In this document: positions 1-64,000 of the stretch, one piece after another | Numbering within the stretch: position 1 is the first letter of the stretch | How the letters are laid out: each line of letters opens with the position of its first letter | NCBI GenBank assembly: GCA_019057385.1 | Contig: JAHQJS010000003.1 | Coordinates: 32,001 to 96,000 of the forward strand | Length of the DNA: 64,000 nt | Reading direction: 5' to 3' | Source: Candidatus Borrarchaeum weybense | GTDB lineage: Archaea; Asgardarchaeota; Sifarchaeia; Borrarchaeales; Borrarchaeaceae | Notes under the pieces: generated by a model | Seen by the model: only the letters and a program-made list of their open reading frames with translations | What the model was told of the DNA's origin: nothing | Database searches by the model: none | Made by a program: the position numbers and the translations under genes

Positions 1-184
1 CGTCTATTTTAATCATTTTTATTGGCAACATTTTCCTATCTATAACTTCCAAAAGACATTGTTCCATTTTAGGACAAGGGCCGCATAAGGGGGAGGTAAA
101 AAAGAAAATCTCCAGAAATGAATCGTAGTTATTACTTGAATCATGATTATGGCTTTTGATTTTTTCTTCATGAATGTTAGACAT
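1..184 (-). CDS. Thioredoxin-fold protein with CGPC motif (3' end outside window)
   Basis: Manual translation from ATG 184: MSNIHEEK...LEIFFFTSPLCGPCPKMEQCLLEVIDRKMLPIKMIKID; overlaps the stop of the upstream paralog; not in ORF track. Confidence 0.75.
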   Translation of the reverse strand, partial: MSNIHEEKIKSHNHDSSNNYDSFLEIFFFTSPLCGPCPKMEQCLLEVIDRKMLPIKMIKID

Positions 185-524
185 GACTTACACCACCAAT
201 AGAAGTCATAGATGATTGATGTTTAAATTCTGAAGATGAGTAAAGCTTTACCAACTCGTCTAGCTCTTCTTCACAATTTCCATAGATTTTCATAAAATTT
301 CGGAAAATTAGTGTAGGACATGCTACTATATTATGTTCTTCCGCTGCCTCAGGAGCTCTTAAAACATCTATTTTTGTTACTTTTATAGGCAATTCTCTTT
401 GCTCAATTGCCTTTAGAAGTCGCCTCTCTAGTTTAGGTTGATGACTAGTAGGCGAAGTGAAGAACAGAATTTCTAGATTCGGATCTTGATTATGATTTTC
501 ATACTCTGCTAGATTGTTCGACAT
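177..524 (-). CDS. Thioredoxin/KaiB-like fold protein lacking CxxC
   Basis: LEILFFTSPTSHQP (CxxC replaced), KIDVLRAPEAAEEHNIVACPTLI; paralog of 1..184; start taken at ATG 524. Confidence 0.7.
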   Translation of the reverse strand: MSNNLAEYENHNQDPNLEILFFTSPTSHQPKLERRLLKAIEQRELPIKVTKIDVLRAPEAAEEHNIVACPTLIFRNFMKIYGNCEEELDELVKLYSSSEFKHQSSMTSIGGVSHV

Positions 525-1152
525 TTTTAACCCCACCAAAACTCATTTCTCGGGCGATAACTCGCCGAATTAACTCTTTAAAGACAAAATCCACGTTTTT
601 TCCTGTTTTGGAACTTGTTGGTATGTATTCGTCGATTTCGTTTTGTATACAAAACTCTTTAATAATTTCTTCATCCAAAAGATTTGTATTGTCTGCTTTC
701 GTTCCAACAAGAATTGTTACGGGATTTTCGGTATTCCCCCTGATAAGTTGTAGCCATTCCTTAACACTTAGTAACGTGGAAAAATCTGATAGGTCAAAGG
801 CCAATAACACGCCACTGGCGCCGATACAATAATCCGGCAAAATGAATCTAAATCGTGGCTCGCCTCCAAAATCCCATATTTGAATTTTTATTTTATGCTC
901 CTTGAAATCACAGGCTTGACTGAAAAAGTCTGAACCAACTGTTAAACTCATGCTTTCAATAAAGTCATTTGAGATGTATCTGTTTAGTAAACTTGTTTTA
1001 CCTACTCCCCCGTCACCTGCGACAATTATTTTCATGCGATTATATTCCGTTTTCATTTTCGGACACTCTTCCAAAATAGTTTTCTCACCGTTTTCAATGC
1101 CAACGATGTTTAATGGGTTGTACAAAGACATTGTCGAAACTTTTTTCACCAC
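499..1152 (-). CDS. Rab/Ras-like small GTPase
   Basis: G1 GDGGVGKT, G3 WDFGG, G4 TKAD, G5 SSK; true start may be ATG 1131 or later. Confidence 0.9.
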   Translation of the reverse strand: MVKKVSTMSLYNPLNIVGIENGEKTILEECPKMKTEYNRMKIIVAGDGGVGKTSLLNRYISNDFIESMSLTVGSDFFSQACDFKEHKIKIQIWDFGGEPRFRFILPDYCIGASGVLLAFDLSDFSTLLSVKEWLQLIRGNTENPVTILVGTKADNTNLLDEEIIKEFCIQNEIDEYIPTSSKTGKNVDFVFKELIRRVIAREMSFGGVKNVEQSSRV

Positions 1153-1291
1153 CTAGTCAGAAGGGAACAGGAAAAACATCTTCTTTGTAGAAGAGAAAAC
1201 GCTTTGTGTGATCTCTTTTATTCTCATCTATTTTTTTACTTAAATCATTCATTTCCATCTTGCTATCTCCTTTGATTCGTTCGTTTCCCAG

Positions 1292-1642
1292 TTATGAAGC
1301 GAGGAAAAGTGTTGTAGCATCGGATGTCAAAAGAGCTTTCTCATTTCTTTGCATCAAATCGAGGAGCTTCGTCCTGTCAAGGACTCCTGACAAGAAAGCC
1401 TCTACACCAACGAAAATATCTGCGATTGCTGTCATAAATTGCGAAAACAGTTGATAATCACGCGGTAGTACTTGTTTCGCATCTACGACTTCCCAGAACC
1501 TGTAGATGTATTCTTTTAACGGATTTAAAAGGTTTTTAAGATATATATCTGCATATTTTCCGTCTTCCTTGAAACCAACTTCCACGATTTTTCCAAACAC
1601 GTTTTTAAGCACATCTTGTATATCCCATTCCATGCGCGTCAC
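1292..1642 (-). CDS. Hypothetical protein
   Basis: 116-aa ORF, no recognised motif. Confidence 0.4.
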   Translation of the reverse strand: MTRMEWDIQDVLKNVFGKIVEVGFKEDGKYADIYLKNLLNPLKEYIYRFWEVVDAKQVLPRDYQLFSQFMTAIADIFVGVEAFLSGVLDRTKLLDLMQRNEKALLTSDATTLFLAS

Positions 1643-1925
1643 CCCAGCAAATTTTGATTTTTTGGTTGCCGCGATCGAAATTTTTTTGAAGAAAAAATTT
1701 TTTCATCGCGAAGCCAATCAAAAGAAGAAACGCATCAAACCTTGATAAATTCTGTCCCAATCTTTTGTTTTCTGTGCGGAGAAGATGCGTCTGCAATTCT
1801 TAACATTAATAGGTAATACGGTAATGTTCCCAAAATTGCATATTCATTTTACAAAATCACAAAAAGCCTATGACATGTTTATGAGTTTGGAAAAATTGAG
1901 TAAAAATCATAGAGCGAAAAAACAA

Positions 1926-2888
1926 CTATACCTTTTTCAGCAGATTCATCAACACTCTTGGAATTTCGGAGTGTGAATGAACTTTTGCATAACGTCCTTT
2001 TCCAAATCTTGCCAGATCTTTACATATATGTTCTCCTTTTTTTCTGGCAGAGTTTTGGGAAGGCGACTGGATGACATGAAGTTTTTGGAAACTACGGGCA
2101 AATGGTCTGGGATCTCCTCCTTTATTGTATTCTCCGTCCGTTACAATAATGCCCCATTTTCGTGGATTCTGCCTTTTTTTCTCTAATTCTTTTAGTCCTT
2201 CTTTTAAAGCTGCTTCTATATTGGTGTATCCAGCGGGTTCCATGTCAAGAATTCCTTCAATCAACTCGGAAATTTCAGTATTCGCATCTATTTTTTTGAT
2301 AGTATTTGCGTCATTATTGAAAATAATCACTGAATATTCATCCTTATGCATATGATGCGACAGTACTGCGACTGTAAGACACGCGTTTACCAGCTTTTCA
2401 CCATACATCGACCCTGAGGTATCTAACATCAACACGCCTGTCTTTTTTCGTTCGGTTTTTTCTATGCCTACGATGTCGCTATATTTAAGATGTTCTGAAT
2501 TCTGTTCCAAGAAGCGATCAATAGTTTCTTCCACAGAGAACTCAGACATTCCAGGCACATATATAGTATCCCTCTTTAGATCGCCTCTTAATCCCCGCCC
2601 ACTTATCCGCATAGCGGATTTTATGATAAAATTTCGCGTTAATCTCCGAAAAATCGGGAGATATCCTTGAGAAAATGACTTCTTAAGGAGAAAGAATAAC
2701 TCGGGAATGGCTTCTGAACTCTTCTGAATATTATTGGAAAATAATTCAACACCATCTTTAGAAGATAATGTATCAGCTACAGCTCGTTGACTGCACATTG
2801 AGAGCCCTAGAAGAGCAGAAAGATTCTCATTTTGAATGGCAGTTTCAGCAAGTCGAGAGATCGTGCTATAGGGAAGACCTTCTGCCAA
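1926..2888 (-). CDS. vWA-domain protein (MoxR partner)
   Basis: MIDAS DTSGSM, GYTNI, IIVTDG; frame stays open upstream to ~3083 with no ATG/GTG/TTG. Confidence 0.85.
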   Translation of the reverse strand: MAEGLPYSTISRLAETAIQNENLSALLGLSMCSQRAVADTLSSKDGVELFSNNIQKSSEAIPELFFLLKKSFSQGYLPIFRRLTRNFIIKSAMRISGRGLRGDLKRDTIYVPGMSEFSVEETIDRFLEQNSEHLKYSDIVGIEKTERKKTGVLMLDTSGSMYGEKLVNACLTVAVLSHHMHKDEYSVIIFNNDANTIKKIDANTEISELIEGILDMEPAGYTNIEAALKEGLKELEKKRQNPRKWGIIVTDGEYNKGGDPRPFARSFQKLHVIQSPSQNSARKKGEHICKDLARFGKGRYAKVHSHSEIPRVLMNLLKKV

Positions 2889-3037
2889 CTGAGAATAAGA
2901 TTTTGGAGATTTTTTGGATCCGGCTGCAATTTCAGATTCTAAGATATCTTCTTTTGAGAAATTCCATGATGGAGAAAATTCTTTTTGTGATACATCATCA
3001 AGGACATCTGGTTGAAATGAAAATGTCCTCTCCTGTT

Positions 3038-3886
3038 CTAAAAATCCCCCAATACATATCCTACGATTTCTCGTATAACATCTTCAACCGATTTCTCTAA
3101 TCCATCCTCAAGTTCGATCTTGGTTGCCAACGCCATAATTGCGCTGCTTACCCAATCTTCATACGTTGGGGAGTCATAAAATCGAATAATGTTTGCGAGA
3201 TCAATAGCACCTCTAACTGAGGACCCTCGTCGAAGGTCAGCATAACCTCTTGTAGTACGCACAATTGCGACTACTTTTTTGATGGTATCTTCATCTTCAC
3301 ATTGGGATTGGAGTTTCACAATTCGTCTTTCTTCCTCTTCATCTTGGAAATCTAATTTGACCCATACAAATCGGTCTCTTAGAGCTTCACAAAGAGAAGT
3401 TGTGCCAATAAATTCTTCAGGATTTTGAGTAGCAATTATCTGAAAACCGTTTTCTCCTGTAACTGTTCCAAGTTTGGGAATAATGATTTGCCGTTCATCA
3501 AGAGCAGGTAAAAGCACGTTTTGCGTGCCCTCTGGAAGTCTATTAGCCTCATTAATAAATAAAATTGCGCCAGCCTGCATAGCTTCAGTTAAAGGACCAG
3601 GCACAAAAGAATTCCACGTCCATCCTTCTTTAACAACTAATGGAGGGTCGAATATACCAGTCAATTTCGTTTCTGTAAAACGTTCGTCACCATCGACCCT
3701 CAGGAAGTCTTTGTTAAAATGTGATGCCACAGCTTTTGCTAAAGTTGTTTTTCCAACTCCAACTGACCCTTCAATAAGAGCATGTTGTCCAGCAAGATGA
3801 GCTATGACCACTTTCTTGAGTTCATGCTCTCTTCCAACGATATCATAATTGGTTTGGATCTCTTGGGCTATTTCGTTAACATTCAT
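3038..3886 (-). CDS. MoxR/CoxD-family AAA+ ATPase
   Basis: Walker A GSVGVGKT, Walker B FINEANR, ATQNP, ALRDRF. Confidence 0.9.
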   Translation of the reverse strand: MNVNEIAQEIQTNYDIVGREHELKKVVIAHLAGQHALIEGSVGVGKTTLAKAVASHFNKDFLRVDGDERFTETKLTGIFDPPLVVKEGWTWNSFVPGPLTEAMQAGAILFINEANRLPEGTQNVLLPALDERQIIIPKLGTVTGENGFQIIATQNPEEFIGTTSLCEALRDRFVWVKLDFQDEEEERRIVKLQSQCEDEDTIKKVVAIVRTTRGYADLRRGSSVRGAIDLANIIRFYDSPTYEDWVSSAIMALATKIELEDGLEKSVEDVIREIVGYVLGDF

Positions 3887-4111
3887 TTTTCTATTTCACC
3901 TAAGCTGTATGAAATTCATATTGTCATAAAATTCTTACAATTTTGGTTATTGTAGTCGAGTTCCAAATGTTTGTAACGGAACTGATTAAAAACATTTTGC
4001 ATTATTCGAAAAGCGTTTCTTAGTATCCAATTCTTCCCTGAAAAGAAACGTACCTGATTTAAAATACAAAAGAAACTATCTTATGCCTGTATTTAACAAA
4101 GATTTAATTAA

Positions 4112-4642
4112 CTAAGAAGCTGAAGTACCATTCTCAATTGTGCGTCTTAATTTCAGCAGTTTTTCCTCAAGTGTCGATACTATTTGTTCGTTTTGTTGAT
4201 GGTTTAGCACTCCACCACAAGTTGGACATTTAAATGAATTTTCTACAGCTTGATTGAATGTACAGCGAGGGCAAGTTGGTGTCGAGCATTCAAAAAACAT
4301 GTTCATTTGCTCGTATGAGAGCCGATCTTCAAGTATTTTTAGCACTTGTCTCTTTCGTTTCAGTAACAGTTCTTTTACGCGGTCAGGAACCAATTTCCAA
4401 TAATATACGAACCATCCAGTATTCTGATCTCGCGTTCTCCTATACGCAGCTAACTGATTATCATACAATTTATAGAGGATTTTCCTTACAACGTTTAATC
4501 TGAGTTCAGTTTCTGAAGCAATTTCTTCATCTGTTATTTCTTGTTCTTCAGATAAGATCTCAATTATCTGGAGTGCGTCATTGCCTCCGATCTCTTCTAC
4601 GAAGGTATTAAGTATATCTTGGTGCTTTGTCTCTTGCTGGAT
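4112..4642 (-). CDS. tfe: Transcription factor E alpha subunit (probable ATC start)
   Basis: Extended frame gives winged helix ITDEEIASETELRLNVVRKILYKLYD, GWFVYYW and Zn ribbon FKCPTCGG; AGGAGG 8 nt before ATC 4642. Confidence 0.85.
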   Translation of the reverse strand: MQQETKHQDILNTFVEEIGGNDALQIIEILSEEQEITDEEIASETELRLNVVRKILYKLYDNQLAAYRRTRDQNTGWFVYYWKLVPDRVKELLLKRKRQVLKILEDRLSYEQMNMFFECSTPTCPRCTFNQAVENSFKCPTCGGVLNHQQNEQIVSTLEEKLLKLRRTIENGTSAS

Positions 4643-5204
4643 CTTCGATTCCTCCTAGAAGCGGTAGCTAAACCGCCTTTTTTTCTGGACGTCAATGAAC
4701 GCCATGTAGCTTTCCTTGAAATACCCCCATCTCATAGTATACGATGTTAAAGTTTAAATGTCTTTTATTAGGAGTAATCGCACTATTGTAATGATCTATT
4801 AGGACAATTATGGATTCTCATATCTTTAGTTGTGTGTTAATAACCACGATTTTGGGAGAATAGCAACTTAGATCAAGAAATTCTATGTATCCAGAGTTTT
4901 GCTTAATAGAAAAAATCTGACATAATAGTGGTAAATAGTAAGAAGTTCACAGAAATAAGATCTTATAGCGCGTTCTAGAAAAAAAATTCCGTCAATGCCT
5001 GAAAAGGTAGTCAATCATATTTATTAAAACGCAGGTAGCGACATGTTTCCTTGCAGATAAGAGCAATTTGCTTTTTTCAATTGAACAAATGATCGCTTTT
5101 ATTTCACTACATTTTGATATAGTGATATTTTTTATTATACTGGTTCAATATTCTTTAAAAAACACGATGTTTCTTAAAGTTCAGCGAGTATAACTTTACC
5201 TTTG

Positions 5205-5762
5205 TCAAGAATTGCACTCCATCACGCGTTTACCTCGTGCAGTCGGAATTATTTTTAATTTAGCCCCCTTAAATTGTATACTTCCCCTAACAGCGTTTCC
5301 TTCGAATAATCGATCCAAAAAAATGCAAAGGGCTGCGATTTCAGAATGTGGCTGGTTCGTAACAGCAACATTATACTCCGATATCTGGTAAATCTCTCCG
5401 GGTACCTTTTCTGAACCTACAATGATTAGTTTTTTCTTTGGTGATTGCTTTATCCCTTCGATAACTTCAGGAAGTGGAAGCCCATACATCGTTAAATGAA
5501 TAACCTCTCCTCCCTTAGTTTGCCATCTTTCAATTATATCACTCCATGAGCCCCCCATTTCAACAAAGAATGGTCCTCCGAATCGTTCTACTACTCCCTC
5601 TATATTAACTTTAAGTTCTTTATCAGTTGTATCGAAGAATATCCCATCCGCTCCAAATGCTCTGGCAACAAGCGCGGTATGTGTGCTAACTCGCTTATCA
5701 CGTGCGGGACGATGACCATATCGTAAAATTGCGACTTCTTTCGACAAATTTATCCCTTCCAA
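5205..5762 (-). CDS. trm56: tRNA (cytidine56-2'-O)-methyltransferase
   Basis: LRYGHRPARDKRVSTH, HLTMYG, GSEKVP, NQPHSEIAAL. Confidence 0.92.
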   Translation of the reverse strand: MEGINLSKEVAILRYGHRPARDKRVSTHTALVARAFGADGIFFDTTDKELKVNIEGVVERFGGPFFVEMGGSWSDIIERWQTKGGEVIHLTMYGLPLPEVIEGIKQSPKKKLIIVGSEKVPGEIYQISEYNVAVTNQPHSEIAALCIFLDRLFEGNAVRGSIQFKGAKLKIIPTARGKRVMECNS

Positions 5763-5844
5763 CAGAATATTAGGATCAGTCTAATAATATTTTTAAGTTA
5801 TTCATTCTAAGTTAAACAAATGCAAACAAAAGTGTGAAACCTGG

Positions 5845-7065
5845 ATGACGCCTGTTAGTAAAGGAGAAAGAATATCATTTCCATTACGTAAAATTACTGA
5901 AGGAAGAGTCTCTTTCTATATACCAGATACCGCAGAAAAGGATACAAATTTTGTAAAGACACCTGTTTTTTATAATCCATTAATGGAATTGAATAGGGAC
6001 ATATCACTACTAGCAGTTCAGGTGTTTCAACAAGAAGAAAAACAACGCCAAATTCGGTTCTGTGAACCATTAACAGGTTGTGGAGTCCGAGGTATTCGAA
6101 TTGCATTAGAAATTCCTGATGTTCAACAAATACATCTTAATGATAAAAACAAGTCTGCATACGAACTGACAAGAGAGAATATAAGAGAAAATGAATTGCA
6201 AGATAAAGTTACTGTATCAAACGAAGATGCGAACCTCTTTCTTGATAAGCAAACTTCAAGCGGAAATCGATTTGACGTTATTGATATCGACCCCTTCGGA
6301 TCTCCTGTAACGTTCATTGATTCTTCCGTCCGTGCACTTAGAAAAAAAAATAGTTTATTGTGTGCTACAGCAACTGATATGGCTCCTCTTTGTGGTGTCT
6401 ATCCAAACGTTAGCCTTAGAAAATACGGAGGATACTCCTTAAAGACAAAATATTGCCATGAAATCGCTGTTAGACTATTAGCAGGATGTATTGTAAGGAC
6501 CGCCGCTCGATTTAGCATGGGCACCAAAGTGAGATTCGTCCATAGTACAGATCACTATATTCGAGTTTATGTGGAGACAGATCATGGTGATACAAAAGCA
6601 AATATCTCTTTGCAGGAATTGGGTTATGTGTTACATTGTTTTTCATGTAGTTATAGAGAGCTTGTTAGAGGAATGTCTACTCATCTCGTTCAGTTTTGTC
6701 CTAATTGCAATTCAGTTTTATCAATTGGTGGGCCTTTATTCGCGGGGGAATTATTCGATAAATCGTTTTGTGAAAGAATAAAAAGTGAAGCTGAGAAAAG
6801 AAAGTTTGATGATGCAAAAAAACGTGTTACACGCCTTTTAGATAGGGTTATTGAAGAAGCAGACGGTCCTCCTCTATATTATGATGTTCATTCATTATGC
6901 GACGAATTATCCATTCGAGTTCCAAAAATAGAGCACGTAATGAGCGATTTAGAGAAAAATGGTTTTAAAGTAACAAGAACGCATTTCAAGCCTACTGCGC
7001 TTCGTACTGATGCAGGTGTAGAAGATGTTAAAGGTGTATTAATGAAATGTGTGAAAATCGAATGA
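5845..7065 (+). CDS. trm1: tRNA (guanine26-N2)-dimethyltransferase
   Basis: VFYNP, GCGVRGIR, IDIDPFGSP, TATD, Zn finger, RTHF. Confidence 0.93.
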   Translation: MTPVSKGERISFPLRKITEGRVSFYIPDTAEKDTNFVKTPVFYNPLMELNRDISLLAVQVFQQEEKQRQIRFCEPLTGCGVRGIRIALEIPDVQQIHLNDKNKSAYELTRENIRENELQDKVTVSNEDANLFLDKQTSSGNRFDVIDIDPFGSPVTFIDSSVRALRKKNSLLCATATDMAPLCGVYPNVSLRKYGGYSLKTKYCHEIAVRLLAGCIVRTAARFSMGTKVRFVHSTDHYIRVYVETDHGDTKANISLQELGYVLHCFSCSYRELVRGMSTHLVQFCPNCNSVLSIGGPLFAGELFDKSFCERIKSEAEKRKFDDAKKRVTRLLDRVIEEADGPPLYYDVHSLCDELSIRVPKIEHVMSDLEKNGFKVTRTHFKPTALRTDAGVEDVKGVLMKCVKIE

Positions 7066-7071
7066 GGCCTG

Positions 7072-7995
7072 TCAGTGAAGTAACTTAAGAAGTTCTTCAC
7101 TAATTTCTTTAGCTTTTGAAATATCCTTTGCAAGATCAATAGTATTTCTTAAAGTAAGTGAATCAAAAGTGATTTCCTTAATATCTTCTCGGTTGTCTTG
7201 TACAAGATCTTTTAGAGGGCTTAGTTTTTGATGTGATAGAAAGAAAATCGGAAATAATTTTTGCCCGACTTCAAACCCATTTTGTGTGGCTAATTCTATA
7301 AACCTTTTATCAGCTTCTTTTTGATCCATTTTTTCTTTATTCCAAACAAGACGTGCTATTATAGAGACACGATCACCCGTAGTTTGAAGCCTTGGTTGAA
7401 GCAGTGCCATCTCTGATGATTTGGCGCTTTCTACAAGTTTTCCCCATCTCTCAACATGATAAGGGATGTAAATCACCCAATCTCCTGTAAATTTCAGTTC
7501 TACTTCAATTTGGGGAGTTTGAAAAATTGCGACTCCGCGTGAAAGATTAATTCGCGTTAATCGAAAATTATCTTCTGTTAAAATATTCGCATGTTTTTCA
7601 CATCGAAGGGGAAAATCATGACCCGATGGGATTTTAAAAAAGAAGTGTAGCATAACTGATTGAAACCCCCAGATCACTCTAGAAATTTGAGATGCAGGAG
7701 TCTCTTGAATTTCCAACATTTGTCGTGCATTACAACGTGGGAATGTATGCTGACAATAACGGATATAATTAATACGAAGATCTAGTTTTTGATTTATTTG
7801 TTCTAATTTACTTCGAATTCGTTCGTGGTCCTCAAAAAAAAGATTTCTACACAAACCAACTAGCAAAGAAAGGTCTACAAGATCACTAGATTTGCGTTCA
7901 TAAATAATTATATCGTCTAAGGCTCGCTGATAGAAATCAGAGTATACCTTTGCCTTGACATTCTCAAGAATATTTGGGGTCATAGTAACGACCAA
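7072..7995 (-). CDS. Hypothetical protein
   Basis: 307-aa ORF coupled to rlmE. Confidence 0.6.
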   Translation of the reverse strand: MVVTMTPNILENVKAKVYSDFYQRALDDIIIYERKSSDLVDLSLLVGLCRNLFFEDHERIRSKLEQINQKLDLRINYIRYCQHTFPRCNARQMLEIQETPASQISRVIWGFQSVMLHFFFKIPSGHDFPLRCEKHANILTEDNFRLTRINLSRGVAIFQTPQIEVELKFTGDWVIYIPYHVERWGKLVESAKSSEMALLQPRLQTTGDRVSIIARLVWNKEKMDQKEADKRFIELATQNGFEVGQKLFPIFFLSHQKLSPLKDLVQDNREDIKEITFDSLTLRNTIDLAKDISKAKEISEELLKLLH

Positions 7996-8569
7996 CTACA
8001 TATATTTCAGAACTTCTTTTTCTCGAAGCATCAGGCTTGCTTATCAAGACTTTCTCAAAGATTTTTTTCATTTTATCAATGAACTCTTTAAAAAACTCTC
8101 CTTGAAAAACCTTAACGATGAAGTTACCTCCCCTAATGAGAAAATGGTTACACAGCCCTAATGATATCTCAGCTAGATATATTTGGCGGGCATGATCGAT
8201 CTCCCAGTTTCCGCTTACATTAGGGCTACAATCAGAGGTTATTACATTAAAGCTAGTGTTATATTCTTTAATTTCAGTTATAGTATTTTCGTCCGTGATA
8301 TCACCTAAAATTAACTTCACCTGGGGAATCGGAGTTATAGGCTGTAAATCAACCCCTACAACTATTCCCTCACCCACAAGGTCTTTAATCGCTTTTAGCC
8401 AACCACCTGGAGCGGACCCTAAATCTAAAACACTGTCGCCTTGCTTTATTAACTGGAATTTGTTATTTAACTGAATGATTTTAAAAGCAGCTCTTGAGCG
8501 GAGATTCTCTTTTTTAGCTTTTTTGTAATAAAAATCCTTTTTTCTTTCGTTTAACCACCGTTTACCCAT
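7964..8569 (-). CDS. rlmE: 23S rRNA 2'-O-methyltransferase RlmE/FtsJ
   Basis: RSRAAFK, DLGSAPGGW, KVFQG, SRKRSSEIY. Confidence 0.93.
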   Translation of the reverse strand: MGKRWLNERKKDFYYKKAKKENLRSRAAFKIIQLNNKFQLIKQGDSVLDLGSAPGGWLKAIKDLVGEGIVVGVDLQPITPIPQVKLILGDITDENTITEIKEYNTSFNVITSDCSPNVSGNWEIDHARQIYLAEISLGLCNHFLIRGGNFIVKVFQGEFFKEFIDKMKKIFEKVLISKPDASRKRSSEIYVVGRYYDPKYS

Positions 8570-8647
8570 CTATAAATGCTCCTCAATTAATTCATAGTTT
8601 AATGATAAAAAATACCTCTGTTTATATCCCCTTCCCTTATTGAACAT

Positions 8648-9055
8648 CTATGACGATGCATTATTCAAAGAAGTTTTCGCGAGTTTTAGAAGCCAGTGAT
8701 CCAAACGGACACAAAAAACGGGCGATATTGATTGTAGATCTCCACATCTCGCCAAATCACCGCAAGTGAAACAGGGACATCCCCCAAGAGTATTTTCAGA
8801 TCCAATTTTCGAGGTACTTGAGGTTTTTGCAATAAGTCTGAAGCTCCATCTTCCATCCACAAGTTCCTTTTTTCTGTTAATTAGGCCTTTTTTTTCTAAG
8901 CGTACAGCTAGTCTTGAACCTTCTCGGCTTGTAGTTTCCAGCTTTTTCCAAAGATCAGACTGCAAAATACCTTGCACTCCTGTATTAAGAATGATCTTCA
9001 TTGCATTATCTTCTAAAGTTGTCACTCTTGTCTTTCTCCTAAACTCCAGTATCAT
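8648..9055 (-). CDS. TFE-beta / Rpc34-like wHTH protein with Fe-S motif
   Basis: GILQSDLWKKL...RLEKKGLI plus CPCFTC-x5-C...SPVFC-x2-LDHW. Confidence 0.75.
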   Translation of the reverse strand: MILEFRRKTRVTTLEDNAMKIILNTGVQGILQSDLWKKLETTSREGSRLAVRLEKKGLINRKKELVDGRWSFRLIAKTSSTSKIGSENTLGGCPCFTCGDLARCGDLQSISPVFCVRLDHWLLKLAKTSLNNASS

Positions 9056-9283
9056 TGATTTATTGTATCATTTCATTTCTTGTATTGGTTCAACTGCATA
9101 TATAATGGAGATCTAATTATTCTCAAATATTCTTAAACTCAATTCTATGTAGTATGTAAGTTCTAACATTTAAAGTATTGTTAATTAGGTAATGCGCGGC
9201 ATTTTTTATTCTAAAAAATAAAGGGTTTCATGTGTTTGCCTTGCAGTGATCTGATTTTAATTGATCTTCTAAAAGAAAGTTCT

Positions 9284-9973
9284 TTATAAATCTAGCATAT
9301 TGTTGGCTTCTTCTTTGCTTTTATCCTGGCTTCCCTTCTTCTCTAACAACCTCTTGATATGTCTCATCCTAACAAAAGATTCCCTTTCACGTTCTTCTAG
9401 GTACTGTTCAATGAAATTGATTGTTGTTGCAAGACGCGGGATAATTACATAATTCAAGGCATTAACCCGACGTTTAGTGCTGATAATCTCATCGGCTAAC
9501 CGTTCCATTGTTGCGATGACTTGGGCGTAGTTGCAGATCTTTTCAAGTATCTTCTGGAAAAGGGTCACTGATTCGTCTAGCGTTGTCGGTGTGTCTATAA
9601 ATCCGTAAAAGGGTGTTGTTTCATTACCTTCACGTTTTTTCTCAAGATGTAAAACAGGGACCCGGACTCCCATTAGATTTCTTGTTTCGGCTTCTATTTT
9701 GAACAAAGATGGTGCTATTGCAGAGATTTCTTTGAGCCTCATCGCCCCTAAAACCATTTTGGTTTCTTTTAACGAGGTAAATGCTCTTGAAACCATTTCA
9801 GAGAGTTCTGTTCGTACTGTTTTAACGTCTTCTAGAATCGCAAAGAACTCCATAATAAGGGCATCCATTTTTTCACTCAAAAGTCCGTGACCTTTCACGG
9901 CAAGTGACTGTCTGTCTTTTAAAGACAATAATTCCATTCTTGTGGGTCGGACGCCCGCCATAAGTTCACTCAT
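9284..9973 (-). CDS. atpD: A/V-type ATP synthase subunit D
   Basis: PTRMELL, GHGLL, NLMGVRVP, TKRRVNALNYVIIP. Confidence 0.93.
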   Translation of the reverse strand: MSELMAGVRPTRMELLSLKDRQSLAVKGHGLLSEKMDALIMEFFAILEDVKTVRTELSEMVSRAFTSLKETKMVLGAMRLKEISAIAPSLFKIEAETRNLMGVRVPVLHLEKKREGNETTPFYGFIDTPTTLDESVTLFQKILEKICNYAQVIATMERLADEIISTKRRVNALNYVIIPRLATTINFIEQYLEERERESFVRMRHIKRLLEKKGSQDKSKEEANNMLDL

Positions 9974-10033
9974 TTACTTTTCCTCCGTGATCCTCATATA
10001 AAGGAAAGAATATTAGTAAAGAATATCTTATTC

Positions 10034-11428
10034 TTACTGCGCGCGATATGAAGGATGCCATTTTTTAATTGTATCAGGGTCGATCCTTTTGAGTTCTTTT
10101 TCGGGTAATTTTGTAAGAAGTTCCCAGCCAATATCCAATGTCTCATCGATTGAGCGATCCTCATCCATCCGTTGGCTTGTGAATTCTCGTTCGAAGCGCT
10201 CACTGAACTCTAAGTATCTTTTATCTCTCTCTGTAAGCGCCTCTTCTCCTACTACTGCTACAAGTTCTCGCAGATCTCTTCCTTCAGAGTAACCATAGTA
10301 CAACTGGTCGGCAACTTCTCTGTGGTCTTCACGTGTTAGTCCTTTTCCAATACCTTCTTTCATCAAGCGTGATAGTGAAGGTAAGACGTCGATTGGTGGA
10401 TAGATCCCGCGTCGATGCAATCCCCTATCGATGTAAATTTGTCCTTCGGTTATATAACCGCTTAGGTCGGGTATGGGGTGTGTTATATCATCCGAAGGCA
10501 TTGTAAGGATCGGCATCTGTGTGATTGTACCCTTTCTTCCTGTAATTCTTCCTGCCCTCTCATAAATGCTTGCAAGGTCGGTGTAAAGGTAACCTGGATA
10601 ACCCCTTCTAGCCGGTACTTCTTCTCGGGCAGCAGAAATTTCCCGTAGGGATTCGCAATAGTTCGTCATATCTGTAAGAATAACCAAAACCTGATAATCT
10701 TGTTCATACGCGAGATACTCTGCACAAGTTAGTGCTACGCGTGGTGTAATTATACGCTCGACAGCAGGATCATCAGCCAGATTCAGAAAGAGAGTAACAC
10801 GTTCTAGCGCACCTGTCTCCTCAAAGTCTCTACGGAAGTAAGCTGCCTCTTCATAAGTAATACCCATGGCAGCGAAAACGATAGCAAACTCTTCCGCCTC
10901 TCCTAAAACCTTAGCTTGCCGTGCAATTTGAGCGGCGATATAATTGTGTGGAAGCCCTGCACCTGAGAAAAGTGGCAGTTTTTGTCCACGAACGAGTGTA
11001 TTTAATCCGTCTATTGTAGAAATGCCTGTTTGGATAAACTCTCTTGGATAAGTTCGCGCTTCTGGGTTAATTGGAGCGCCTGTAATGTCGAAATGGTCAT
11101 CAGGAATAATCTTCGGACCACGATCTATCGGTTCTCCACTTCCATCAAAAACACGTCCTAATATATCGGCAGAGACAGGAAGTTTGAGTGTTTCACCAAG
11201 AAATCTTACTGACGTTGCCGATGTGTCCAAGCCAGATGTACCTTCAAAAACCTGAACTACGGCAAGGCTCTCTGTTACTTCAAGTACTTGTCCTCTTCTT
11301 CTTTCACCAGAAGGTGTTTCTACTTCAACAATTTCTGCATATCCTACACCTGACACGCCTTCAACAAAAAGAAGTGGACCTGTAACTTCGCTAGAAGTTC
11401 TATATTCCTTCATAGTATCATAAGTCAT
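10034..11428 (-). CDS. atpB: A/V-type ATP synthase subunit B
   Basis: [42 protein letters not shown]; start ATG 11428 after GAGG. Confidence 0.95.
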
Positions 11429-11545
11429 AATAATTACCTCATTGATGAAATTTAATTCATGGACTTTTGTCAAGTGTATTTTTCTTTTAAAATTTTGCTA
11501 ATTATTAATAATATTCCTCACATCTATTTCAGAAGGTTGAATTGA

Positions 11546-12028
11546 ATGGACCTAGAATCGTGGGAAAAACTTAGGAAAATCCAAGGGATTGCCAACTACC
11601 AATTTGGGGAAAATATCGGAGACCTGTTATTCCCTTCAGAGGTAGTTATAGCACTTTCACCAAGTACAAAGCGGATTCGTCATGTTTACTTGAATGATGA
11701 ACTGCTTGCAACATTACGCCCTAAAGATGGACTTTTTGCTTTGACCATAACCGGAGCGCAACAAATTCTTGAAAAAACAAGAGGAGATATCCGCTTTAAG
11801 GTTCAAGTCAATGATGAATCTGTTCCGTTTGTTAGAAAAGGCAGAAATGTATTTGCAAAACATGTAATCTATACAAGTCCTGATGTTCGTCCTAAGTCTG
11901 AAGTGATTGTAGTAGATAGTCTTAATAACCTTCTTGCTGTTGGAAAAAGTGTATTATCTGGAAATGAAATGCTCGCCTTTCAAAAAGGGATAGCAGTAAA
12001 AGTAAGGCGAGGTATTGGTGAAAAATGA
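11546..12028 (+). CDS. PUA-domain RNA-binding protein
   Basis: IANYQFG, GRNVFAKHV, GIAVKVRRG. Confidence 0.8.
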   Translation: MDLESWEKLRKIQGIANYQFGENIGDLLFPSEVVIALSPSTKRIRHVYLNDELLATLRPKDGLFALTITGAQQILEKTRGDIRFKVQVNDESVPFVRKGRNVFAKHVIYTSPDVRPKSEVIVVDSLNNLLAVGKSVLSGNEMLAFQKGIAVKVRRGIGEK

Positions 12029-12207
12029 TATAATATTTACTTATATTAATGCCTAATGATAACTTACACATCTCATGATTAAATTATAATAAGGGTATAG
12101 GATACCGTCGGTTGTCGTCTCCTGAAACCAGAACTTTGTCTTATCACCATTTTTTTATATAGTTCAACCTACATATAACTCAAAAATTTTCTAAGGAGAA
12201 CGAAAAA

Positions 12208-12582
12208 ATGGTCAAAAAAGGGAAGAAGATTTCTCCAAGACAAATGAAGCGTATGATGAAACAAATGGGTCTAAAAGAAATAGAAGATGTACAAGAAGTC
12301 ATCATCCGGACTTTGGAGAAAGAACTAGTAATAAAAGAACCTCAAGTCACTGTTATGACACAAGCGGGACAAAAACTCTGGCAAGTAGTAGGGCAGAGTG
12401 CAGAAGAAAGACCACTTTCTGGTGAAGTAGAAGACGAAGCTGTAGCAGTGATTCCAGAAGAGGATGTTCATTTAGTAGCCCAGCAATCAGGAGTTGATGT
12501 CGAAACAGCACGTGCTGCGCTTGTAGATGCTGGTGGTGATTTAGCGAAAGCCATACTTGCTTTGAAAACTCAATCATTATGA
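12208..12582 (+). CDS. nac: Nascent polypeptide-associated complex protein
   Basis: PRQMKRMMKQMG, C-terminal UBA-like GDLAKAIL. Confidence 0.9.
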   Translation: MVKKGKKISPRQMKRMMKQMGLKEIEDVQEVIIRTLEKELVIKEPQVTVMTQAGQKLWQVVGQSAEERPLSGEVEDEAVAVIPEEDVHLVAQQSGVDVETARAALVDAGGDLAKAILALKTQSL

Positions 12583-12591
12583 TAACACGAG

Positions 12592-13455
12592 GTGCGTAAA
12601 AATCATATGGTAAGTGTTAACTCGCTTCATCAAAAGTGCCGAGACACTATCCCTGAAGAACTCCTCCCATATCTACCTCGCAGATGGTTTATTTTAGGAC
12701 ATGTGCTTCTTTTTCAACTTCATCCCAAGTTAGATCCATGGAAAGAAATGATTGGTAAATTTTTATTAGATGTAGATCATAGACCTGTAAGAACCGCGAT
12801 CATGCAGATTGGAACCATATCTGGCGATTTCCGAATACCTCAATACAAATTTGTTTATGGAGATCCGCACACTGAAACCATACACAAAGAAGTGGGCTGT
12901 ATTTTCAAACTTGATCCAACAAAAATAATGTTTTCTCCTGGAAACACTGAAGAACGCCAACGATTGCCGGGATTTGTCCAAGAGAATGATGTGGTCGTAG
13001 ATTTTTTTGCTTGTGTTGGACAATGGTCGATTCCTATAGGGAAACATAGCAAACCAAAAAAAGTCTATTCAATCGAACTCAACGAACTTGCTTTTTCATA
13101 TTTGTGTGAAAATATTCAACTTAACAAACTTGAGGATCAAATTATTCCTCTATTAGGAGACTGCAATGAAATAGCACCTGAAAAATGTGCTGATCATGTG
13201 ATTCTAGGCTACTTGTTTAATACAGATAAATACCTGCAAAAAGGCATCAATGCATTAAGATCAAAAAAGGGTGGATGGATACACTATCATGAGACTCTAC
13301 CTCACCATGAGTTCCCCTATTTGTCTATTAAAAAAATAAAAACAGCGAGTGAAGCACTTGGATTCGAAATAAAGGAAAAAAAAGTAAGACTCATAAAAGA
13401 TTATGCCCCGGGCATCGTTCATGGAAGAGTTTCAGCTTATCTAAAGCCTTTATAG
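12592..13455 (+). CDS. Trm5/Taw2 (TYW2)-family SAM-dependent tRNA modification enzyme
   Basis: MFSPGNTEERQR, VVDFFACVGQW, IELN, IHYH. Confidence 0.85.
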   Translation: MRKNHMVSVNSLHQKCRDTIPEELLPYLPRRWFILGHVLLFQLHPKLDPWKEMIGKFLLDVDHRPVRTAIMQIGTISGDFRIPQYKFVYGDPHTETIHKEVGCIFKLDPTKIMFSPGNTEERQRLPGFVQENDVVVDFFACVGQWSIPIGKHSKPKKVYSIELNELAFSYLCENIQLNKLEDQIIPLLGDCNEIAPEKCADHVILGYLFNTDKYLQKGINALRSKKGGWIHYHETLPHHEFPYLSIKKIKTASEALGFEIKEKKVRLIKDYAPGIVHGRVSAYLKPL

Positions 13456-13481
13456 AATGAACTCTATGTAATGTTGTTTAT

Positions 13482-14675
13482 ATGACATTACCTCTAGAAG
13501 GAATCAGAGTCCTTGATTTATCACGACTTCTACCAGGACCATTTGCTACTATGTTATTAGCTGATTTTGGAGCTGAAGTGATAAAAATTGAGGATCCGAT
13601 TCAAGGAGATTATATGCGCTGGTGGCCACCATTTTACACTAAAGATACAAACAAAGAGAGCGCAGCCTTTCTTCATCTGAACCGAAATAAGAAGTCTATC
13701 ATTCTTGATTTAAAGGATCCAGAAGGGCAGGAGATTTTCTATAGATTAGCCGAGAAATCTGACGTGGTTCTTGAGAGTTTTAGACCAGGGGTTGTGAAAA
13801 AACTTCAGATAGATTATGATACAATAAGTAGAGTTAACTCCCAGATTATATACTGCTCATTGTCAGGATATGGTCAGACCGGACCATACAGAGACCTACC
13901 AGGCCACGATGTGAATTATCTAGGAGTTGCAGGGGTTGCAAGTTTAACAGGAGAGCCAGATCAACCAAAATTAATTGGTGTGCAAGTGGCAGATATTGGT
14001 GCTGGAAGTTTAAATACGGTCTTAGCAATTTTAATGAGTATAATTGCACGTAACAAAACAGGACGAGGGCAATATATTGACGTTTCAATGCTTGATGGAG
14101 CGATGACTTGGTTAGCGTTTGCGTTTCCTCGTTTTTGGGCATCAAAGGAAATTCCCATGAGAGGTGATGACTTGCTTACGGGCGGGCGTCCGGGATATGG
14201 AATTTATAAGGCTAAAGATAATAAATTTGTGGCAGTTGGAGCATTAGAAAAAAAGTTTTGGAGAAACCTTTGCACCACAATCAAACGAGAAGATTTACTT
14301 GAGCCAGCTGATATGGAAAAAAAAGAAATTAGTGAAATCCTAAAAAAAGTCATATTGACCAAAACCAGAGATGAATGGTTTGAACTATCAAAACAGACCG
14401 ATATTTGCATTTCACCAGTCTATGAATTAGACGAGATAATGGCGGATCCACAAGTTCAAGCACGTGAAATGATTGTAGATTTTAAAGATGAGCGCTTTGG
14501 CAACATTAAGTACATAGGTATGCCATTCAAGCTTTCAGAAACGCCTGGCAATATAAGAACCAGAGCGCCAGGGTATGGGGAACACACTGAAGAGATTTTA
14601 AGATCTCTTAATTATTCAACGCAGGAAATTGAAACACTTCGCAAAAAAGAAGTGATTAGTCCTAAATATAAATAA
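13482..14675 (+). CDS. CaiB/BaiF family III CoA-transferase
   Basis: LDLSRLLPGP, NRNKKS, FRPGV, GYGQTGP, GHDVNY. Confidence 0.92.
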   Translation: MTLPLEGIRVLDLSRLLPGPFATMLLADFGAEVIKIEDPIQGDYMRWWPPFYTKDTNKESAAFLHLNRNKKSIILDLKDPEGQEIFYRLAEKSDVVLESFRPGVVKKLQIDYDTISRVNSQIIYCSLSGYGQTGPYRDLPGHDVNYLGVAGVASLTGEPDQPKLIGVQVADIGAGSLNTVLAILMSIIARNKTGRGQYIDVSMLDGAMTWLAFAFPRFWASKEIPMRGDDLLTGGRPGYGIYKAKDNKFVAVGALEKKFWRNLCTTIKREDLLEPADMEKKEISEILKKVILTKTRDEWFELSKQTDICISPVYELDEIMADPQVQAREMIVDFKDERFGNIKYIGMPFKLSETPGNIRTRAPGYGEHTEEILRSLNYSTQEIETLRKKEVISPKYK

Positions 14676-14751
14676 CGGAAAGTTTCGATTCAGAAATAAT
14701 CAATGCAACAAAAAATAGGTGCTAAAAAATAGTGCAGAATAACCCTACGAA

Positions 14752-16095
14752 CTAGGCGTAGAACTGCGCTTTTCTTTCATCCGCTCTGCTTTTGCCTAAA
14801 ACTTTCTCAATAGCATTTTCGAAATCTTCTACTGTAGCTAGAATTGACTCATCCTCATCTTCAGGATTTGCAATTATTCGACGAATTGCAAACATTCCTG
14901 CTTCTGTGCAAATATTTTTTATGTCTGCTCCAGATGCACCCTCACTTGAATTCATCAACCGAGTAAAATCAATTTCAGAATCTAATTTCATATTACTGGA
15001 ATGAATTTTGTAAATTGACGCCATAGCTTCCCTATCTGGCAAAGGAACCTCAATAATCCGATCAAAGCGACCAGGTCGAAGAAGCGCTGGATCTAGTATA
15101 TCTGGACGATTGGTTGCAGCGACAAGTTTAACATCCCCACGAGGATCAAATCCATCCATAGCACTTAGTAATTGCATAAGTGTCCTTTGTACTTCTCTAT
15201 CACCGCTTGTAGCGATTTCCAGTCTCTTTCCACCAATAGCGTCAAGTTCATCAATGAAAACAATACTTGGTGATTTTTCTCGTGCGAAAGTGAATATTTC
15301 ACGCACTAATCGCGCTCCTTCTCCAATATACTTCTGAACTAATTCAGATCCAATAACGCGAATAAATTTCGCTGAAGTCTCGTGGGCAACAGCACGAGCA
15401 AGTAGTGTCTTACCAGTTCCTGGTGGTCCGTAAAGGAGAAGTCCTTTCGGTGGCTCAATGCCCACTTGTTCAAAAAGTTCTGGTCTTAACATGGGTAACT
15501 CAACAATTTCACGTATTTCTTTAATTTGGTCAGAAAGTCCTCCTATATCTTGATAAGTAACCTGTGGTGATTCTTCTACTTCCATTCCACGAACCATAGG
15601 ATCCATGACAGGAGGCAAAATTTCAACTATTGACATCGAACGTTGGTTAAGAGCAACACGTGCTGAATTTGTAACCGTAGAAGGGTCAAGAGAGGGTGAA
15701 ACTTGAACCACGAAGTGAGGACCCGTAGTACTCTTCACAATAACGCGCTTATCTTGTAAGACATCAATAATGCTACCAGCTAAAAGTGGAGGTGCGCGTA
15801 ATTGCTCAAGCTCAGTGTGCAATGTTTGAAGTTCGCGTTCTAGTTTTGTCTTATCAGTTTTGAGTATTTGTTTTTCGGTCTCAAGCGTTCTAATTCTTTG
15901 CTCAAAGTGTTTCATCATTCCCGTTTTTCTATCCATTTTCGAGACTAGTTCCTCAAGTTCGCGCTCTAGTTTGATTTTATCAGCCTTAAGTATCTCTCTT
16001 TCGGTCTCTATCATACGAATTCTATTTTCAAGTGTTCTTATCACATCACTTGCAAATTCTTCTCTGTCGTTTGATGATCCTGTACCTTCGTTCAT
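14752..16095 (-). CDS. pan: Proteasome-activating nucleotidase
   Basis: Coiled coil, OB fold, GPPGTGKT, FIDELDAI, RPGRFDR, C-terminal HbYX-like FYA. Confidence 0.95.
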   Translation of the reverse strand: MNEGTGSSNDREEFASDVIRTLENRIRMIETEREILKADKIKLERELEELVSKMDRKTGMMKHFEQRIRTLETEKQILKTDKTKLERELQTLHTELEQLRAPPLLAGSIIDVLQDKRVIVKSTTGPHFVVQVSPSLDPSTVTNSARVALNQRSMSIVEILPPVMDPMVRGMEVEESPQVTYQDIGGLSDQIKEIREIVELPMLRPELFEQVGIEPPKGLLLYGPPGTGKTLLARAVAHETSAKFIRVIGSELVQKYIGEGARLVREIFTFAREKSPSIVFIDELDAIGGKRLEIATSGDREVQRTLMQLLSAMDGFDPRGDVKLVAATNRPDILDPALLRPGRFDRIIEVPLPDREAMASIYKIHSSNMKLDSEIDFTRLMNSSEGASGADIKNICTEAGMFAIRRIIANPEDEDESILATVEDFENAIEKVLGKSRADERKAQFYA

Positions 16096-16304
16096 TAAGT
16101 TCCCTCAGTTCACTCATTAGTCTTATTGAACGTAGTAACGAATAAATGTGTTTTTATATTTCTATGCATTAAAGCACTTTTCTCAAAGACAAAGATTTCT
16201 TTTCTTCAGAAAGATATATTCGACGATACAATGCGAGGTCCTCCTGAAAGCTTGGGGTTTATTAATGAACCGTAATACAAGGTATAAAGGAGAAGTCGAT
16301 CATC

Positions 16305-17738
16305 ATGATCCAGACCATCAAATTCAGGATGTATCCTGATGGGATACAAGAACGCAAACTCCATGAGATCTTCACAATCTATAACCGGGTGAAACGCATC
16401 GGTTATAACCTATTGTTTCATGGCGACGATTATATGGCAGCAAGCTTCGGTGAGGACAAAACCATACAACTATGTTTGATGAGTCTGTGTTACAATAACC
16501 CTTATGTCAACACCATCTTGAATGATAACAAGGCGAAACTGGAAGCACAACAAACATGGCTGGAAAAACGACGGAAATACATGAAACAGCAGATAAAGGT
16601 CATTACTAAGAAAATCAACGCAATAAAGGAGAAAAATAAACATGGCAGACGGTTAAAAGGGTTATACGCGCGTAGATCTTCGATAATGGCTAAATTAAAC
16701 AATTTGCACCTTGAACCCGTGGTATTCGGCACTAAGAAATTGTTCAGAGACCGAATTCTTGGAAAAATAAGTAGAGAAGAGTTCAGGATAAGGCGTGATT
16801 CTTCCTTTAGTTGTATCGGAAAGAAACAGCACGGAGTTAAAAACCTGAATATCAAGGTATTGCCTGATAAGACAGTCAAGATACGAACTTTCTCTAAGCA
16901 AAAGGGACGGAAATGGCTTATTATCCATATATCAGTGAATCATGTGCAGGAAAAGTGGTTTCAACAAATTCTTAATGCTGATAAATGCACAGTGACAGTG
17001 AAAAGGAAACTCTTCAAGGGAGAAATACGCTACTTTGTCCATGTGTCGTATGAACTCCCAGAACCCGCACCAAGTTATGGCTACGAACATGGTGCCATCG
17101 GCTTAGATTTCAACTATAATTTTATTGCTCTTACCAATGTGGATAAAAACGGTAATTTACTCTCCTACCATAATATATCATTTGGCAACCTTCACAGCTA
17201 TCGAACAGATAAACGTAACTTGTACATCTCCTACAAGATGGATAAGATCGTCAATTATTGCATTAATAAAGATAAAGGCATCGTGGTTGAGGATTTGCAA
17301 TTCAACCAAGAATTTTCATATAATACAAAACGCAACCGAAAATTAAGCAATATGAAGACCACCGCCTTGCAACTATTAGAGAGAAAGTGTAAAAAGCGCG
17401 GTGTATCCATTCGAAAGGTATTCCCAGGATATACCTCTATCATGGGCAGATATAACTATTCAAGGTTACATAATTTGTCGGTACATCACTTAGCAAGTTG
17501 TGTAATAGCTCGAAGAGGTCTGGGCATTAAGGAAGCATTTCCATCCATTTACGATTGGGTACTTTCACAAGTTGAGGAGTTCATAGAACCTCATTTGAAA
17601 AAGGGTAGTCCTTACCGTAGATGGTCGATGATCCATGACCTTTTTGAGCACAGCGGGATAACCTCCTTCAAGACTGCCGAAATACTTAAAAAAACCGTAT
17701 TAATGAAGCATGTGTTGAACTCGGTGACGAGCGCATAG
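16305..17738 (+). mobile_element. tnpB: TnpB-like (IS200/IS605 OrfB family) protein, no transposase; possibly truncated
   Basis: N-terminal TIKFRMYP, RuvC-I IGLDFN, RuvC-II VVEDL, YTS, HHLASCVIARRG; frame continues 30 codons past TAG 17736-38. Confidence 0.75.
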
Positions 17739-17908
17739 CCCGATAACCTTAAGGCTGGTCTTTCCTCTCATGGAAAGATTGATGATTATTATAAAGCGTG
17801 GGATTTTATACATAATGACCCCGTTTTATAAATAATTGTAAGGTTTCACAAAATTCTCACTGTGCTCTAATTCTTGGATGTCTACTGTACAAATTTGAGG
17901 AGATAAAT

Positions 17909-18478
17909 TTGCCCAAAAGAAACGTAGTAAGATATTGCGAGATATGTGGAAATGTAATTGAGGGTAGAGGGATTGAAAGATTGATTGAAGGTACGAAAAT
18001 GATCGTTTGCATTAGTTGCGCGCGTTTTGGCGAAGCAACTAAAAGATCTCCTCCAGTCACTGCAGAAACTTCTGTAATCCCTGTACGAAGAAAAAGAAAA
18101 ACTACTACCCGCACACACACTCCTAAAAGCAAGAGAAAAAAAGTTACTATTCCTTCTCCAGAAAAGTTCTTCAGTCGTTATGAAATCGTAGAGGATTACT
18201 CAGCGATTATTCGAAAAGCACGTGAAAAAATGGAATTGACACAAGAAGAACTTGGACAAGAATTAAACGTAAAGGGATCTGTGATTCAAAAACTTGAGAC
18301 TGGTAAAACGAAACCCACAGATCCAAAATCCATTATAAAATTGGAGTCAATTCTGAACATCAAAATCCACAAACCTATTGAGAAAGAAGAGTATACACCC
18401 CCTAAAACGAAAGGGACAGATTTTACTACACTTGGGGAAGTTGTGAAATTTCGCAAAAAGAAGAAGGACGAAGAGTAA
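17909..18478 (+). CDS. mbf1: Archaeal MBF1
   Basis: CEICG...C-x2-C Zn ribbon, HTH IRKAREKMELTQEELG, TLGE. Confidence 0.9.
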   Translation: MPKRNVVRYCEICGNVIEGRGIERLIEGTKMIVCISCARFGEATKRSPPVTAETSVIPVRRKRKTTTRTHTPKSKRKKVTIPSPEKFFSRYEIVEDYSAIIRKAREKMELTQEELGQELNVKGSVIQKLETGKTKPTDPKSIIKLESILNIKIHKPIEKEEYTPPKTKGTDFTTLGEVVKFRKKKKDEE

Positions 18479-18497
18479 CTAGGAGAATTAGGAAAAT

Positions 18498-19361
18498 ATG
18501 GTATACGAGTCATTCGAATTGACGGATGACCTTAGAGAAGCCTTGCCAGGAAAATTCATTGAACTTTCGGATGGAATTGTCCATTATGAATTAGAAGGAT
18601 CCAGTAGAGACGTTGTTGTTCTGGTGCATGGGTTCTCATCACCGTTTTTCGTGTGGGATCAAAACTTCAAGTTTTTAGTAAAAAAAGGCTTTAAGGTATT
18701 GAGATACGATTTATTCGGTCGAGGCTATTCGGATCGCCCTAAAGTAAAGTATAACATGGATCTTTTCATCCGACAACTCTTCGAATTGGTTAATCAGCTT
18801 GGCTTAACACAACAAAAATTCAGTCTTGTTGGACTTTCAATGGGTGGTGGAATTTGCGTCGTTTTCGCTGATAAATATCCTGAATTAGTGAAAAAAGTAT
18901 CGCTGATAGATCCCATTGGATTTCCTATGGGAAGAAGTGCCTTTTCATCGGTTTTAAAGACACCAGGATTGAAAAAATTGATACTAAGGCGTCTTAATCA
19001 TGAAAAAATGATTGAGAATCAAAAAGGAGACTTCTATCGTTACGATAGGATCAATGAGTATCTGGAAAAATATGCTGAGCAAATGAGATACACTGGCTGG
19101 CTAAGAGCTATTCGATCTACTATTCTAAATCTGCCATTTGGTAATTTGAAAAAGACCTATGAAAGACTTGGAAGCAGGAAATTACCTGTGCAACTTTTTT
19201 GGGGAGAGTTCGATCAAACGATACCGTTTTCCAATAGTCAAAAGATTCGTGATGCAGTACCTGATATAAGGTTTCACCTAATCAAAGAATGCGGACACAT
19301 GCCTCACTATGTCCGCCCTAATGAGGTAAACCCGCTACTACTGAACTTTTTGCAACAGTAA
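18498..19361 (+). CDS. Alpha/beta hydrolase
   Basis: LVHG, DLFGRGYS, GLSMGG, CGHMPH. Confidence 0.9.
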   Translation: MVYESFELTDDLREALPGKFIELSDGIVHYELEGSSRDVVVLVHGFSSPFFVWDQNFKFLVKKGFKVLRYDLFGRGYSDRPKVKYNMDLFIRQLFELVNQLGLTQQKFSLVGLSMGGGICVVFADKYPELVKKVSLIDPIGFPMGRSAFSSVLKTPGLKKLILRRLNHEKMIENQKGDFYRYDRINEYLEKYAEQMRYTGWLRAIRSTILNLPFGNLKKTYERLGSRKLPVQLFWGEFDQTIPFSNSQKIRDAVPDIRFHLIKECGHMPHYVRPNEVNPLLLNFLQQ

Positions 19362-19486
19362 GAAATCATTGAAGATATTAGTTGCGTGAAAGAAAGGTAA
19401 GTTTAATGCAATTTATTTTTCTCAAAAATATCGGGATTTCATCGTTTTCAGTTAAAACAAATCTATAGTCAAATAAAAAAATCGAT

Positions 19487-20764
19487 CTAAAATTCGTTTT
19501 GGGTAACAAAAGATCCATTAAGGTTGTTTACATACTTTTTTGCTCTAGTTATTACCTGAGATGACGCTTCAATTTCAAATGAGATCTCCGAGTTCATATT
19601 CTGTTGATCAAGGACATATGTCTGATCATAGAGCCATGAAATAAAACTCATGACTTTACCGTTTGAAGGAACAGTAATATATGCACGTTTAGTAGGAATA
19701 AAATCCATAATAGTTTCTCTTATTCTATTTAGATTGATTTTTTGAAGTGCTGAAATAGGTATACAAATTTTATCTCTGAAGAGTTGCATTTTTTCTTCGA
19801 TTTCAAATTCATCACAACGATCTATTTTGTTTGCAACAACAAAATAGGAATTCATGTTAACAGTTATTTCTTTTAGTGTTTGTAGACAAACTGTGTACTT
19901 TCGTATTATTTCATCTTTTGTATCACTAAGATCTACTAAAATAGCAATTACGTCTGATAAGTTTATCTCCTCTAATGTACTATGGAAGGCGCGGATCATA
20001 TCATGAGAAAGGCCGTCCACAAGTCCTACAGTATCTGTTATTAGAATCTTACAACCTCTAATATTTAGAAGTCTAGTAAACGTATTCAATGTTGTGAACA
20101 GTTTGTTTGCTACAGGAACAGAACTCTCAGTTAATGCATTGAGTAATGAACTTTTACCACTATTTGTATAACCCATCAATGCAACAAGTGAGAAGTCTAA
20201 TCTTTTTCTTCTTTTTCTACTGATTGTTCTTCTTTTCCTATATTGTTCTAATTCATTTTCTATTCTCTTGATCTTTCTTTTAGTGCTTTCAAAATGTTTT
20301 TCAACAGCATATTGACCAGGTCCATGAAATCCTGGTAATTCAGTCTTCTTAGAAAGACTGACATATTCCTTTAAACGTGGAAGCGCATACTTAAGACTCG
20401 CAAGTTCAATTTGCAGTTTTGCTTCCTTAGATCCTGCTCTCAGGGCGAATATTTCAAGTATTAGTTCAGTTTTACTGATAACTTCACAGTTAAGTCGCTT
20501 CTGAAGATTATAAATCTGAATAGGTTTTAATTCGTTCTCAAAAATAACTTTGGTAGGCATAATTTGATTTACAAGTTCCTCTAATTCCTTAACCTTTCCT
20601 TTTCCGATTTGAAATGCAGAATTTGGTTCTCCAATTTGCTCTAATACATCAATAACTGTGTATCCAGCGTCTAAAGCAAGTCTATTGAGTTCTGCAATTC
20701 TCGATCTTTCTCCTCTATGTCTTCGCTCTACTAAAATCGCTGTAGCGGTATATGGTTCACTCAT
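19487..20764 (-). CDS. hflX: GTPase HflX
   Basis: EAKLQIELA, GYTNSGKSS, LFTTL, DTVG, NKID. Confidence 0.93.
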   Translation of the reverse strand: MSEPYTATAILVERRHRGERSRIAELNRLALDAGYTVIDVLEQIGEPNSAFQIGKGKVKELEELVNQIMPTKVIFENELKPIQIYNLQKRLNCEVISKTELILEIFALRAGSKEAKLQIELASLKYALPRLKEYVSLSKKTELPGFHGPGQYAVEKHFESTKRKIKRIENELEQYRKRRTISRKRRKRLDFSLVALMGYTNSGKSSLLNALTESSVPVANKLFTTLNTFTRLLNIRGCKILITDTVGLVDGLSHDMIRAFHSTLEEINLSDVIAILVDLSDTKDEIIRKYTVCLQTLKEITVNMNSYFVVANKIDRCDEFEIEEKMQLFRDKICIPISALQKINLNRIRETIMDFIPTKRAYITVPSNGKVMSFISWLYDQTYVLDQQNMNSEISFEIEASSQVITRAKKYVNNLNGSFVTQNEF

Positions 20765-20949
20765 ATCTGATATCACTTACTTCAAGTAAATAATTTAATG
20801 CAAAAAATTTGATCTGTCCATTTTAAATGTCATTTTAGGCTTTAATTAAACTTCGATATGGTATAAAAAACTAGATTTCTCTTAATATGACTTAGAAACC
20901 ATATTTGAAAACAATACAAGTCACAATTGAAGTGTAAATTGTGAGTTGA

Positions 20950-21507
20950 ATGTCTGATTATACCCCTCTTAAAAAGATAAATGCCCTTATACAAGGACCT
21001 CCCAGGACTGGAAAGAGTACATTAGTCGCTAAGCTTTGTTCTATGTTAGAAACAAAGGGATACAATATAGGAGGCATTCAAACCCCAGAGATTAGAGAAA
21101 AAAATAGACGAGTTGGTTTTTGGGTAGTTGATCTTCATACTGAAAAAAAGGAGATTTTAGCCCACGTTGAAATTAAAAGTAGATTTAGAGTAAGTAAATA
21201 TGGTGTGGATCTTAACTCTTTCAATGAACTTGCTATCACTGCGATCAAATCTGCTATTGAAAATTATGATATAGTTGTAATTGATGAGATTGGTAAAATG
21301 GAACTATTTTCTGAAAAATTTCAAGACGTCGTGATAAGAGGATTAAATTCGAGTAAACCAGTCATCGGCACGATGGGCAAGATTAATCATCCTTTTGTGC
21401 GATTATTAAAGTCTAGATCCGACGTAAATGTATTAACAATTGATAGAGGGAACATGGAAGATACTTATCAAGAAATATGTAGGCTTCTCGGTCTAAGAAC
21501 TATTTAA
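20950..21507 (+). CDS. THEP1-type NTPase
   Basis: GPPRTGKST, VSKYGVD, VIDEIGKMEL. Confidence 0.9.
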   Translation: MSDYTPLKKINALIQGPPRTGKSTLVAKLCSMLETKGYNIGGIQTPEIREKNRRVGFWVVDLHTEKKEILAHVEIKSRFRVSKYGVDLNSFNELAITAIKSAIENYDIVVIDEIGKMELFSEKFQDVVIRGLNSSKPVIGTMGKINHPFVRLLKSRSDVNVLTIDRGNMEDTYQEICRLLGLRTI

Positions 21508-21581
21508 TCAGTTTGCTCAAAGATAGATATTTATAAAAGAATTTAATCAGTTTATACAAAACTTGATAGTTTGCCCAGAAG

Positions 21582-21815
21582 GTCAACTACCCCACCCTAA
21601 AGGGTAGAGGCTTGTGAAAATCAAGCCTCTTAGTTGATTAGAGGGCTTCCGTTTATTAGGGGAAGCAGCAGTTGTTTAGGTTATGACACCCTGGGGTGTT
21701 CCACTAGCCCCTTGCTCTGTCGTCCGCTGATTATAAGTCCTGAGGGGTAGGGACGGTGTCACGGGCATGAAAGCCTTTACAACAGCCTCGAAGTGGACCA
21801 ACCTACTTTAAAGCA
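21582..21815 (+). ncRNA. IscB omegaRNA (HEARO-like) scaffold; guide expected just upstream (~21560-21581)
   Basis: GC-rich structured leader starting GTCAACTACCCCACCCTAAAGGG directly upstream of iscB; TATA-like TTTATAAAA at 21530; 3' end approximate. Confidence 0.75.
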
Positions 21816-21836
21816 ATTTAAAGGAGACGATAGGTC

Positions 21837-23039
21837 TTGAGAGTACCTATCTACGTGTTAAACATGAGAGGGCAACCGCTTATGCCAACCACTCAAAAAA
21901 AAGGAAAAAAATTATTAAGAGAGGGTAAGGCAAAGGTTGTAAAACGATGTCCTTTTACTATTCAATTAACCTATGCAACTGGAGAGGCAAGACAGCCTAT
22001 TAAACTAGGAGTGGACATAGGATATACGAACATTGGCTTTAGTGCAACAACAAAAAGGTTAGAGGTTATAAGCGGAACTTTAACACTTCGCAAAGACATT
22101 TCCAAAAAGATAGATGAACGACGAAGGTATCGTAGAACTCGTAGAGGCAGATTGTGGTATAGAAAACCGCGTTTTTTTAATAGGAAAAAGGACGAAGGAT
22201 GGATAGCCCATAGTACTCATCACAGGTTAGCTTCTCATCTTAGCCTAGTTAAAAAACTTAAGTCTTTACTGCCGATAACCTTCAAAAGAATCGAGGTCAG
22301 CAATTTAGATACACAAAAAATGCAGAATCCTGAAATTACAGGAATGGAATATCAACAGGGCGAACTTCAGGGCTACGAAGTTAAAGAATACCTTTTAGAG
22401 AAATGGGGGCGTACATGTGCCTATTGTGGCAGATCAGGCGTTCCCTTAGAAGTAGAGCATATTATCCCTTCTAGTAGAGGTGGAACAGATCGCGTGTCGA
22501 ATTTGACGATCTCATGTAGAGCCTGCAATGTAAAGAAGGGAGATCAGACTGCCGAGGAGTTTGGATACCCTGTCATCCAGCAACAGGCAAAGCAGCCTCT
22601 TAAAGCAGCTGCATGTCTGAACAACATTCGTTGGAGGATAGTGGAGCAGTTAGGAGCAGAACATACTTACGGATACATTACCAAATACCAGCGTAACAAG
22701 TTAGATCTGGAAAAGTCTCATGTTAATGACGCGTTCGTAATCTCAAGCGGCACCAATCAAGAACGATGTCGTCCTTATCAAGTAATTCAAGTTAAGAGGA
22801 GAAACCGTTCCTTACAATTGAACCGTAAAGGCTTCAAACCGTCAATTAGGAGACAACGATACCATTTACAACCCCACGATCTAGTAAAATTTGATGGTAG
22901 CACTTATAAAGTAAAGGGAGTCCATTGTTATGGAACACGGGTTATATTAAAAAATGTGAAGGGACAAGACAAGAGTGTAGTGATCACCAAAGTGGAATTA
23001 GTTAAATACGGAAAAGGATTATTATTCAACTTATGTTAG
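21837..23039 (+). CDS. iscB: IscB RNA-guided endonuclease
   Basis: PLMP, RuvC-I LGVDIG, Arg-rich bridge helix, HNH CAYCG...EHIIPSSRGG...NLTISCRACN, RuvC-III SHVNDA. Confidence 0.93.
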   Translation: MRVPIYVLNMRGQPLMPTTQKKGKKLLREGKAKVVKRCPFTIQLTYATGEARQPIKLGVDIGYTNIGFSATTKRLEVISGTLTLRKDISKKIDERRRYRRTRRGRLWYRKPRFFNRKKDEGWIAHSTHHRLASHLSLVKKLKSLLPITFKRIEVSNLDTQKMQNPEITGMEYQQGELQGYEVKEYLLEKWGRTCAYCGRSGVPLEVEHIIPSSRGGTDRVSNLTISCRACNVKKGDQTAEEFGYPVIQQQAKQPLKAAACLNNIRWRIVEQLGAEHTYGYITKYQRNKLDLEKSHVNDAFVISSGTNQERCRPYQVIQVKRRNRSLQLNRKGFKPSIRRQRYHLQPHDLVKFDGSTYKVKGVHCYGTRVILKNVKGQDKSVVITKVELVKYGKGLLFNLC

Positions 23040-23097
23040 GCTAAACGCCTCTTTCCTGCCCATCCTAATAGGGAAAGAGCTTACAAAAGCGGGAGTA

Positions 23098-24081
23098 GTG
23101 AACTTAATGTTCGGCAATCGCTCTGAGCTCGCTCAATACGTGCAAAAACTGTTTGTTCAAAAAAAGTTTGCTATCAGTGGACAGTGTAATCTTAAATCTG
23201 CCTGTTTTGATTTTTTTGCCCGAAAGGATGTAATATTATGGCTTATTAAAGTGTTAATCAATATCGACAGTCTACAACAGTATCATGCAGATGAATTGAA
23301 ACTTCTGGGTAACTTATTTTCAGGAACACCTTTACTTGTTGGAGAAAAAACGCACAGAGAACTATTAGAAGATGGTGTGGTGTACAATAGATATTCAGTT
23401 CCTGCAGTGAACCCACCTACCTTAGCGTCTATTCTATTTCATGAATTCTTTCCAAAAGTATTTGCAAAACGTGGTGGCCTTTATGCTAGAATTCTTGGAG
23501 AAACCTTAAGAGAAAGAAGAGAAGAAGAGAATTTATCACGGGCTCAACTTGCAGAAAAAGTTGGTGTTTCAGAACGCTGCATTTACGAGTATGAACGTGG
23601 AACAATGGATGCTAGTAAAGAAAACCTTCTGCGACTAGAAAAAATTCTTGATACCGACTTAAGTTTACCAATTGATCTTTTAGAGTATGATTTCGGCAAT
23701 ATAAAACAACATACTCCAGCAAAGATTGATGATTTTGAACAAAATATCCAAGAAAAATTACTAGAAATAGGTTTTGATGTTTTCTGGACGGAATGTACGC
23801 CATTTAACGCTATCACAAAAGAAAAAGAAACAGAAAATGAGACTCAAAAGTTAATTATTGCTGGTGTAGGACATAAATCCGAAAAAAACATCAAAAAGAG
23901 AGTTCAAATAACAGGAAGCATTTCTGATATCACGAGAAAAATTGCAATGTTTGTGTTGGAGGGGTCATCAACCAAAAATATCGAAGGCGTACCAATTATG
24001 AGACTCAAAGAATTATCAAAATTTGAGACTCCAAATGAATTAAAAAGAACGATTAAGAAGCGTAAGGGTAGTTCTAGTTAG
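23098..24081 (+). CDS. Conserved archaeal XRE-HTH transcriptional regulator (COG1395-like)
   Basis: FDFFAR, KVLINIDS, LEDGVVYNRY, HTH LSRAQLAEKVGVSERCIYEYERG. Confidence 0.8.
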   Translation: MNLMFGNRSELAQYVQKLFVQKKFAISGQCNLKSACFDFFARKDVILWLIKVLINIDSLQQYHADELKLLGNLFSGTPLLVGEKTHRELLEDGVVYNRYSVPAVNPPTLASILFHEFFPKVFAKRGGLYARILGETLRERREEENLSRAQLAEKVGVSERCIYEYERGTMDASKENLLRLEKILDTDLSLPIDLLEYDFGNIKQHTPAKIDDFEQNIQEKLLEIGFDVFWTECTPFNAITKEKETENETQKLIIAGVGHKSEKNIKKRVQITGSISDITRKIAMFVLEGSSTKNIEGVPIMRLKELSKFETPNELKRTIKKRKGSSS

Positions 24082-24761
24082 CGTTCTCCTCGAACATCAA
24101 AAAATTGTGTAATTTTTGCATTTTTTTGCAAATCTCTCATCTTAACAAATGTGTGCCAGCTTTTTCGTACGAAAAAAGGAATATTTCTATTTTTTATCCA
24201 ATCTTTCAAGGAACTTATAGTTTGTGGGTCAGAAGGATATCCGCTTCCTATATCCTGAAACTTAGATTCCTTTCTCAGTGCTTCTATAGCGCGGTCTCTT
24301 GTTACTTTAGCAATAATTGATGCGGCAGCTACCATTGGGTACAATTCATCAGCTTTGTTCTCAGCAATTATTGTAGTGTTTTTGTAAACGAGATGTTGTT
24401 TTAACATCTCCGTGAATTTCTTAGGGTTAGATGTGATAGCATCAATATATACCATTGAAGGTTTTAGAGCGTCAATTATCTCGCCCATTTTTTGTATTTC
24501 GAGCAGATTTAAGTTCGATTTAATATCGAAAACTGAATCATCTATCTCCCGAGGTTCGACCTCTATAATCTTGCATTCTTTACACAAATTCATGATTTCA
24601 GGAAACAATGCTTCTCTTTTCTTAGGCGTCAGTTTTTTTGAGTCTTTTACACCTATATTGATAAGTTCATTTATGTCAGTTTTTTTAAAAGATACTCCAG
24701 CAATAACTAAATTCCCTAGAACCGCCCCTCTACCAGCCTCATCAATTCCAAGGATTTTCAC
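24078..24761 (-). CDS. rnhB: Ribonuclease HII
   Basis: GIDEAGRG, DSKKL, AASIIAKVTRD, GSGYPSDP, C-terminal PIP box; start taken at GTG 24761. Confidence 0.92.
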   Translation of the reverse strand: MKILGIDEAGRGAVLGNLVIAGVSFKKTDINELINIGVKDSKKLTPKKREALFPEIMNLCKECKIIEVEPREIDDSVFDIKSNLNLLEIQKMGEIIDALKPSMVYIDAITSNPKKFTEMLKQHLVYKNTTIIAENKADELYPMVAAASIIAKVTRDRAIEALRKESKFQDIGSGYPSDPQTISSLKDWIKNRNIPFFVRKSWHTFVKMRDLQKNAKITQFFDVRGER

Positions 24762-24837
24762 TGGACCATCTTGAGGAAGAGTACTAAGAGGCGTATTGAG
24801 GTGAAAGTGAGAACTTTTACCTGTAATACACTTTGAG

Positions 24838-25299
24838 TTAGATGGTGCTAGCGCCGGCGCTAAATCCGATCGTAAAAAGTGTTTTAAATTTTTTCCTAAA
24901 CGCACGCAAATCCGCCCAATAGAAATACTTTGGAAGATCAAGATTAAATATTTTATACTGATTGATGGGATCGTCAATTAAGTCAATGAGTTTTCGAGCT
25001 ACTAAATTTTCAAGTTTTCCTCCATTAAGAACAAAAATAGATTTCCCGAGATCAGTACGACGAATAAAAAGAAATGGCAACCTCAGCTGAGAATGAAACT
25101 CTTCTGGTAATTGTGATTTTAATTCTGCTAACTCATTTTTGTTAAAGATGAATTTCGTCCCATCTTTCGTCAAAACAGAGGGTTTGTCTTCTTTTAAAAG
25201 TGTATCAAGAGTCTTAAATTGTCGTGGTAGATGATTATTTATTTTTGCGATGTCTAATTTGAATAAAATATCTATGGACTTCTTGGGAGTTGATTTCAC
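24838..25299 (-). CDS. DUF61-like conserved archaeal protein
   Basis: INNHLP...TLDTLLKE...KDG...LRLP pattern. Confidence 0.65.
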   Translation of the reverse strand: MKSTPKKSIDILFKLDIAKINNHLPRQFKTLDTLLKEDKPSVLTKDGTKFIFNKNELAELKSQLPEEFHSQLRLPFLFIRRTDLGKSIFVLNGGKLENLVARKLIDLIDDPINQYKIFNLDLPKYFYWADLRAFRKKFKTLFTIGFSAGASTI

Positions 25300-25400
25300 C
25301 TTTTGTCACTGCCTTGACATAGAAAATTAAGACTCGTATTAAAATAAATAAGATGTTAATTAAACAAATTTAAGGAAAGAATAGTTATTTTTATTAAAAA

Positions 25401-25562
25401 TTAACGTGCCTGACCAACTTCGCGCCCTTTTACATATCGTTTAAGATAATTTTTCTTATTTCGCATTCTCGGTATTGCTGAATGTCTCTCTTTACCCTTA
25501 ACCTTTGGTGTCTGGGAGCGAACCTTACCTGCTTTGGTCAATGAACCATGTGAACCTGGCAT
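25401..25562 (-). CDS. rps30e: Ribosomal protein S30e
   Basis: Manual translation [21 protein letters not shown]...; 53 aa, below ORF-track cutoff. Confidence 0.93.
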
Positions 25563-25690
25563 TTCTTATTCACCTCACTACTCAATCTGTACGTGAGATT
25601 TATAAATTTATGCTTACTGCTTACCACGGTTGTTGAGGAAATACTTCGCAAGTTTCCATTTTCTTGCGTTCTAAGAAAGGAGGTTTTTTA

Positions 25691-25843
25691 ATGGAAGTTA
25701 AATTACAAGTAAACGATGACGTAATAAAACTTCATCCGTTTGTTAAAGCAGTCTTTCGTAGTGTCGTATTTAGTCTTATTAACGAGTTAAGGGATATACC
25801 TGAAACCATTCGAGAAGTGCAACTATCTATAAAAGCAGACTAG
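25691..25843 (+). CDS. Small protein (50 aa)
   Basis: SD AAGGAGGT; MEVKLQVNDDVIKLHPFVKAVFRSVVFSLINELR... Confidence 0.6.
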   Translation: MEVKLQVNDDVIKLHPFVKAVFRSVVFSLINELRDIPETIREVQLSIKAD

Positions 25844-25898
25844 ATGCATTTCACAATATTTGCACTTGTATTTTCTAAAATACATTCTTGTCCATGCA

Positions 25899-26828
25899 TT
25901 AGATAAGTTTCTTGAGGAGTTCATTATAGGCTTCCTGATATAATGGTGTTTCCACTCCTAATTCCTTGCCAGTTTTTACAATATAACCAGCAAATGTCTC
26001 AATTTCTGTTGTTTTTCTTCCACTTTCGAAATCTCTTTGCATCGAAGTTTTTGTCTCATATGGAAAGCCGGACGCCTTCTCCAAGGACAATGGAATGATA
26101 TCCTCCGGTAAAAATATTCCTCTCTTTTTGGCAATTAAATTAACTTCTTCCATAAGCCCTTTCAACATTTGCTTGTTATTTTCATTTTCAATAATTGCAC
26201 CAAGAGGTTTTCGTAACAATGAGTCGATTGTTGCCAGCGGACCAATAAAAATGTACTTAGTCCAAACTTGGACTGAGATGTCGGCAGTTAACTCTGCCCT
26301 TATATCGGCATTCCTTAATATTTCCTCAATATACCGATATTTTTCGGGATCGTTGTTTTCAGGTCCAAATATCAATTTTCGGGGACCACCAATTTGTCTT
26401 ATGACACCAGGCGCCTGAATGGTAGAACTAATGTATACGCATCCATTCAGCACCGTGCTCCTTGTTAGTATAGTTCTTAATCTATCTGTGTTATCGACTC
26501 CATTGAGGATGGTAATAGCTACAGTTTTTTCGTGGATATTGTCTATTAGTTGTTGTGCTGCAGATTCAAGATCATAAGTCTTTACACAGAAGAGCACAAG
26601 ATCTACTAATCCTAGATCTTTTGGATCATCTGTTGCAGTAGTAGGTATCGCTGTAAATTCCCCCTCTTCCTGAGTTATCACTTTGAGTCCATTTTTCCTG
26701 ATTTCGGCTAAATGTTCGCCACGAGCTACGAAAAAAATATCATGTTCACCTGTGCTGCCATATTTCTGTGCTAGCTTCCCTCCATAATATCCTCCCACTC
26801 CTCCTATACCAATAATCGCTATCTTCAT
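25899..26828 (-). CDS. panE: Ketopantoate reductase
   Basis: GIGGVGG, CVKTYD, LNGVD, WTK, SMQRD, TEIE. Confidence 0.88.
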   Translation of the reverse strand: MKIAIIGIGGVGGYYGGKLAQKYGSTGEHDIFFVARGEHLAEIRKNGLKVITQEEGEFTAIPTTATDDPKDLGLVDLVLFCVKTYDLESAAQQLIDNIHEKTVAITILNGVDNTDRLRTILTRSTVLNGCVYISSTIQAPGVIRQIGGPRKLIFGPENNDPEKYRYIEEILRNADIRAELTADISVQVWTKYIFIGPLATIDSLLRKPLGAIIENENNKQMLKGLMEEVNLIAKKRGIFLPEDIIPLSLEKASGFPYETKTSMQRDFESGRKTTEIETFAGYIVKTGKELGVETPLYQEAYNELLKKLI

Positions 26829-26887
26829 GAACTTCCCTCCTATTGTCTTATCTCAAATAATCTGTTCTTGTTGCGACAAAACTTGTT

Positions 26888-27544
26888 TTAGGAAATAAGT
26901 TGACCGATCACCATACAGTGATCTTTATCAAAAGGTTTCAGACTTTCAATGTTCTCTTCCACTACGAAACCACTTTTTTTAAGAATATCAATTTCCTCTG
27001 AGAATATCTTAGATATCTCTTTGGAGGAATCTATACTTCTTGCTTTAATAGCCAGCATCGCAAAACCTCTTTTTTTAAGAAAAAGTTTTGCATTATCAAC
27101 TAAAATGATCGCCTGAGCAGGCTGGGCAACATCTTGATAAATCACATCTACAGGTCCAATAAACATCCTGTAAGTTTCTGGAAACCTCGCATCCGCTAAT
27201 ATTGGAATCATATTGGATCTGTTTTCACATACTCGTAACAAATCTCTCGTCGCACGAGGGGAAAATTCTACACAGTACACTATACCCTCTTGTCCTAAAA
27301 TATCTGAAACATGACTAGCTGTTGTGCCTGATGCAGCTCCCAAGTAAAGTACATGCATTTTTGGTTGGATAGGGATTTGTTTTAACCCTTTTCGAATAGC
27401 TGCAGCAAATTTACTACGATACGGATCCCATTCGCGAAATTCTTCCCCTTCGAATTGAAGTAAACGCTCCCCGTAGACGGTTTTCCCCGGAGCTAGATTC
27501 TTTGTTGCGATCCTTTTTTCTATAAAATGAATATTTTCGTTCAT
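26888..27544 (-). CDS. flpA: Fibrillarin
   Basis: VYGE, WDPYRSK, VLYLGAASGTTASHVSD, DVAQP. Confidence 0.95.
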   Translation of the reverse strand: MNENIHFIEKRIATKNLAPGKTVYGERLLQFEGEEFREWDPYRSKFAAAIRKGLKQIPIQPKMHVLYLGAASGTTASHVSDILGQEGIVYCVEFSPRATRDLLRVCENRSNMIPILADARFPETYRMFIGPVDVIYQDVAQPAQAIILVDNAKLFLKKRGFAMLAIKARSIDSSKEISKIFSEEIDILKKSGFVVEENIESLKPFDKDHCMVIGQLIS

Positions 27545-27546
27545 AT

Positions 27547-28800
27547 TTACCCCTCAGGCGGTTTTTTCTTCTCGTGCATTCTCTTTCCCTTGCCTTTCTT
27601 TTTCTTCTTCTTTTTCTTTTTCTTTTTTGCTTTTACTTCTTTTCTTACAGGTGGAGAGGGATATTTTTTCTCAATCTCTTCAATACGCTTCATAATTTCG
27701 ATAACTAATTCGTCTCCAATAAACTCGCCTGCGTAAGCATCTACTCTTGCTGCTATCGTTAGCTTTCCAGCTATCGCTCTTGCTATTTTACCTCGCAACC
27801 ACCACTTAGCATTGTGAATCTCAGGTTTCTGAAATAATACACCATGTTTCGGAGGTTTACTCCCAGTTTTAATGGCTCTAAATAGTGCTTTCTCCGCACC
27901 TAGGACTTGAACTGTGCTAGCGGGAAGACGTGCTAGTTCAAGAAGACCTCCTGCAATGCTAATAATTCGAGCCCCTAGTAGTGCGCCGACTATTGCAGTC
28001 ACATTTGGCGCAACTTCACGCATTGTAGTTTCAATATAGTGCTCACTTTCTTTCCTGACTTTGTATAAGTCATCTGTAATTCGTGCAAACTTAACAAGCG
28101 ATTCTAGATCTGCTTCATCCATTTCTGCTCCAATTGAGTTTTTAACATAACCCTCTATCTCTTTTGCCTTGTCTAAAGGTACGCCTGTTATTCTTTGAAT
28201 TTCCGAAACTAAAAAGCGATCGCGTGGACCCAATGCTCCTACTAATCCAACATATATTTCGTGATTTTCGACTTTATCCAATTCTGGAAAATGAAGACCA
28301 TACCATTCTCGGATTCGAGTTGAGAATAAATTTAACGTTTGATCGATATCATCTATAGCTTTAATCGCTTGTGCAACCATTTTATCTCTTCGTTCAGAGG
28401 CACGCTTTATCTTCTTTTGTGATTGCAGCAAACCTACTGATTGTAATATAAACTGGAAGTTATTGATCCCTTCTTCTTTTGCTATACTGAAGGACTGTTC
28501 ACGAAAATTTTTGAATATTGAATTTCCTTTTTCAGTTAACGTTTGAATATCAAATTGCTCCTGAATATTCCTTGCTAGTTTTTCGTCTTCAAGGACGATT
28601 TCTTGAACCTCTTTTTGCTTTAGTACACCTAGAACATCTTTTAATTCGTCAATAAGTTGTCCTGATTGAAGAAGTTCAATTTTTTCTACAATTTTCTCTG
28701 GCGTACTTGGAAAAAGCGCACGATAAATAATTTCGCTATTCTCATCGACCCCATAGATTCCTGCAACATTCTCCACAATATATGCACGTATTGATGTCAT
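27547..28800 (-). CDS. nop5: Nop5/Nop56 box C/D RNP protein
   Basis: EWYGLHFPEL, STVQVLGAEKALF, PKHG, GKIAR, Lys-rich tail. Confidence 0.95.
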   Translation of the reverse strand: MTSIRAYIVENVAGIYGVDENSEIIYRALFPSTPEKIVEKIELLQSGQLIDELKDVLGVLKQKEVQEIVLEDEKLARNIQEQFDIQTLTEKGNSIFKNFREQSFSIAKEEGINNFQFILQSVGLLQSQKKIKRASERRDKMVAQAIKAIDDIDQTLNLFSTRIREWYGLHFPELDKVENHEIYVGLVGALGPRDRFLVSEIQRITGVPLDKAKEIEGYVKNSIGAEMDEADLESLVKFARITDDLYKVRKESEHYIETTMREVAPNVTAIVGALLGARIISIAGGLLELARLPASTVQVLGAEKALFRAIKTGSKPPKHGVLFQKPEIHNAKWWLRGKIARAIAGKLTIAARVDAYAGEFIGDELVIEIMKRIEEIEKKYPSPPVRKEVKAKKKKKKKKKKKGKGKRMHEKKKPPEG

Positions 28801-29089
28801 TCAGATCCCATCTTCTATTATTAAGTTTTTAAGAACTTAATAGAATATCACGTATCTTTTGTATCTACTGGATTTTATTTCTCACGAGAAAATAAGGGTT
28901 TTTTCACCATTTTAATGTTTTTCCAAAAACTTATTTATCCTTTTAGAAAGCAATACTTGTTTATAATTCGAGAGAATAAATTATCTTATTCTAAATTATA
29001 TTTCACAATAGTGGGAGCGTAAAATATTTCTAGAAATTTGATTTCAAGAAATGTGTAGATACTCAAATGCGTTAAGAAGGAACTAATAA

Positions 29090-30445
29090 ATGATAGTCAC
29101 AGATTTGGTAAATTTAGCAAAAAAATCGGTCAAAATATTTAACGAACATGTTATTAAGGAAAACCTAGAACCACCAATGAGAGCCTATATTAGAGAATTT
29201 CCTACTAAATTTGAATTAACCGAATCAGGACACAGTTGTGGATTTTCAGGAGAAATAGTTCATAAACCGGACTGGTCTATGATAATATTTAATTTCATAG
29301 ACAAAATCAAAAAAAAGCCAGCCTTCGCACAACTTGCTCAATCAATTGCAGCAAGATATAAAAAGAACATCCAAGATCTGGCCGAAGGGTGCAATGAGTT
29401 AGCACAAGTCACTTTTTGGTTGGAGCGATTTATTCAGAAGATAATTTATAATAATTTAGATAAAGAACTTTCAGAAAATCAAATTATAGAATATGCTGTA
29501 TTGTTTAATTCTGATCTTGAATTAAATCCTTCAGAATATAATTACACTTTCTATTTAAACGGTATTTTCTTAGAATGTGAATCGGTAAAGATTAATGATA
29601 ACGTAATCATTAGAAAACCGCAAAAAGAGGATTTTGAATATACTAGAGATATTTTCTTCGATATTCCAAGACATCATCATATTAGAATTCCTTCATCAAT
29701 ACTGGAAATGAATATGATCGCTAAAGATAACAAAGAATGTAGAGCCTACGCCAATAGAATACTTAACGCATTAAGGCTATATAAACTGGGTTCAATTTAC
29801 CCTATTAATCAGATTGAAACTAGAAAGTCTATCATTTGGGGAGGTTCTCAAATAAGTTGGAATGGAAATTATACTTCCATCAAAAATTATACTGTAAATG
29901 AAACTGAACTTAAAGATTTTATTGATATTGTTATTGAAATTGAACAGAAATTGAATTTTAACAAAAAAGAAAAGAAAAATTGGGGGCTCCTTATTTCTCT
30001 TGAAAGATACAACTCTGCTCTTCTAGAATCTTTAGATATTGATCGAAAAGTAATGACTACAATTATGGGATTAGAATCTTTATTTTCTCTTGAAAAGGAT
30101 AGGGGCGAAAATGCGTATAAATTGGGCGTTAGAGTTGCGAAGTTACTCGGATTTATGAGACCGGATATTGAAGAAGTAAGAACATTGATAGAAAGTGGGT
30201 ATAAATTCAGAAATGATGTTGTTCACGGTATGTATATTAAACAAAACCAAAGAGAGAAAATGGAAAAAAACCTCCTGAAACTTCTCGACTATCTAAGAAT
30301 GTCTTTAATATTTTTTCTGATAAATCAACAACAAGGAAAAAATAAGTTAGTTGACATAATCGATAAATCACTAATAAGCGACAATTATGGCGAACAACTG
30401 AAAAGATTATTTCAAAACGGTATTATTATCTGTCCAAACATGTAG
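29090..30445 (+). CDS. ApeA/HEPN-like protein (putative RNase, defence cargo)
   Basis: C-terminal GLESLF...YKFRNDVVHG (RxxxxH); AT-rich island. Confidence 0.65.
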   Translation: MIVTDLVNLAKKSVKIFNEHVIKENLEPPMRAYIREFPTKFELTESGHSCGFSGEIVHKPDWSMIIFNFIDKIKKKPAFAQLAQSIAARYKKNIQDLAEGCNELAQVTFWLERFIQKIIYNNLDKELSENQIIEYAVLFNSDLELNPSEYNYTFYLNGIFLECESVKINDNVIIRKPQKEDFEYTRDIFFDIPRHHHIRIPSSILEMNMIAKDNKECRAYANRILNALRLYKLGSIYPINQIETRKSIIWGGSQISWNGNYTSIKNYTVNETELKDFIDIVIEIEQKLNFNKKEKKNWGLLISLERYNSALLESLDIDRKVMTTIMGLESLFSLEKDRGENAYKLGVRVAKLLGFMRPDIEEVRTLIESGYKFRNDVVHGMYIKQNQREKMEKNLLKLLDYLRMSLIFFLINQQQGKNKLVDIIDKSLISDNYGEQLKRLFQNGIIICPNM

Positions 30446-30550
30446 AAATCTCTAATAGATGAGTTTGAGTTATCTTAAATTTCAAACGACTCAGTTGAGC
30501 AAAAATAGATAATAATTAGTATAGATGTTTAAAATAAGTTAGTGGTATGA

Positions 30551-31612
30551 ATGGTATCTAAGATTAATCACTTTACCGATGCAGGAGAACTGTTTAGAAG
30601 ATTGGATACAATAGAAAGATTCCCAAATGTGCCTATTAAAACGGTATTGTTCATCTATGATTTCAGGTACAAATTATTAGACATCTTAGATAGAATAACA
30701 CCCCAGGAATATCAAAAATCGTCTTATAAAATTAAATTTGAAAACGATGATGTTGTCTTGTTAGATGTGAAGATCGTAAAAGATTTAGATATAATTTCAA
30801 GTGATAGGAGAAAAGTATTTCTTATAATAGATAAGAATAAGCCATTTTGTATTTTGATTACAAATTCTGAGGGAAATTATTTCAAAAAAGTATTATCATT
30901 TTTCAATAAACATTATCCGCTATTATCAAGAATTTTTTTACGCTCAAATGAAATAAAAGACTTATTAAACTATCTAGAGGAAAAAGAAGAAGCGAAGTTG
31001 ACCGTTTTAAGTTATGTTGTTAAAAGATACTATGTAAGGCCAGAGACAAGAATTGCCTATGAGAAAATCAGTTTTAGAGAAGTCTTTGATAAGGCATCAG
31101 ATGATTTTCTTTGGGTAGATAGTATTTATTTAGCAATTGAAAAAAGATCCAAGAGTAAAATTAGGATAAATAGACGAGGAGTCATATCATATTATAGGAA
31201 TTTAGATTATTCAAATATTCATTTGATTCTTATCTCTCAAATTCTTATTAAATACTCAAAAATATATACAAGTATCCTAATGGAAAGATCGAGAAGTCTT
31301 GAAAATTTAGAACCCCGACCAGTAAGGTTTTTTATAAACGAAGACGTCTTCAATTCATCAGAAGATATCGATAGGTTCTTAGAAGCTTTGCATAAATATT
31401 TGCTTAATTGGGGATATTCAACATTATTTAAAGAAAGAAACTACCTTTATCTCATACTTCACGATTATCAAACAGGTTCAAGTTACGATATTTTGATCAG
31501 TTCTCCTTATGAAATATTTGTTACTCCACAAACTCAAGTTACGAGCATTTCTTTTGGCGCTCTAGTCAACTTTCTTGTTGATAATTATGATGGAGTTGTT
31601 GAAAATGTCTAA
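30551..31612 (+). CDS. Hypothetical protein, coupled to the next gene
   Basis: 353-aa ORF in island. Confidence 0.7.
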   Translation: MVSKINHFTDAGELFRRLDTIERFPNVPIKTVLFIYDFRYKLLDILDRITPQEYQKSSYKIKFENDDVVLLDVKIVKDLDIISSDRRKVFLIIDKNKPFCILITNSEGNYFKKVLSFFNKHYPLLSRIFLRSNEIKDLLNYLEEKEEAKLTVLSYVVKRYYVRPETRIAYEKISFREVFDKASDDFLWVDSIYLAIEKRSKSKIRINRRGVISYYRNLDYSNIHLILISQILIKYSKIYTSILMERSRSLENLEPRPVRFFINEDVFNSSEDIDRFLEALHKYLLNWGYSTLFKERNYLYLILHDYQTGSSYDILISSPYEIFVTPQTQVTSISFGALVNFLVDNYDGVVENV

Positions 31613-32705
31613 AGATAATAATGAAGAATTAATGAGATTTAGAAAAATAGATATCAGCAACTATATCAAAGCGCTAAAATCTCTGATATGTTTAAGGAAA
31701 ATGATTATAAACGAGTTATCAGGTGAATTCTATTTTGGTAGTAAGTTAAATTACAAAAATAAACAAGGAGATCCTCAAACACCTGACTTTATTACAAAAC
31801 TAAGCAATACTGCATGGATAGGAGAGCTTAAAAGATCGCTTCCTGAACCTAAAAATTTTACTTCTGAAGAAGAATATGTCGAGAAAATTGTAGAAAAACT
31901 TATCGAACAGTTGCAAAAATATGATGAATCTTTTAAGGAATTAGATTCTTATCAGCATGATATTATACTAATGACTCCATCATTAGCAACAGATGCAATA
32001 GGCGTTTTGAAGTTTAAGTATCTAGAAAAAGAGAATGTCAATAATCTGTTTAAACACAATTTTGCACTTCTTCTTTATACACTTGAATCAGGAGCAAATA
32101 ATACCGAGTTCATATACATTAAATTGGATTATGGAACTATTACTGATAAGAAGGCTACAGATATTTTAAAAGTTGGTTACAAAAAGGTTTTAGGAGAATT
32201 AAAAGAAGATTTAGCGAAATTTAAAATATATGAAGAAAGTAAACAAACACCTTTTGAATATGTAATGGTTCTGCTTTGGACACAGATATTCCCTGAGATA
32301 ATCAAAAAAAGTCGTGTAGAGAAGATAATCGAATGGAAAGACAGGAAGGAACACATATTCGAAGTAAAATTAGATGAGTTAATTGAATATCTACATAAAA
32401 TGTATACATTGCCATCTTTGAGTGCAACTGACAAAAAGCAATTTACAACCAAGATAATACAGAAAGCCATGACTATGTTTTCAAAGGTTAAAATTAAAAG
32501 TGAAAGAACTAGAAAACTCGAACCTTTGGTTACGTATGGTGAAAAAGACGGTTCTATGGTATTTAGAGTGGTTTATAAAAAACTTCGGGAGAAGAAAGAA
32601 TTGGACTTCATTCTTAAGTCGATTTATTTGGAACAAGGTGAAATTGAAGACAAGGAAACTCAAAGAGAATTAATTAATTATCCACGATTAGATACATGGT
32701 TTTAA
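31605..32705 (+). CDS. Putative PD-(D/E)xK nuclease-domain protein
   Basis: TPDF...WIGELKRS...QLQKYD; start taken at ATG 31605. Confidence 0.55.
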   Translation: MSKDNNEELMRFRKIDISNYIKALKSLICLRKMIINELSGEFYFGSKLNYKNKQGDPQTPDFITKLSNTAWIGELKRSLPEPKNFTSEEEYVEKIVEKLIEQLQKYDESFKELDSYQHDIILMTPSLATDAIGVLKFKYLEKENVNNLFKHNFALLLYTLESGANNTEFIYIKLDYGTITDKKATDILKVGYKKVLGELKEDLAKFKIYEESKQTPFEYVMVLLWTQIFPEIIKKSRVEKIIEWKDRKEHIFEVKLDELIEYLHKMYTLPSLSATDKKQFTTKIIQKAMTMFSKVKIKSERTRKLEPLVTYGEKDGSMVFRVVYKKLREKKELDFILKSIYLEQGEIEDKETQRELINYPRLDTWF

Positions 32706-32936
32706 AATTTTAAATAAAAAGTAGTTATAAATTGATTCGCTGTTCTGTTAGTTATAGCGAGAGAGTTCTTTTTCCATAATTTTCTATACTAAAAACCGCT
32801 TAGAACAATTTTTTCAAAGAAAGGAAGTCAACTATACACCCATTTTATTAGAGGAGATGGGAAAACCTAATTTTTTTGATGGGTTTATAAATCTAGTTAT
32901 AGAATGTATAAATGAGATTATATCGAGGTTGGAAAT

Positions 32937-33758
32937 ATGAGAAAAACAAAAAAACTGATGATGATTCATGCCTATACTCCCATTGCAAAACCGATCAACA
33001 CCTCTGTTCAAAAAAATTCAACCATGCTGTTGTTAGGTCAAATTCCCTACGAAAACGGGTCAAAAATATTCACTACTAAGCTTTATTATATCAAAGGATT
33101 ACGTGGAATGCTAAGACATGCCTGTATGAGCCTTGCTCAGGATTGTAGTATCGAGGTGTGTCATACCAGCGAAAAAACTGAACTCAAAGACGGTACAAAG
33201 GTGACTCCCTCAGGGTTTCATCCACTGGGTGAATGTGAACCTCCATGCATCCTCAAAAGAATTTTTGGTACATTTCGCGAGGAGTCCTCAATATCTGTCT
33301 TGTCAGATCCTATAGCTTCTATTAAGCACAAAGAATTTACCACTGAAGTTCCTGTGCAAAAGGTACATATCGCTAGCGAATATAGAATAGCGAAATCGTT
33401 CACGGGTATACCTATTCAGGACTTCAAGGAATCGTATTTCTCAGGGTATTTTAGTTTCTGTATTGATGTAACTGAATTAACTGACTATGAAATCAAGTTT
33501 CTCATGGAATCTCTACTCTACATTGAAACACTTGGTGCTGGTAAGCGTTCGGGTTATGGACGTATCAAAATTATTAGTTTCGAGTTTCAGAAGGTTGAAA
33601 TTACCAGAAAGATCGACCGCGAAAATGGAAGTTATAAAGTTGTTGAGAATGAGTCGATAACGCCCTTAGAACTCGATGATATCGAGAGTTGGAGGGATTC
33701 AATACCTTCATGGACACAAGGCACGCAAGATGGTATGCTACCTGTTCTTAACGAGTAG
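32937..33758 (+). CDS. cas7: Divergent Cas7-like RAMP (locus A)
   Basis: IKGLRGMLRH, Cys cluster CH...CEPPC, IFG, G-rich loop LGAGKRSGYGRI; close paralog of 61174..61983. Confidence 0.8.
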   Translation: MRKTKKLMMIHAYTPIAKPINTSVQKNSTMLLLGQIPYENGSKIFTTKLYYIKGLRGMLRHACMSLAQDCSIEVCHTSEKTELKDGTKVTPSGFHPLGECEPPCILKRIFGTFREESSISVLSDPIASIKHKEFTTEVPVQKVHIASEYRIAKSFTGIPIQDFKESYFSGYFSFCIDVTELTDYEIKFLMESLLYIETLGAGKRSGYGRIKIISFEFQKVEITRKIDRENGSYKVVENESITPLELDDIESWRDSIPSWTQGTQDGMLPVLNE

Positions 33759-33932
33759 CACGTTCTTGTGCATGAGACTGCTCATCTATAAAGGTCTGAC
33801 GCCTTTGATGAGGAGGGATGACTCGCAGGGGACGATAAATGTCGTAAACATGTTTATGAGTTTACTAAGTCTATCGACTAACCTTGCAAAGCCTCTCTTA
33901 AGCGATGGCAAGTTAAACGCTTGTCATCGCTT
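33731..33932 (+). ncRNA. Putative guide RNA 1: scaffold 33731-33843, guide ~33844-33889, hairpin 33900-33932
   Basis: Scaffold shared with 59913-60028 and 61025-61139; 33865-33889 matches pyrD 34041-34065 (24/25). Confidence 0.7.
33900..33932 (+). terminator. Hairpin after guide 1
   Basis: AAGCGATGGCAAG/CTTGTCATCGCTT stem (one G-U), followed by T-rich tract. Confidence 0.55.
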
Positions 33933-34037
33933 CCATTTTATCCTATTGTTTCTTCTATACTTCTTCAGAAAAAGTTAAGAAGTCTAATATAAAAGTAAGA
34001 GTTAAGATAAACGAATGAAAGTGAAGTTTAGATTTTT

Positions 34038-34982
34038 ATGCTAACTCTATCGACTAACCTTGCAACATTACAACTTAAGAATCCTGTTATGTTAGCTGCT
34101 GGAGTTCTCGGTATTTCGGGACCAGTACTTAAACGGGTAGCGAATGCCGGTGCGGGTGCGGTTGTCACAAAATCTATCGGTCCTGAGCCCAGAGAAGGTT
34201 ACAATAATCCAACAGTCGTTCCTTTAAATGAATTTAGTTGTTTGAATGCTGTTGGGCTTTCAAACCCTGGGTATTTAGAGTTTTCCAAAGAAATAATTTT
34301 GGCAAAACAAGAAAACGTTCCAATAATTGTTAGTATATTTGGCGCAGATATTGATGAATTTTGTACAATTGCGAAGAAAATGGAAAAGAGTGGTGCTGAT
34401 GCACTTGAACTTAACCTTTCATGTCCTCATGGAGGAAAATATGGTGCATCTATCGGACAGGATCCACAATTATCAGGTGAAATTGTATACGCCGTAAAAA
34501 ATACCGTGCAGATCCCTGTTTTTATTAAACTCACACCAAACGTGACTGATCTGATTCCTATTGCAAAAAGTGCTGAAAATAATGGTGCCGATGCTATTAC
34601 TGCAATCAACACAGTACGCGCTATGTGCATAGACATTGAAACTGGGCAGCCCTTATTATCAAACGCGTTTGGAGGGCTTTCTGGGCCTGCAATAAAACCA
34701 ATCGCAATCAAACATATTTATGATCTCTATAAAGAAGTAGGGATCCCTCTTATCGGTGTGGGTGGTATTGTTTCTTGGGAAGATGCAATAGAATTCTTTC
34801 TTGCTGGAGCTACTGCAATTCAAGTAGGGACTGGGCTTCTGCGGACATCATTCCTAGACATGTTTAATGAATTAACCGAAGGAATTCTAAGTTATCTCAG
34901 AAGAAAAGGCTATACTCGTTTAGAAGAAATCATTGGACTTACTCATAGACTTAAATCTTATAGGGGATCTTTACACGAGTAA
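34038..34982 (+). CDS. pyrD: Dihydroorotate dehydrogenase B catalytic subunit
   Basis: KNPVMLAAG, LNAVGLSNPG, ELNLSCPH, KLTPN, GGLSGPAIKP. Confidence 0.95.
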   Translation: MLTLSTNLATLQLKNPVMLAAGVLGISGPVLKRVANAGAGAVVTKSIGPEPREGYNNPTVVPLNEFSCLNAVGLSNPGYLEFSKEIILAKQENVPIIVSIFGADIDEFCTIAKKMEKSGADALELNLSCPHGGKYGASIGQDPQLSGEIVYAVKNTVQIPVFIKLTPNVTDLIPIAKSAENNGADAITAINTVRAMCIDIETGQPLLSNAFGGLSGPAIKPIAIKHIYDLYKEVGIPLIGVGGIVSWEDAIEFFLAGATAIQVGTGLLRTSFLDMFNELTEGILSYLRRKGYTRLEEIIGLTHRLKSYRGSLHE

Positions 34983-35028
34983 TATTCTATAAAAGCCCCC
35001 TTTAAATCTTATAATGCGTTCAAAAAAG

Positions 35029-35625
35029 TCAAAGTTCATCTATATTGATTATCTTTGTAAACTGCTTCACCAATTTTTGAAAGGCCGTATGAGCAAGTTT
35101 TATCGATTCTTCATATTGGGCGGGAATTCTAGACAACTTTACGGTAGTCGCTTGAATAGGGCTGGTTTCAAATGTTTCTTTTGCAGTTTCTGCAACTTCT
35201 TTCAGTTTTTCAAGTTTAAGTTCAGTCCTTCTTGATTGTAAAATCTTTGTGTATATTAACGCTAACCGAAGAAAAATATATGTCACCTCTGGAATTGTAG
35301 GGATGTATTCACGAGAATCCCTAAGAGATGTCCCCTCTTTTCTTAGGAAACCAGAGTCATGCAGTTTTTTAGCGTGTATTGCAATTTGCGCGCTATTTCT
35401 CCTTCCTAATTCATTTGCTAAATCCTTCAATCGGGTGGCGCTATCAAAGACTGTCGTTTTCAATATAGCAAGTCTTTTATCGCTAGCAAGTACACTAAAT
35501 AGATCACATAGAGCATTTATGTCATCCTCAGCGAAGGATATCATATTTAACCCAGCAAATAAGAGAGTACTACCTTCTTTTGCCTTTTTTTGGTTCGATT
35601 CTTGATTTTCCTTTTCTTTTGGCAT
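35029..35625 (-). CDS. ArsR-like winged-helix protein
   Basis: FSVLASDKRLAILK...LKDLANEL...HAKKLHDSGFL. Confidence 0.6.
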   Translation of the reverse strand: MPKEKENQESNQKKAKEGSTLLFAGLNMISFAEDDINALCDLFSVLASDKRLAILKTTVFDSATRLKDLANELGRRNSAQIAIHAKKLHDSGFLRKEGTSLRDSREYIPTIPEVTYIFLRLALIYTKILQSRRTELKLEKLKEVAETAKETFETSPIQATTVKLSRIPAQYEESIKLAHTAFQKLVKQFTKIINIDEL

Positions 35626-36329
35626 TATTATCAACTTTTGTCGAGTTATATTGTTATAACGCCCTATCATGTTTGTCTTTTGATATTATTATTAAGTTGT
35701 GTCGAATATATATTATAATACTATGTGTTATATTTATATATTTCTAAAAACAAAAGCTTTATTCTTCAAAAAAAAAGATTTATTATGAGTTTAAAATCGC
35801 TTCAGGTGCTTCTAGTGCTTCAAAAAACATTGGTGGTCGTCTTATACAATATAAGACGCTTAAGAGTGTTTACCATGGAAAAGGTATACCCGGATCCAAC
35901 AATTCGCCCTCCTGAATGTTTTTTTAAATAGTTTTTTAAAAAATAATAGATAACAAAATACATATTTTGAGCGTTGGGCATTATTTGGTCGCAAATATAA
36001 GGGCCACGTATTTTTCCGAAACTCAGATTCTCTTTAAAGAGAATTATAGTTACAAGAATAAAAACTAAGATTCAATAAATGAAAGTAAATGTCGTTATGA
36101 CAAAATGCTCACAAAATTAGAGACACTCTTGAGGCTAGACAAATAAACTAAAATTTGAATAATTGGAAGAACTTCCAAAAGATGTTGTTCAAGTCCACAT
36201 TATTTACTTACATTTATATTCTTCAACAGGCTTTATTTCTATTGTAATGCATACTAATATCAAACTGAGCGCAACGGAATAAACGTGCTACAGAATTCAC
36301 AGAATTATATTCTTCTTGGGCGAGAGTAA

Positions 36330-39300
36330 ATGGATTTTAAAAGCGAAATGCAATTTTTTTTCAATTTGCGTGACCTAACAGCACGAAAAGGGAAAATACA
36401 TAATATACTCTCTCAATTAGAAAAAATGCAACAAAGGAACGATCCAGTCATCAGTTTAAACATGGCTGAAGCACTTATTGAAAATTGCTTATTAATTGAC
36501 AACGATGAAGATCGTCTACAACATTACAACCGAGCACTTGAACTAGTTCAGATTGCACGTCTTATTTTGAAAGAAAAAAGCCAGACGAGGCTGCTTCTAC
36601 GATCATACCATCTTGAATGCTTTATAAAGTACCATACCATGAAATACAGAGATGAAGAAGCTTCTATTCTCGACATCTTTAATTTGGGTGGGAAAATCAT
36701 CAAAAGAGTAACACAGGCCAAAACAAACGATCCATATACGGAATATGATGACTACTGTTCTTTAGGCTGTGTTTGGCGTGCCTACGGACTCATGTCGCAA
36801 CTTATCCATAAATTTCAGAAATTAAATGTTGAACAAAGACGCGATATGTTAGAGAACGCTAGAGCATTGACACATAAAGCTGTAGATGCGAGTAACAGTA
36901 CAAATAACAGAGATGCAAACGTTTTGTCAGCTTATATTTTTGCTTTTGTCGAAACGTCACAAATGGTTCTACGTGGTGATAAAGCTACTACTGAAAAAGA
37001 TTTTATTAAAATTATAGGCCTTTACGATGTCTTGTTTGAGGCTGCTCACTCGTATGGCTCAATCGAGTTCGAATATTTGGCTTTATTAAACCATACACGG
37101 TTAAATTTATCACGCTATGCCTACACAATAGGGACAAATGAGGAAAAAAGAGAGTTACTCCATGATATATTGAATGATTGTAAGAAACTAGAAGAATACA
37201 ATAACTTAATTCGAATGCCACACTTCCTGTTTTATTATTATACCGTGCGAACTGAAGCCTACTTAAGTTTCCTTTATTTTGAAGTTTTTAGTGAAAAAGA
37301 ATATAACTATTACGTTAACAAAGCTTTAAAATCTGCAGAAAAACTGAAGTTCGTATACGAATCTAAAGATATGATAAGCGAACGCGATAAAATTGACTTA
37401 CATCATAACCTTATCTTTGTATATATGATGACCGCGTCTTTCGCCACTTCACAAAAAGAAAAACATGAATATTTGAAAAAATGTGAGGAATTACTTCTAG
37501 AAGATGAACAAAGTACAGCTGTCTGGTCACAGAGAGCGTACTCCATTTGGCGTGATCTTTCTTCAATTTACTTGGACCTTGCAAAAGTCGAGCGTAATCA
37601 TATATATTTCGAAAAATGCGTATTCTATGCAAAAAAGGCATACTATTCAGCGCTGGAAACTGAGGTCTTCACAGACGCGTTTTTTGAAGCATATAAAATT
37701 GCCATGATCGCTGAAAGTTTCCAGAAGCATAATTTGTCTATAAAGCATTATAATTTAGCCCTTCAGTTGTTAGCCAAAATAATTCAGGCAGGGAAAGATT
37801 ATCCGTACTATAGAAATTTAGAAACCTATCTATCAGCTCGGTTGCTGGGCGTAAAAGCTAAGGAAGAACATCGTAAAGGTAGTTATATACAAGCTACGAA
37901 CTTATATCGCGAAGCAAGTTCTATTTTGCGACCAAATAAGCTTTATTTATATGAAAGCCTACTGTATAACATTTACGCGTTATTTGAAGATGCGTCTACA
38001 CGTTTTATAGAGGAAAAATATAAGGAAACATTTACCATTCTTTCTAATATTACCTGCTTATTTGATGAAACTGCAAAACACTATGCTGAAGATTATAAAC
38101 CCCAATTTCAGTATTTTATCGATAGACGCGCTTATGATCTACAACTTGATTATTTCGAATCTTCAAAGACTTTTTGCCTTGCTCAGTCGAATATTTTACA
38201 GGCATTAATTTATCGTAGTACTGGAGACAGTGAGAGATCAATAAAGTTGCTAAAGGAAGCCAATACTCTACTCAAACCATTTACAGATCGAAATATTCAC
38301 ATAGCAGGCTATTCTTCATTTGCAAAAGGACTATACGGACTTGAAAAATCCGAACTTAACATAAGAAACGGTGAATATAAACGCGCAGCATCATATCTTG
38401 CAAATGCATCTGATCAATTTGAAACTGCATCAAAAGTGTTAGCATCTGACGAACAACTAAGACAGTTATGTGATGGACTAAAATTCTTTTGTCGGGGATG
38501 GATGAATACTTTAGAAATTATGCGCCGTGACATAGACCATAGCACCACAGAATTGCATACTAATTTTACTCTCGCTAGTCAATCTTTCGTAAATGCAACC
38601 AGATCCTTGAAAATGTTCAAGAAGACGTCCAAAGGAGTTTCTGGATTCGAGAAATTATTGAGTTATATCTATTATTCATTATTATTCCAAAAAACTGATG
38701 ATCTTGCAGAAAAAAGCAAGTTTAAGGATAATATGACTGCAGTGCTAGGTGAGGCACTGCAATATTTTAAAGACGCTGAAGATATGGAACGATATAGGTT
38801 TACAAAAGATATAATCACTACACTACTTCAATTGGAAGATATACGCGAAAACATCTTGAAACCCATTACCATACCATTTACACTATATACACCAATATTT
38901 GACTCTACGACTATAGTCGAGCCCAGTAGCGTAAACATTGCAATATCACTTGATAAGGATCAAGTAGAGGTTAATGACGAAATACAGTACACAATAGAAA
39001 TCAATTCCGATAATTCAGTCTATATGAAACAAATTGATGGTTTGATCCCAAAAAAAGGTGTAAAAGTGGTCTCAAATTCGCAATTGGCAAAGAACGGTAC
39101 GATAGAAATAAATCGCTTTTTATCTCCTGGTAATCCAATAAAAATTGAATTCCAAGTTCAGGCATCCACACCGCTTCATAACAAAGCACATCCACGATTA
39201 TTATATCTCAACACAAAAAACGAGAAATGCCGCGCTTTTACATTGCCTCTTACGTTACAAGTGTACCCCAAAAATGCATTAAAATCTGGCGTGGTATGTA

Positions 39301-40217
39301 CAATCAATGAAAAAATCAATCTAGTGAAGGGTATTTTGAAGGAACTAGGAATCATCCTAGGGGAATTTCCGGTCCTATACCATGACATTAATTCATATCG
39401 CGAAGCTTTAGCAGAGTATTATTTCCGTTATAAAACCGACGAGGGTGGGAAGAAGCACCGTTCAAAAAAGACAGACATTTCCAAGATCCCAATACAACAG
39501 ATGGCTTTTGTAGACCCTCTTGGTGAAGTAAATATCCTTTATGATCTGGAGACATATCTCTATCCGCAATCTATTGCGAATCTTCTGGGCATTATCATAC
39601 ATGAAAAATTCGGTCATGGTTTCTTTCAACAGTATACATCATTAGGGAAAAAATTGCTAGAACTGGAATACCACCAAAAAGGTGTAGAATTACTTATGAA
39701 AGAGCTAGAAAAAATATCAAATAAGTATGCTATGGGGATTCAATGGCTTGCCGTTTCTACATTGATCGTCGATGAAGGGTTCGCAACTTGGCTAGAGTTA
39801 AAGACTTTCGAAAAACTGCTTGAAAAAATATCAGATAAAGATTCACAGTTTATTCAACAGATACATCACGAGATAGAAAGTTTCAGAAAAACGGTATTTG
39901 AAAGCGAAGAACTCAATGTGAAGCATGAGTATTTTGCCTTAAAATATGAGAAGACTGTTATCAATCCTTACGCAGAAGGATACGATTTGTTCTCACAAAT
40001 TGAAGAGAAATACGGCGAAAAGTGCGTACCGAAAGCATTAGAAATCGCTGCAAATGTCCCCTTGACAAAGCGACAGATCTCTCTTATGCCAAATACGATA
40101 AAAAATGATAAAACCTGTGCTGATAAAAGATTAGAAAAAATAGCGTGCTCAGATCTCAAAATAGAGCGAAACAATGTTGATATGTTTGAGAAAGCTGCCA
40201 AGGAATTGTTTTTGTAA
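36330..40217 (+). CDS. 1295-aa helical-repeat (TPR-like) protein with beta-rich domain and C-terminal HExxGH metallopeptidase-like domain
   Basis: Repetitive helical pattern; IIIHEKFGHG...DEGFATW...NPYAEG. Confidence 0.6.
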   Translation: MDFKSEMQFFFNLRDLTARKGKIHNILSQLEKMQQRNDPVISLNMAEALIENCLLIDNDEDRLQHYNRALELVQIARLILKEKSQTRLLLRSYHLECFIKYHTMKYRDEEASILDIFNLGGKIIKRVTQAKTNDPYTEYDDYCSLGCVWRAYGLMSQLIHKFQKLNVEQRRDMLENARALTHKAVDASNSTNNRDANVLSAYIFAFVETSQMVLRGDKATTEKDFIKIIGLYDVLFEAAHSYGSIEFEYLALLNHTRLNLSRYAYTIGTNEEKRELLHDILNDCKKLEEYNNLIRMPHFLFYYYTVRTEAYLSFLYFEVFSEKEYNYYVNKALKSAEKLKFVYESKDMISERDKIDLHHNLIFVYMMTASFATSQKEKHEYLKKCEELLLEDEQSTAVWSQRAYSIWRDLSSIYLDLAKVERNHIYFEKCVFYAKKAYYSALETEVFTDAFFEAYKIAMIAESFQKHNLSIKHYNLALQLLAKIIQAGKDYPYYRNLETYLSARLLGVKAKEEHRKGSYIQATNLYREASSILRPNKLYLYESLLYNIYALFEDASTRFIEEKYKETFTILSNITCLFDETAKHYAEDYKPQFQYFIDRRAYDLQLDYFESSKTFCLAQSNILQALIYRSTGDSERSIKLLKEANTLLKPFTDRNIHIAGYSSFAKGLYGLEKSELNIRNGEYKRAASYLANASDQFETASKVLASDEQLRQLCDGLKFFCRGWMNTLEIMRRDIDHSTTELHTNFTLASQSFVNATRSLKMFKKTSKGVSGFEKLLSYIYYSLLFQKTDDLAEKSKFKDNMTAVLGEALQYFKDAEDMERYRFTKDIITTLLQLEDIRENILKPITIPFTLYTPIFDSTTIVEPSSVNIAISLDKDQVEVNDEIQYTIEINSDNSVYMKQIDGLIPKKGVKVVSNSQLAKNGTIEINRFLSPGNPIKIEFQVQASTPLHNKAHPRLLYLNTKNEKCRAFTLPLTLQVYPKNALKSGVVCTINEKINLVKGILKELGIILGEFPVLYHDINSYREALAEYYFRYKTDEGGKKHRSKKTDISKIPIQQMAFVDPLGEVNILYDLETYLYPQSIANLLGIIIHEKFGHGFFQQYTSLGKKLLELEYHQKGVELLMKELEKISNKYAMGIQWLAVSTLIVDEGFATWLELKTFEKLLEKISDKDSQFIQQIHHEIESFRKTVFESEELNVKHEYFALKYEKTVINPYAEGYDLFSQIEEKYGEKCVPKALEIAANVPLTKRQISLMPNTIKNDKTCADKRLEKIACSDLKIERNNVDMFEKAAKELFL

Positions 40218-40239
40218 GGTCAGGAAAGGTGATAATACC

Positions 40240-41052
40240 ATGAACAAACCTATTGTGTTACCCATCGAAAAAATCGAAACAAACACTCCCTCTATCAAAA
40301 CCTTTTTCATGAAAGTTCCTTTAATAGCCCAGCAAGGAATTCCAGGTCAATTTCTTATGGTATGGACATTCAATGATGAAATTCCTATGTCCTTATCTCA
40401 TATTAATCCCAAAAAAGAACTTATTGGAATTACTGTGAAAAAAGTAGGATCTTCTACAGAAATGATGCATTCTATGAGCGAAGGTTCACTTGTTGGTGTG
40501 AGAGGCCCCTATGGGAATGGGTTTAAAATTGCAGGTAGTCGCATATTGGTCGTTGGAGGAGGAGTCGGTATGGCATGCCTCTTTCCACTTATCCTACAAC
40601 TTGTTGAAGCGCAGAAATACGTGACTGTCCTTATTGGGGCGTTAACTAAAGATGAACTCTTATTTCAGAAGCCGCTGCAAAAGTATACAACACGTGAAAC
40701 ATTTCGCTTATCAATAGCTACAGATGATGGATCAATGGGCTTTCACGGGCTAGTGACAGAGTTGATGGATGAAACTCTTCAAATGGAGACGTTTGATCAA
40801 ATCTATGCTTGTGGTCCTGAACTTATGCTTAAAACTACGTTTAATATTGCAGAATCACAAAATATTGCTTTCCAAGCAAGCCTTGAGAGATATATGAAGT
40901 GCGGCATTGGATTATGTGGTAGTTGCTGTATTAATGAGCAAATCGTCTGTAAAGATGGCCCGATTTTTGAATCTAATGTACTTCGCACTATGCATGAGTT
41001 CGGGAATTCTAAGCGAGACCCTTCAGGTAGACTTATCTCTATTACTGACTAA
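40240..41052 (+). CDS. pyrK: Dihydroorotate dehydrogenase electron-transfer subunit
   Basis: PGQFLMVW, RGPYGNGF, GGGVG, ACGPELM, MKCGIGLCGSC, CKDGP. Confidence 0.93.
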   Translation: MNKPIVLPIEKIETNTPSIKTFFMKVPLIAQQGIPGQFLMVWTFNDEIPMSLSHINPKKELIGITVKKVGSSTEMMHSMSEGSLVGVRGPYGNGFKIAGSRILVVGGGVGMACLFPLILQLVEAQKYVTVLIGALTKDELLFQKPLQKYTTRETFRLSIATDDGSMGFHGLVTELMDETLQMETFDQIYACGPELMLKTTFNIAESQNIAFQASLERYMKCGIGLCGSCCINEQIVCKDGPIFESNVLRTMHEFGNSKRDPSGRLISITD

Positions 41053-41139
41053 AATTGTGAACAAACGAAGTCTTTTAAAGATTTTAAGTCTTTAAGACAA
41101 ATGAATCTACGTTTTAAAGAGAATTGAGGCGCAGTTATA

Positions 41140-42735
41140 GTGTCCAGTACGTTAGAAGAAAGAGTTTGTAGAGGAATTATTGAGGATTTACTTACGACTT
41201 TATCTGAGGTAGATGCACAGCTTGTTCAAAAACTCAAAAAACGTCATGCAAAGAAATATCCTTCAGTAGGTATTGTCTCGAATGCGACTATTCTTTCCCA
41301 CACAACTCCAGAGGAAAAAATGCTTCTTCTTCCTATATTAAAGACAAAGAGTATGCGAACAATCTCAGGTGTTGCTGTTGTTGCAGTTATGGTGAAGCCT
41401 TATCCCTGCCCTAATCAGTCATGTATCTATTGTCCAACTTTTTCAGATATTCCAAAGAGTTATACTGGTCACGAACCTTCAACGATGCGAGGTATACAAA
41501 ACGATTACGACCCCTATTTGCAGGTAAAGACAAGACTTAATCAATTGGAACTAATTGGTCATGCCACAGATAAGATTCTCCTATCCTTGAAAGGCGGAAC
41601 GGTTACTTATTTACCCTATGAGTATCAACTAAGTTTCGTTCACAGATGTCTTGAAGCCCTATGTGATGAACGGTATTCTGATTTTGAAGAACTCAAAAGG
41701 GCTGTCGAAACAGCACAACGAAAACTTGTGGGAGTTATCGTTGAAACCCGTCCAGATTACTCTAAGATTTCTCAAACGGATGAAATGCTTCATTTAGGCG
41801 TCACTACTGTTGAATTGGGTGTACAAACTATTTTTGATGAAGTATTTGAAATATGCAAAAGAGGTCACACAGTTCAGGACGTTATTGACGCAACTCGTAT
41901 TTTAAAGGATGCAGGAATGAAAGTTGCATATCATATTATGCCAGGTCTTCCAGGATCTAATGAAGAAAGAGATCTAATAATGTTTCAAGAGGTCTTTGAA
42001 AATCCTTTTTATAAGCCGGATAATTTGAAGATTTACCCCTGTTTAGTTATTAAAGGCACAGAGTTGTACGAATTGTGGCAGAGCGGAAATTACAAACCCT
42101 ATAACGCCGAAACAATGACAAATCTATTATCGCATGTTTTACCGAACATTCCAAGATGGATTCGTATACAACGAATTCAAAGAGATATTTCTGCAAAGAT
42201 GATTGAAGATGGTGTTAAGAAAGGCAATCTTAGAGAGCTTGCTCATGAAGAACTAAGTAAGAGTGGAATAACATGCTCTTGTATTAGATGTCGCGAACAA
42301 GGTATCGTTTATCGGAAATCAGGAATCACTCCAAAAATAGAAAATCTTGAGACCCTCATAGAAACGTTCAATGCTTCAGAAGGAATCGAAAATTTTATAT
42401 CTTACGAGGACGCAGTACAAAAAATTCTGCTTGGATTTATACGATTACGTGTTCCTTCTGAGAAGGCACATCGGAAAGAAATCAATGACATGAGAACAAC
42501 TATCGTAAGAGAATTGCGTGTTTTTGGAGAACTAGTTCCCATTGGAGAGAAACCAAGGCATCATCAAGTGCAACATCGAAAAATTGGAGAATTACTATTA
42601 AATGAGGCTGAACTCCTCAGCAAAGATGAATATGATTCCAAAAAAATTTCCGTCCTTAGCGGTTTAGGTGTAAAGCCCTGGTTTTACAAGCAAGGATATA
42701 CGCGTGATGGAGTTTATGTAAGTAAAAGATTATGA
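41140..42735 (+). CDS. elp3: Elp3 radical-SAM/KAT tRNA U34 acetyltransferase
   Basis: RTISGVAVV, CPNQSCIYCP, ETRPD, LKIYP, QHRKIG. Confidence 0.93.
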   Translation: MSSTLEERVCRGIIEDLLTTLSEVDAQLVQKLKKRHAKKYPSVGIVSNATILSHTTPEEKMLLLPILKTKSMRTISGVAVVAVMVKPYPCPNQSCIYCPTFSDIPKSYTGHEPSTMRGIQNDYDPYLQVKTRLNQLELIGHATDKILLSLKGGTVTYLPYEYQLSFVHRCLEALCDERYSDFEELKRAVETAQRKLVGVIVETRPDYSKISQTDEMLHLGVTTVELGVQTIFDEVFEICKRGHTVQDVIDATRILKDAGMKVAYHIMPGLPGSNEERDLIMFQEVFENPFYKPDNLKIYPCLVIKGTELYELWQSGNYKPYNAETMTNLLSHVLPNIPRWIRIQRIQRDISAKMIEDGVKKGNLRELAHEELSKSGITCSCIRCREQGIVYRKSGITPKIENLETLIETFNASEGIENFISYEDAVQKILLGFIRLRVPSEKAHRKEINDMRTTIVRELRVFGELVPIGEKPRHHQVQHRKIGELLLNEAELLSKDEYDSKKISVLSGLGVKPWFYKQGYTRDGVYVSKRL

Positions 42736-44652
42736 TAAAAACTCCTGTAAAAGTTGTTTGAGCAATGAACTTACAGTTTTTCCATCGATTTTTCCACGTA
42801 CCTTTTTCATCACTTCTCCCATGAGAGGCTTAAGTGCATCCATTTTCCTTTCTTTAACTAAGTCTTCATTTTTTGCGATTATTTCTTTAATAATGTTTGT
42901 TACCTCATCCTTTGATAGAGTGGTGAGACCTATACTTCTCACAAGTTCATCTAGCGGTTTATCTGGATCTTTTGCCACTGATTCCAATACTTCTGGGAGC
43001 GCTTCTTTTGCGAATTTTTCTTGGGAGAGAAATTCAAATATTTCATAGAACTTATCTTCTGTTATATTTTCGAATGGAACACCTTCTCTTTGTAGGTATT
43101 TAGATGTGCCGATTATGGTACTCGCCACTAACGTAGGTTTTACTCCCAGCCCACTACTAGCAATTTTATCGAACCAAAAAACATTCGGATGAAGGACTAG
43201 CTCGTCAGCTAATTCTTCTGAAAGTCTATATTTTTCTATAAAACGCGTTTTCTTTTCTTCTGGAAGTTCAGGAAGGTGTTGTTTGATCTCTTCTACCATC
43301 TCTGAAGATATACGAAAGGGCACAGCATCAGTTTCAGGATACATCCTTGCCGATCCTGGAAGAGGTCTTAAAAAGGCAGTTGTTCCATCTGGATTTGGCC
43401 TTCGGACTTCCTTTGGAACGTGTGTGATATAGATTTTCGCTAAATTACATATGGTCCAAATCGCTTGCTCACATTTCCCTTTGGGACCTATTACAAGAAC
43501 GAAACCATCTTCAGTTCCACATTCTAAACTTTGTCTCACTTCGTTAACATCATCTTCAGAAATCCCATAATTAGGCAATTCATCTGAATGCAAAATACCC
43601 CCAAGTCCAGCATAGATTTTAACCGCATCCGCAAATTCTGTTCCCAATCTACGACCAGGTTGAAGTTCTCTGCCTAGTAAGCCTCCAAATTTCGAAAGTT
43701 TTACACCTAAGGCGTGTTCTCCTTTTTTCAGGGCTTTCTGCAGGAGTTTGGCTTTCGTTTCAGCAAAAATAGTTGAAACATCTTTGTGTTCTATAGTGAT
43801 GTCATCTTCTCGAACTACTCGCTTTTCCAGCACTTCTCGAATTTGTATCATGTTTTGTTGTCTTAATACCTCATTTTTCACGTATTCCCCGATAAGGTCC
43901 AATTCTTGTGCACCCTTAATTTCTACGCGAGCTCCATCCCTTATTGATACATTGACATCCTGTCGAATTGTTCCTAATCCTCTCTTTACCTTACCAGTGG
44001 CGCGCAAAATTGCACCAATTCGTTCAGCAACCGCTTTAGTTTGCTCAGGACTGTGAATGTCAGGATCGGTTCTGATCTCTATCAGCGGAATTCCAAGACG
44101 ATCAACTCGGAATGTAGTTCCTTCTTTTGTTTGTTCTATGATCCTTGCAGCATCTTCTTCCACGTAAAGTTGCGTAATGAACACTTTTCCTTGTGAGGTC
44201 ATAAGGTAGGAATCTTTTGTTCCAATCGCAATTTTTGCAGTCCTCTGAAAACCCATAGGCGTAGATCCATCAACGATTGTCTTTCTCATCACTTGAACTT
44301 CATCGATTGGTCTCATTTTGAAAATGAATGCAATTTCAAGAGCTATACGAACAGCTTCTTCATTTATGGGGGTGGGTGGTTCTTCGTCCAGTTCAATCAA
44401 GCATGTTGTATCTGAATACCCCTCGTAAATCACTCTTGCCTCTTTTTTTGCTTCAAATGCTGCCGCTAAATCAACTTCTCCGGTTTCTCCGGCAACAGCA
44501 CGTAACCGCCTCTTGACCTTTATGTCGGGTTCATCAGTTCGTACCAAAGAAGGACATCGACAAAATAGTTTAGTAGTATCTAGTTGTTGATGAAATTCTA
44601 GACCTACCATAAGTCCAAGTTCATCATAATTCAGTGCTTTTTCATCCACCAT
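42730..44652 (-). CDS. gatE: Glu-tRNA(Gln) amidotransferase subunit E
   Basis: GLEFHQQL, DRLGIPLIEI, GLGTIRQDVNVSI, RMYPETD. Confidence 0.95.
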   Translation of the reverse strand: MVDEKALNYDELGLMVGLEFHQQLDTTKLFCRCPSLVRTDEPDIKVKRRLRAVAGETGEVDLAAAFEAKKEARVIYEGYSDTTCLIELDEEPPTPINEEAVRIALEIAFIFKMRPIDEVQVMRKTIVDGSTPMGFQRTAKIAIGTKDSYLMTSQGKVFITQLYVEEDAARIIEQTKEGTTFRVDRLGIPLIEIRTDPDIHSPEQTKAVAERIGAILRATGKVKRGLGTIRQDVNVSIRDGARVEIKGAQELDLIGEYVKNEVLRQQNMIQIREVLEKRVVREDDITIEHKDVSTIFAETKAKLLQKALKKGEHALGVKLSKFGGLLGRELQPGRRLGTEFADAVKIYAGLGGILHSDELPNYGISEDDVNEVRQSLECGTEDGFVLVIGPKGKCEQAIWTICNLAKIYITHVPKEVRRPNPDGTTAFLRPLPGSARMYPETDAVPFRISSEMVEEIKQHLPELPEEKKTRFIEKYRLSEELADELVLHPNVFWFDKIASSGLGVKPTLVASTIIGTSKYLQREGVPFENITEDKFYEIFEFLSQEKFAKEALPEVLESVAKDPDKPLDELVRSIGLTTLSKDEVTNIIKEIIAKNEDLVKERKMDALKPLMGEVMKKVRGKIDGKTVSSLLKQLLQEFLS

Positions 44653-44661
44653 TTTAATCAC

Positions 44662-46032
44662 CTAATACAAAAAAGCTCTCTCATCCGTTCTTTTAGTGAT
44701 TTCACCTGCCATATTTGTCAACATAAGACGTTTTACTTCCTCTCGTTCTTGCGTATGCCCTAAAACCCATCCCAATTTTAAATAGGCGGTTTCTGGGAGC
44801 ATGTCTTCAAGATATAAGACTCCCGCATTGCTCATCAGTCGAAGATTTCGATAAACATAAGGATTGACTCGACCATAAAGGCATTGTGACGTCATTCCTA
44901 TAAAGAGATCCATTTCTAAGGCACTCTTCACATGAGGCAACCATGAACGATGTTTTTCGTTTTGTGGTGGAGAAGTAGGTGTATGTCCGAGCCCAGTGCC
45001 CTCAATAATGATACCTCTATAGCCTTTGTCAACTAAAAAGTCAATTATCTCTGGGTTCGAACCAGGGTATGCTTTAATAAGGGCAATTTTTTCCTCAAAC
45101 GCCGTATCTGCAACTACTTCAGTTTCACTTCGTTTCTTATATTCAGCATCTTCACGAAATTCCATCTTTCCGTCTGGCCAAATCTTTCCAATCGGCAATT
45201 CATTAATGGGGCGAAATGTGTCACGTCGACTTGTATGCATTTTTCGTACCTTTGTCCCTCTATTAATAAGGCAATATGAATCATCTGGCTCTCCGTGCAT
45301 ACATATAAATACCCCTGCCAGATCTGCGTGACCTGCTAACCATGATGCGCAAATTAAATTAATCGCACCATCGAAACTGCCACGATCAGATGAGCGTTGT
45401 GCTCCTGTAAGTATAACTGGCTTTGAAAGATCACGTAACATAAAGCTTAGCATCGCTGCAGAATATCCCATACAATCTGTCCCGTGAGTTATAACAACTC
45501 CTGAAGCACCTGAATTCAATTCTTTTGCGGCATCGTCAGCCATTTTTTTCCATTCATTGACCCATAAATCCTCGCTCGCAAGATTAAAAAGAAGATTACA
45601 TCCCTTAAAACGAACGATCTCCGAAAGTTCGGGTATAGCGAAGAAGAGTTCCTCGGGGGTGAACGCCATAACAACGCCACCTGTTAAATAATCGATCCTA
45701 CTAGCAATCGTGCCACCGGTTGCAAGTAATGAAATCTCTGGAAGATCAGCTTTTTGCTCAGGAAATGTTTTCTGAAAACTTTCAAGACTGATGCCTTTAT
45801 CTATTCGAACTAACTCGACACCCGGCTGGTACGCAATACTTACGTTATATCCATCATCCTGTTTTATTACAATGCTCGAAGGATCTCCAATCTCAATACG
45901 AGGCAAAATGTAGCCCTCATAACTCATATCCTCAGATGTAATTCGAATACGGTCACCAGGCTCTATTTCTTTCTCTTTAAGGATATTTCTAACCTCTTGT
46001 GAGTAGTGAGCAAAATAACTTTGTTCTTTCAT
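44662..46032 (-). CDS. gatD: Glu-tRNA(Gln) amidotransferase subunit D
   Basis: TGGTIASRIDY, HGTD, GAQRSSDR, KMHTSRRD. Confidence 0.95.
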   Translation of the reverse strand: MKEQSYFAHYSQEVRNILKEKEIEPGDRIRITSEDMSYEGYILPRIEIGDPSSIVIKQDDGYNVSIAYQPGVELVRIDKGISLESFQKTFPEQKADLPEISLLATGGTIASRIDYLTGGVVMAFTPEELFFAIPELSEIVRFKGCNLLFNLASEDLWVNEWKKMADDAAKELNSGASGVVITHGTDCMGYSAAMLSFMLRDLSKPVILTGAQRSSDRGSFDGAINLICASWLAGHADLAGVFICMHGEPDDSYCLINRGTKVRKMHTSRRDTFRPINELPIGKIWPDGKMEFREDAEYKKRSETEVVADTAFEEKIALIKAYPGSNPEIIDFLVDKGYRGIIIEGTGLGHTPTSPPQNEKHRSWLPHVKSALEMDLFIGMTSQCLYGRVNPYVYRNLRLMSNAGVLYLEDMLPETAYLKLGWVLGHTQEREEVKRLMLTNMAGEITKRTDERAFLY

Positions 46033-46389
46033 TAATTGTGCCTCCTTTTTCGCATGATTTGCATGCAGACTGGCCTAGATTTGAGTTTATTTGAATTTAA
46101 GGTTAAATGTAAGATAAGATCGCTGTTCTATATTTTAAACCATGATTTTAATCTTCTTCAAACAACAGTTTTCCATTTAATACGCATAGAAATTTAAGTT
46201 AATTTATTAGTGTTAATGCAAGAAACACCTTAAAAATTGTTGAAGGCAACTTGCGCTTTACATTCGAAAAAAGGAGCGTCGCATTGTCATATCTTTAATT
46301 TCTGAATGTAAAGCTAAAAATTTATAAAGTCATTTCAACGTTCCCTTGTATTCAAAATTCTTTAGGCTTCTTAAAACGGAGTTAAAATA

Positions 46390-48210
46390 ATGTGTGGTAT
46401 TGTAGGTATTGTTCTCAATCAAGGTAACGTCGCACCTCTGTTACGAGAATCTCTTAAGCGACTTGAGTATCGAGGTTACGATTCTGTGGGTATGGCTACT
46501 ATTGCAAATGCTCATATGATTTTAAAGAAAGATAAAGGAAAAATAGATGTTGTAAATGAAAGACTTAATCTTGATGAACTACCTGGCAGTATTGGAATCG
46601 CACATACGCGATGGGCAACCCATGGAATTCCTACTAAGGAAAACGCTCATCCTCACACAGATTGCAAAGAGAAAATAGCTGTCAATCATAATGGCATCAT
46701 CGAAAACTTTGTAGAATTACGTAAAGAACTAACAGAGAGAGGTCATCACTTTAAGTCAGATACAGATACTGAGGTGGTGCCTCACCTCATCGAGGAGTTC
46801 ATGGAACAGGGTTTAAACTTAAAGGATGCCACAATTCAGGCTCTAAGACGTATAAAGGGATCTTATGGTTTAACTATTATTTCAGCAGCAGAGCCAAGAA
46901 AGATTATATGTGCAAGAAATGGAAGCCCACTTGTCTTGGGGATAGGAGACCAAGTGATATGTTGTGCATCTGATATTCCAGCGTTCTTACCCTTGACTAA
47001 TAAGGCAATAATACTTCATGATGAGGAACTGGCTGTTCTTACACCCAATGAATATCAAATTTTTTCTGTTCCTACTCAAAAAATGGTTTCCAAGGACATT
47101 ACTACCATAAAATGGACTCCAGAGATGGCATCAAAAGGTGGATATTCCTATTTTATGCTAAAGGAGATTCATGAACAACCAAAAGCCCTACGCGATACAT
47201 TAAGGCAACGACCTGAACGTCTGGAAAAAATTGCTGAAGTATTAGATGAGGCATCCAAGATCTTTATTACCGCAGCAGGTACCTCCTTTCACGCAGCACT
47301 CACTGCAAGATATCTTTTTTCACAACTGTGCAATGTATTTCCTACAGCTCTCTTGTCGTCAGAGTTTCCAGAGGCAATTGGCCCTTCGTTTCCATCAGAC
47401 GCCTATGTAATAGCTGTTAGCCAATCTGGTGAAACTGCTGATACAATAAGGACTATTAATTTCGCGAAAGAACGGGAAGCGACTATTATCTCAGTTGTCA
47501 ATACAGTCGATTCGTCGATCACACGCCTTTCTGATCACGTCATTTACACCCAAGCGGGGCCTGAGATCGGGGTAGCCGCCACAAAGACCTTTACAACCCA
47601 AGTCGCAACTTTATCCATGATTGCACTTAATTTAGCACTACGCAAAAAATGCAAAGATATTGAGACGATATCAAATCTACAAAATGCGCTTTATAAAATT
47701 CCTAATATTGTACAAACCGTTATTACAAAAGAGGAAGAACATGTAAAGCGCCTAGCAGAACAGTTTGCCCATATGCAAAATTTTCTCTTTTTGGGAAGAG
47801 GCATTAACACGACAACCGCTGCTGAAGGATCCTTAAAATTAAAGGAAATTTCCTATGTTCATGCTGAGGCGTACCCTGCGGGGGAAAGTAAGCATGGACC
47901 TATTGCGCTCATAACTCCCGGATTCCCGATAATGTTTATTGCCCCTCCAGACGAGACATATGATCATATAATCGGAAACATCATGGAGATGAAAGCGCGA
48001 GAAGGTACAATTATCGCATTTATTGACGAACAGGATCAAACAATTCGAGAACTTGCTGATCATTCTGTAAATATCCCAAGTGTACCTCCCCTTTTATCTC
48101 CAATACCGTACGTTGTGCCACTTCAATTATTTTCGTATTATGCAGCCGTAAAACTTGGTTACTCTCCAGATATGCCTCGTTCACTTAGCAAAAGTGTCAC
48201 AGTATTATAG
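46390..48210 (+). CDS. glmS: Glutamine-fructose-6-phosphate transaminase
   Basis: MCGIVG, LEYRGYDS, HTRWATHG, SQSGET, KSVTV. Confidence 0.96.
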   Translation: MCGIVGIVLNQGNVAPLLRESLKRLEYRGYDSVGMATIANAHMILKKDKGKIDVVNERLNLDELPGSIGIAHTRWATHGIPTKENAHPHTDCKEKIAVNHNGIIENFVELRKELTERGHHFKSDTDTEVVPHLIEEFMEQGLNLKDATIQALRRIKGSYGLTIISAAEPRKIICARNGSPLVLGIGDQVICCASDIPAFLPLTNKAIILHDEELAVLTPNEYQIFSVPTQKMVSKDITTIKWTPEMASKGGYSYFMLKEIHEQPKALRDTLRQRPERLEKIAEVLDEASKIFITAAGTSFHAALTARYLFSQLCNVFPTALLSSEFPEAIGPSFPSDAYVIAVSQSGETADTIRTINFAKEREATIISVVNTVDSSITRLSDHVIYTQAGPEIGVAATKTFTTQVATLSMIALNLALRKKCKDIETISNLQNALYKIPNIVQTVITKEEEHVKRLAEQFAHMQNFLFLGRGINTTTAAEGSLKLKEISYVHAEAYPAGESKHGPIALITPGFPIMFIAPPDETYDHIIGNIMEMKAREGTIIAFIDEQDQTIRELADHSVNIPSVPPLLSPIPYVVPLQLFSYYAAVKLGYSPDMPRSLSKSVTVL

Positions 48211-48369
48211 AGCAGGCAAAGTGCAAAAGAGTTTTCATTAATTTTGAATTTTCTTCTGAAACCCGAGGAGAAGACTTTATAGTAGAAGAAATAAGCATTT
48301 TGTGATTAATTATTTAATGAAATTATATTTTTAGAATGCTGGGAGGGAAATGGGCAAATTGTTTTAGAA

Positions 48370-48894
48370 ATGAAATTAAAAGAAATTAGAATACGCGTCG
48401 ATAAGTTTTCGGACGATGATGTTGAAAAATTCGTTGAAACATATCCTCTTCTTAAAAAATATTATTCAAAATTAAACGCAATAAACGGTGATTGCAAAAA
48501 GTGTGGATGTTGCTGAGTTGGGGGGATTTCACTATCAGAGGTGGAACTAAACGCAATTCGAATGTTTATACCTGAGATTGATGACTTTATGGAAACAACT
48601 ACACGTAAAGACCTAATTACTGGTGAGATTATCAAGTATCCCGTATCAATGCGTACAAAATATGGCTACTGTATTTTTAATGCAGATGACGGAGCATGTA
48701 TTATTCACAAGATTCGACCAATCCTTTGTCGGGTGTTTCCTTTTTTTCCGAAGGAACAAGGCACTTGTGTGAAAGATGTAACCTTCACTGGCCTAAGTAT
48801 AGATGAAGGAAAAGAAATTTGGATGAATCACTTTTTGGAAATCAAAAAATCAACAAACAAGACCGTAAGTCCAAGTTTATGTTCAAAACCCTGA
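48370..48894 (+). CDS. YkgJ (CxxCxxCC) family protein with in-frame TGA at 48514-16 (Sec recoding or pseudogene)
   Basis: ATG 48370 in frame with ORF 48541; CKKCGCC[TGA]VGG ... CIF...CIIHKIRPILCRVFPF. Confidence 0.7.
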
Positions 48895-48944
48895 ATCTTC
48901 ATAGTATCTTATGAACACATATAGTAACTACGGTACTCTTTCGA

Positions 48945-49370
48945 CTAACTTAACAAATTAAGTTGTCTTAGCAAATTAATTGCCGTTTTAGTTACATCCA
49001 GAGAAAAGAGATCTTTAAGAAGAACCCATCTGACATCTTCTGCGTCTGATCTTGGAGAAATCTCACCACTTTCTCTCGTGGCAAAAAAGTCGATAATGAC
49101 ATAATGATATTGCACTTTCCTGTTGTCATCTTTAATTACTACATCAATGACTCCTGCAAGATCGCCGATTTTTACCGAAAGACCAGTTTCTTCTTTAACT
49201 TCCCGTTTTGCAGCCTCTCTAACTGCTTCTCCAACGTTTACTAAACCTCCAGGAAAGGACCATTTTCCTCTACCTGGTTCGTTTCCCCTTTTGACCATTA
49301 ATACTTTTTCACCATCTAGGACTATTGCACCAACGCCTACAAGAGGTCTTGTTGGATAATTTCTTTTAAT
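48945..49370 (-). CDS. Nudix hydrolase (probable ATT start)
   Basis: Nudix box GGLVNVGEAVREAAKREVKEETG; N-terminus KRNYPTRPLVGVGAIV lies upstream of first ATG. Confidence 0.88.
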   Translation of the reverse strand: MKRNYPTRPLVGVGAIVLDGEKVLMVKRGNEPGRGKWSFPGGLVNVGEAVREAAKREVKEETGLSVKIGDLAGVIDVVIKDDNRKVQYHYVIIDFFATRESGEISPRSDAEDVRWVLLKDLFSLDVTKTAINLLRQLNLLS

Positions 49371-49620
49371 GTATATCCTCTCCAGTAAATACGACTTTTT
49401 AGTTCTCTATGAATCGTTCTATCCCATTAAAAGCTTTTGATTGTATCTCAGTTTATCATTTTTTTGGATGAGGTGTTTTTGTGCTGTGAATATATAATTT
49501 ACCTGAATTTCAACACCATTGAAAAGAAATAAATAGCGATGCTTAATTGATTCATACGATTCATGTTTAGGATTTACAGGATTAGAGTACAAATGCACTC
49601 ATAATTGGAGATTAAAACAA

Positions 49621-50451
49621 ATGCACTCTTTAGAAATAAACCCTGAAATTACTGTAAGTAGGATCAGTAAATTTATAGTTAAGCGCATTGATGATGCGAA
49701 AGCTAATGGAGTAATTATTGGTTTAAGTGGTGGAATAGATTCATCTGTAACTGCCGCTTTATGTGTGCGTGCTTTAGGTCACGAAAAAACCTTTGGGCTG
49801 TTAATGCCAACACAGACAACTCAACAACAAGACATTGATGACGCAATTAAAAGTGCCACTTTACTTGGTGTGAAATATGCAATTGAGGACATATCGCCAT
49901 CCTTAAACGCTTTCAAACAATTCCAAGTATTCGATCCAGAAAGAAAAATTGTAAACGGTAACCTTGCAACTAGGTTTAGGATGGGTCTCTTATATTATTA
50001 TGCTAATCTACATAATTGGCTAGTAATTGGCACGGGTAATAAAAGTGAACTTTTAGTAGGATATTTTACCAAATTTGGTGACGGAGGCTGTGATATCTTA
50101 CCCTTAGGCGATCTATTTAAGTGTCAAGTCAGACAACTAGCTGAATATCTCGACATTCCCCCAGAAATAATCAAGAAGGCGCCTTCAGCAGGACTTTGGC
50201 CCGGACAAACAGATGAATCAGAATTGGGAATATCATATAATGACTTAGATATTATCTTAAGTAGTCTTGAGCAATTAATGACACCAGATGAGATTTCTAA
50301 AGAATTCAATATTCCATTAGAAATAATAAAAAAAGTAGAAATCATGCTTCGTAAGAGTCAACACAAAAGAATAGGACCAATGGTATTCAAAATGGGATCT
50401 CGAACACCTGGCTTCGATTGGAGACTCTCTATTATATCTGGAGAAACGTAA
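49621..50451 (+). CDS. nadE: NH3-dependent NAD+ synthetase
   Basis: GLSGGIDS, GTGNKSE, GYFTKFGDG, PSAGLWPGQTDE. Confidence 0.95.
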   Translation: MHSLEINPEITVSRISKFIVKRIDDAKANGVIIGLSGGIDSSVTAALCVRALGHEKTFGLLMPTQTTQQQDIDDAIKSATLLGVKYAIEDISPSLNAFKQFQVFDPERKIVNGNLATRFRMGLLYYYANLHNWLVIGTGNKSELLVGYFTKFGDGGCDILPLGDLFKCQVRQLAEYLDIPPEIIKKAPSAGLWPGQTDESELGISYNDLDIILSSLEQLMTPDEISKEFNIPLEIIKKVEIMLRKSQHKRIGPMVFKMGSRTPGFDWRLSIISGET

Positions 50452-50520
50452 ACAAAATCACAAATTTCTCTTTAGAAACTTTCAAGAATAGAACTAATAA
50501 TATATTTAAGAGGGTTAAAA

Positions 50521-52026
50521 TTGACTTCTTCCGCAACTAGAAAAACAGAGTTTTCTGAACCAATTTCAGATGTGAAAATAGGCTTGGAAATACATGTACA
50601 ACTTACAGCTTTGACAACAAAATTATTTTGTGGATGTCCTACTGATTATCGTGGTATGCCTCCAAACTCAGTTTGTTGTCCAATTTGCCTTGGCCTACCT
50701 GGAACATTACCTGTAACTAATAAACGTGCTATAGAATTAGCAATGATGGTTTCGCTTGCACTTAATTCGAATATATCAAGAAATAGTTCGTTTTACCGTA
50801 AAAACTATTTTTATATTGATTTGCCAAAAGATTTTCAAATTTCACAGTACGACAAAGCAGGTGGCGTCCCAATAGCGATTGGAGGCCACGTTGATTTTGA
50901 AATGAATCATCAAAAAAAAGTAATAAGAATTCGTCGTCTCCAACTTGAGGAAGACCCAGGCCGTTTAAAGCATATTGGTATGATTGATAAATCTCCTTAT
51001 ACTTTGGTTGATTACAACAGATCGGGAATAACTCTTCTAGAAATAGTGACTGAACCTGATTTTTCCACACCTGAAGAAGCGCGCATCTTTCTTCGAAAAC
51101 TACGTTCAATACTTGAGCACTTAGGTGTAACTGATGTAAATTTACAGGGCTCTCTTCGATGCGATGCAAATATTTCTGTAGGAGACGGAAGACGTGTTGA
51201 AATAAAGAACATTAGTTCGTTTAAAGAAGTTAAACGTGCTTTAAACTATGAAATTATTAGACAAAAACAAGCTCTTCGACGCGGGGAGTTTATAGCACAA
51301 GAAACTCGACATTGGGACGAAGATCGCAGAATAACTTTTACTCTTCGAACGAAGGAGGAAGAACATGACTATAGATACTTCAGGGAACCTGATCTACCGA
51401 TTATTGAAATTTCAGATGAATGGATTAAAAAAATCAAAACAACCATGCCTGAGCTACCAGATGCTCGAAAAGAAAGATTTCGGAGAGATTATCAAATCCC
51501 TGTTTACGATGCAGAAGTATTGACAAGTGAGAAATATTTAGCAGATTTCTTTGAAACATGCATAACTTATGACGTGGGTGCAAAAAAAGTCAGTAATTGG
51601 CTTATGAGTGATTTTTTACGTTTTGTAAACGAACTTGATCTTGAATTTACTGAGATTCTCCTTACACCAGAAGATTTAGCAAATATGATCCGTTTAATTG
51701 ATCAAGAGCTGATTAGTGGAAAAATTGGTAAGACAGTTCTGCGGGAAATGCTTGCTACAGGAAAGACCCCGCAGACCATAATAGAAGAACTTGGTCTTAA
51801 GAAAATTGATAACACTTCTATCATTTCTGATAAAGTAAAAGAAGTCTTTGAAGAATACCCAGATGCCGTTCGCGATGCCATGACTAACAAGAATGCTATT
51901 CGTTATCTTGTAGGACAGGTAATGGCGAAAACCAGAGGAAGGGCAGATCCTGTTTTAACAAATGAAATCATTGAATTAAAATTGGAAGAATTGAAGTCCA
52001 AGAATACACAATTCGATGAAAATTGA
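50521..52026 (+). CDS. gatB: Asp-tRNA(Asn)/Glu-tRNA(Gln) amidotransferase subunit B
   Basis: IGLEIHVQL, RKNYFY, EIVTEPD, RCDANIS, DYRYF. Confidence 0.95.
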   Translation: MTSSATRKTEFSEPISDVKIGLEIHVQLTALTTKLFCGCPTDYRGMPPNSVCCPICLGLPGTLPVTNKRAIELAMMVSLALNSNISRNSSFYRKNYFYIDLPKDFQISQYDKAGGVPIAIGGHVDFEMNHQKKVIRIRRLQLEEDPGRLKHIGMIDKSPYTLVDYNRSGITLLEIVTEPDFSTPEEARIFLRKLRSILEHLGVTDVNLQGSLRCDANISVGDGRRVEIKNISSFKEVKRALNYEIIRQKQALRRGEFIAQETRHWDEDRRITFTLRTKEEEHDYRYFREPDLPIIEISDEWIKKIKTTMPELPDARKERFRRDYQIPVYDAEVLTSEKYLADFFETCITYDVGAKKVSNWLMSDFLRFVNELDLEFTEILLTPEDLANMIRLIDQELISGKIGKTVLREMLATGKTPQTIIEELGLKKIDNTSIISDKVKEVFEEYPDAVRDAMTNKNAIRYLVGQVMAKTRGRADPVLTNEIIELKLEELKSKNTQFDEN

Positions 52027-52028
52027 AT

Positions 52029-53039
52029 TTAACTGTTCATTAAATTTTTGTCAATAATTCTATCTATCGTCTCATTAACTCCATCCCCAGTGAGTGCGTT
52101 TGTTTCAAAGCATTCGTCATTAATTAGTTCCAGGAGTTCGTCACTCCTGCTTTTGTCTACTAAATCTATCTTGTTCACGACAAGATAAAGTTCCCCAAAA
52201 AGTTCTTTAAGATCCTCATATAAAGAAATTTGCTCCTTCAATGGATATCCACAAGTTTCTGAGGGATCTACAATATACAGAATAACATGAGCCAAGTATT
52301 TTAATGCAGTAATTGCCTGTAATTCTATTGGATTCCTTTTATCGAGTGGACGATCAAGAAGACCAGGGGTATCCACAAGTTGATATATTGAAAGACCTCT
52401 TTGTATATGGCCTATCGTTACAGCTCGCGTGGTGAAGGGATATTCAGCTATTTCTGGTTTTGCCGTAGATGCATGTGCCACAAAACTACTTTTCCCAACA
52501 TTCGGGTATCCCGCAATAACTATCGTAAGTTTTTTAGGATCAACCGATGGCAATTTCCGTAATTTTGGTCTAGCTTCTTGAATTATGTTTAAATTGTTCT
52601 TAATTCTATTAATTATTGAACTTATACGCCCGTATGCCGCTCGACTTAACTTAATAACCTCAGTTAATTCTTTTGCTCTCTTGATTTTGTAGATATAGTT
52701 TTGAATTAGTTTCTTAACCACTCTACGTGTACCATAAATTGAGCCAAGCGCATTTTTGAGTTGATCTCTGCCAACCAGTATATCAGCTAATTCAGAATAA
52801 AATGGATGTACATCATCTATCGAAGGAATCTGTTTTACTATGCGTTTGAGTCGTGAATCTAGAAATCCCTCTATAACTCTTAATTTCTTACTTTCCTTTC
52901 GTTTCGTCCTTATGATGCGTGGCACTTTTCTGGGAATCTTAACTTCAGTACGAGACGCTTTTCGAAATGCTTGATCCAAGAGTTCCTTTGCAGTAGGGAC
53001 GTAGTTAATCTTGGTAAATGGATTTCCGTTATTAGAAAT
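52029..53039 (-). CDS. NOG1-family GTPase (probable ATT start)
   Basis: GYPNVGKSS, YPFTT, DTPGLLDR, NKID; conserved NPF...VPTAKELLD precedes the first TTG. Confidence 0.9.
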   Translation of the reverse strand: MSNNGNPFTKINYVPTAKELLDQAFRKASRTEVKIPRKVPRIIRTKRKESKKLRVIEGFLDSRLKRIVKQIPSIDDVHPFYSELADILVGRDQLKNALGSIYGTRRVVKKLIQNYIYKIKRAKELTEVIKLSRAAYGRISSIINRIKNNLNIIQEARPKLRKLPSVDPKKLTIVIAGYPNVGKSSFVAHASTAKPEIAEYPFTTRAVTIGHIQRGLSIYQLVDTPGLLDRPLDKRNPIELQAITALKYLAHVILYIVDPSETCGYPLKEQISLYEDLKELFGELYLVVNKIDLVDKSRSDELLELINDECFETNALTGDGVNETIDRIIDKNLMNS

Positions 53040-53078
53040 TTATGACACCTTCTTTGCAGAGTATATAGTTCTAATCAA

Positions 53079-54551
53079 CTATTTTGCAGTAGAAGAAGAA
53101 TCTTCTGTTCTGAACATGCTTTTTAATTGGCTCATTTTTTCCATTGTGAGATTGAATAACTGTTCCGAAATTATAGATTCTTCTTTAGCATATTCAAGTT
53201 TTTCTAAATCGATGACACGTGTAAAATCTTCAGTTCGGATTAAATCGACTTCAAGATCAACGTATCTGATCCGATGAGGTTCTGGATAGAGTCCTGGATA
53301 GATCTCCACTGGAGTATTTATATTGAGATACTCTCCTTTGTAAATTCCATCTCGCGAGAAATATGTCGTTTTTACAAAAAATTCTCCTTCAATTATTTCC
53401 ATAACACCATAATCACCTTCTTCTTTGGGAAGATTAAGACCATCAAATTTTCCTCCAGCCTTAAACATTCGTTTTATGAGTAGTTTTCTTTCATTTGGAT
53501 CGCTTTTTATTACATACCCAGGCGATAGAAAAAGTGTCCTTCCATTAAACTTAACGTGGTCAATACAGACTTCAGAGCCTAATGAAGGAAATGTTTCAGA
53601 AAATACGAAATCTGCAGCCTCGTTAATAATAACATAATGTTCAGGCAATTTGGCAAGAATTCTTTCACCAAAATCAACTAATAATGATAAATCGTAACCC
53701 ATTGCTTTGAGTTGGTGATGGTTTCTAACTGTTGCAACAACTTCGCTTCGAATTTCATCAAGTTTTACTTTGGAAAGACTTGGAAATTCCAAAAAAGTTG
53801 TTGTATTCTCTTCATATACGGCTGCTGGCGCTTTGGTCTTTTCCGCTTTCTTAGATATCATCTGTGCTAATTTTTTTAAGTCCTCGATTTCGGCAATAAG
53901 CACTGTTACATCTTCTGAGGCTGCGGCTGTGCGCCATAAAACTCCCCATGAATCAGGTTTGATGGTTTTCCCCAAAAAGAATAACTCATCTCGTTTTTTC
54001 CCACGAATTTTATGACTTATCCGAACCACATTTTCGGGAATCAAGACAGCATATTTGCCAGCTATTGTTATGTTTGGCTGTACTTCAGATAATCCAGGTC
54101 TAACTTTTTCTACACGTACAAGAAGTTCGTCACCTTCATTGATTTCTTCATTAAAGTTAGTATTATCCAGATGAAGTATGCCGTCTGTTCTCCCTAAATT
54201 TAATATCGCGTAATCTCGCTCCAAATTTACTCTCGTGACAATTCCTTTATAGAAGCCATTTGGACTAACTTTTGTATAAAAAACCGTAAGATCAGGAAGA
54301 AGCGACCGTAAAATTTCAAGCAATTCTTCAATAGTCTCTTCTTTCCCATTGAGTTCTACGCCCTGTCTATTCCGTCTGTCAAAAATATCTATATCGAAAG
54401 GCACACGTAAATCCTCAATTGCTCCCTTGAAACGTTGCAAAATAACAGTTGAAGGATATGTTAGTTTAAATCCATGATCTATGAGGATTTTTGCTAATGC
54501 GGTCGAATATATTCCTCTGAGGCGAACTGTTGTTGCCTTTTTTTCCATCAT
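53079..54551 (-). CDS. FAU-1 (DUF402) RNA-binding protein/ribonuclease
   Basis: VRLRGIYSTAL, S1 domain, YLNINTPVEIYP, YVDLEVD. Confidence 0.85.
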   Translation of the reverse strand: MMEKKATTVRLRGIYSTALAKILIDHGFKLTYPSTVILQRFKGAIEDLRVPFDIDIFDRRNRQGVELNGKEETIEELLEILRSLLPDLTVFYTKVSPNGFYKGIVTRVNLERDYAILNLGRTDGILHLDNTNFNEEINEGDELLVRVEKVRPGLSEVQPNITIAGKYAVLIPENVVRISHKIRGKKRDELFFLGKTIKPDSWGVLWRTAAASEDVTVLIAEIEDLKKLAQMISKKAEKTKAPAAVYEENTTTFLEFPSLSKVKLDEIRSEVVATVRNHHQLKAMGYDLSLLVDFGERILAKLPEHYVIINEAADFVFSETFPSLGSEVCIDHVKFNGRTLFLSPGYVIKSDPNERKLLIKRMFKAGGKFDGLNLPKEEGDYGVMEIIEGEFFVKTTYFSRDGIYKGEYLNINTPVEIYPGLYPEPHRIRYVDLEVDLIRTEDFTRVIDLEKLEYAKEESIISEQLFNLTMEKMSQLKSMFRTEDSSSTAK

Positions 54552-54619
54552 CTCTTCCTCATTATTTATCTAGTCTAAAATGCTATAAAAAGTCAATCCG
54601 CTATCCCATGAGTAAAGAG

Positions 54620-54796
54620 TGGTGCGGGGGATGGGATTTTCGTTCTGGCGGTTTATCGCCAAGGAATTCGAACCCACGCAGGCGATCGCGAAACCTAAGG
54701 CATCTAATGCTTCTCTACGCCACAGGATCCTGAGTCCTGCTCCTTTGGCCAAGTTCCCGTTACTCTCCATCGAGAGGAGACCTCGGACACCCCCGC
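54620..54796 (-). tRNA. tRNA-Leu(CAG) with encoded CCA and three introns (~54781-54754 D-loop, ~54714-54684 variable arm, ~54666-54637 T-loop)
   Basis: Removing the inserts gives GCGGGGGTGTCCGAGCTTGGCCAAAGGAGCAGGACTCAGGATCCTGTGGCGTAGGCCTGCGTGGGTTCGAATCCCATCCCCCGCACCA, a typical archaeal tRNA-Leu. Confidence 0.88.
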
Positions 54797-54945
54797 ATTG
54801 AAATTCATCACGATCTGATCGCTTCTTTAAAGACATCTATTTAAAAATATAGGGAAACAGATCTACAAATATCATATGCATCTTAAAACCGTATTAGAGA
54901 TACCTGGTGCCATTTTTTAATTTGTATAGAGGCTATCGAATCTTA

Positions 54946-55470
54946 TTATGATTTCGGGACCTTTAAATCGCTCAGAGACCATTTCTCTTTACGAACATTA
55001 AGTACAATTGAGGTATTTGTACGCTCTATGTCGTGTATAGAAAGAACTTCCTTAATAAACTTATCAAGATCATTTCGAGAACTAAAGCGCGAAATTACTG
55101 CTATGTCATACTCCCCTGTAATATCATATACCGCCATTACTGGATCATGCTGCGCTATCTTTTCCTCCACCTCAACGAGTTTTCCTCCACTAACCCTTAC
55201 AAGGGTTAGCGCAGTAAATTCATAGCCCAATTTCTCATAATCTAAGACAACAGAGTATCCTTTTATGACCCCTTCCTTTTCAAGATTTTTCACACGATTA
55301 TGTACTGTTCCAGCAGCTTTCTTGCGTCCAGTTTTTTCAAGTTCCTCGGCAATTGAACGGTAACTAAGACGTGCATCCTCTTGAAGAAGTTTTATGATAT
55401 CTAAATCTGTCTCATCGATGGTAAATTCACGTTTTTCTTGTTCTTCTTCTTCTTCTTCTTCTTGTGGCAT
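54946..55470 (-). CDS. Lrp/AsnC family regulator
   Basis: IDETDLDIIKLLQEDARLSY, LEKEGVIKGY, ITGEYD. Confidence 0.92.
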   Translation of the reverse strand: MPQEEEEEEEQEKREFTIDETDLDIIKLLQEDARLSYRSIAEELEKTGRKKAAGTVHNRVKNLEKEGVIKGYSVVLDYEKLGYEFTALTLVRVSGGKLVEVEEKIAQHDPVMAVYDITGEYDIAVISRFSSRNDLDKFIKEVLSIHDIERTNTSIVLNVRKEKWSLSDLKVPKS

Positions 55471-55505
55471 TTTTGCACACAGCCTAATTATGTTGCTGTT
55501 TTTGC

Positions 55506-57170
55506 TCACCTTTCAAGATGAGACACACTAACTTGTACGATTTCTTTAAGTAGTTGGTGTAATTTCTTTGTGAGTGTACCTGCATATAATTCTTCTGGGA
55601 TGATAAATAAAAGATATCCTAATTGTTGACATAAAGAAGTCATTTTTTGAGTTATAAAGGAGTTCCACTGAGAGGCATTATTGAAGAGAATGATGATTCT
55701 GTAGTTTGATTTATGAATATTGAGATATTCTTCAAAACTTTCCCAAGCAAACTTAAGGCTTGCTCGATCAATGATTCTTGAAGTTTCATACTGAGAAAGA
55801 GGATATATATTTTCAACTTCACTAGGAACGCATCCAAAAGGAATAACAAAAGTCACCAAATGTAAATAAGGAAAATATTCACTAAAAACTTCTTTTAAAC
55901 TCTCAATTAATCGGATATGTCCAGGAGATGATCGAAATGGTTTTATGTTCGTCTCAGGGAGAATAGTTAGAATTGGAGCGTCTGATGGTGGATGATAGTA
56001 CGTTGTTACATGCTCTTGATGCCTAACTAGATTAGGTCTGGATAATCCTTCTTTTCCATAAAAAAACAAGGCCCTTCTCTTTGAGATAGGATCAAACTTT
56101 TCTAGCCAATCACGGTATTTTTTTAGATGAGAAAAGGCTTGTAAAAACCTGGGATGCATGCGTGCCCTTGCTTCCAGGAGTTCCCAGAGTCGTCCGTCTA
56201 AAATTGCTTGACGTATTGTACGAATTTCTTGGAGAGAAATATACAAATTGTGACTTGCCAAAAGTTCATATCTCAGTTCTGCATTAGTTGCTTTTAACTC
56301 TGAAGGTGTATATTTGATACAAACAGGACATGAACACGGAAATACCTCTAATGAATCCAATAGATAAGTACCACTTGGAGTCATGTAACGGTTTTCTTTT
56401 GCAAACAATGCATAAGCAGCTGAATCAAAAGTATCGCAACCTAAAGCAATAAGCAATGAGAAAAAAAGAGGATGTCCAGCACCAAATAAGTGAAATGGTC
56501 GTTGAATTGGTAAATTCATCTTTGCAGTAGCAATACCTTCAACTAACTTTGTGAAATTATATTGCTCCATAAACGGAGTAACGCTTCCAAGAGCATACAT
56601 ATCAAAAGAGAGATCATACATTGTTTTTGCACAATGCTCAATAAGTTCTGAGTAAGCACCACCTTGAATAGGTCCCACCCAAAGAATATCTTCAACATTT
56701 CTAAGATTCAGACTCTCCTTCGCTCTCTGTAACGTCTGTGCGACATTATATTTAGCTTGTTCATAGGTAAGATCAGGACCGATAGGGAGGTCTAATATAA
56801 CTGCAATGTCAGAATGAATTTTTTCTTGAAAATCAATTACCTCTTCAGGGGTTATTGATACACCACCGTAATGTAGGATCTGAAATGCGCCTGAATCAGT
56901 CATTATAGGACCATTAAAATGGAAAAAAGAGTGAAGATCCGATAGATTCTCACTGCTTCTTGCAATATATTGTTTCAGTAGGTACGCACTTGTAATAATT
57001 ATTTCACAATTAAATTCAGTTTCGAGTATTTTAGGAGAAATCGGCTTTTTTGTCGGAATTAAAACAGGAATTAAAGCAGGAGTATTGACAACGCCATGGC
57101 GGGTGTAAAGCTTGCCAATACGACCTCCAACATCATGTTCTATAACTTCAAAACTCAAAGAAACTTTCAC
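55506..57170 (-). CDS. tgtA: Archaeosine tRNA-guanine transglycosylase
   Basis: GRIGKL, MTDSGAFQ, HLFGAGHP, DTFDSAAY, CSCPVC, HNL. Confidence 0.92.
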   Translation of the reverse strand: MKVSLSFEVIEHDVGGRIGKLYTRHGVVNTPALIPVLIPTKKPISPKILETEFNCEIIITSAYLLKQYIARSSENLSDLHSFFHFNGPIMTDSGAFQILHYGGVSITPEEVIDFQEKIHSDIAVILDLPIGPDLTYEQAKYNVAQTLQRAKESLNLRNVEDILWVGPIQGGAYSELIEHCAKTMYDLSFDMYALGSVTPFMEQYNFTKLVEGIATAKMNLPIQRPFHLFGAGHPLFFSLLIALGCDTFDSAAYALFAKENRYMTPSGTYLLDSLEVFPCSCPVCIKYTPSELKATNAELRYELLASHNLYISLQEIRTIRQAILDGRLWELLEARARMHPRFLQAFSHLKKYRDWLEKFDPISKRRALFFYGKEGLSRPNLVRHQEHVTTYYHPPSDAPILTILPETNIKPFRSSPGHIRLIESLKEVFSEYFPYLHLVTFVIPFGCVPSEVENIYPLSQYETSRIIDRASLKFAWESFEEYLNIHKSNYRIIILFNNASQWNSFITQKMTSLCQQLGYLLFIIPEELYAGTLTKKLHQLLKEIVQVSVSHLER

Positions 57171-57204
57171 ATCGTTTCTTGGTTACTAAGAACTTCATAA
57201 CTGA

Positions 57205-57645
57205 TCAAGATGTTTTTCCGCTGGCTTTTTCTTCCATATATTTATCATAAACCGCGCTAATCCTCTCAGCAAGAGGGCCTTCGCCTTCAACTCCAGCTTC
57301 GGTTACAGTTATTTTGTTGTCTAAAACCGAAATTACTCCTGCTGATTCGTGTAGTTTAACCTGACCAGGTTGTGGAAAAAGTTTCGAGATTTCATCTGCT
57401 AATCCTTTCATATCAAAAGGTTTTTCTACTTCGAAAATGGCGGCGATTTCGTGACCTAGAATAAAAGCACGATGATATTTAATTCCTTCAGAATCATTTG
57501 TATTGATCAGACAAAATGAAAGCGTATTCTGATCAAAACCCTGAAGTTCACCTTCAAAAACTTGCTTTGCGACCGTTACGACTCGCACTTTCTTGTTCAT
57601 AAGGTTCTGAAGTTCGATGAAGAATTTTCGTGTGCTACTTGACAT
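57205..57645 (-). CDS. Sm-like (Lsm) protein with C-terminal extension
   Basis: Sm1 KKVRVVT...FEGELQGFD; archaeal C-terminal domain GVEGEGPLAERI. Confidence 0.8.
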   Translation of the reverse strand: MSSSTRKFFIELQNLMNKKVRVVTVAKQVFEGELQGFDQNTLSFCLINTNDSEGIKYHRAFILGHEIAAIFEVEKPFDMKGLADEISKLFPQPGQVKLHESAGVISVLDNKITVTEAGVEGEGPLAERISAVYDKYMEEKASGKTS

Positions 57646-57761
57646 TATACGTTCCTCCCATCTAAAACCCATTAAGAACTAAGGATTTTTAAATTAATCC
57701 CATTAAATTTTTATGACAAAGAAAATTTTTGGATATATCTACGAATTGTAAATGAAAGATT

Positions 57762-58121
57762 GTGAGAAAAATGGTACAAACTATTTTCAGTGTGCAAAGA
57801 ATTGAACCTACTGACCTTGAGGATATTTTTAAGATAAGGTTAACATCCCAAGATGGGAAAATGGAGCTCTCATTTGAAATAATAGAAAATCTATTTGATT
57901 TTAAAGAAAATACTGAGTTGGATATTTATATTGATAAAATACCTCCTAAGAAAGCTGATGCAGCTAATATACTTATGCAAGGAGATGTTTTTAAGGTACA
58001 AAAAAAACAGGACGTAGTTCAGGTTTTTGGCTCACTTGGAGGACTGCAACTTCGTCTTATTCATCCTAAGAGTAAAGAACTATTTCAAGCAACAGACCCT
58101 CTTATTTTAGCAATTTTTTAA
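57762..58121 (+). CDS. rpo8: RNA polymerase subunit Rpo8/RPB8-like
   Basis: LMQGDVFKV...GSLGGLQLRL resembles the RPB8 GGLLM signature. Confidence 0.7.
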   Translation: MRKMVQTIFSVQRIEPTDLEDIFKIRLTSQDGKMELSFEIIENLFDFKENTELDIYIDKIPPKKADAANILMQGDVFKVQKKQDVVQVFGSLGGLQLRLIHPKSKELFQATDPLILAIF

Positions 58122-58134
58122 TGGAGCTGGAGAT

Positions 58135-58872
58135 ATGTTCAAAATAAAGAAAGCTATAACTAAGCGTGATTTTTTAGATAATATTCTCATAACAGGTTTT
58201 CATGGAATAGGAGAAGTCGGATATATAGCTTCAACTCAACTAATAGAGGCCTTCGAGGGTGAACGTATAGGCATAATTGATAGTGAAACGTTACCATCTT
58301 TTGTTGCAATGGACAAGAATAGATTATCCCTCCCCTTTGAAATATTTAAATTTGATAGGTTTGTGACTATTTTACCCAACTTTCAGCCCAATCCTCAAGA
58401 AATTCATGGATTCTGTAAGGGGATTGTTGAATGGGTAATCTCTAATGAATTTAAGGAAGCATTTCTAATTGGAGGACTTGATAATCGATTCCAAAAAAGT
58501 GACGAAAAACCGTACAGGTGTGTACTCACACAGAAATATGAAGAAAAGGCAAAGAAATTGGACTTACCGATGCTTGAGCGAGGATTGTACGTCACCGGTC
58601 CGCTCGCATTGCTTCTTGCTTACTTTGAGATGGAAGATTTTCCAGCATTAGCTGTACTTCCGTACGGAAAAAGAGATCGTCCAGATCCGCGGGCGGCTTC
58701 AATAGCAGTTGAAGAATTTAGTAAAATCTATAATGTTGAAATAGACATATCAGAATTGCTAAAGGACGCACAAAGAGTAGAAGAAGAACTAGAAGAAATG
58801 CTAAGGCAGCAAAAAGAGAAAATGATGGAAGAAGCTCAGAGTCCAATTGACCGAACCAACTATTACATTTAG
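58135..58872 (+). CDS. PAC2-family proteasome assembly chaperone
   Basis: ITGFHGIGEVGYIA, GPLALLL, PDPRAA, C-terminal YYI. Confidence 0.85.
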   Translation: MFKIKKAITKRDFLDNILITGFHGIGEVGYIASTQLIEAFEGERIGIIDSETLPSFVAMDKNRLSLPFEIFKFDRFVTILPNFQPNPQEIHGFCKGIVEWVISNEFKEAFLIGGLDNRFQKSDEKPYRCVLTQKYEEKAKKLDLPMLERGLYVTGPLALLLAYFEMEDFPALAVLPYGKRDRPDPRAASIAVEEFSKIYNVEIDISELLKDAQRVEEELEEMLRQQKEKMMEEAQSPIDRTNYYI

Positions 58873-58995
58873 TATGAATTAAATCTTATCGTTAGTTCTT
58901 TCATCAATATAAGATAACTTAGTTTGATTCTTACCGTTCCTTTCATAATAGACATCTATTACAGCGAATAGTGTCTATCCACCCACGATAAGAAC

Positions 58996-59266
58996 ATGAG
59001 TGGAGGGCCCGCTAGGACGGTTAAGCGGGATACCTACCGCCATATAGGGTGCAGGCCTTGCGTGAACGAAACGATGATTTATTATCAGCGTTCCCGCAGA
59101 ATCGACGGCGTACGGGAGTGCTGGGCTGAAGTCCGTGAAGTGGTCCCGGGGCGAATGCTTAAACCTCCGGGTGCCTCATCTTACCATCAATTCTCACTTA
59201 TATACTGGAGGACCTGCTTTATAAACACCACGCCTCACGCGTTCACTGTGGAACCCCTTGCCCGCG
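58996..59266. ncRNA. Unidentified GC-rich structured intergenic RNA candidate
   Basis: GC-rich stretch in AT-rich DNA with several hairpins. Confidence 0.35.
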
Positions 59267-59304
59267 AAAGAATCGTCTATATTTGTCTATAAAATAAATA
59301 ACTG

Positions 59305-59595
59305 TTAATCACCCTCTTGTAACTTTTGTTTGATCACAAAAACTCGTATTTTTTCCTCTGCAATTATAAGTGTATCATTGATGGATTTAATTACAGAATG
59401 AGGAATTAAAATTGTTCCTTTCTCATCGCGCGGAAATTTTTCAATATCTGGATGTTTAGTAGGCTTCACACACACCGCTAATAGGTGGCCATCTCGCGAA
59501 TTAATTATGAAATCAACTACCTTTCCCATAGCAGAACCTTTTTCATCAGTTACAGAAATACCAACTAAGTCCCGGATATCGATGATTTCCGACAT
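59305..59595 (-). CDS. PRC-barrel domain protein
   Basis: DLVGISVTDEKGSAMGKVVDF...ILIPHSVIKSINDTLII. Confidence 0.85.
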   Translation of the reverse strand: MSEIIDIRDLVGISVTDEKGSAMGKVVDFIINSRDGHLLAVCVKPTKHPDIEKFPRDEKGTILIPHSVIKSINDTLIIAEEKIRVFVIKQKLQEGD

Positions 59596-59846
59596 TTTTC
59601 ATCCCATCAGACCTTGCATGAGTCGGTCTATGTTAAATCAATATTTTTTGCTATTAATATCATCTGCTTCGAGTTATAAATTAGTCAAGTCATATTGACA
59701 GAACCTTTTCAAAAAGCAAAAATGAGAGTAGAATTGGAAAATTCAAAATTCGATTCAATAAATCTCGAATGAAAAGTGAAAACTAAAGAACGCTGTGCAA
59801 TTATCTTCGTTTAAATCATACAAAAGTCTATCATAATGCAGGAAAT

Positions 59847-60028
59847 AGGAGGGAATAATCCCTCCTTATCTAATATTTACAGGAATGCCGATTAAGTCGC
59901 GGATATTTTTTTGACATTTTTCGTCCCCTGCGAGTCATTCATTCCCAACAAGTGAGGCGTCGGACCTCTAATTTGGTTCAGTCTCATGCACAAGAACGTG
60001 TCCCCCGTGATATACGAAGAACATTCCG
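59847..60028 (-). ncRNA. Putative guide RNA 3: scaffold 60028-59913, guide ~59912-59875, hairpin 59866-59847
   Basis: Scaffold copy; 59906-59877 matches PRC-barrel gene 59579-59550 (25/30); perfect AGGAGGGA/TCCCTCCT stem. Confidence 0.7.
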
Positions 60029-60061
60029 CCTTGTAACTCATTAAACCTCTTGAAAAGAGTC

Positions 60062-60069
60062 TATATAAA
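60062..60069 (-). promoter_or_regulatory. TATA box for guide RNA 3
   Basis: TTTATATA ~34 nt upstream of the scaffold, just after the cas5-HD stop. Confidence 0.5.
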
Positions 60070-60091
60070 CACCGCGATTCAAAACAAAGAT

Positions 60092-60919
60092 TCATTCTTG
60101 CCATGTATACAAACCACTCTTCAAGTCATCAAGATAGAGATTTACCATAAGGAGTAGGTGATTTTTTAAAGATGAAAAGCCAAATTTTAGCGCTTCGCTG
60201 ATCTTATCAAACGCTTGACATTTTCGAATATAAGTATAAAGAGCATAAGGGGAATATTGACGCCTTTCTATCTCTATTTTTAATACATCGAAATCAATTT
60301 TTTCTAATTCTGTCACACGATAACGAGAGGACGCTGACCATCTAAATTTTCGAGAAATCATTGCAGATAGTCGGTCATAATGTTGTAATAAATAAAGCCA
60401 AAGAAAATCTTTTTCATCTATATCATAATTGTGATGATTCTTTGCAAGTTTGAAGACATCTTCGTCAGCTATATCAACATCAGTATAAATTTTACTTGGA
60501 TGTCGATCAGTGCCTACAAAATCATGCAGGAGCATTGCTATAATTAACTTTTCCTGCATATCTGAGAGTTTAGGAAGTTTCTTACGAATCTTAATTCTTC
60601 TTGTAGTATAGAGAGGCTTTTTCTTGAGTTTTTTGAGAGAAGTCCAAAAGATTCGTCCCATCCCCTCACATGTATAACTTCCAACACTATCAATAGCAAG
60701 TGCTTCTTCAAGTTTATGTTCTGAAACGATAAACTCAATATTACCAAACCACGCCCTAAAGGTCATTGGCGCACGTCTTTGTCCTACCGTTAATTTTCCG
60801 AATACCCTGGGACGACCTTTTATGGTCATCGCTCCAACGTCGGTAACTCCAAAATGTCTACGCTTTGAAACAATAGGAGTTTTTGTATAACCAATTAATT
60901 TAAAGTATTTCTGTGGCAT
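60092..60919 (-). CDS. Cas5-like RAMP fused to permuted HD nuclease domain
   Basis: N-terminal YFKLIGYTKTP and G-loop GSYTCEGMGRI; LLHD...NHH...YDRLSA...SLKNH. Confidence 0.7.
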   Translation of the reverse strand: MPQKYFKLIGYTKTPIVSKRRHFGVTDVGAMTIKGRPRVFGKLTVGQRRAPMTFRAWFGNIEFIVSEHKLEEALAIDSVGSYTCEGMGRIFWTSLKKLKKKPLYTTRRIKIRKKLPKLSDMQEKLIIAMLLHDFVGTDRHPSKIYTDVDIADEDVFKLAKNHHNYDIDEKDFLWLYLLQHYDRLSAMISRKFRWSASSRYRVTELEKIDFDVLKIEIERRQYSPYALYTYIRKCQAFDKISEALKFGFSSLKNHLLLMVNLYLDDLKSGLYTWQE

Positions 60920-60944
60920 TTTATTCCCTCTTATAAGATTTTAC

Positions 60945-61139
60945 CTCCTCTTTGAACAAAAGAGAGGAGATATAAACCTTGCCAAAGTAAACACGTTTGC
61001 AACTGTTGTTTGTAAAGTGGGTATGACATTTTTCGTTCCTTGCGAGTCATCCGTCCCCAACAATTGAGGCGTCGGACCTCTAAGCTGGTTCAGTCTCATG
61101 CACAAGAACGTATCACTCACATCAGTAAGTGATAAACCG
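60945..61139 (-). ncRNA. Putative guide RNA 2: scaffold 61139-61025, guide ~61024-60970, hairpin 60969-60945
   Basis: Scaffold copy; 61021-60970 aligns to cas7 promoter 62071-62019 (7 mismatches, 1 gap). Confidence 0.72.
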
Positions 61140-61173
61140 TAATGAGATGAGAAAAAAAGTTGAAATAAATGTG

Positions 61174-61983
61174 TCACACAGCCACCTTCTCATCCTGTTT
61201 ACTCATAGTATTCAAAGAAGTTCTCCAATCCTCGATTTTACTTAGAGAAAGCGGAATTTCAGTGGTTTCTTCTATAATTTTATAGTTTCCTTCGCTATCC
61301 TCTTCGACTCTTCGAAAAGTCTCAACCTTCTGAAGAGCAATATTAAGGATTTTGACGCAACCATATCCACTTGACCGTCCTGCCCCAAGAATTTCTACGT
61401 AGAGCATTGCTTCTATAAGAAACTTGATTTCAACATCAGTTAGATTAGTGACATCAATTTGAAAGGAAAAAAATCCACTGAAATAACTCTCACGAAAGTC
61501 TTGGATGGGAGTACCATCATAGGCAAGCGCTATTCTGTTTTCACTAGAGATGTGGACATTTTGAACTGGCACTATTGTTATAAAATCTTTGTGTTTAATC
61601 GAGGCAATAGGGTCTGCTGCGACAACAATAGAGGACTTTTCACGGAAGGTGCCAAAGATTGTTCTGAGAATACAGGGAGGATCGCATGTACCAAGCGCAT
61701 GAAATCCTTGCGGAAGAACACTTTTACCATCTTTAAGTTCAGTTTTTTCAGAACTATGACATACTTCGATGTTGCAGTCTTGAGCAAGTTCCATACAGGC
61801 ATGTCTTAACATCCCTCGGATACCTTTAATGTAATAAAATTTAGTATTGAACGTTTTTTCTCCATTCACATAAGGAAATTTCCCTAACAAGAGCATGCTA
61901 GAATTTTTCTGAATCGAGGCATTGATAGGCTTTGCTATGGGTGTAAAGGCGTGAACAACTATCTGGTTTTTGATTTTTCTCAT
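61174..61983 (-). CDS. cas7: Divergent Cas7-like RAMP (locus B)
   Basis: IKGIRGMLRH, CH...CDPPC, IFG, LGAGRSSGYGCV. Confidence 0.8.
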   Translation of the reverse strand: MRKIKNQIVVHAFTPIAKPINASIQKNSSMLLLGKFPYVNGEKTFNTKFYYIKGIRGMLRHACMELAQDCNIEVCHSSEKTELKDGKSVLPQGFHALGTCDPPCILRTIFGTFREKSSIVVAADPIASIKHKDFITIVPVQNVHISSENRIALAYDGTPIQDFRESYFSGFFSFQIDVTNLTDVEIKFLIEAMLYVEILGAGRSSGYGCVKILNIALQKVETFRRVEEDSEGNYKIIEETTEIPLSLSKIEDWRTSLNTMSKQDEKVAV

Positions 61984-62017
61984 GTTTCCAACCTCAAATA
62001 TATTTAGTACAAGTACC

Positions 62018-62090
62018 TATATAAACCTTGCTCAAAATAAACACTTTTTCTACTCTTGTTAGTAAAATGGGGTTTAAAATGACTTCCTTT
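62018..62090 (-). promoter_or_regulatory. cas7 promoter (TATA TTTATATA 62025-62018); homologous to 32821-32890; matched by guide 2
   Basis: AAGGAAGTCA...CCCATTTTA...GGTTTATA...GAGGTTGGAAA-n-ATG upstream of both cas7 copies. Confidence 0.65.
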
Positions 62091-62326
62091 TTAGAAATAA
62101 AGTATTTTAAACAGGTTTTATGTGAAAAACCATTGTATGTTTAGAACCTGATTTATAAATCACAATGTAACATTCAATTTACATCATCATTTTTTTAAAA
62201 GAATAGTTGTTTGATTTAACAAAATTAAGTTTCTTCGGGAATTCAAAAAGAGTACATTGATGGTATCAACTAAACTAAAAATCGTTCGAAAAAAATAATT
62301 GTTCCATTGATGGTTGCTAATAAAAA

Positions 62327-64000
62327 TTAGGGCAATAGATCTTTTACTGTAACTGGAGGACCCTTTTTCTGTGGTTTATAGATGCCTTCTAAATGTTGGA
62401 ATCTTTCAAACATTAAGTGGAGAGTTTCCTTATCTGGAGCGTAAATAAAGGGGATGAATCGCTTATTTTCTAGCAAAAAATCCTTGAGTTGTACTGCACA
62501 CTGCCTTAAAGCCTCCATTACTGTCATCTTCTGTTCAAGATAGTATATTTCTTGATTGAGTATATCATCAACTAGTCTCTCAACTTTGTAGTGTCCATTC
62601 CATGTTAGGTGATAGAATTGTTCGTGTTCAAGCGTTTTACGCTTCTTGAAATCAGCTTTTGTAAATTCACCATACAAACATGCTAAAATTAGGGTGAGCC
62701 TGAACAAGGGAATAAACATTTCTCGAAAATCAAAGATAGTGCCTAGAAAGGAGCGTTGGGTTTTTTTAAAGTGCAGTATCAGTTCATCCGGTACCCAAGA
62801 AAATCCTACTTCAGCGAGTGCTTTTCGACAGTAAAGGTTAAGATGACGATAAACAGCATTGAGTGCAGCACTAAAGGGTGTACGTGCTTTTACTTCTCCT
62901 AAAAGGACAACGGTGGAAATATAGCGTTCTAGGGTACGACTAATGATCTCAAAGTAGGTTCCTCTTAGCAAACGTTTAGGGATTTCCCAGGCAACTCCTT
63001 CAACTAAGCCTTCAAACCCACGGAGGTTGTCAATATTACCCCTCCAATAGAGAAAAGTATATGCTACTCGATCCAGCAATTTAGATAAGAGCTCTTGAGC
63101 ATTTTCAGCAGATAACAACCCCTCTTTTTCAACTTGGAGTACTGAATTGGCTAGACCTATATCTTTACTTATTGTCAGAAGCCATGCTAGCAATTTGCCT
63201 CGTTCTGTTCCTCTGATTCGCTGAGCGGCATATTTCAGTTCGTCGGCTACCTGTTGTTTCTTTGGAGTTAGTTTATTTTGTGCAAAGAAACTACCTTTTG
63301 GTGTATTTGCATCAATGAGTTTCTTGCTATATTTCTTACGAATGTATTGCGATATATCGCCACCTTCAATGATGATATTACGGATAGCACCGACTAAATA
63401 CCGTTTTGTTTCTCTTCCGTCTTTTAGTGTATGAACAAATCGTTTTTTTCTAATATCGAGCCTTTCATTACACTTGACACGGATATTTCGTTTTGGTCTT
63501 CTGATATAGACCTTTGTCTTTTTAACTCTCTGAACATAATTCCCGGGCTTACCTATAAGCAGTTCTAAATTTGTTTGCAATACATCACGATAACCCGGTT
63601 TTATTACAAGTTCACCATTAACGGTCAAATGATAACTGGAATTGCATTCAGGACAGACTGTATATTCCATATATGAGGACGGTAATTCCACAATGCCACG
63701 AGGTTTACAGTTTAAACATGTAATGCTGCCATTTGTTTCTTGCAATATTCTTATTTTACGTTTTTTTAACCTTTGAACATTTTCGTGATGTTCGCATGCA
63801 CTCTTCCTTGGTGTGGCGTAAGGATTTCTTGCTCGTTTTCCTACTTGTTTGTTTAATTTGCAGTTTAACACACAAACATGTGCATGTTTCGATCTTCGAC
63901 GGTCCTTTATAGGGTTTATCTGAATGAACTTACAAGATCCACAGGTGAGCCGAAGATGTTCAGGAATACTTGCGTTCACATCAGCTACATAGATTTTGGG
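62327..64000 (-). CDS. cas1: Large divergent Cas1 with N-terminal Zn-finger-like motifs (5' end outside window)
   Basis: LRGFEG, PFSAALNAVYRHL, ALAEVGF...ILH, IFDFREMF follow the Cas1 E/H/D-E catalytic motif order; several CxxC pairs; frame open to window edge. Confidence 0.75.
   Translation of the reverse strand, partial: PKIYVADVNASIPEHLRLTCGSCKFIQINPIKDRRRSKHAHVCVLNCKLNKQVGKRARNPYATPRKSACEHHENVQRLKKRKIRILQETNGSITCLNCKPRGIVELPSSYMEYTVCPECNSSYHLTVNGELVIKPGYRDVLQTNLELLIGKPGNYVQRVKKTKVYIRRPKRNIRVKCNERLDIRKKRFVHTLKDGRETKRYLVGAIRNIIIEGGDISQYIRKKYSKKLIDANTPKGSFFAQNKLTPKKQQVADELKYAAQRIRGTERGKLLAWLLTISKDIGLANSVLQVEKEGLLSAENAQELLSKLLDRVAYTFLYWRGNIDNLRGFEGLVEGVAWEIPKRLLRGTYFEIISRTLERYISTVVLLGEVKARTPFSAALNAVYRHLNLYCRKALAEVGFSWVPDELILHFKKTQRSFLGTIFDFREMFIPLFRLTLILACLYGEFTKADFKKRKTLEHEQFYHLTWNGHYKVERLVDDILNQEIYYLEQKMTVMEALRQCAVQLKDFLLENKRFIPFIYAPDKETLHLMFERFQHLEGIYKPQKKGPPVTVKDLLP

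Follow-up and report, generated by a model that had tools for sequence, protein, structure and literature searches.

A predicted scaffold-and-guide RNA in an ARAMP cassette of Candidatus Borrarchaeum weybense matches the cassette's own cas7 promoter in six-nucleotide steps

Genes and predicted RNAs of the cassette

The window (the whole 64-kb stretch of DNA that we analysed) is from Ca. Borrarchaeum weybense and includes archaeal genes for RpoG, Lsm, and PAC2. Near its right end, on the minus strand, are genes for a fusion of a helicase and Cas1, for a Csm3-like Cas7, and for a putative second, Cas5-like RAMP protein with HD-type motifs (RAMP-HD), along with two copies of a scaffold repeat (Table 1). 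By gene content, this locus is a member of the ARAMP (Asgard RAMP) systems, which are array-less derivatives of CRISPR that were reportedly described by Makarova et al. in 2020 (CRISPR J). The definition of ARAMP that we used is from two later papers by the same group (PMC8730458, PMC12669027). The closest loci outside of this genome are also from Asgard hosts (Ca. Borrarchaeum yapensis, and Promethearchaeota and Hodarchaeota MAGs).

We found no array-like tandem repeats in the 64-kb window, and the locus has no repeats other than the 91-nt copies of the scaffold. The cassette is present at about 10 loci in the 4.18-Mb genome, as well as in Ca. Borrarchaeum MAGs and in metagenomes, so it was feasible to tabulate mismatches across homologous loci. 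The conserved unit is 6.4 kb and its boundaries are sharp; the right boundary is exactly the 3' end of the S2 scaffold. By eye, we saw no inverted repeat or target-site duplication at the left and right ends of this unit.

Table 1. Features of the cassette, in window coordinates.
Feature	Positions	Strand	Basis
Helicase-Cas1 fusion, C-terminal 557 of 1327 aa	62327..64000	-	gene extends past the window end
Conserved element just upstream of P1	62079..62111	-	conserved between clades A and B
P1, target (protospacer-like) segment upstream of cas7	62019..62071	-	alignment to G2; relation repeated in 9 further loci
cas7-like RAMP gene, 269 aa	61174..61983	-	Pfam, PADLOC, Foldseek
S1, structured scaffold RNA (predicted)	61024..61151	-	91-nt repeat, consensus fold
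G2, guide segment	60970..61023	-	guide nt n = window 61024-n
Hairpin directly 3' of G2 (CUCCUCU...AGAGGAG)	60945..60969	-	fold
RAMP-HD gene, 275 aa	60092..60919	-	translation, invariant columns
S2, second scaffold copy	59912..60039	-	91-nt repeat; 3' end is the right cassette boundary
G3, variable segment 3' of S2	59860..59911	-	resembles the 5' end of the next gene

The cas7-like protein matches RAMPs in Pfam (2.9e-6) and Csm3 in PADLOC (2.3e-8). When we compared its AF2 model (pLDDT 72.8) to the PDB with Foldseek, the matches were all class 1 Cas7 subunits (best 8rc2_E, 4.7e-7), and the best structural match is Csf2 in a DNA-bound IV-A3 complex. The matches to Csf2, gRAMP, type VII Cas7, and Csm3 had a probability of 1.00 but TM scores of only 0.35-0.45. 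These results support a predicted Cas7 fold with affinity to type III.

The RAMP-HD protein has a putative small N-terminal RAMP domain (~100 aa) with a RAMP-like G-rich loop, followed by HD-type motifs whose invariant residues are H132 D133 and H162 H163. The HD domain of Pfam matched weakly in 3 of 8 paralogs (best 0.013), a PDB profile search with RAMP-HD found nothing relevant, the AF2 model was poor (pLDDT 53), and an Atlas search gave weak HD leads only (below 0.8). When we modelled binding between Cas7 and residues 1-110 of RAMP-HD, the score was 0.67, versus 0.00 for the best of three controls; this mark is reached by 58 of 80 solved complexes and by 2 of 110 mismatched pairs, and the pass may reflect likeness, because Cas5-Cas7 complexes have been solved. 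The model runs agreed on at least 82% of contacts, with a partner pLDDT of at least 72. A contact between Cas7 and the RAMP domain is supported by this modelling.

The N-terminal part of the helicase-Cas1 fusion matches DEAD, ResIII, and Helicase_C (an SF2 helicase). For the Cas1 domain, Pfam on the isolated C-terminal domain was the only search that matched: PF01867 (Cas_Cas1) was found in 6 of 6 paralogs (best 6.7e-6), with the copy in the window at 5.8e-4 and 19.5 bits, which is under the Pfam cut-off of 22.3. PDB profile and Atlas searches with this domain gave nothing.

About 22 copies of the scaffold are present in the genome. S1 consists of a 5' hairpin that varies, a 91-nt core that is conserved, and a 3' tail that is single-stranded and ends in AAAAAUGUCA. 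The consensus fold, from 28 scaffold copies, has 25 pairs, 11 of them with compensatory changes, and the last ~10 nt are unpaired. Only the gene-sense strand is consistent with the U-G pairs and with the lower folding energy (20 of 22 copies, p = 1e-4). Rfam has no family that matches over the scaffold; its sole match in the window is HEARO. The covariation and strand bias support a predicted structured RNA from the sense strand.

The G2 guide itself is predicted to be unstructured. The hairpin that follows it is likely the 3' end of the RNA or a stabilising element: in clades B and 421 of cas7, a hairpin of another sequence is found at the same site after the guide, so that the structure is conserved and the sequence is not. 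There is no T-run after this hairpin, so read-through into RAMP-HD is possible, whereas after the other guides a T-rich run accompanies the hairpin. The RNA ends that we give are predictions. The conserved element upstream of P1 consists of a TATA-like run (TTTAAAATACTTTATTT) and then GGAAGTCAT, which resembles the 3' end of the scaffold. This element may be a second promoter or a scaffold remnant.

The match between the guide and the cas7 promoter

A preliminary description of this DNA had claimed that the second guide matches the cas7 promoter with 6-nt-periodic mismatches, and our alignment bears this out, with the mismatches where it had placed them. Minus-strand 61021-60970 aligns to 62071-62019 of the same strand with 45/52 identities and one 1-nt gap; the mismatches are at alignment positions 5, 11, 17, 21, 23, 27, and 35, and 5 of the 7 are in one residue class modulo 6. 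The gap is after position 39. The 3' end of P1 is a TATA-like TTTATAT (62025-62019) that lies 35 nt upstream of the cas7 ATG, so the target is over a BRE/TATA-like box. The local alignment score is 35, versus a maximum of 14 with shuffled queries, and the G2 segment has no other significant match in the 4.18-Mb genome except in paralogous copies. If register sites are ignored, P1 and G2 match at 31 of 35 positions. For this pair alone, the permutation p value for a period of 6 is 0.004, or 4e-4 if the register is fixed beforehand. It had also been claimed that DNA rather than mRNA is recognised, which fits: the guide and the promoter have the same sense, so pairing with the cas7 mRNA is impossible, and the partner would be the template DNA strand or an antisense RNA.

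The tabulation that the preliminary description had called for gave the same result more broadly. Across 10 guide/promoter pairs (cas7 clades A, B-core, and 421), the mismatches share one register, at guide nt 7, 13, 19, 25, 31, 37, 43, and 49 as numbered from the 3' end of the scaffold. The fractions of mismatches that are on this register are 5/7, 5/6, and 4/5 in clade A; 7/10, 7/10, 7/9, and 7/9 in clade B, with 6/6 at a metagenome locus; and 2/3 and 3/7 in clade 421. (The values of 7/9, for B_525 and L012, were taken over guide nt 2-53 and 3-53; in a longer alignment of B_525, 8/15 mismatches are on the register.) The best period is 6 in 8 of the 10 pairs. In four representative pairs (one from clade A, one from B-core, and two from clade 421), the register accounts for 29 of 191 sites and for 16 of 22 mismatches (p = 4e-11). 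Clade B has mismatches at 7 of its 8 register sites, compared to 2-3 of about 43 other sites.

The homology between G2 and P1 begins 2 nt past the scaffold end in every clade, and the position of the register relative to this end is identical in all clades that have the pair, despite their differing sequences and lengths. An 8-nt 5' handle, as had been suggested, fits this register if it is made of 7 nt from the scaffold's 3' terminus and one more nucleotide. The candidates are AAUGUCA+N in clade A and AAAGUGA+N or AAAGUCA+N in the other clades. With this putative handle, the mismatches are at spacer nt 6, 12 ... 48, as expected for the crRNA of a Cas7 filament. An exact 6-nt shift of a handle-like motif upstream of P1 relative to the scaffold end was also considered; the shift is 6 nt in clade A but 7 nt in clade B, and we dropped it.

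The two segments also change together. Between clades, sites off the register show 10-17 matched double changes of guide and promoter versus 0-3 one-sided changes, while register sites show 0-2 matched changes and are mostly one-sided. G2 is identical (64/64) between two paralogous loci that are otherwise only 81% identical. S1-G2 and a P1-like promoter are jointly present in 10 loci and jointly absent from 6. One clade has had its cas7 promoter replaced; there, one S1-G2 is intact, one is degenerate, and one has been lost. The guide copy of the TATA-like box has decayed in clades B and 421 through changes at a register site (TTAGATAT, TTCTATAC), and P1 retains TTTATATA. On its 5' side, P1 is flanked by nothing but A and T at every locus; the corresponding site in the guide's own DNA reads GTCA or GTGA. 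Beyond this A/T-only flank, no PAM could be defined. As judged by these comparisons of sequence, guide and promoter are shown to be kept identical at 5 of every 6 positions, with the register fixed to the scaffold end, and that their pairing is under selection is well supported.

Proposed repression of cas7 and other explanations

In class 1 effectors, every sixth base of the guide is flipped out and does not pair. We propose that the scaffold and guide RNA, with Cas7 and RAMP-HD, pairs with the template strand of the cas7 promoter over the BRE/TATA and represses cas7 in the manner of CreR; we put the probability of this at roughly 60%. G2 would be the guide part of a single "scaffold + guide" transcript of the ARAMP cassette. 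The Csm3-like Cas7 would form a filament that holds this RNA, and the RAMP-HD protein would cap the filament at the scaffold (or handle) end. Every sixth guide base would be flipped out and unpaired; for G2, these are nt 7, 13, 19, 25, 31, and 37 (61017, 61011, 61005, 60999, 60993, and 60987). The complex would then bind P1 by forming an R-loop and would lower the transcription of cas7, a negative feedback like that of CreR and related cr-like RNAs. Since the guides of sister copies within one clade fit one another's promoters nearly as well (30-34 of 35 positions), the circuit probably regulates dose over all of the roughly 10 genomic copies too.

This proposal presumes that the cassette's own promoter would be left uncleaved. 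The nearly full-length complementarity and the intact-looking HD motifs are in tension with binding without cutting. ARAMP is thought to be derived from type III systems, which target RNA, and our proposal needs binding to DNA.

Some of the comparative data also run against repression by this route. The clade A register is thrown off by a 1-nt indel (guide nt 41/42) before it reaches the TATA box. For the L022/L023 pair, only 3/7 mismatches are on the register, and there is a cluster of mismatches at nt 26-33. Among clade B orthologues, the register sites are mismatched yet conserved, with no visible drift on that time scale. A metagenome locus (L019) has an intact S1-G2 and no matching promoter in cis. 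All of the positive pairs are from one genus-level, Borrarchaeum-like group. In distant ARAMP loci from other Asgard families (L044-L070), no match between upstream and downstream regions scored above shuffles, and nhmmer did not detect the S RNA.

The pairing could be real and serve some purpose other than the repression of cas7, which we consider unlikely. Possibilities of this kind include marking the cassette's own DNA for helicase-Cas1 (for mobility, copying, or recombination), self-recognition that keeps the cassette from inserting where a copy already resides, or nicking by HD to prime DNA synthesis. Such roles would suit a multi-copy cassette with sharp boundaries, one of them exactly at a scaffold 3' end, whose genes specify a helicase fused to a Cas1-family integrase as well as an HD domain that looks intact. 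They would also suit a match that is near full length, unlike the partial matches of CreR-type repressors, and guides that match the P1 of sister copies. However, the target is exactly over the BRE/TATA and at promoter distance from cas7, and the pair is lost along with the P1-type promoter and not with Cas1 as such. B_525 keeps the pair, and no helicase-Cas1 gene was found upstream of it. Nor did we find end-like repeats or target-site duplications at P1.

Another explanation is that a common third partner constrains both P1 and G2: both could be DNA targets of another guide, or both could be guides that recognise a single external target (a virus, for example). Either case would yield the same periodicity. 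Also, the TATA-like run and the motif like the scaffold 3' end that precede P1 raise the possibility that P1 is transcribed as a guide without a scaffold, and within clade B the register sites are conserved on each side separately. But the genome contains no third copy, only those of G2 and P1, even if the register is masked. G2 and P1 differ between clades within one genome (10-17 covarying sites), so matching variants of the partner would be needed for each clade. And it is G2 that adjoins the scaffold end to which the register is anchored. We view a third partner as quite improbable.

The preliminary description had named a duplicated promoter as one result that would overturn its claim. 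In that case, the same roughly 50 bp would drive both cas7 and RAMP-HD via one transcription factor, and G2 would not be part of a functional RNA. It is true that a TATA-like box closes both copies, that each box lies at promoter distance from a start codon, and that this codon is accompanied by a Shine-Dalgarno-like GAGG. Neither box is damaged in clade A, where the 12 bases before and in the box are identical past the 1-nt indel. Nevertheless, neither recognition of double-stranded DNA nor neutral divergence would be expected to give a 6-nt periodicity over 40-50 bp (p = 4e-11, above), and gene conversion would have homogenised the register sites as well; we reject the transcription factor and gene conversion as explanations of the periodicity on these grounds. 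The decay of the downstream copy's box in clades B and 421, the start of the homology 2 nt past the scaffold end in every clade, and the joint presence or loss of guide and promoter also contradict a plain duplication, which seems very improbable to us.

Finally, we see practically no chance that P1 and G2 encode paralogous short peptides that differ at wobble positions: in clade A, both copies can be read through in one frame, where three of the differences are synonymous, and an ORF (60941-61177, minus strand) overlaps S1/G2, but this ORF crosses the structured RNA, only every second "wobble" site differs (the sublattice of nt 4, 10, 16 ... is almost never mismatched; given a period of 3, having 7/8 on one sublattice has p = 0.003), and in clade B the same frame has stops in both copies (TAA/TAG at guide nt 23-25), for which we rejected a coding origin of the periodicity.

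Related systems and the other guides

To our knowledge, HRAMP and ARAMP have been regarded since 2019-2020 as derivatives of CRISPR that lack an array, have no known RNA, and have an "enigmatic" mechanism. The cassette resembles ARAMP in its Asgard host, its Csm3-like Cas7, its putative second RAMP with a candidate nuclease domain, its distinct Cas1 homologue, and its lack of a CRISPR array. It differs in that later descriptions of ARAMP (PMC8730458, PMC12669027) name no RNA, while here each cassette has predicted structured scaffold and guide RNAs, and one guide bears a Cas7-type pairing signature against its own promoter. The mechanism of ARAMP was expected to be "distinct from those of CRISPR" (PMC8730458, section 6), and the classification paper of November 2025 includes HRAMP and ARAMP only as array-less derivatives (PMC12669027). 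The periodic match of guide and promoter is evolutionary evidence that ARAMP still works via RNA-guided base pairing of the Cas7 type. It also supplies what an experiment would need: an RNA (with its scaffold, handle end, and guide length), a register, a natural target, a strand, and a read-out from the cas7 promoter. The match would further mean that a scaffold and guide in one transcript can serve a class 1 effector, which is of interest for compact programmable DNA binders.

The idea of autoregulation is not itself new. Cr-like RNAs that repress their own cas promoters, with mismatches at sixth positions, have been documented (bioRxiv 10.1101/2023.03.03.530964; 10.1101/2023.03.10.532045), and CreR and cr-like RNAs occur in type I-B, I-E, I-F1, and V-A systems (10.1101/2023.03.10.532045; 10.1101/2023.03.03.530964). 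As in those systems, a crRNA-like RNA in a cas locus matches the promoter of an effector gene, mismatches at sixth positions appear to be tolerated, and the proposed outcome is autorepression. CreRs are degenerate repeat-spacer-repeat mini-arrays with partial, seed-weighted matches beside a PAM, whereas G2 has no flanking repeats, a 5' scaffold of roughly 130 nt, an unrelated 3' hairpin, and a match of 40-50 nt. Repression of the CreR type relies on partial matches, unlike the near-full-length match of G2 and P1. Also, there is no array here, so regulation would not be a sideline of immunity that is based on ordinary crRNAs. We suggest that the G2 RNA works like CreR but is not a member by architecture.

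Homing spacers of Tn7-CRISPR elements aim at conserved host genes and direct insertion (Petassi et al., bioRxiv 10.1101/2020.07.02.184150). They share with G2 a long-lived pairing of guide and target in the same genome that tolerates differences at every sixth position. G2 differs in aiming at the promoter of its own cassette; the terminal guides, with matches to the 5' ends of neighbouring genes, may be nearer to homing spacers. In OMEGA systems (the omega RNA of IscB/TnpB), as here, a structured scaffold lies 5' of the guide, and S2 is alike in that the 3' end of the scaffold is the end of the conserved mobile unit and the guide is the variable DNA beyond it. However, the partners here are class 1 RAMPs (a multi-subunit filament) and not RuvC nucleases, and G2 is inside the cassette instead of at its end. 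Type IV-A systems also have a filament of a type III-related Cas7 (Csf2) that binds double-stranded DNA and silences rather than shreds it, with the DinG helicase. But type IV-A has CRISPR arrays, processing by Cas6, and a separate DinG, whereas here the helicase is fused to Cas1 and a putative HD domain to the RAMP cap.

A wider reading is that ARAMP is a working class 1 system for RNA-guided binding of DNA in which stand-alone "single-guide" genes replace the array. Each guide gene would have its own promoter, a scaffold of roughly 130 nt, a guide of roughly 50 nt, and a terminator hairpin; a Csm3-like filament would read the guide in 6-nt steps; one guide would provide feedback on its own promoter while the others aim at adjoining DNA, at the 5' ends of neighbouring genes; and the helicase-Cas1 fusion would write or move the units. 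We hold this reading tentatively and, taking all of its elements jointly, would lean slightly against it. If it were true, ARAMP would be the class 1 equivalent of OMEGA/sgRNA systems, and also a mobile element whose targets are set by RNA.

For the other guides, the claims of the preliminary description were borne out in part. As it had stated, the single mismatch of guide 1 (33865-33889 vs 34041-34065, 24/25) is on the register. For guide 3, it had placed two of five mismatches there, which is an overstatement: we find six mismatches (nt 14, 21, 23, 26, 30, and 37), only one of them on the register, and they are not periodic. With register sites masked, the terminal guides of the cassettes have no full-length match elsewhere in the genome; they do have partial matches to the 5' ends of neighbouring genes. 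In the window, G3 is similar to the start of the PRC-barrel gene that comes next (59595-59305); past G3 lie a hairpin and a T-rich run.

The cassette and its predicted structured RNA

The cassette genes lie co-oriented on the minus strand at the end of the window. The large gene encodes a 1327-aa protein, an SF2 helicase fused to a C-terminal Cas1-like domain (PF01867 matches six of six paralogs, best 6.7e-6). Both Pfam (RAMPs, 2.9e-6) and PADLOC (Csm3, 2.3e-8) identify the 269-aa protein as a Cas7-type RAMP. Its AF2 model (pLDDT 72.8) has only effector Cas7 subunits of class 1 systems as top PDB matches (type IV-A3 Csf2, gRAMP, type VII Cas7 and Csm3). In the 275-aa protein (RAMP-HD), a small RAMP-like domain is N-terminal and the HD-type motifs are invariant; databases give the HD domain weak support, and the structure model of the protein is poor. 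When Cas7 was modelled with the RAMP domain of RAMP-HD, the predicted binding score was 0.67 (best of three controls, 0.00), which is a likeness and not proof, as Cas5-Cas7 complexes have already been solved. This mark is a pass in the binding test; 58 of 80 solved complexes attained it, against 2 of 110 mismatched pairs. Contacts agreed by at least 82% between the model runs, with partner pLDDT of at least 72.

There is no CRISPR array in the 64-kb window. The set of helicase-Cas1, Cas7 and RAMP-HD is the ARAMP (Asgard RAMP) system of Asgard archaea, which two papers describe from genome analysis alone, as array-less, type III-derived and enigmatic in mechanism (PMC8730458; PMC12669027). The nearest loci outside this genome are in Ca. 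Borrarchaeum yapensis and further Asgard MAGs.

Features of the cassette and of related loci (window positions unless a locus or contig of genome G000, the same assembly, is named)
Feature	Position	Strand	Remark
HEARO RNA and IscB-type gene	21582-23039	+	
Solo Cas7-like gene	32937-33758	+	
Scaffold copy of solo gene	~33720-33844		
Guide 1, nt 21-45	33865-33889		
Match to guide 1	34041-34065		codons 2-9, dihydroorotate dehydrogenase gene
Large gene, 3' half	64000-62327	-	helicase-Cas1 fusion
Spacer, 343 nt		-	between large gene and 269-aa gene
269-aa gene	61983-61174	-	cas7
78-aa ORF	60941-61177	-	
Conserved 91-nt element, first copy	61114-61024	-	
Guide 2, preliminary placement	61021-60970	-	
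275-aa gene	60919-60092	-	RAMP-HD
91-nt element, second copy	60002-59912	-	90% identity to first
Variable segment, then PRC-barrel gene		-	beyond second copy
Region of the copied PRC-barrel 5' end	59550-59940	-	
PRC-barrel start region	59640-59586		
Terminal-guide matches	G000 C4 338.8-339.4 kb (L001); L012 4478-5183; C5 118.0-119.8 kb (L002)		
Tandem units	L002 (C5 119.4-119.9 kb); L015 6126-6520; L005 930-1555		
Stretch upstream of helicase-Cas1	L010 8400-8880	-	just outside window
Distant ARAMP pair	L009 (G000 C5:80690-82259)		

At the centre of a longer, putative structured RNA (the scaffold) stands the 91-nt element, with about 22 copies in the genome; Rfam has no family for it. A consensus fold from 28 copies (source genome, Borrarchaeum and metagenomes) has 25 pairs. 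Compensatory changes affect 11 of these, mostly within a 5' hairpin of 10 bp that differs in sequence between copies. The closing stem contains U-G pairs, which would be A-C on the opposite strand, and in 20 of 22 copies folding favours the sense strand over the antisense (p = 1e-4). The final ~10 nt, A(A/U/G)AAA(U/A/G)GU(C/G)A, are unpaired. Judging from the sequences, TATA-like boxes lie about 26 nt upstream of the conserved 5' end of the units; downstream are about 50 variable nt and then a hairpin, to which terminal units add a T-rich run. Units of scaffold, guide and hairpin also occur in tandem, with a period of ~265-270 nt or ~500 nt, in effect a miniature "array" with very long repeats. 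The 78-aa ORF, which passes through both the first scaffold (S1) and its guide (G2), almost certainly does not represent a gene.

A guide that matches the cas7 promoter

The preliminary description had aligned G2 to a segment upstream of cas7 (P1, 62019-62071), and we obtained the same alignment: 45/52 positions are identical, there is a single 1-nt gap, and positions 5, 11, 17, 21, 23, 27 and 35 are mismatched. The 3' end of P1 is TTTATAT, 35 nt upstream of the cas7 ATG. Because the cassette is multi-copy, mismatches could be tabulated across homologous loci. With tblastn and blastn we found three close copies (clade A of cas7: C3, C4, C5), several more distant ones (~65% Cas7 identity) and fragments; Borrarchaeum and metagenomes supplied further loci. 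In every locus where a scaffold separates cas7 from RAMP-HD and the cas7 promoter is of the P1 type, the ~50 nt that follow the scaffold align to the locus's own promoter.

Mismatches between guide and cas7 promoter (guide nt 1 directly follows the scaffold end, which reads ...GUCA or ...GUGA; A_C3 is the window's cassette)
Pair	Mismatched guide nt
A_C3	7, 13, 19, 23, 25, 29, 37
A_C4	7, 13, 19, 25, 29, 37
A_C5	7, 25, 31, 37, 51
B_421	7, 9, 43
B_752	7, 13, 16, 25, 31, 37, 39, 43, 49, 50
B_906	7, 9, 13, 16, 25, 31, 37, 43, 49, 50
B_525 (within nt 2-53)	7, 13, 16, 25, 31, 37, 43, 49, 50
Borrarchaeum L012	7, 13, 16, 25, 31, 37, 43, 49, 50
Metagenome L020	7, 13, 25, 31, 37, 43
L022/L023	7, 26, 28, 31, 32, 33, 43

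The proposed 6-nt register (guide nt 7, 13, 19 ... 49), which came from the single A_C3 pair, predicts the pattern in other clades. With the register fixed, p is 1e-3 or lower for all pairs outside clade 421 (down to 7.5e-7). The two clade-421 pairs give 0.054 and ~0.06-0.08, the latter estimated from counts and rising to 0.45 if the residue class is chosen freely. Six was the best period between 2 and 10 in 8/10 pairs. Across four representative pairs (one from clade A, one from B-core and two from clade 421), 16/22 mismatches fall on 29 of 191 sites (p = 4e-11); the positive loci are all from one genus-level group. Clade B has mismatches at 7/8 register sites and at 2-3 of ~43 others. A longer alignment for B_525 (nt 2-72) adds six mismatches, all past nt 53, and in clade A the register stops short of the TATA box, at a 1-nt indel (guide nt 41/42). 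Within clade B the register sites are conserved, without drift; one speculative explanation is that long direct repeats, if identical and 1 kb apart, are selected against.

Away from the register, the guide and the promoter change together. Between clades A and B there are 10-11 matched double changes and 0-3 one-sided changes at off-register sites, and between clade A and B_421 there are 17 and 2-3. Register sites show 0-2 matched changes between clades, and the rest are one-sided. G2 is identical at 64/64 positions between A_C3 and A_C4, versus 81% identity for the whole cassettes. Gene conversion would have affected the register sites as well. A DNA-binding protein that recognizes both copies would not produce a 6-nt periodicity across 50 bp, and a duplicated promoter that diverges neutrally would show non-periodic differences. 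A coding explanation fails, as the sole frame with "wobble" differences has stops in both clade B copies and only alternate wobble sites differ. The simplest account is that selection maintains base pairing between the two copies, one of them being read as RNA within a Cas7 filament. Two observations identify the scaffold-adjacent copy as the guide: in every clade with the pair the scaffold end anchors the register, and the other scaffold copies all have variable 3' segments.

S1-G2 and the P1-type promoter are both present in ten loci and both absent in six. In the clade with a replaced cas7 promoter, S1-G2 is intact in L019 (a guide with no target in cis), degenerate in B_1002 and gone in B_C6_562. 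A change at register site 43 disrupts the guide copy's TATA-like box in clades B and 421 (TTAGATAT, TTCTATAC), and P1 retains TTTATATA, so the downstream copy is not kept as a promoter there; RAMP-HD may be read from the S1 transcript in these clades. With register sites masked, G2 matches its own P1 at 31-34/35 sites and sister-copy P1s within the clade at 30-34/35, so the circuit probably acts across cassette copies.

Proposed mechanism

The guide and the promoter have the same sense, so the only possible pairing partners of the RNA are the template DNA strand of P1 and an antisense RNA; of the latter we saw no sign. The most likely mechanism is an R-loop-type complex over the cas7 BRE/TATA, which would lower cas7 transcription by analogy to CreR (an autorepressing crRNA-like RNA) and other cr-like RNAs. 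Those RNAs lower transcription in canonical systems, and sixth-position mismatches have been noted in them (bioRxiv 10.1101/2023.03.10.532045; 10.1101/2023.03.03.530964). There is a precedent in type IV-A, the best structural match of Cas7, where a filament related to type III binds DNA together with a helicase. The proposed mechanism would require protection of the cassette's own promoter from cleavage, given a nearly full-length match and HD motifs that look intact. On its 5' side P1 is flanked by A/T only, at the place where GUCA/GUGA stands in the DNA of the guide itself; this could serve self/non-self discrimination.

In the literature that we searched, autoregulatory crRNA-like guides are already known, and neither an RNA nor a mechanism is published for ARAMP. 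Relative to that literature, what is new is the system, the comparative proof of 6-nt pairing, and the RNA architecture: unlike the known autoregulatory guides, a large 5' scaffold and its guide form a stand-alone gene. The guide/promoter pair makes the mechanism of ARAMP directly testable.

Other guides and possible mobility

A solo Cas7-like gene carries one scaffold copy, and its upstream region retains part of a P1-like motif, without G2. Its guide 1 matches the start of the next gene, for a dihydroorotate dehydrogenase, at 24/25 positions, and the sole mismatch is indeed on the 6-nt register, as had been claimed. The segment after the second scaffold (S2) copies the 5' end of the adjoining PRC-barrel gene, with differences that are codon-like and not periodic. 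The start region of that gene holds a remnant of a scaffold 3' end, GACTC..GCAAGG..GAAAAATGTC, and the ATG in this remnant serves as the start codon.

Terminal guides of other copies match same-strand DNA 50-650 nt downstream. One matches an FtsY-like gene, with differences at third codon positions; one in Borrarchaeum has a match with a 3-nt in-frame indel; and one extra guide matches the flank 50 nt past the cassette end. Over five pairs of this kind, 10/24 mismatches are on the register (4 expected). These matches hint at homing or at control of the neighbouring gene.

The cassette is present at ~10 loci in this genome (C3, six in C4, two in C5, C6 and a fragment in C7). Homology between clade A copies runs from ~100 nt upstream of the helicase-Cas1 ATG to the exact 3' end of S2, a unit of 6.4 kb with 77-87% identity. 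An end at an RNA scaffold is reminiscent of IscB/TnpB elements, and the cassette looks like a mobile unit. The same genome has an OMEGA element: in the window, a HEARO RNA (Rfam RF02033, 116.8 bits) is directly followed by a gene for a 400-aa IscB-type protein (RRXRR, 1.4e-56; HNH, 3.3e-13).

Upstream of helicase-Cas1 is a GC-rich, structured-looking stretch with tRNA-like acceptor ends. ARAGORN reported no tRNA in it; it may be a tRNA with an intron, or some other RNA. Finally, the ARAMP pair encoded at L009 is distant (42% and 34% identity) and lacks the scaffold described here, and a GC-rich stretch after its RAMP-HD gene might be a different scaffold.

Follow-up and report, generated by a model that had tools for sequence, protein, structure and literature searches.

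Our comparative analyses incline us, if only slightly, to regard an ARAMP-like module with a helicase-Cas1 fusion protein, encoded in the genome of Candidatus Borrarchaeum weybense, as a site-specific mobile element that uses its own guide RNA to select where it inserts. The module and its variable cargo are inserted DNA relative to sister genomes, and host sequences of 31-38 nt that match guides carried by the element lie at the edge of the insertions. Because the junction coincides with the guide target at several unrelated host genes, a guide-directed choice of the insertion site would be the simplest reading, and guide-directed homing appears well supported by these comparisons. That Cas1 acts as the integrase is something that we only infer, and a related element that lacks Cas1 weakens it.

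The gene that leads the module is present in the window (the whole stretch of DNA analysed, 64,000 nt of contig JAHQJS010000003.1, equal to G000:C3:32001-96000, where G000 is the Borrarchaeum weybense genome) as its 3′ part, a minus-strand ORF at 62327-64000 that has no start codon there and is cut by the window edge. Sequence obtained past position 64000 completes it: the ORF spans G000:C3:94327-98310, with its 5′ end at window-equivalent position 66310, and its product (P0003) has 1327 aa counted from the first ATG, the frame being open as far as C3:98337; the window holds the codons for residues 771-1327. The protein is composed, from N to C terminus, of a Hel308-like helicase, two zinc ribbons and Cas1. 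Residues 25-347 form a DEAD/Helicase_C core nearest to Hel308-type DNA helicases (Pfam, NCBIfam), in which the Hel308/Ski2-like SF2 motifs are intact (GKT at 46-51, DELH at 144, QLSGRAAR at 339). A Cys-rich basic region follows with two CxxC...CxxC zinc ribbons (residues 790-889; 63644-63943, minus strand), and Cas1 occupies the C-terminal ~380 residues, the Pfam match covering residues ~950-1227 (62630-63463, minus strand). The sequence-only reading, which had described a Zn-finger-extended Cas1 of more than 550 aa, was thus correct about the zinc ribbons and too short in its view of the protein, whose true length includes the N-terminal helicase.

Its identification of a Cas1 core with E/H/D-E motifs stands. 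The C-terminal part alone scores 24.2 bits against PF01867 (cut-off 22.3) and covers profile positions 9-265 of 283, while three paralogues or relatives reach 28-39 bits; a Pfam scan of the whole 1327-aa protein gave no Cas1 match. The AlphaFold model of the Cas1 part (pLDDT 81.6) displays the two-domain fold of the family, with an N-terminal beta and a C-terminal helical domain, and the top 50 Foldseek matches in the PDB are Cas1 or casposase only (4n06, E 1.5e-11; casposase 6opm, 8.4e-11). An alignment of 24 homologues spanning 17-80% identity places the catalytic codons at 63011-63013 (E1100), 62771-62773 (H1180) and 62729-62731 (D1194), all on the minus strand; E1100, R1125, R1129, N1151 and H1180 are invariant in it and D1194 nearly so. 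Such proteins are rare: an exhaustive phmmer search of 1.84 billion representatives recovered only 27 relatives, many of them helicase-Cas1 fusions of 1130-2360 aa. A locus search of GTDB species genomes with a narrow alignment yielded no relative, and a sequence search of PDB chains with the C-terminal part, as a single sequence or a 5-row profile, returned nothing useful. The dN/dS values of 0.13-0.20 among three helicase-Cas1 paralogues show that Cas1 is under purifying selection. With dS of 0.3-1.0 between them, the element copies are old, and therefore no recent jump is seen within G000.

Downstream of helicase-Cas1, the operon codes on the minus strand for a Csm3-like Cas7 (61174-61983, 269 aa; Pfam RAMPs 28.3 bits, PADLOC Csm3 2.3e-8), a RAMP-HD protein and two copies of a scaffold RNA. 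The 275-aa RAMP-HD fusion (60092-60919) joins an N-terminal Cas5/Cas6-like RRM to a C-terminal Cas10-like HD domain, as judged from a structure model and a motif. The RRM model has middling Z values of 6-7.6 to Cas6, Csf, Csm4 and Cmr3, and the HD model is closest to the Csm1/Cas10 HD domain, with equally middling values of 8.2 (Csm1 residues 2-221) and 7.2. Because these values are middling, we back the Cas10-like assignment with the HD motif (H..HD..H..HH..D..H), whose residues H132, D133, H140, H162, H163 and H254 are invariant. A homologue search with this protein found 84 sequences, and those few that bear names are all from Asgard archaea (Borrarchaeum, Promethearchaeota, Heimdallarchaeota, Thorarchaeota). 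Six modules of identical gene order exist in G000, plus one without Cas1 that lies inside the window. As had been proposed, the module contains neither cas2 nor a short-repeat CRISPR array: the sole cas2 of the genome (C4:154630-154842) is part of its single canonical cas1-cas2 pair (C4:153602-154842), outside the module. The module is, in sum, a self-contained, array-less, type III CRISPR-derived (ARAMP-like) system.

The RNA component is a 91-nt repeat, part of a ~140-nt unit, that occurs twice in the locus, 3′ of cas7 and 3′ of the RAMP-HD gene, and about 24 times in G000. Its internal copy (61014-61153, minus strand) fills a 78-aa ORF between cas7 and the RAMP-HD gene (60941-61177), which was therefore rejected as a gene; the terminal copy (59902-60042, minus strand), delimited by alignment and covariation, scores 149.8 bits with CM R1. 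Alignment of 20 scaffold copies reveals a strongly conserved core and a 5′ hairpin kept by eight compensatory pairs, and these pairs, together with the 6-nt mismatch register described below, indicate that the scaffold RNA is real. The RNA gene has a common plan of 5′ hairpin, conserved core of ~110 nt, variable tail of 31-38 nt and final hairpin. This last hairpin, directly 3′ of every homing guide, is strong (z -4 to -6) and non-homologous from one unit to another; because it closes every homing guide, each scaffold-guide unit can be considered a discrete RNA gene. Extra units are found in tandem in locus B (three), in the module on contig C9 of the same-genus genome G004 (G004:C9; three in a row) and in locus F (two terminal ones). 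A search of the 18-kb locus with Rfam and ARAGORN gave no match, the scaffold itself matching no Rfam family, and around the helicase-Cas1 genes of G028 and G035, which are more distant, CM R1 detected no scaffold.

The sequence downstream of the internal scaffold reveals how these tails are read. In 6/6 modules, the ~50 nt past this scaffold match the upstream region of the module's own cas7, with no cross-match between the three module subfamilies; in the window, this internal guide (~60964-61013, minus strand) matches the cas7-upstream segment at 62019-62071 (minus strand). Cas7 backbones flip out every sixth guide base. The mismatches between internal guides and cas7 promoters lie on one 6-nt register in 30 of 41 cases (binomial p 2.6e-16), or in 14 of 20 when one locus per subfamily is counted (p 7e-8). 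Tolerated mismatches at every sixth base show that pairing on a Cas7 filament is under selection and that the guide tails are read on a Cas7 backbone. The purpose of the internal guide is most likely the autoregulation of cas7.

The terminal guide has its match outside the element. In locus A, the module at the end of the window is inserted in a PRC-barrel gene (59305-59595, minus strand). The same gene in the same-genus genomes G004, G002 and G001 joins DNA that in G000 sits 6.9 kb off, and these genomes thus keep the empty site; in G004 (contig C28), positions 18003-18275 and then 18268-18897 correspond to L008 5314-5586 joined to 12504-13121. Read along the sense strand (that of the module genes), the empty G004 site runs ...ATTATTG ATATCCGAGACTTAATCGGCATTCCTGTAAA..., and the 31 nt past the terminal scaffold (59873-59903, minus strand), ATATCCGCGACTTAATCGGCATTCCTGTAAA, match this empty allele in 30 of 31 positions, the lone mismatch being at guide position 12, a flipped position. 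The corresponding protospacer in G000, codons ~6-16 of the PRC-barrel gene (59555-59585, minus strand), matches in only 25 of 31; the occupied protospacer is unusually diverged from G004, with 6 mismatches in 32 nt compared with ~6% in the flank. The junction is directly 5′ of the protospacer, at ~59586-59594, homology to G004 being lost within ~8 nt upstream of it. Because the guide RNA has the same sense as the target mRNA, it could pair with DNA only.

Between guide and junction lies an element-borne segment ('X', 59587-59872, minus strand) that contains the hairpin adjoining the guide, a new promoter region and a new PRC-barrel start codon. Insertion occurred inside the PRC-barrel frame, and the new start comes from the element, MSEII... 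replacing MIKIESSSII... At the end of the segment, a remnant of the scaffold 3′ end, GGGATGAAAAATGTC, stands directly before the PRC-barrel gene and supplies its ATG, which suggests a local duplication. A possible target duplication in locus A measures 8 bp at most (ATCATYGA, with one mismatch), and no inverted repeat joins the two ends of the insertion. Contigs from four sediment sequencing runs contained no explicit joint across the element; in one contig of run X3, 111 unlike letters give way to an exact match at the right junction (L008 12504), and this contig may share the population of G004 or G002.

Four insertions in all (A, B, C and a second one inside the window) are missing from same-genus genomes. 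The 10.6-kb insertion of locus B stops exactly before GGTGGTTTGATTGCGCC..., the match of a guide whose scaffold is 1.7 kb inside the element, and the match to the flank is confined to 38 nt. In locus C, a 10.5-kb insertion splits ftsY at ~codon 38, and the guide matches 35 nt starting at the junction. In place of the first 38 codons of ftsY, the element brings a diverged version (68% identical), and the original 5′ part of the gene, 95% identical to that of G004, survives at the far end; for this reason, locus C is an insertion and not an allelic replacement. Because the elements bring a substitute with them, a promoter and start for the PRC-barrel gene or the first 38 codons for ftsY, the target gene stays intact. 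The same element occupies the same ftsY site in an independent metagenome contig (L063), where three bases distinguish the guide from its locus C counterpart and the same three distinguish the target (GCGAATGAAAT vs GCAGCTGAAAT). This sister contig also bears an ESCRT-II EAP30 gene, in keeping with an Asgard host. Locus D and the G004:C46 module obey the guide-junction rule less cleanly.

The second insertion inside the window (28791-34040, plus strand) has no Cas1 and is absent from G004, G001 and G003. Besides three unknown genes, it includes a Cas7 paralogue (32937-33758), a scaffold (33717-33854) and the guide that goes with it (33852-33889), and is followed by its target, the start of pyrD (34041-34065). 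Of the 38 guide positions, 36 agree with the pyrD start of G004, and the alignment with G004 picks up again 13 nt into the protospacer; ~150 bp of host sequence gave way to this element instead of being simply interrupted. With Cas7 and RNA and neither Cas1 nor RAMP-HD, the element has the same guide-to-junction geometry as the others. Because of this, Cas1 is not needed in cis; it may work in trans or have no part in the insertion. Several other guides gave no match where they were compared: the four tails of the G004:C9 module against its 18-kb locus, and the terminal guides of loci E and F and of several orphan scaffolds within 2.5 kb. G004 itself has only a deletion remnant of locus F and, of locus E, only the scaffold side.

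Across at least five independent sites within this one genus, the distance between the insertion junction and the scaffold-proximal protospacer end is 0-13 nt: in three loci the junction precedes this end by 0 to ~8 nt, and in two it lies 13 nt within the protospacer. The sequence-only reading had pictured a casposon-like element that homes by means of its guide, and much of this picture agrees with the data: empty alleles are present in same-genus genomes for the four insertions, the distance from target to junction is nearly constant, and Pfam scans of the genes in the inserted DNA detected no other integrase or transposase, nor any TnsB, TnsC or TniQ family. Its casposon-like character was not borne out, as PolB, inverted ends and a consistent target duplication are all missing. 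Pfam scans of the genes in and around four inserted regions revealed no polymerase family, the ends of insertions A, B and C share no common motif, and target duplication is inconsistent (perhaps 8 bp in A, none in B, not definable in C). Known Cas1 and casposase integrations leave a fixed target duplication. The insertions vary at their helicase-side end, with 0.2 to 3.4 kb of unrelated cargo consisting of TPR/LRR proteins and unknowns; defence-like cargo genes (MJECL32/33-like, PD-(D/E)XK-like) are language-model leads only.

Two simpler origins for the guide-target pairs were rejected. An att-site crossover between guide and target does not apply, since the two copies share one side of the element instead of marking its opposite ends. 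Neither are the guides leftover host codons: the sequence occurs once in sister genomes and twice in G000, and the second copy of locus B is 1.7 kb inside the element. As for the order of events, the sequence alone fits both a guide that was there first and one copied later from the flank.

How the inserted DNA would reach its place can be envisaged at several levels of commitment. The fullest version, which we consider possible but hold tentatively, is that these modules form a new class of RNA-guided elements in which Cas7 and RAMP-HD with a guide find the host gene, helicase-Cas1 inserts the element where the R-loop ends, and the same Cas1 may add further guide units for retargeting. In the less far-reaching reading that we slightly favour, the Cas7/RAMP-HD complex with the homing RNA would bind the empty allele, and the fused helicase-Cas1 would be brought to the scaffold-proximal edge of the R-loop to join the element DNA there, the HD domain and the helicase providing nicking and unwinding. 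The occupied allele would then escape re-targeting, the sequence 5′ of the protospacer having been replaced and the protospacer itself mutated. The extra tandem scaffold-guide units leave room for Cas1 as a guide writer.

Alternatively, and in our estimation unlikely, homing would be driven by the nuclease, as in TnpB or homing endonucleases: the guide complex, with RAMP-HD as its nuclease, would cut the empty allele at the protospacer, host recombination or repair would copy the element from an occupied allele or from transferred DNA, and Cas1 would have another task such as installing scaffold-guide units. The absence of inverted ends and of a fixed duplication, the variable far end and the Cas1-less element with the same geometry all agree with this, as do the Cas10-type HD domain with all motif residues, the unusual divergence of the occupied protospacer in locus A and the tandem units of loci B, F and G004:C9. 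Indeed, the features of the ends, the variable far end, the ~150-bp replacement and the Cas1-less element would fit cut-and-copy homing at least as well as casposase-type integration. However, homology repair needs homology to either side of the cut, whereas the related modules A, B and C are at three unrelated sites whose flanks differ; locus C retains the displaced 5′ part of ftsY on its far side; and no support was found for Cas1 writing guides. Quite improbable is a fixed, non-mobile ARAMP cassette for defence or regulation, on islands moved by other means, with guides that regulate neighbours or are local flank duplications: although one guide matches the module's own cas7 promoter and most likely regulates it, the cargo includes defence-like genes (the leads above), the literature interprets ARAMP as a defence system (PMC8730458, PMC12669027) and the scaffold remnant before the PRC-barrel start suggests local duplication, regulation of neighbours does not predict junctions 0-13 nt from the protospacer edge at no fewer than five independent sites, the guide RNA of locus A has the sense of its target mRNA and could pair with DNA only, Pfam finds no other mobility gene in the inserted DNA, and this same guide is a closer match to the empty G004 allele than to the sequence next to it.

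The closest known system to the guide-homing module that we favour is ARAMP (Asgard RAMP, Makarova 2020). Reviews present it as an Asgard, type III-derived system with a distinct Cas1, 'array-less' and of 'enigmatic' mechanism, and their passages on it name no guide RNA (PMC8730458, PMC12669027). Our cassette fits ARAMP as the reviews describe it, in its Asgard host, its array-less type III derivation, its diverged Cas7 and Cas5-like RAMPs, its nuclease and its distinct Cas1; it differs from the reviewed description by a ~140-nt scaffold RNA with guide tails, an autoregulatory guide and junctions at the guide target. Among the articles returned by full-text literature searches, none describes guide RNAs or guide-directed insertion for ARAMP-like systems, the defining description of ARAMP being here that of the reviews. 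The internal guide has precedents in CreR and the long tracrRNA of Cas9 (Workman 2021, as cited in PMC8730458), which likewise pair imperfectly with the promoter of the effector gene of their own module; by contrast, the guide described here sits on a long scaffold in an array-less system, its match extends over ~40-50 nt and its mismatches are mostly at flipped positions.

By its defining features, the module is neither a casposon nor a CAST. Tn7-like CASTs (I-F3, I-B, V-K) resemble it in pairing a nuclease-poor CRISPR effector with a dedicated guide, encoded close to one element end and matching a conserved host site just outside that end. However, the module has no TnsA, TnsB, TnsC or TniQ and no Tn7 ends, its candidate integrase is a helicase-fused Cas1, its junction is at the scaffold-proximal edge of the protospacer (0-13 nt) instead of ~50 bp beyond the far end, and it repairs the target gene with its own 5′ part. 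With casposons it shares a Cas1-family protein in DNA inserted relative to sister genomes, but not PolB, terminal inverted repeats or a 14-15-bp target duplication, and to our knowledge casposons carry neither an RNA guide nor RAMPs. OMEGA systems (TnpB/IscB with omega RNA) also have a long structured scaffold followed by a 3′ guide that matches DNA beside the end of the element, and by analogy this guide-flank match suggests homing to empty sites. The differences lie in the guide, which here forms a separate, hairpin-closed copy within the element instead of arising by read-through into the flank, and in the effector, here a multi-subunit Cas7/RAMP-HD complex and not a RuvC nuclease.

For the Asgard archaea that carry them, these observations change what can be said about a system that since 2020 has consisted of gene lists without array or mechanism: ARAMP gains a guide RNA, a Cas7-type pairing signature and a testable homing function. 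Whatever the role of Cas1, the autoregulatory guide and the guide-to-junction rule are new features of a CRISPR derivative. If helicase-Cas1 is the integrase, the module would represent the second independent union of CRISPR targeting and DNA insertion, after the Tn7-like CASTs, and would provide a compact programmable insertion system with a defined junction. The CRISPR adaptation enzyme would itself carry out the insertion, which would bear on the traffic of Cas1 between mobile elements and immunity.

The second inserted element of the window (28791-34040), which lies between nop5 and pyrD, took the place of about 150 bp of intergenic DNA together with the first codons of both genes. It carries three unknown genes (451, 353 and 376 aa) and a Cas7 paralogue, along with a single scaffold RNA and a guide that matches the start of pyrD, and within these limits both Cas1 and RAMP-HD are absent. 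For the three unknown genes, the MJECL33/MJECL32 and PD-(D/E)XK-like families provide leads. At locus D, another module of this genome, the helicase-Cas1 gene is broken into two ORFs of 567 and 781 aa (G000:C4:420158-421444). The module relative on L062, the ENA contig encoding P0004, comprises helicase-Cas1, Cas7 and one scaffold (10001-15451), lacks the RAMP-HD gene over that interval and is followed by a TatD DNase gene.

At locus A, a remnant of ~15-30 nt from the 3' end of the scaffold RNA (GGGATGAAAAATGTC; window 59586-59625, minus strand) immediately precedes the PRC-barrel coding sequence, and the ATG of this gene falls within the remnant. A 192-nt inverted repeat with 88% identity flanks the region on both sides (window 54606-54796 and G000:C3:98852-99042), and small ORFs of 88 and 81 aa overlap its two arms, one on each. 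The same-genus genome G004 is devoid of the element yet contains both arms, and the repeat is therefore ruled out as an element end. Near locus A there are two short repeated elements, ~320-380 bp in length, one at window 58934-59313, enclosing a 98-aa ORF (58996-59292), and the other beyond the window in the locus A DNA (L008 13118-13436); both sites are empty in G004. Because dozens of copies with 74-98% identity exist across the genus, these sequences look like MITEs. Sediment contigs contain variants of the L008 element with a replaced core of 36-38 nt.

Scaffold-guide units form short tandem runs, with three consecutive units in the G004:C9 module (L064 2395-3026) and two in locus B (L010 7439-7850). 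In the latter, 5' hairpin types appear exchanged between units, as if a scaffold had been interrupted by the insertion of a unit. The internal scaffold has a tail (window 60964-61013) that matches the cas7 promoter of its own module (window 62019-62071), with mismatches at every sixth base, 30 of the 41 mismatches falling on one register. The same pair of segments recurs in five other loci of this genome, and the internal tail looks like an autoregulatory guide directed at the cas7 promoter.
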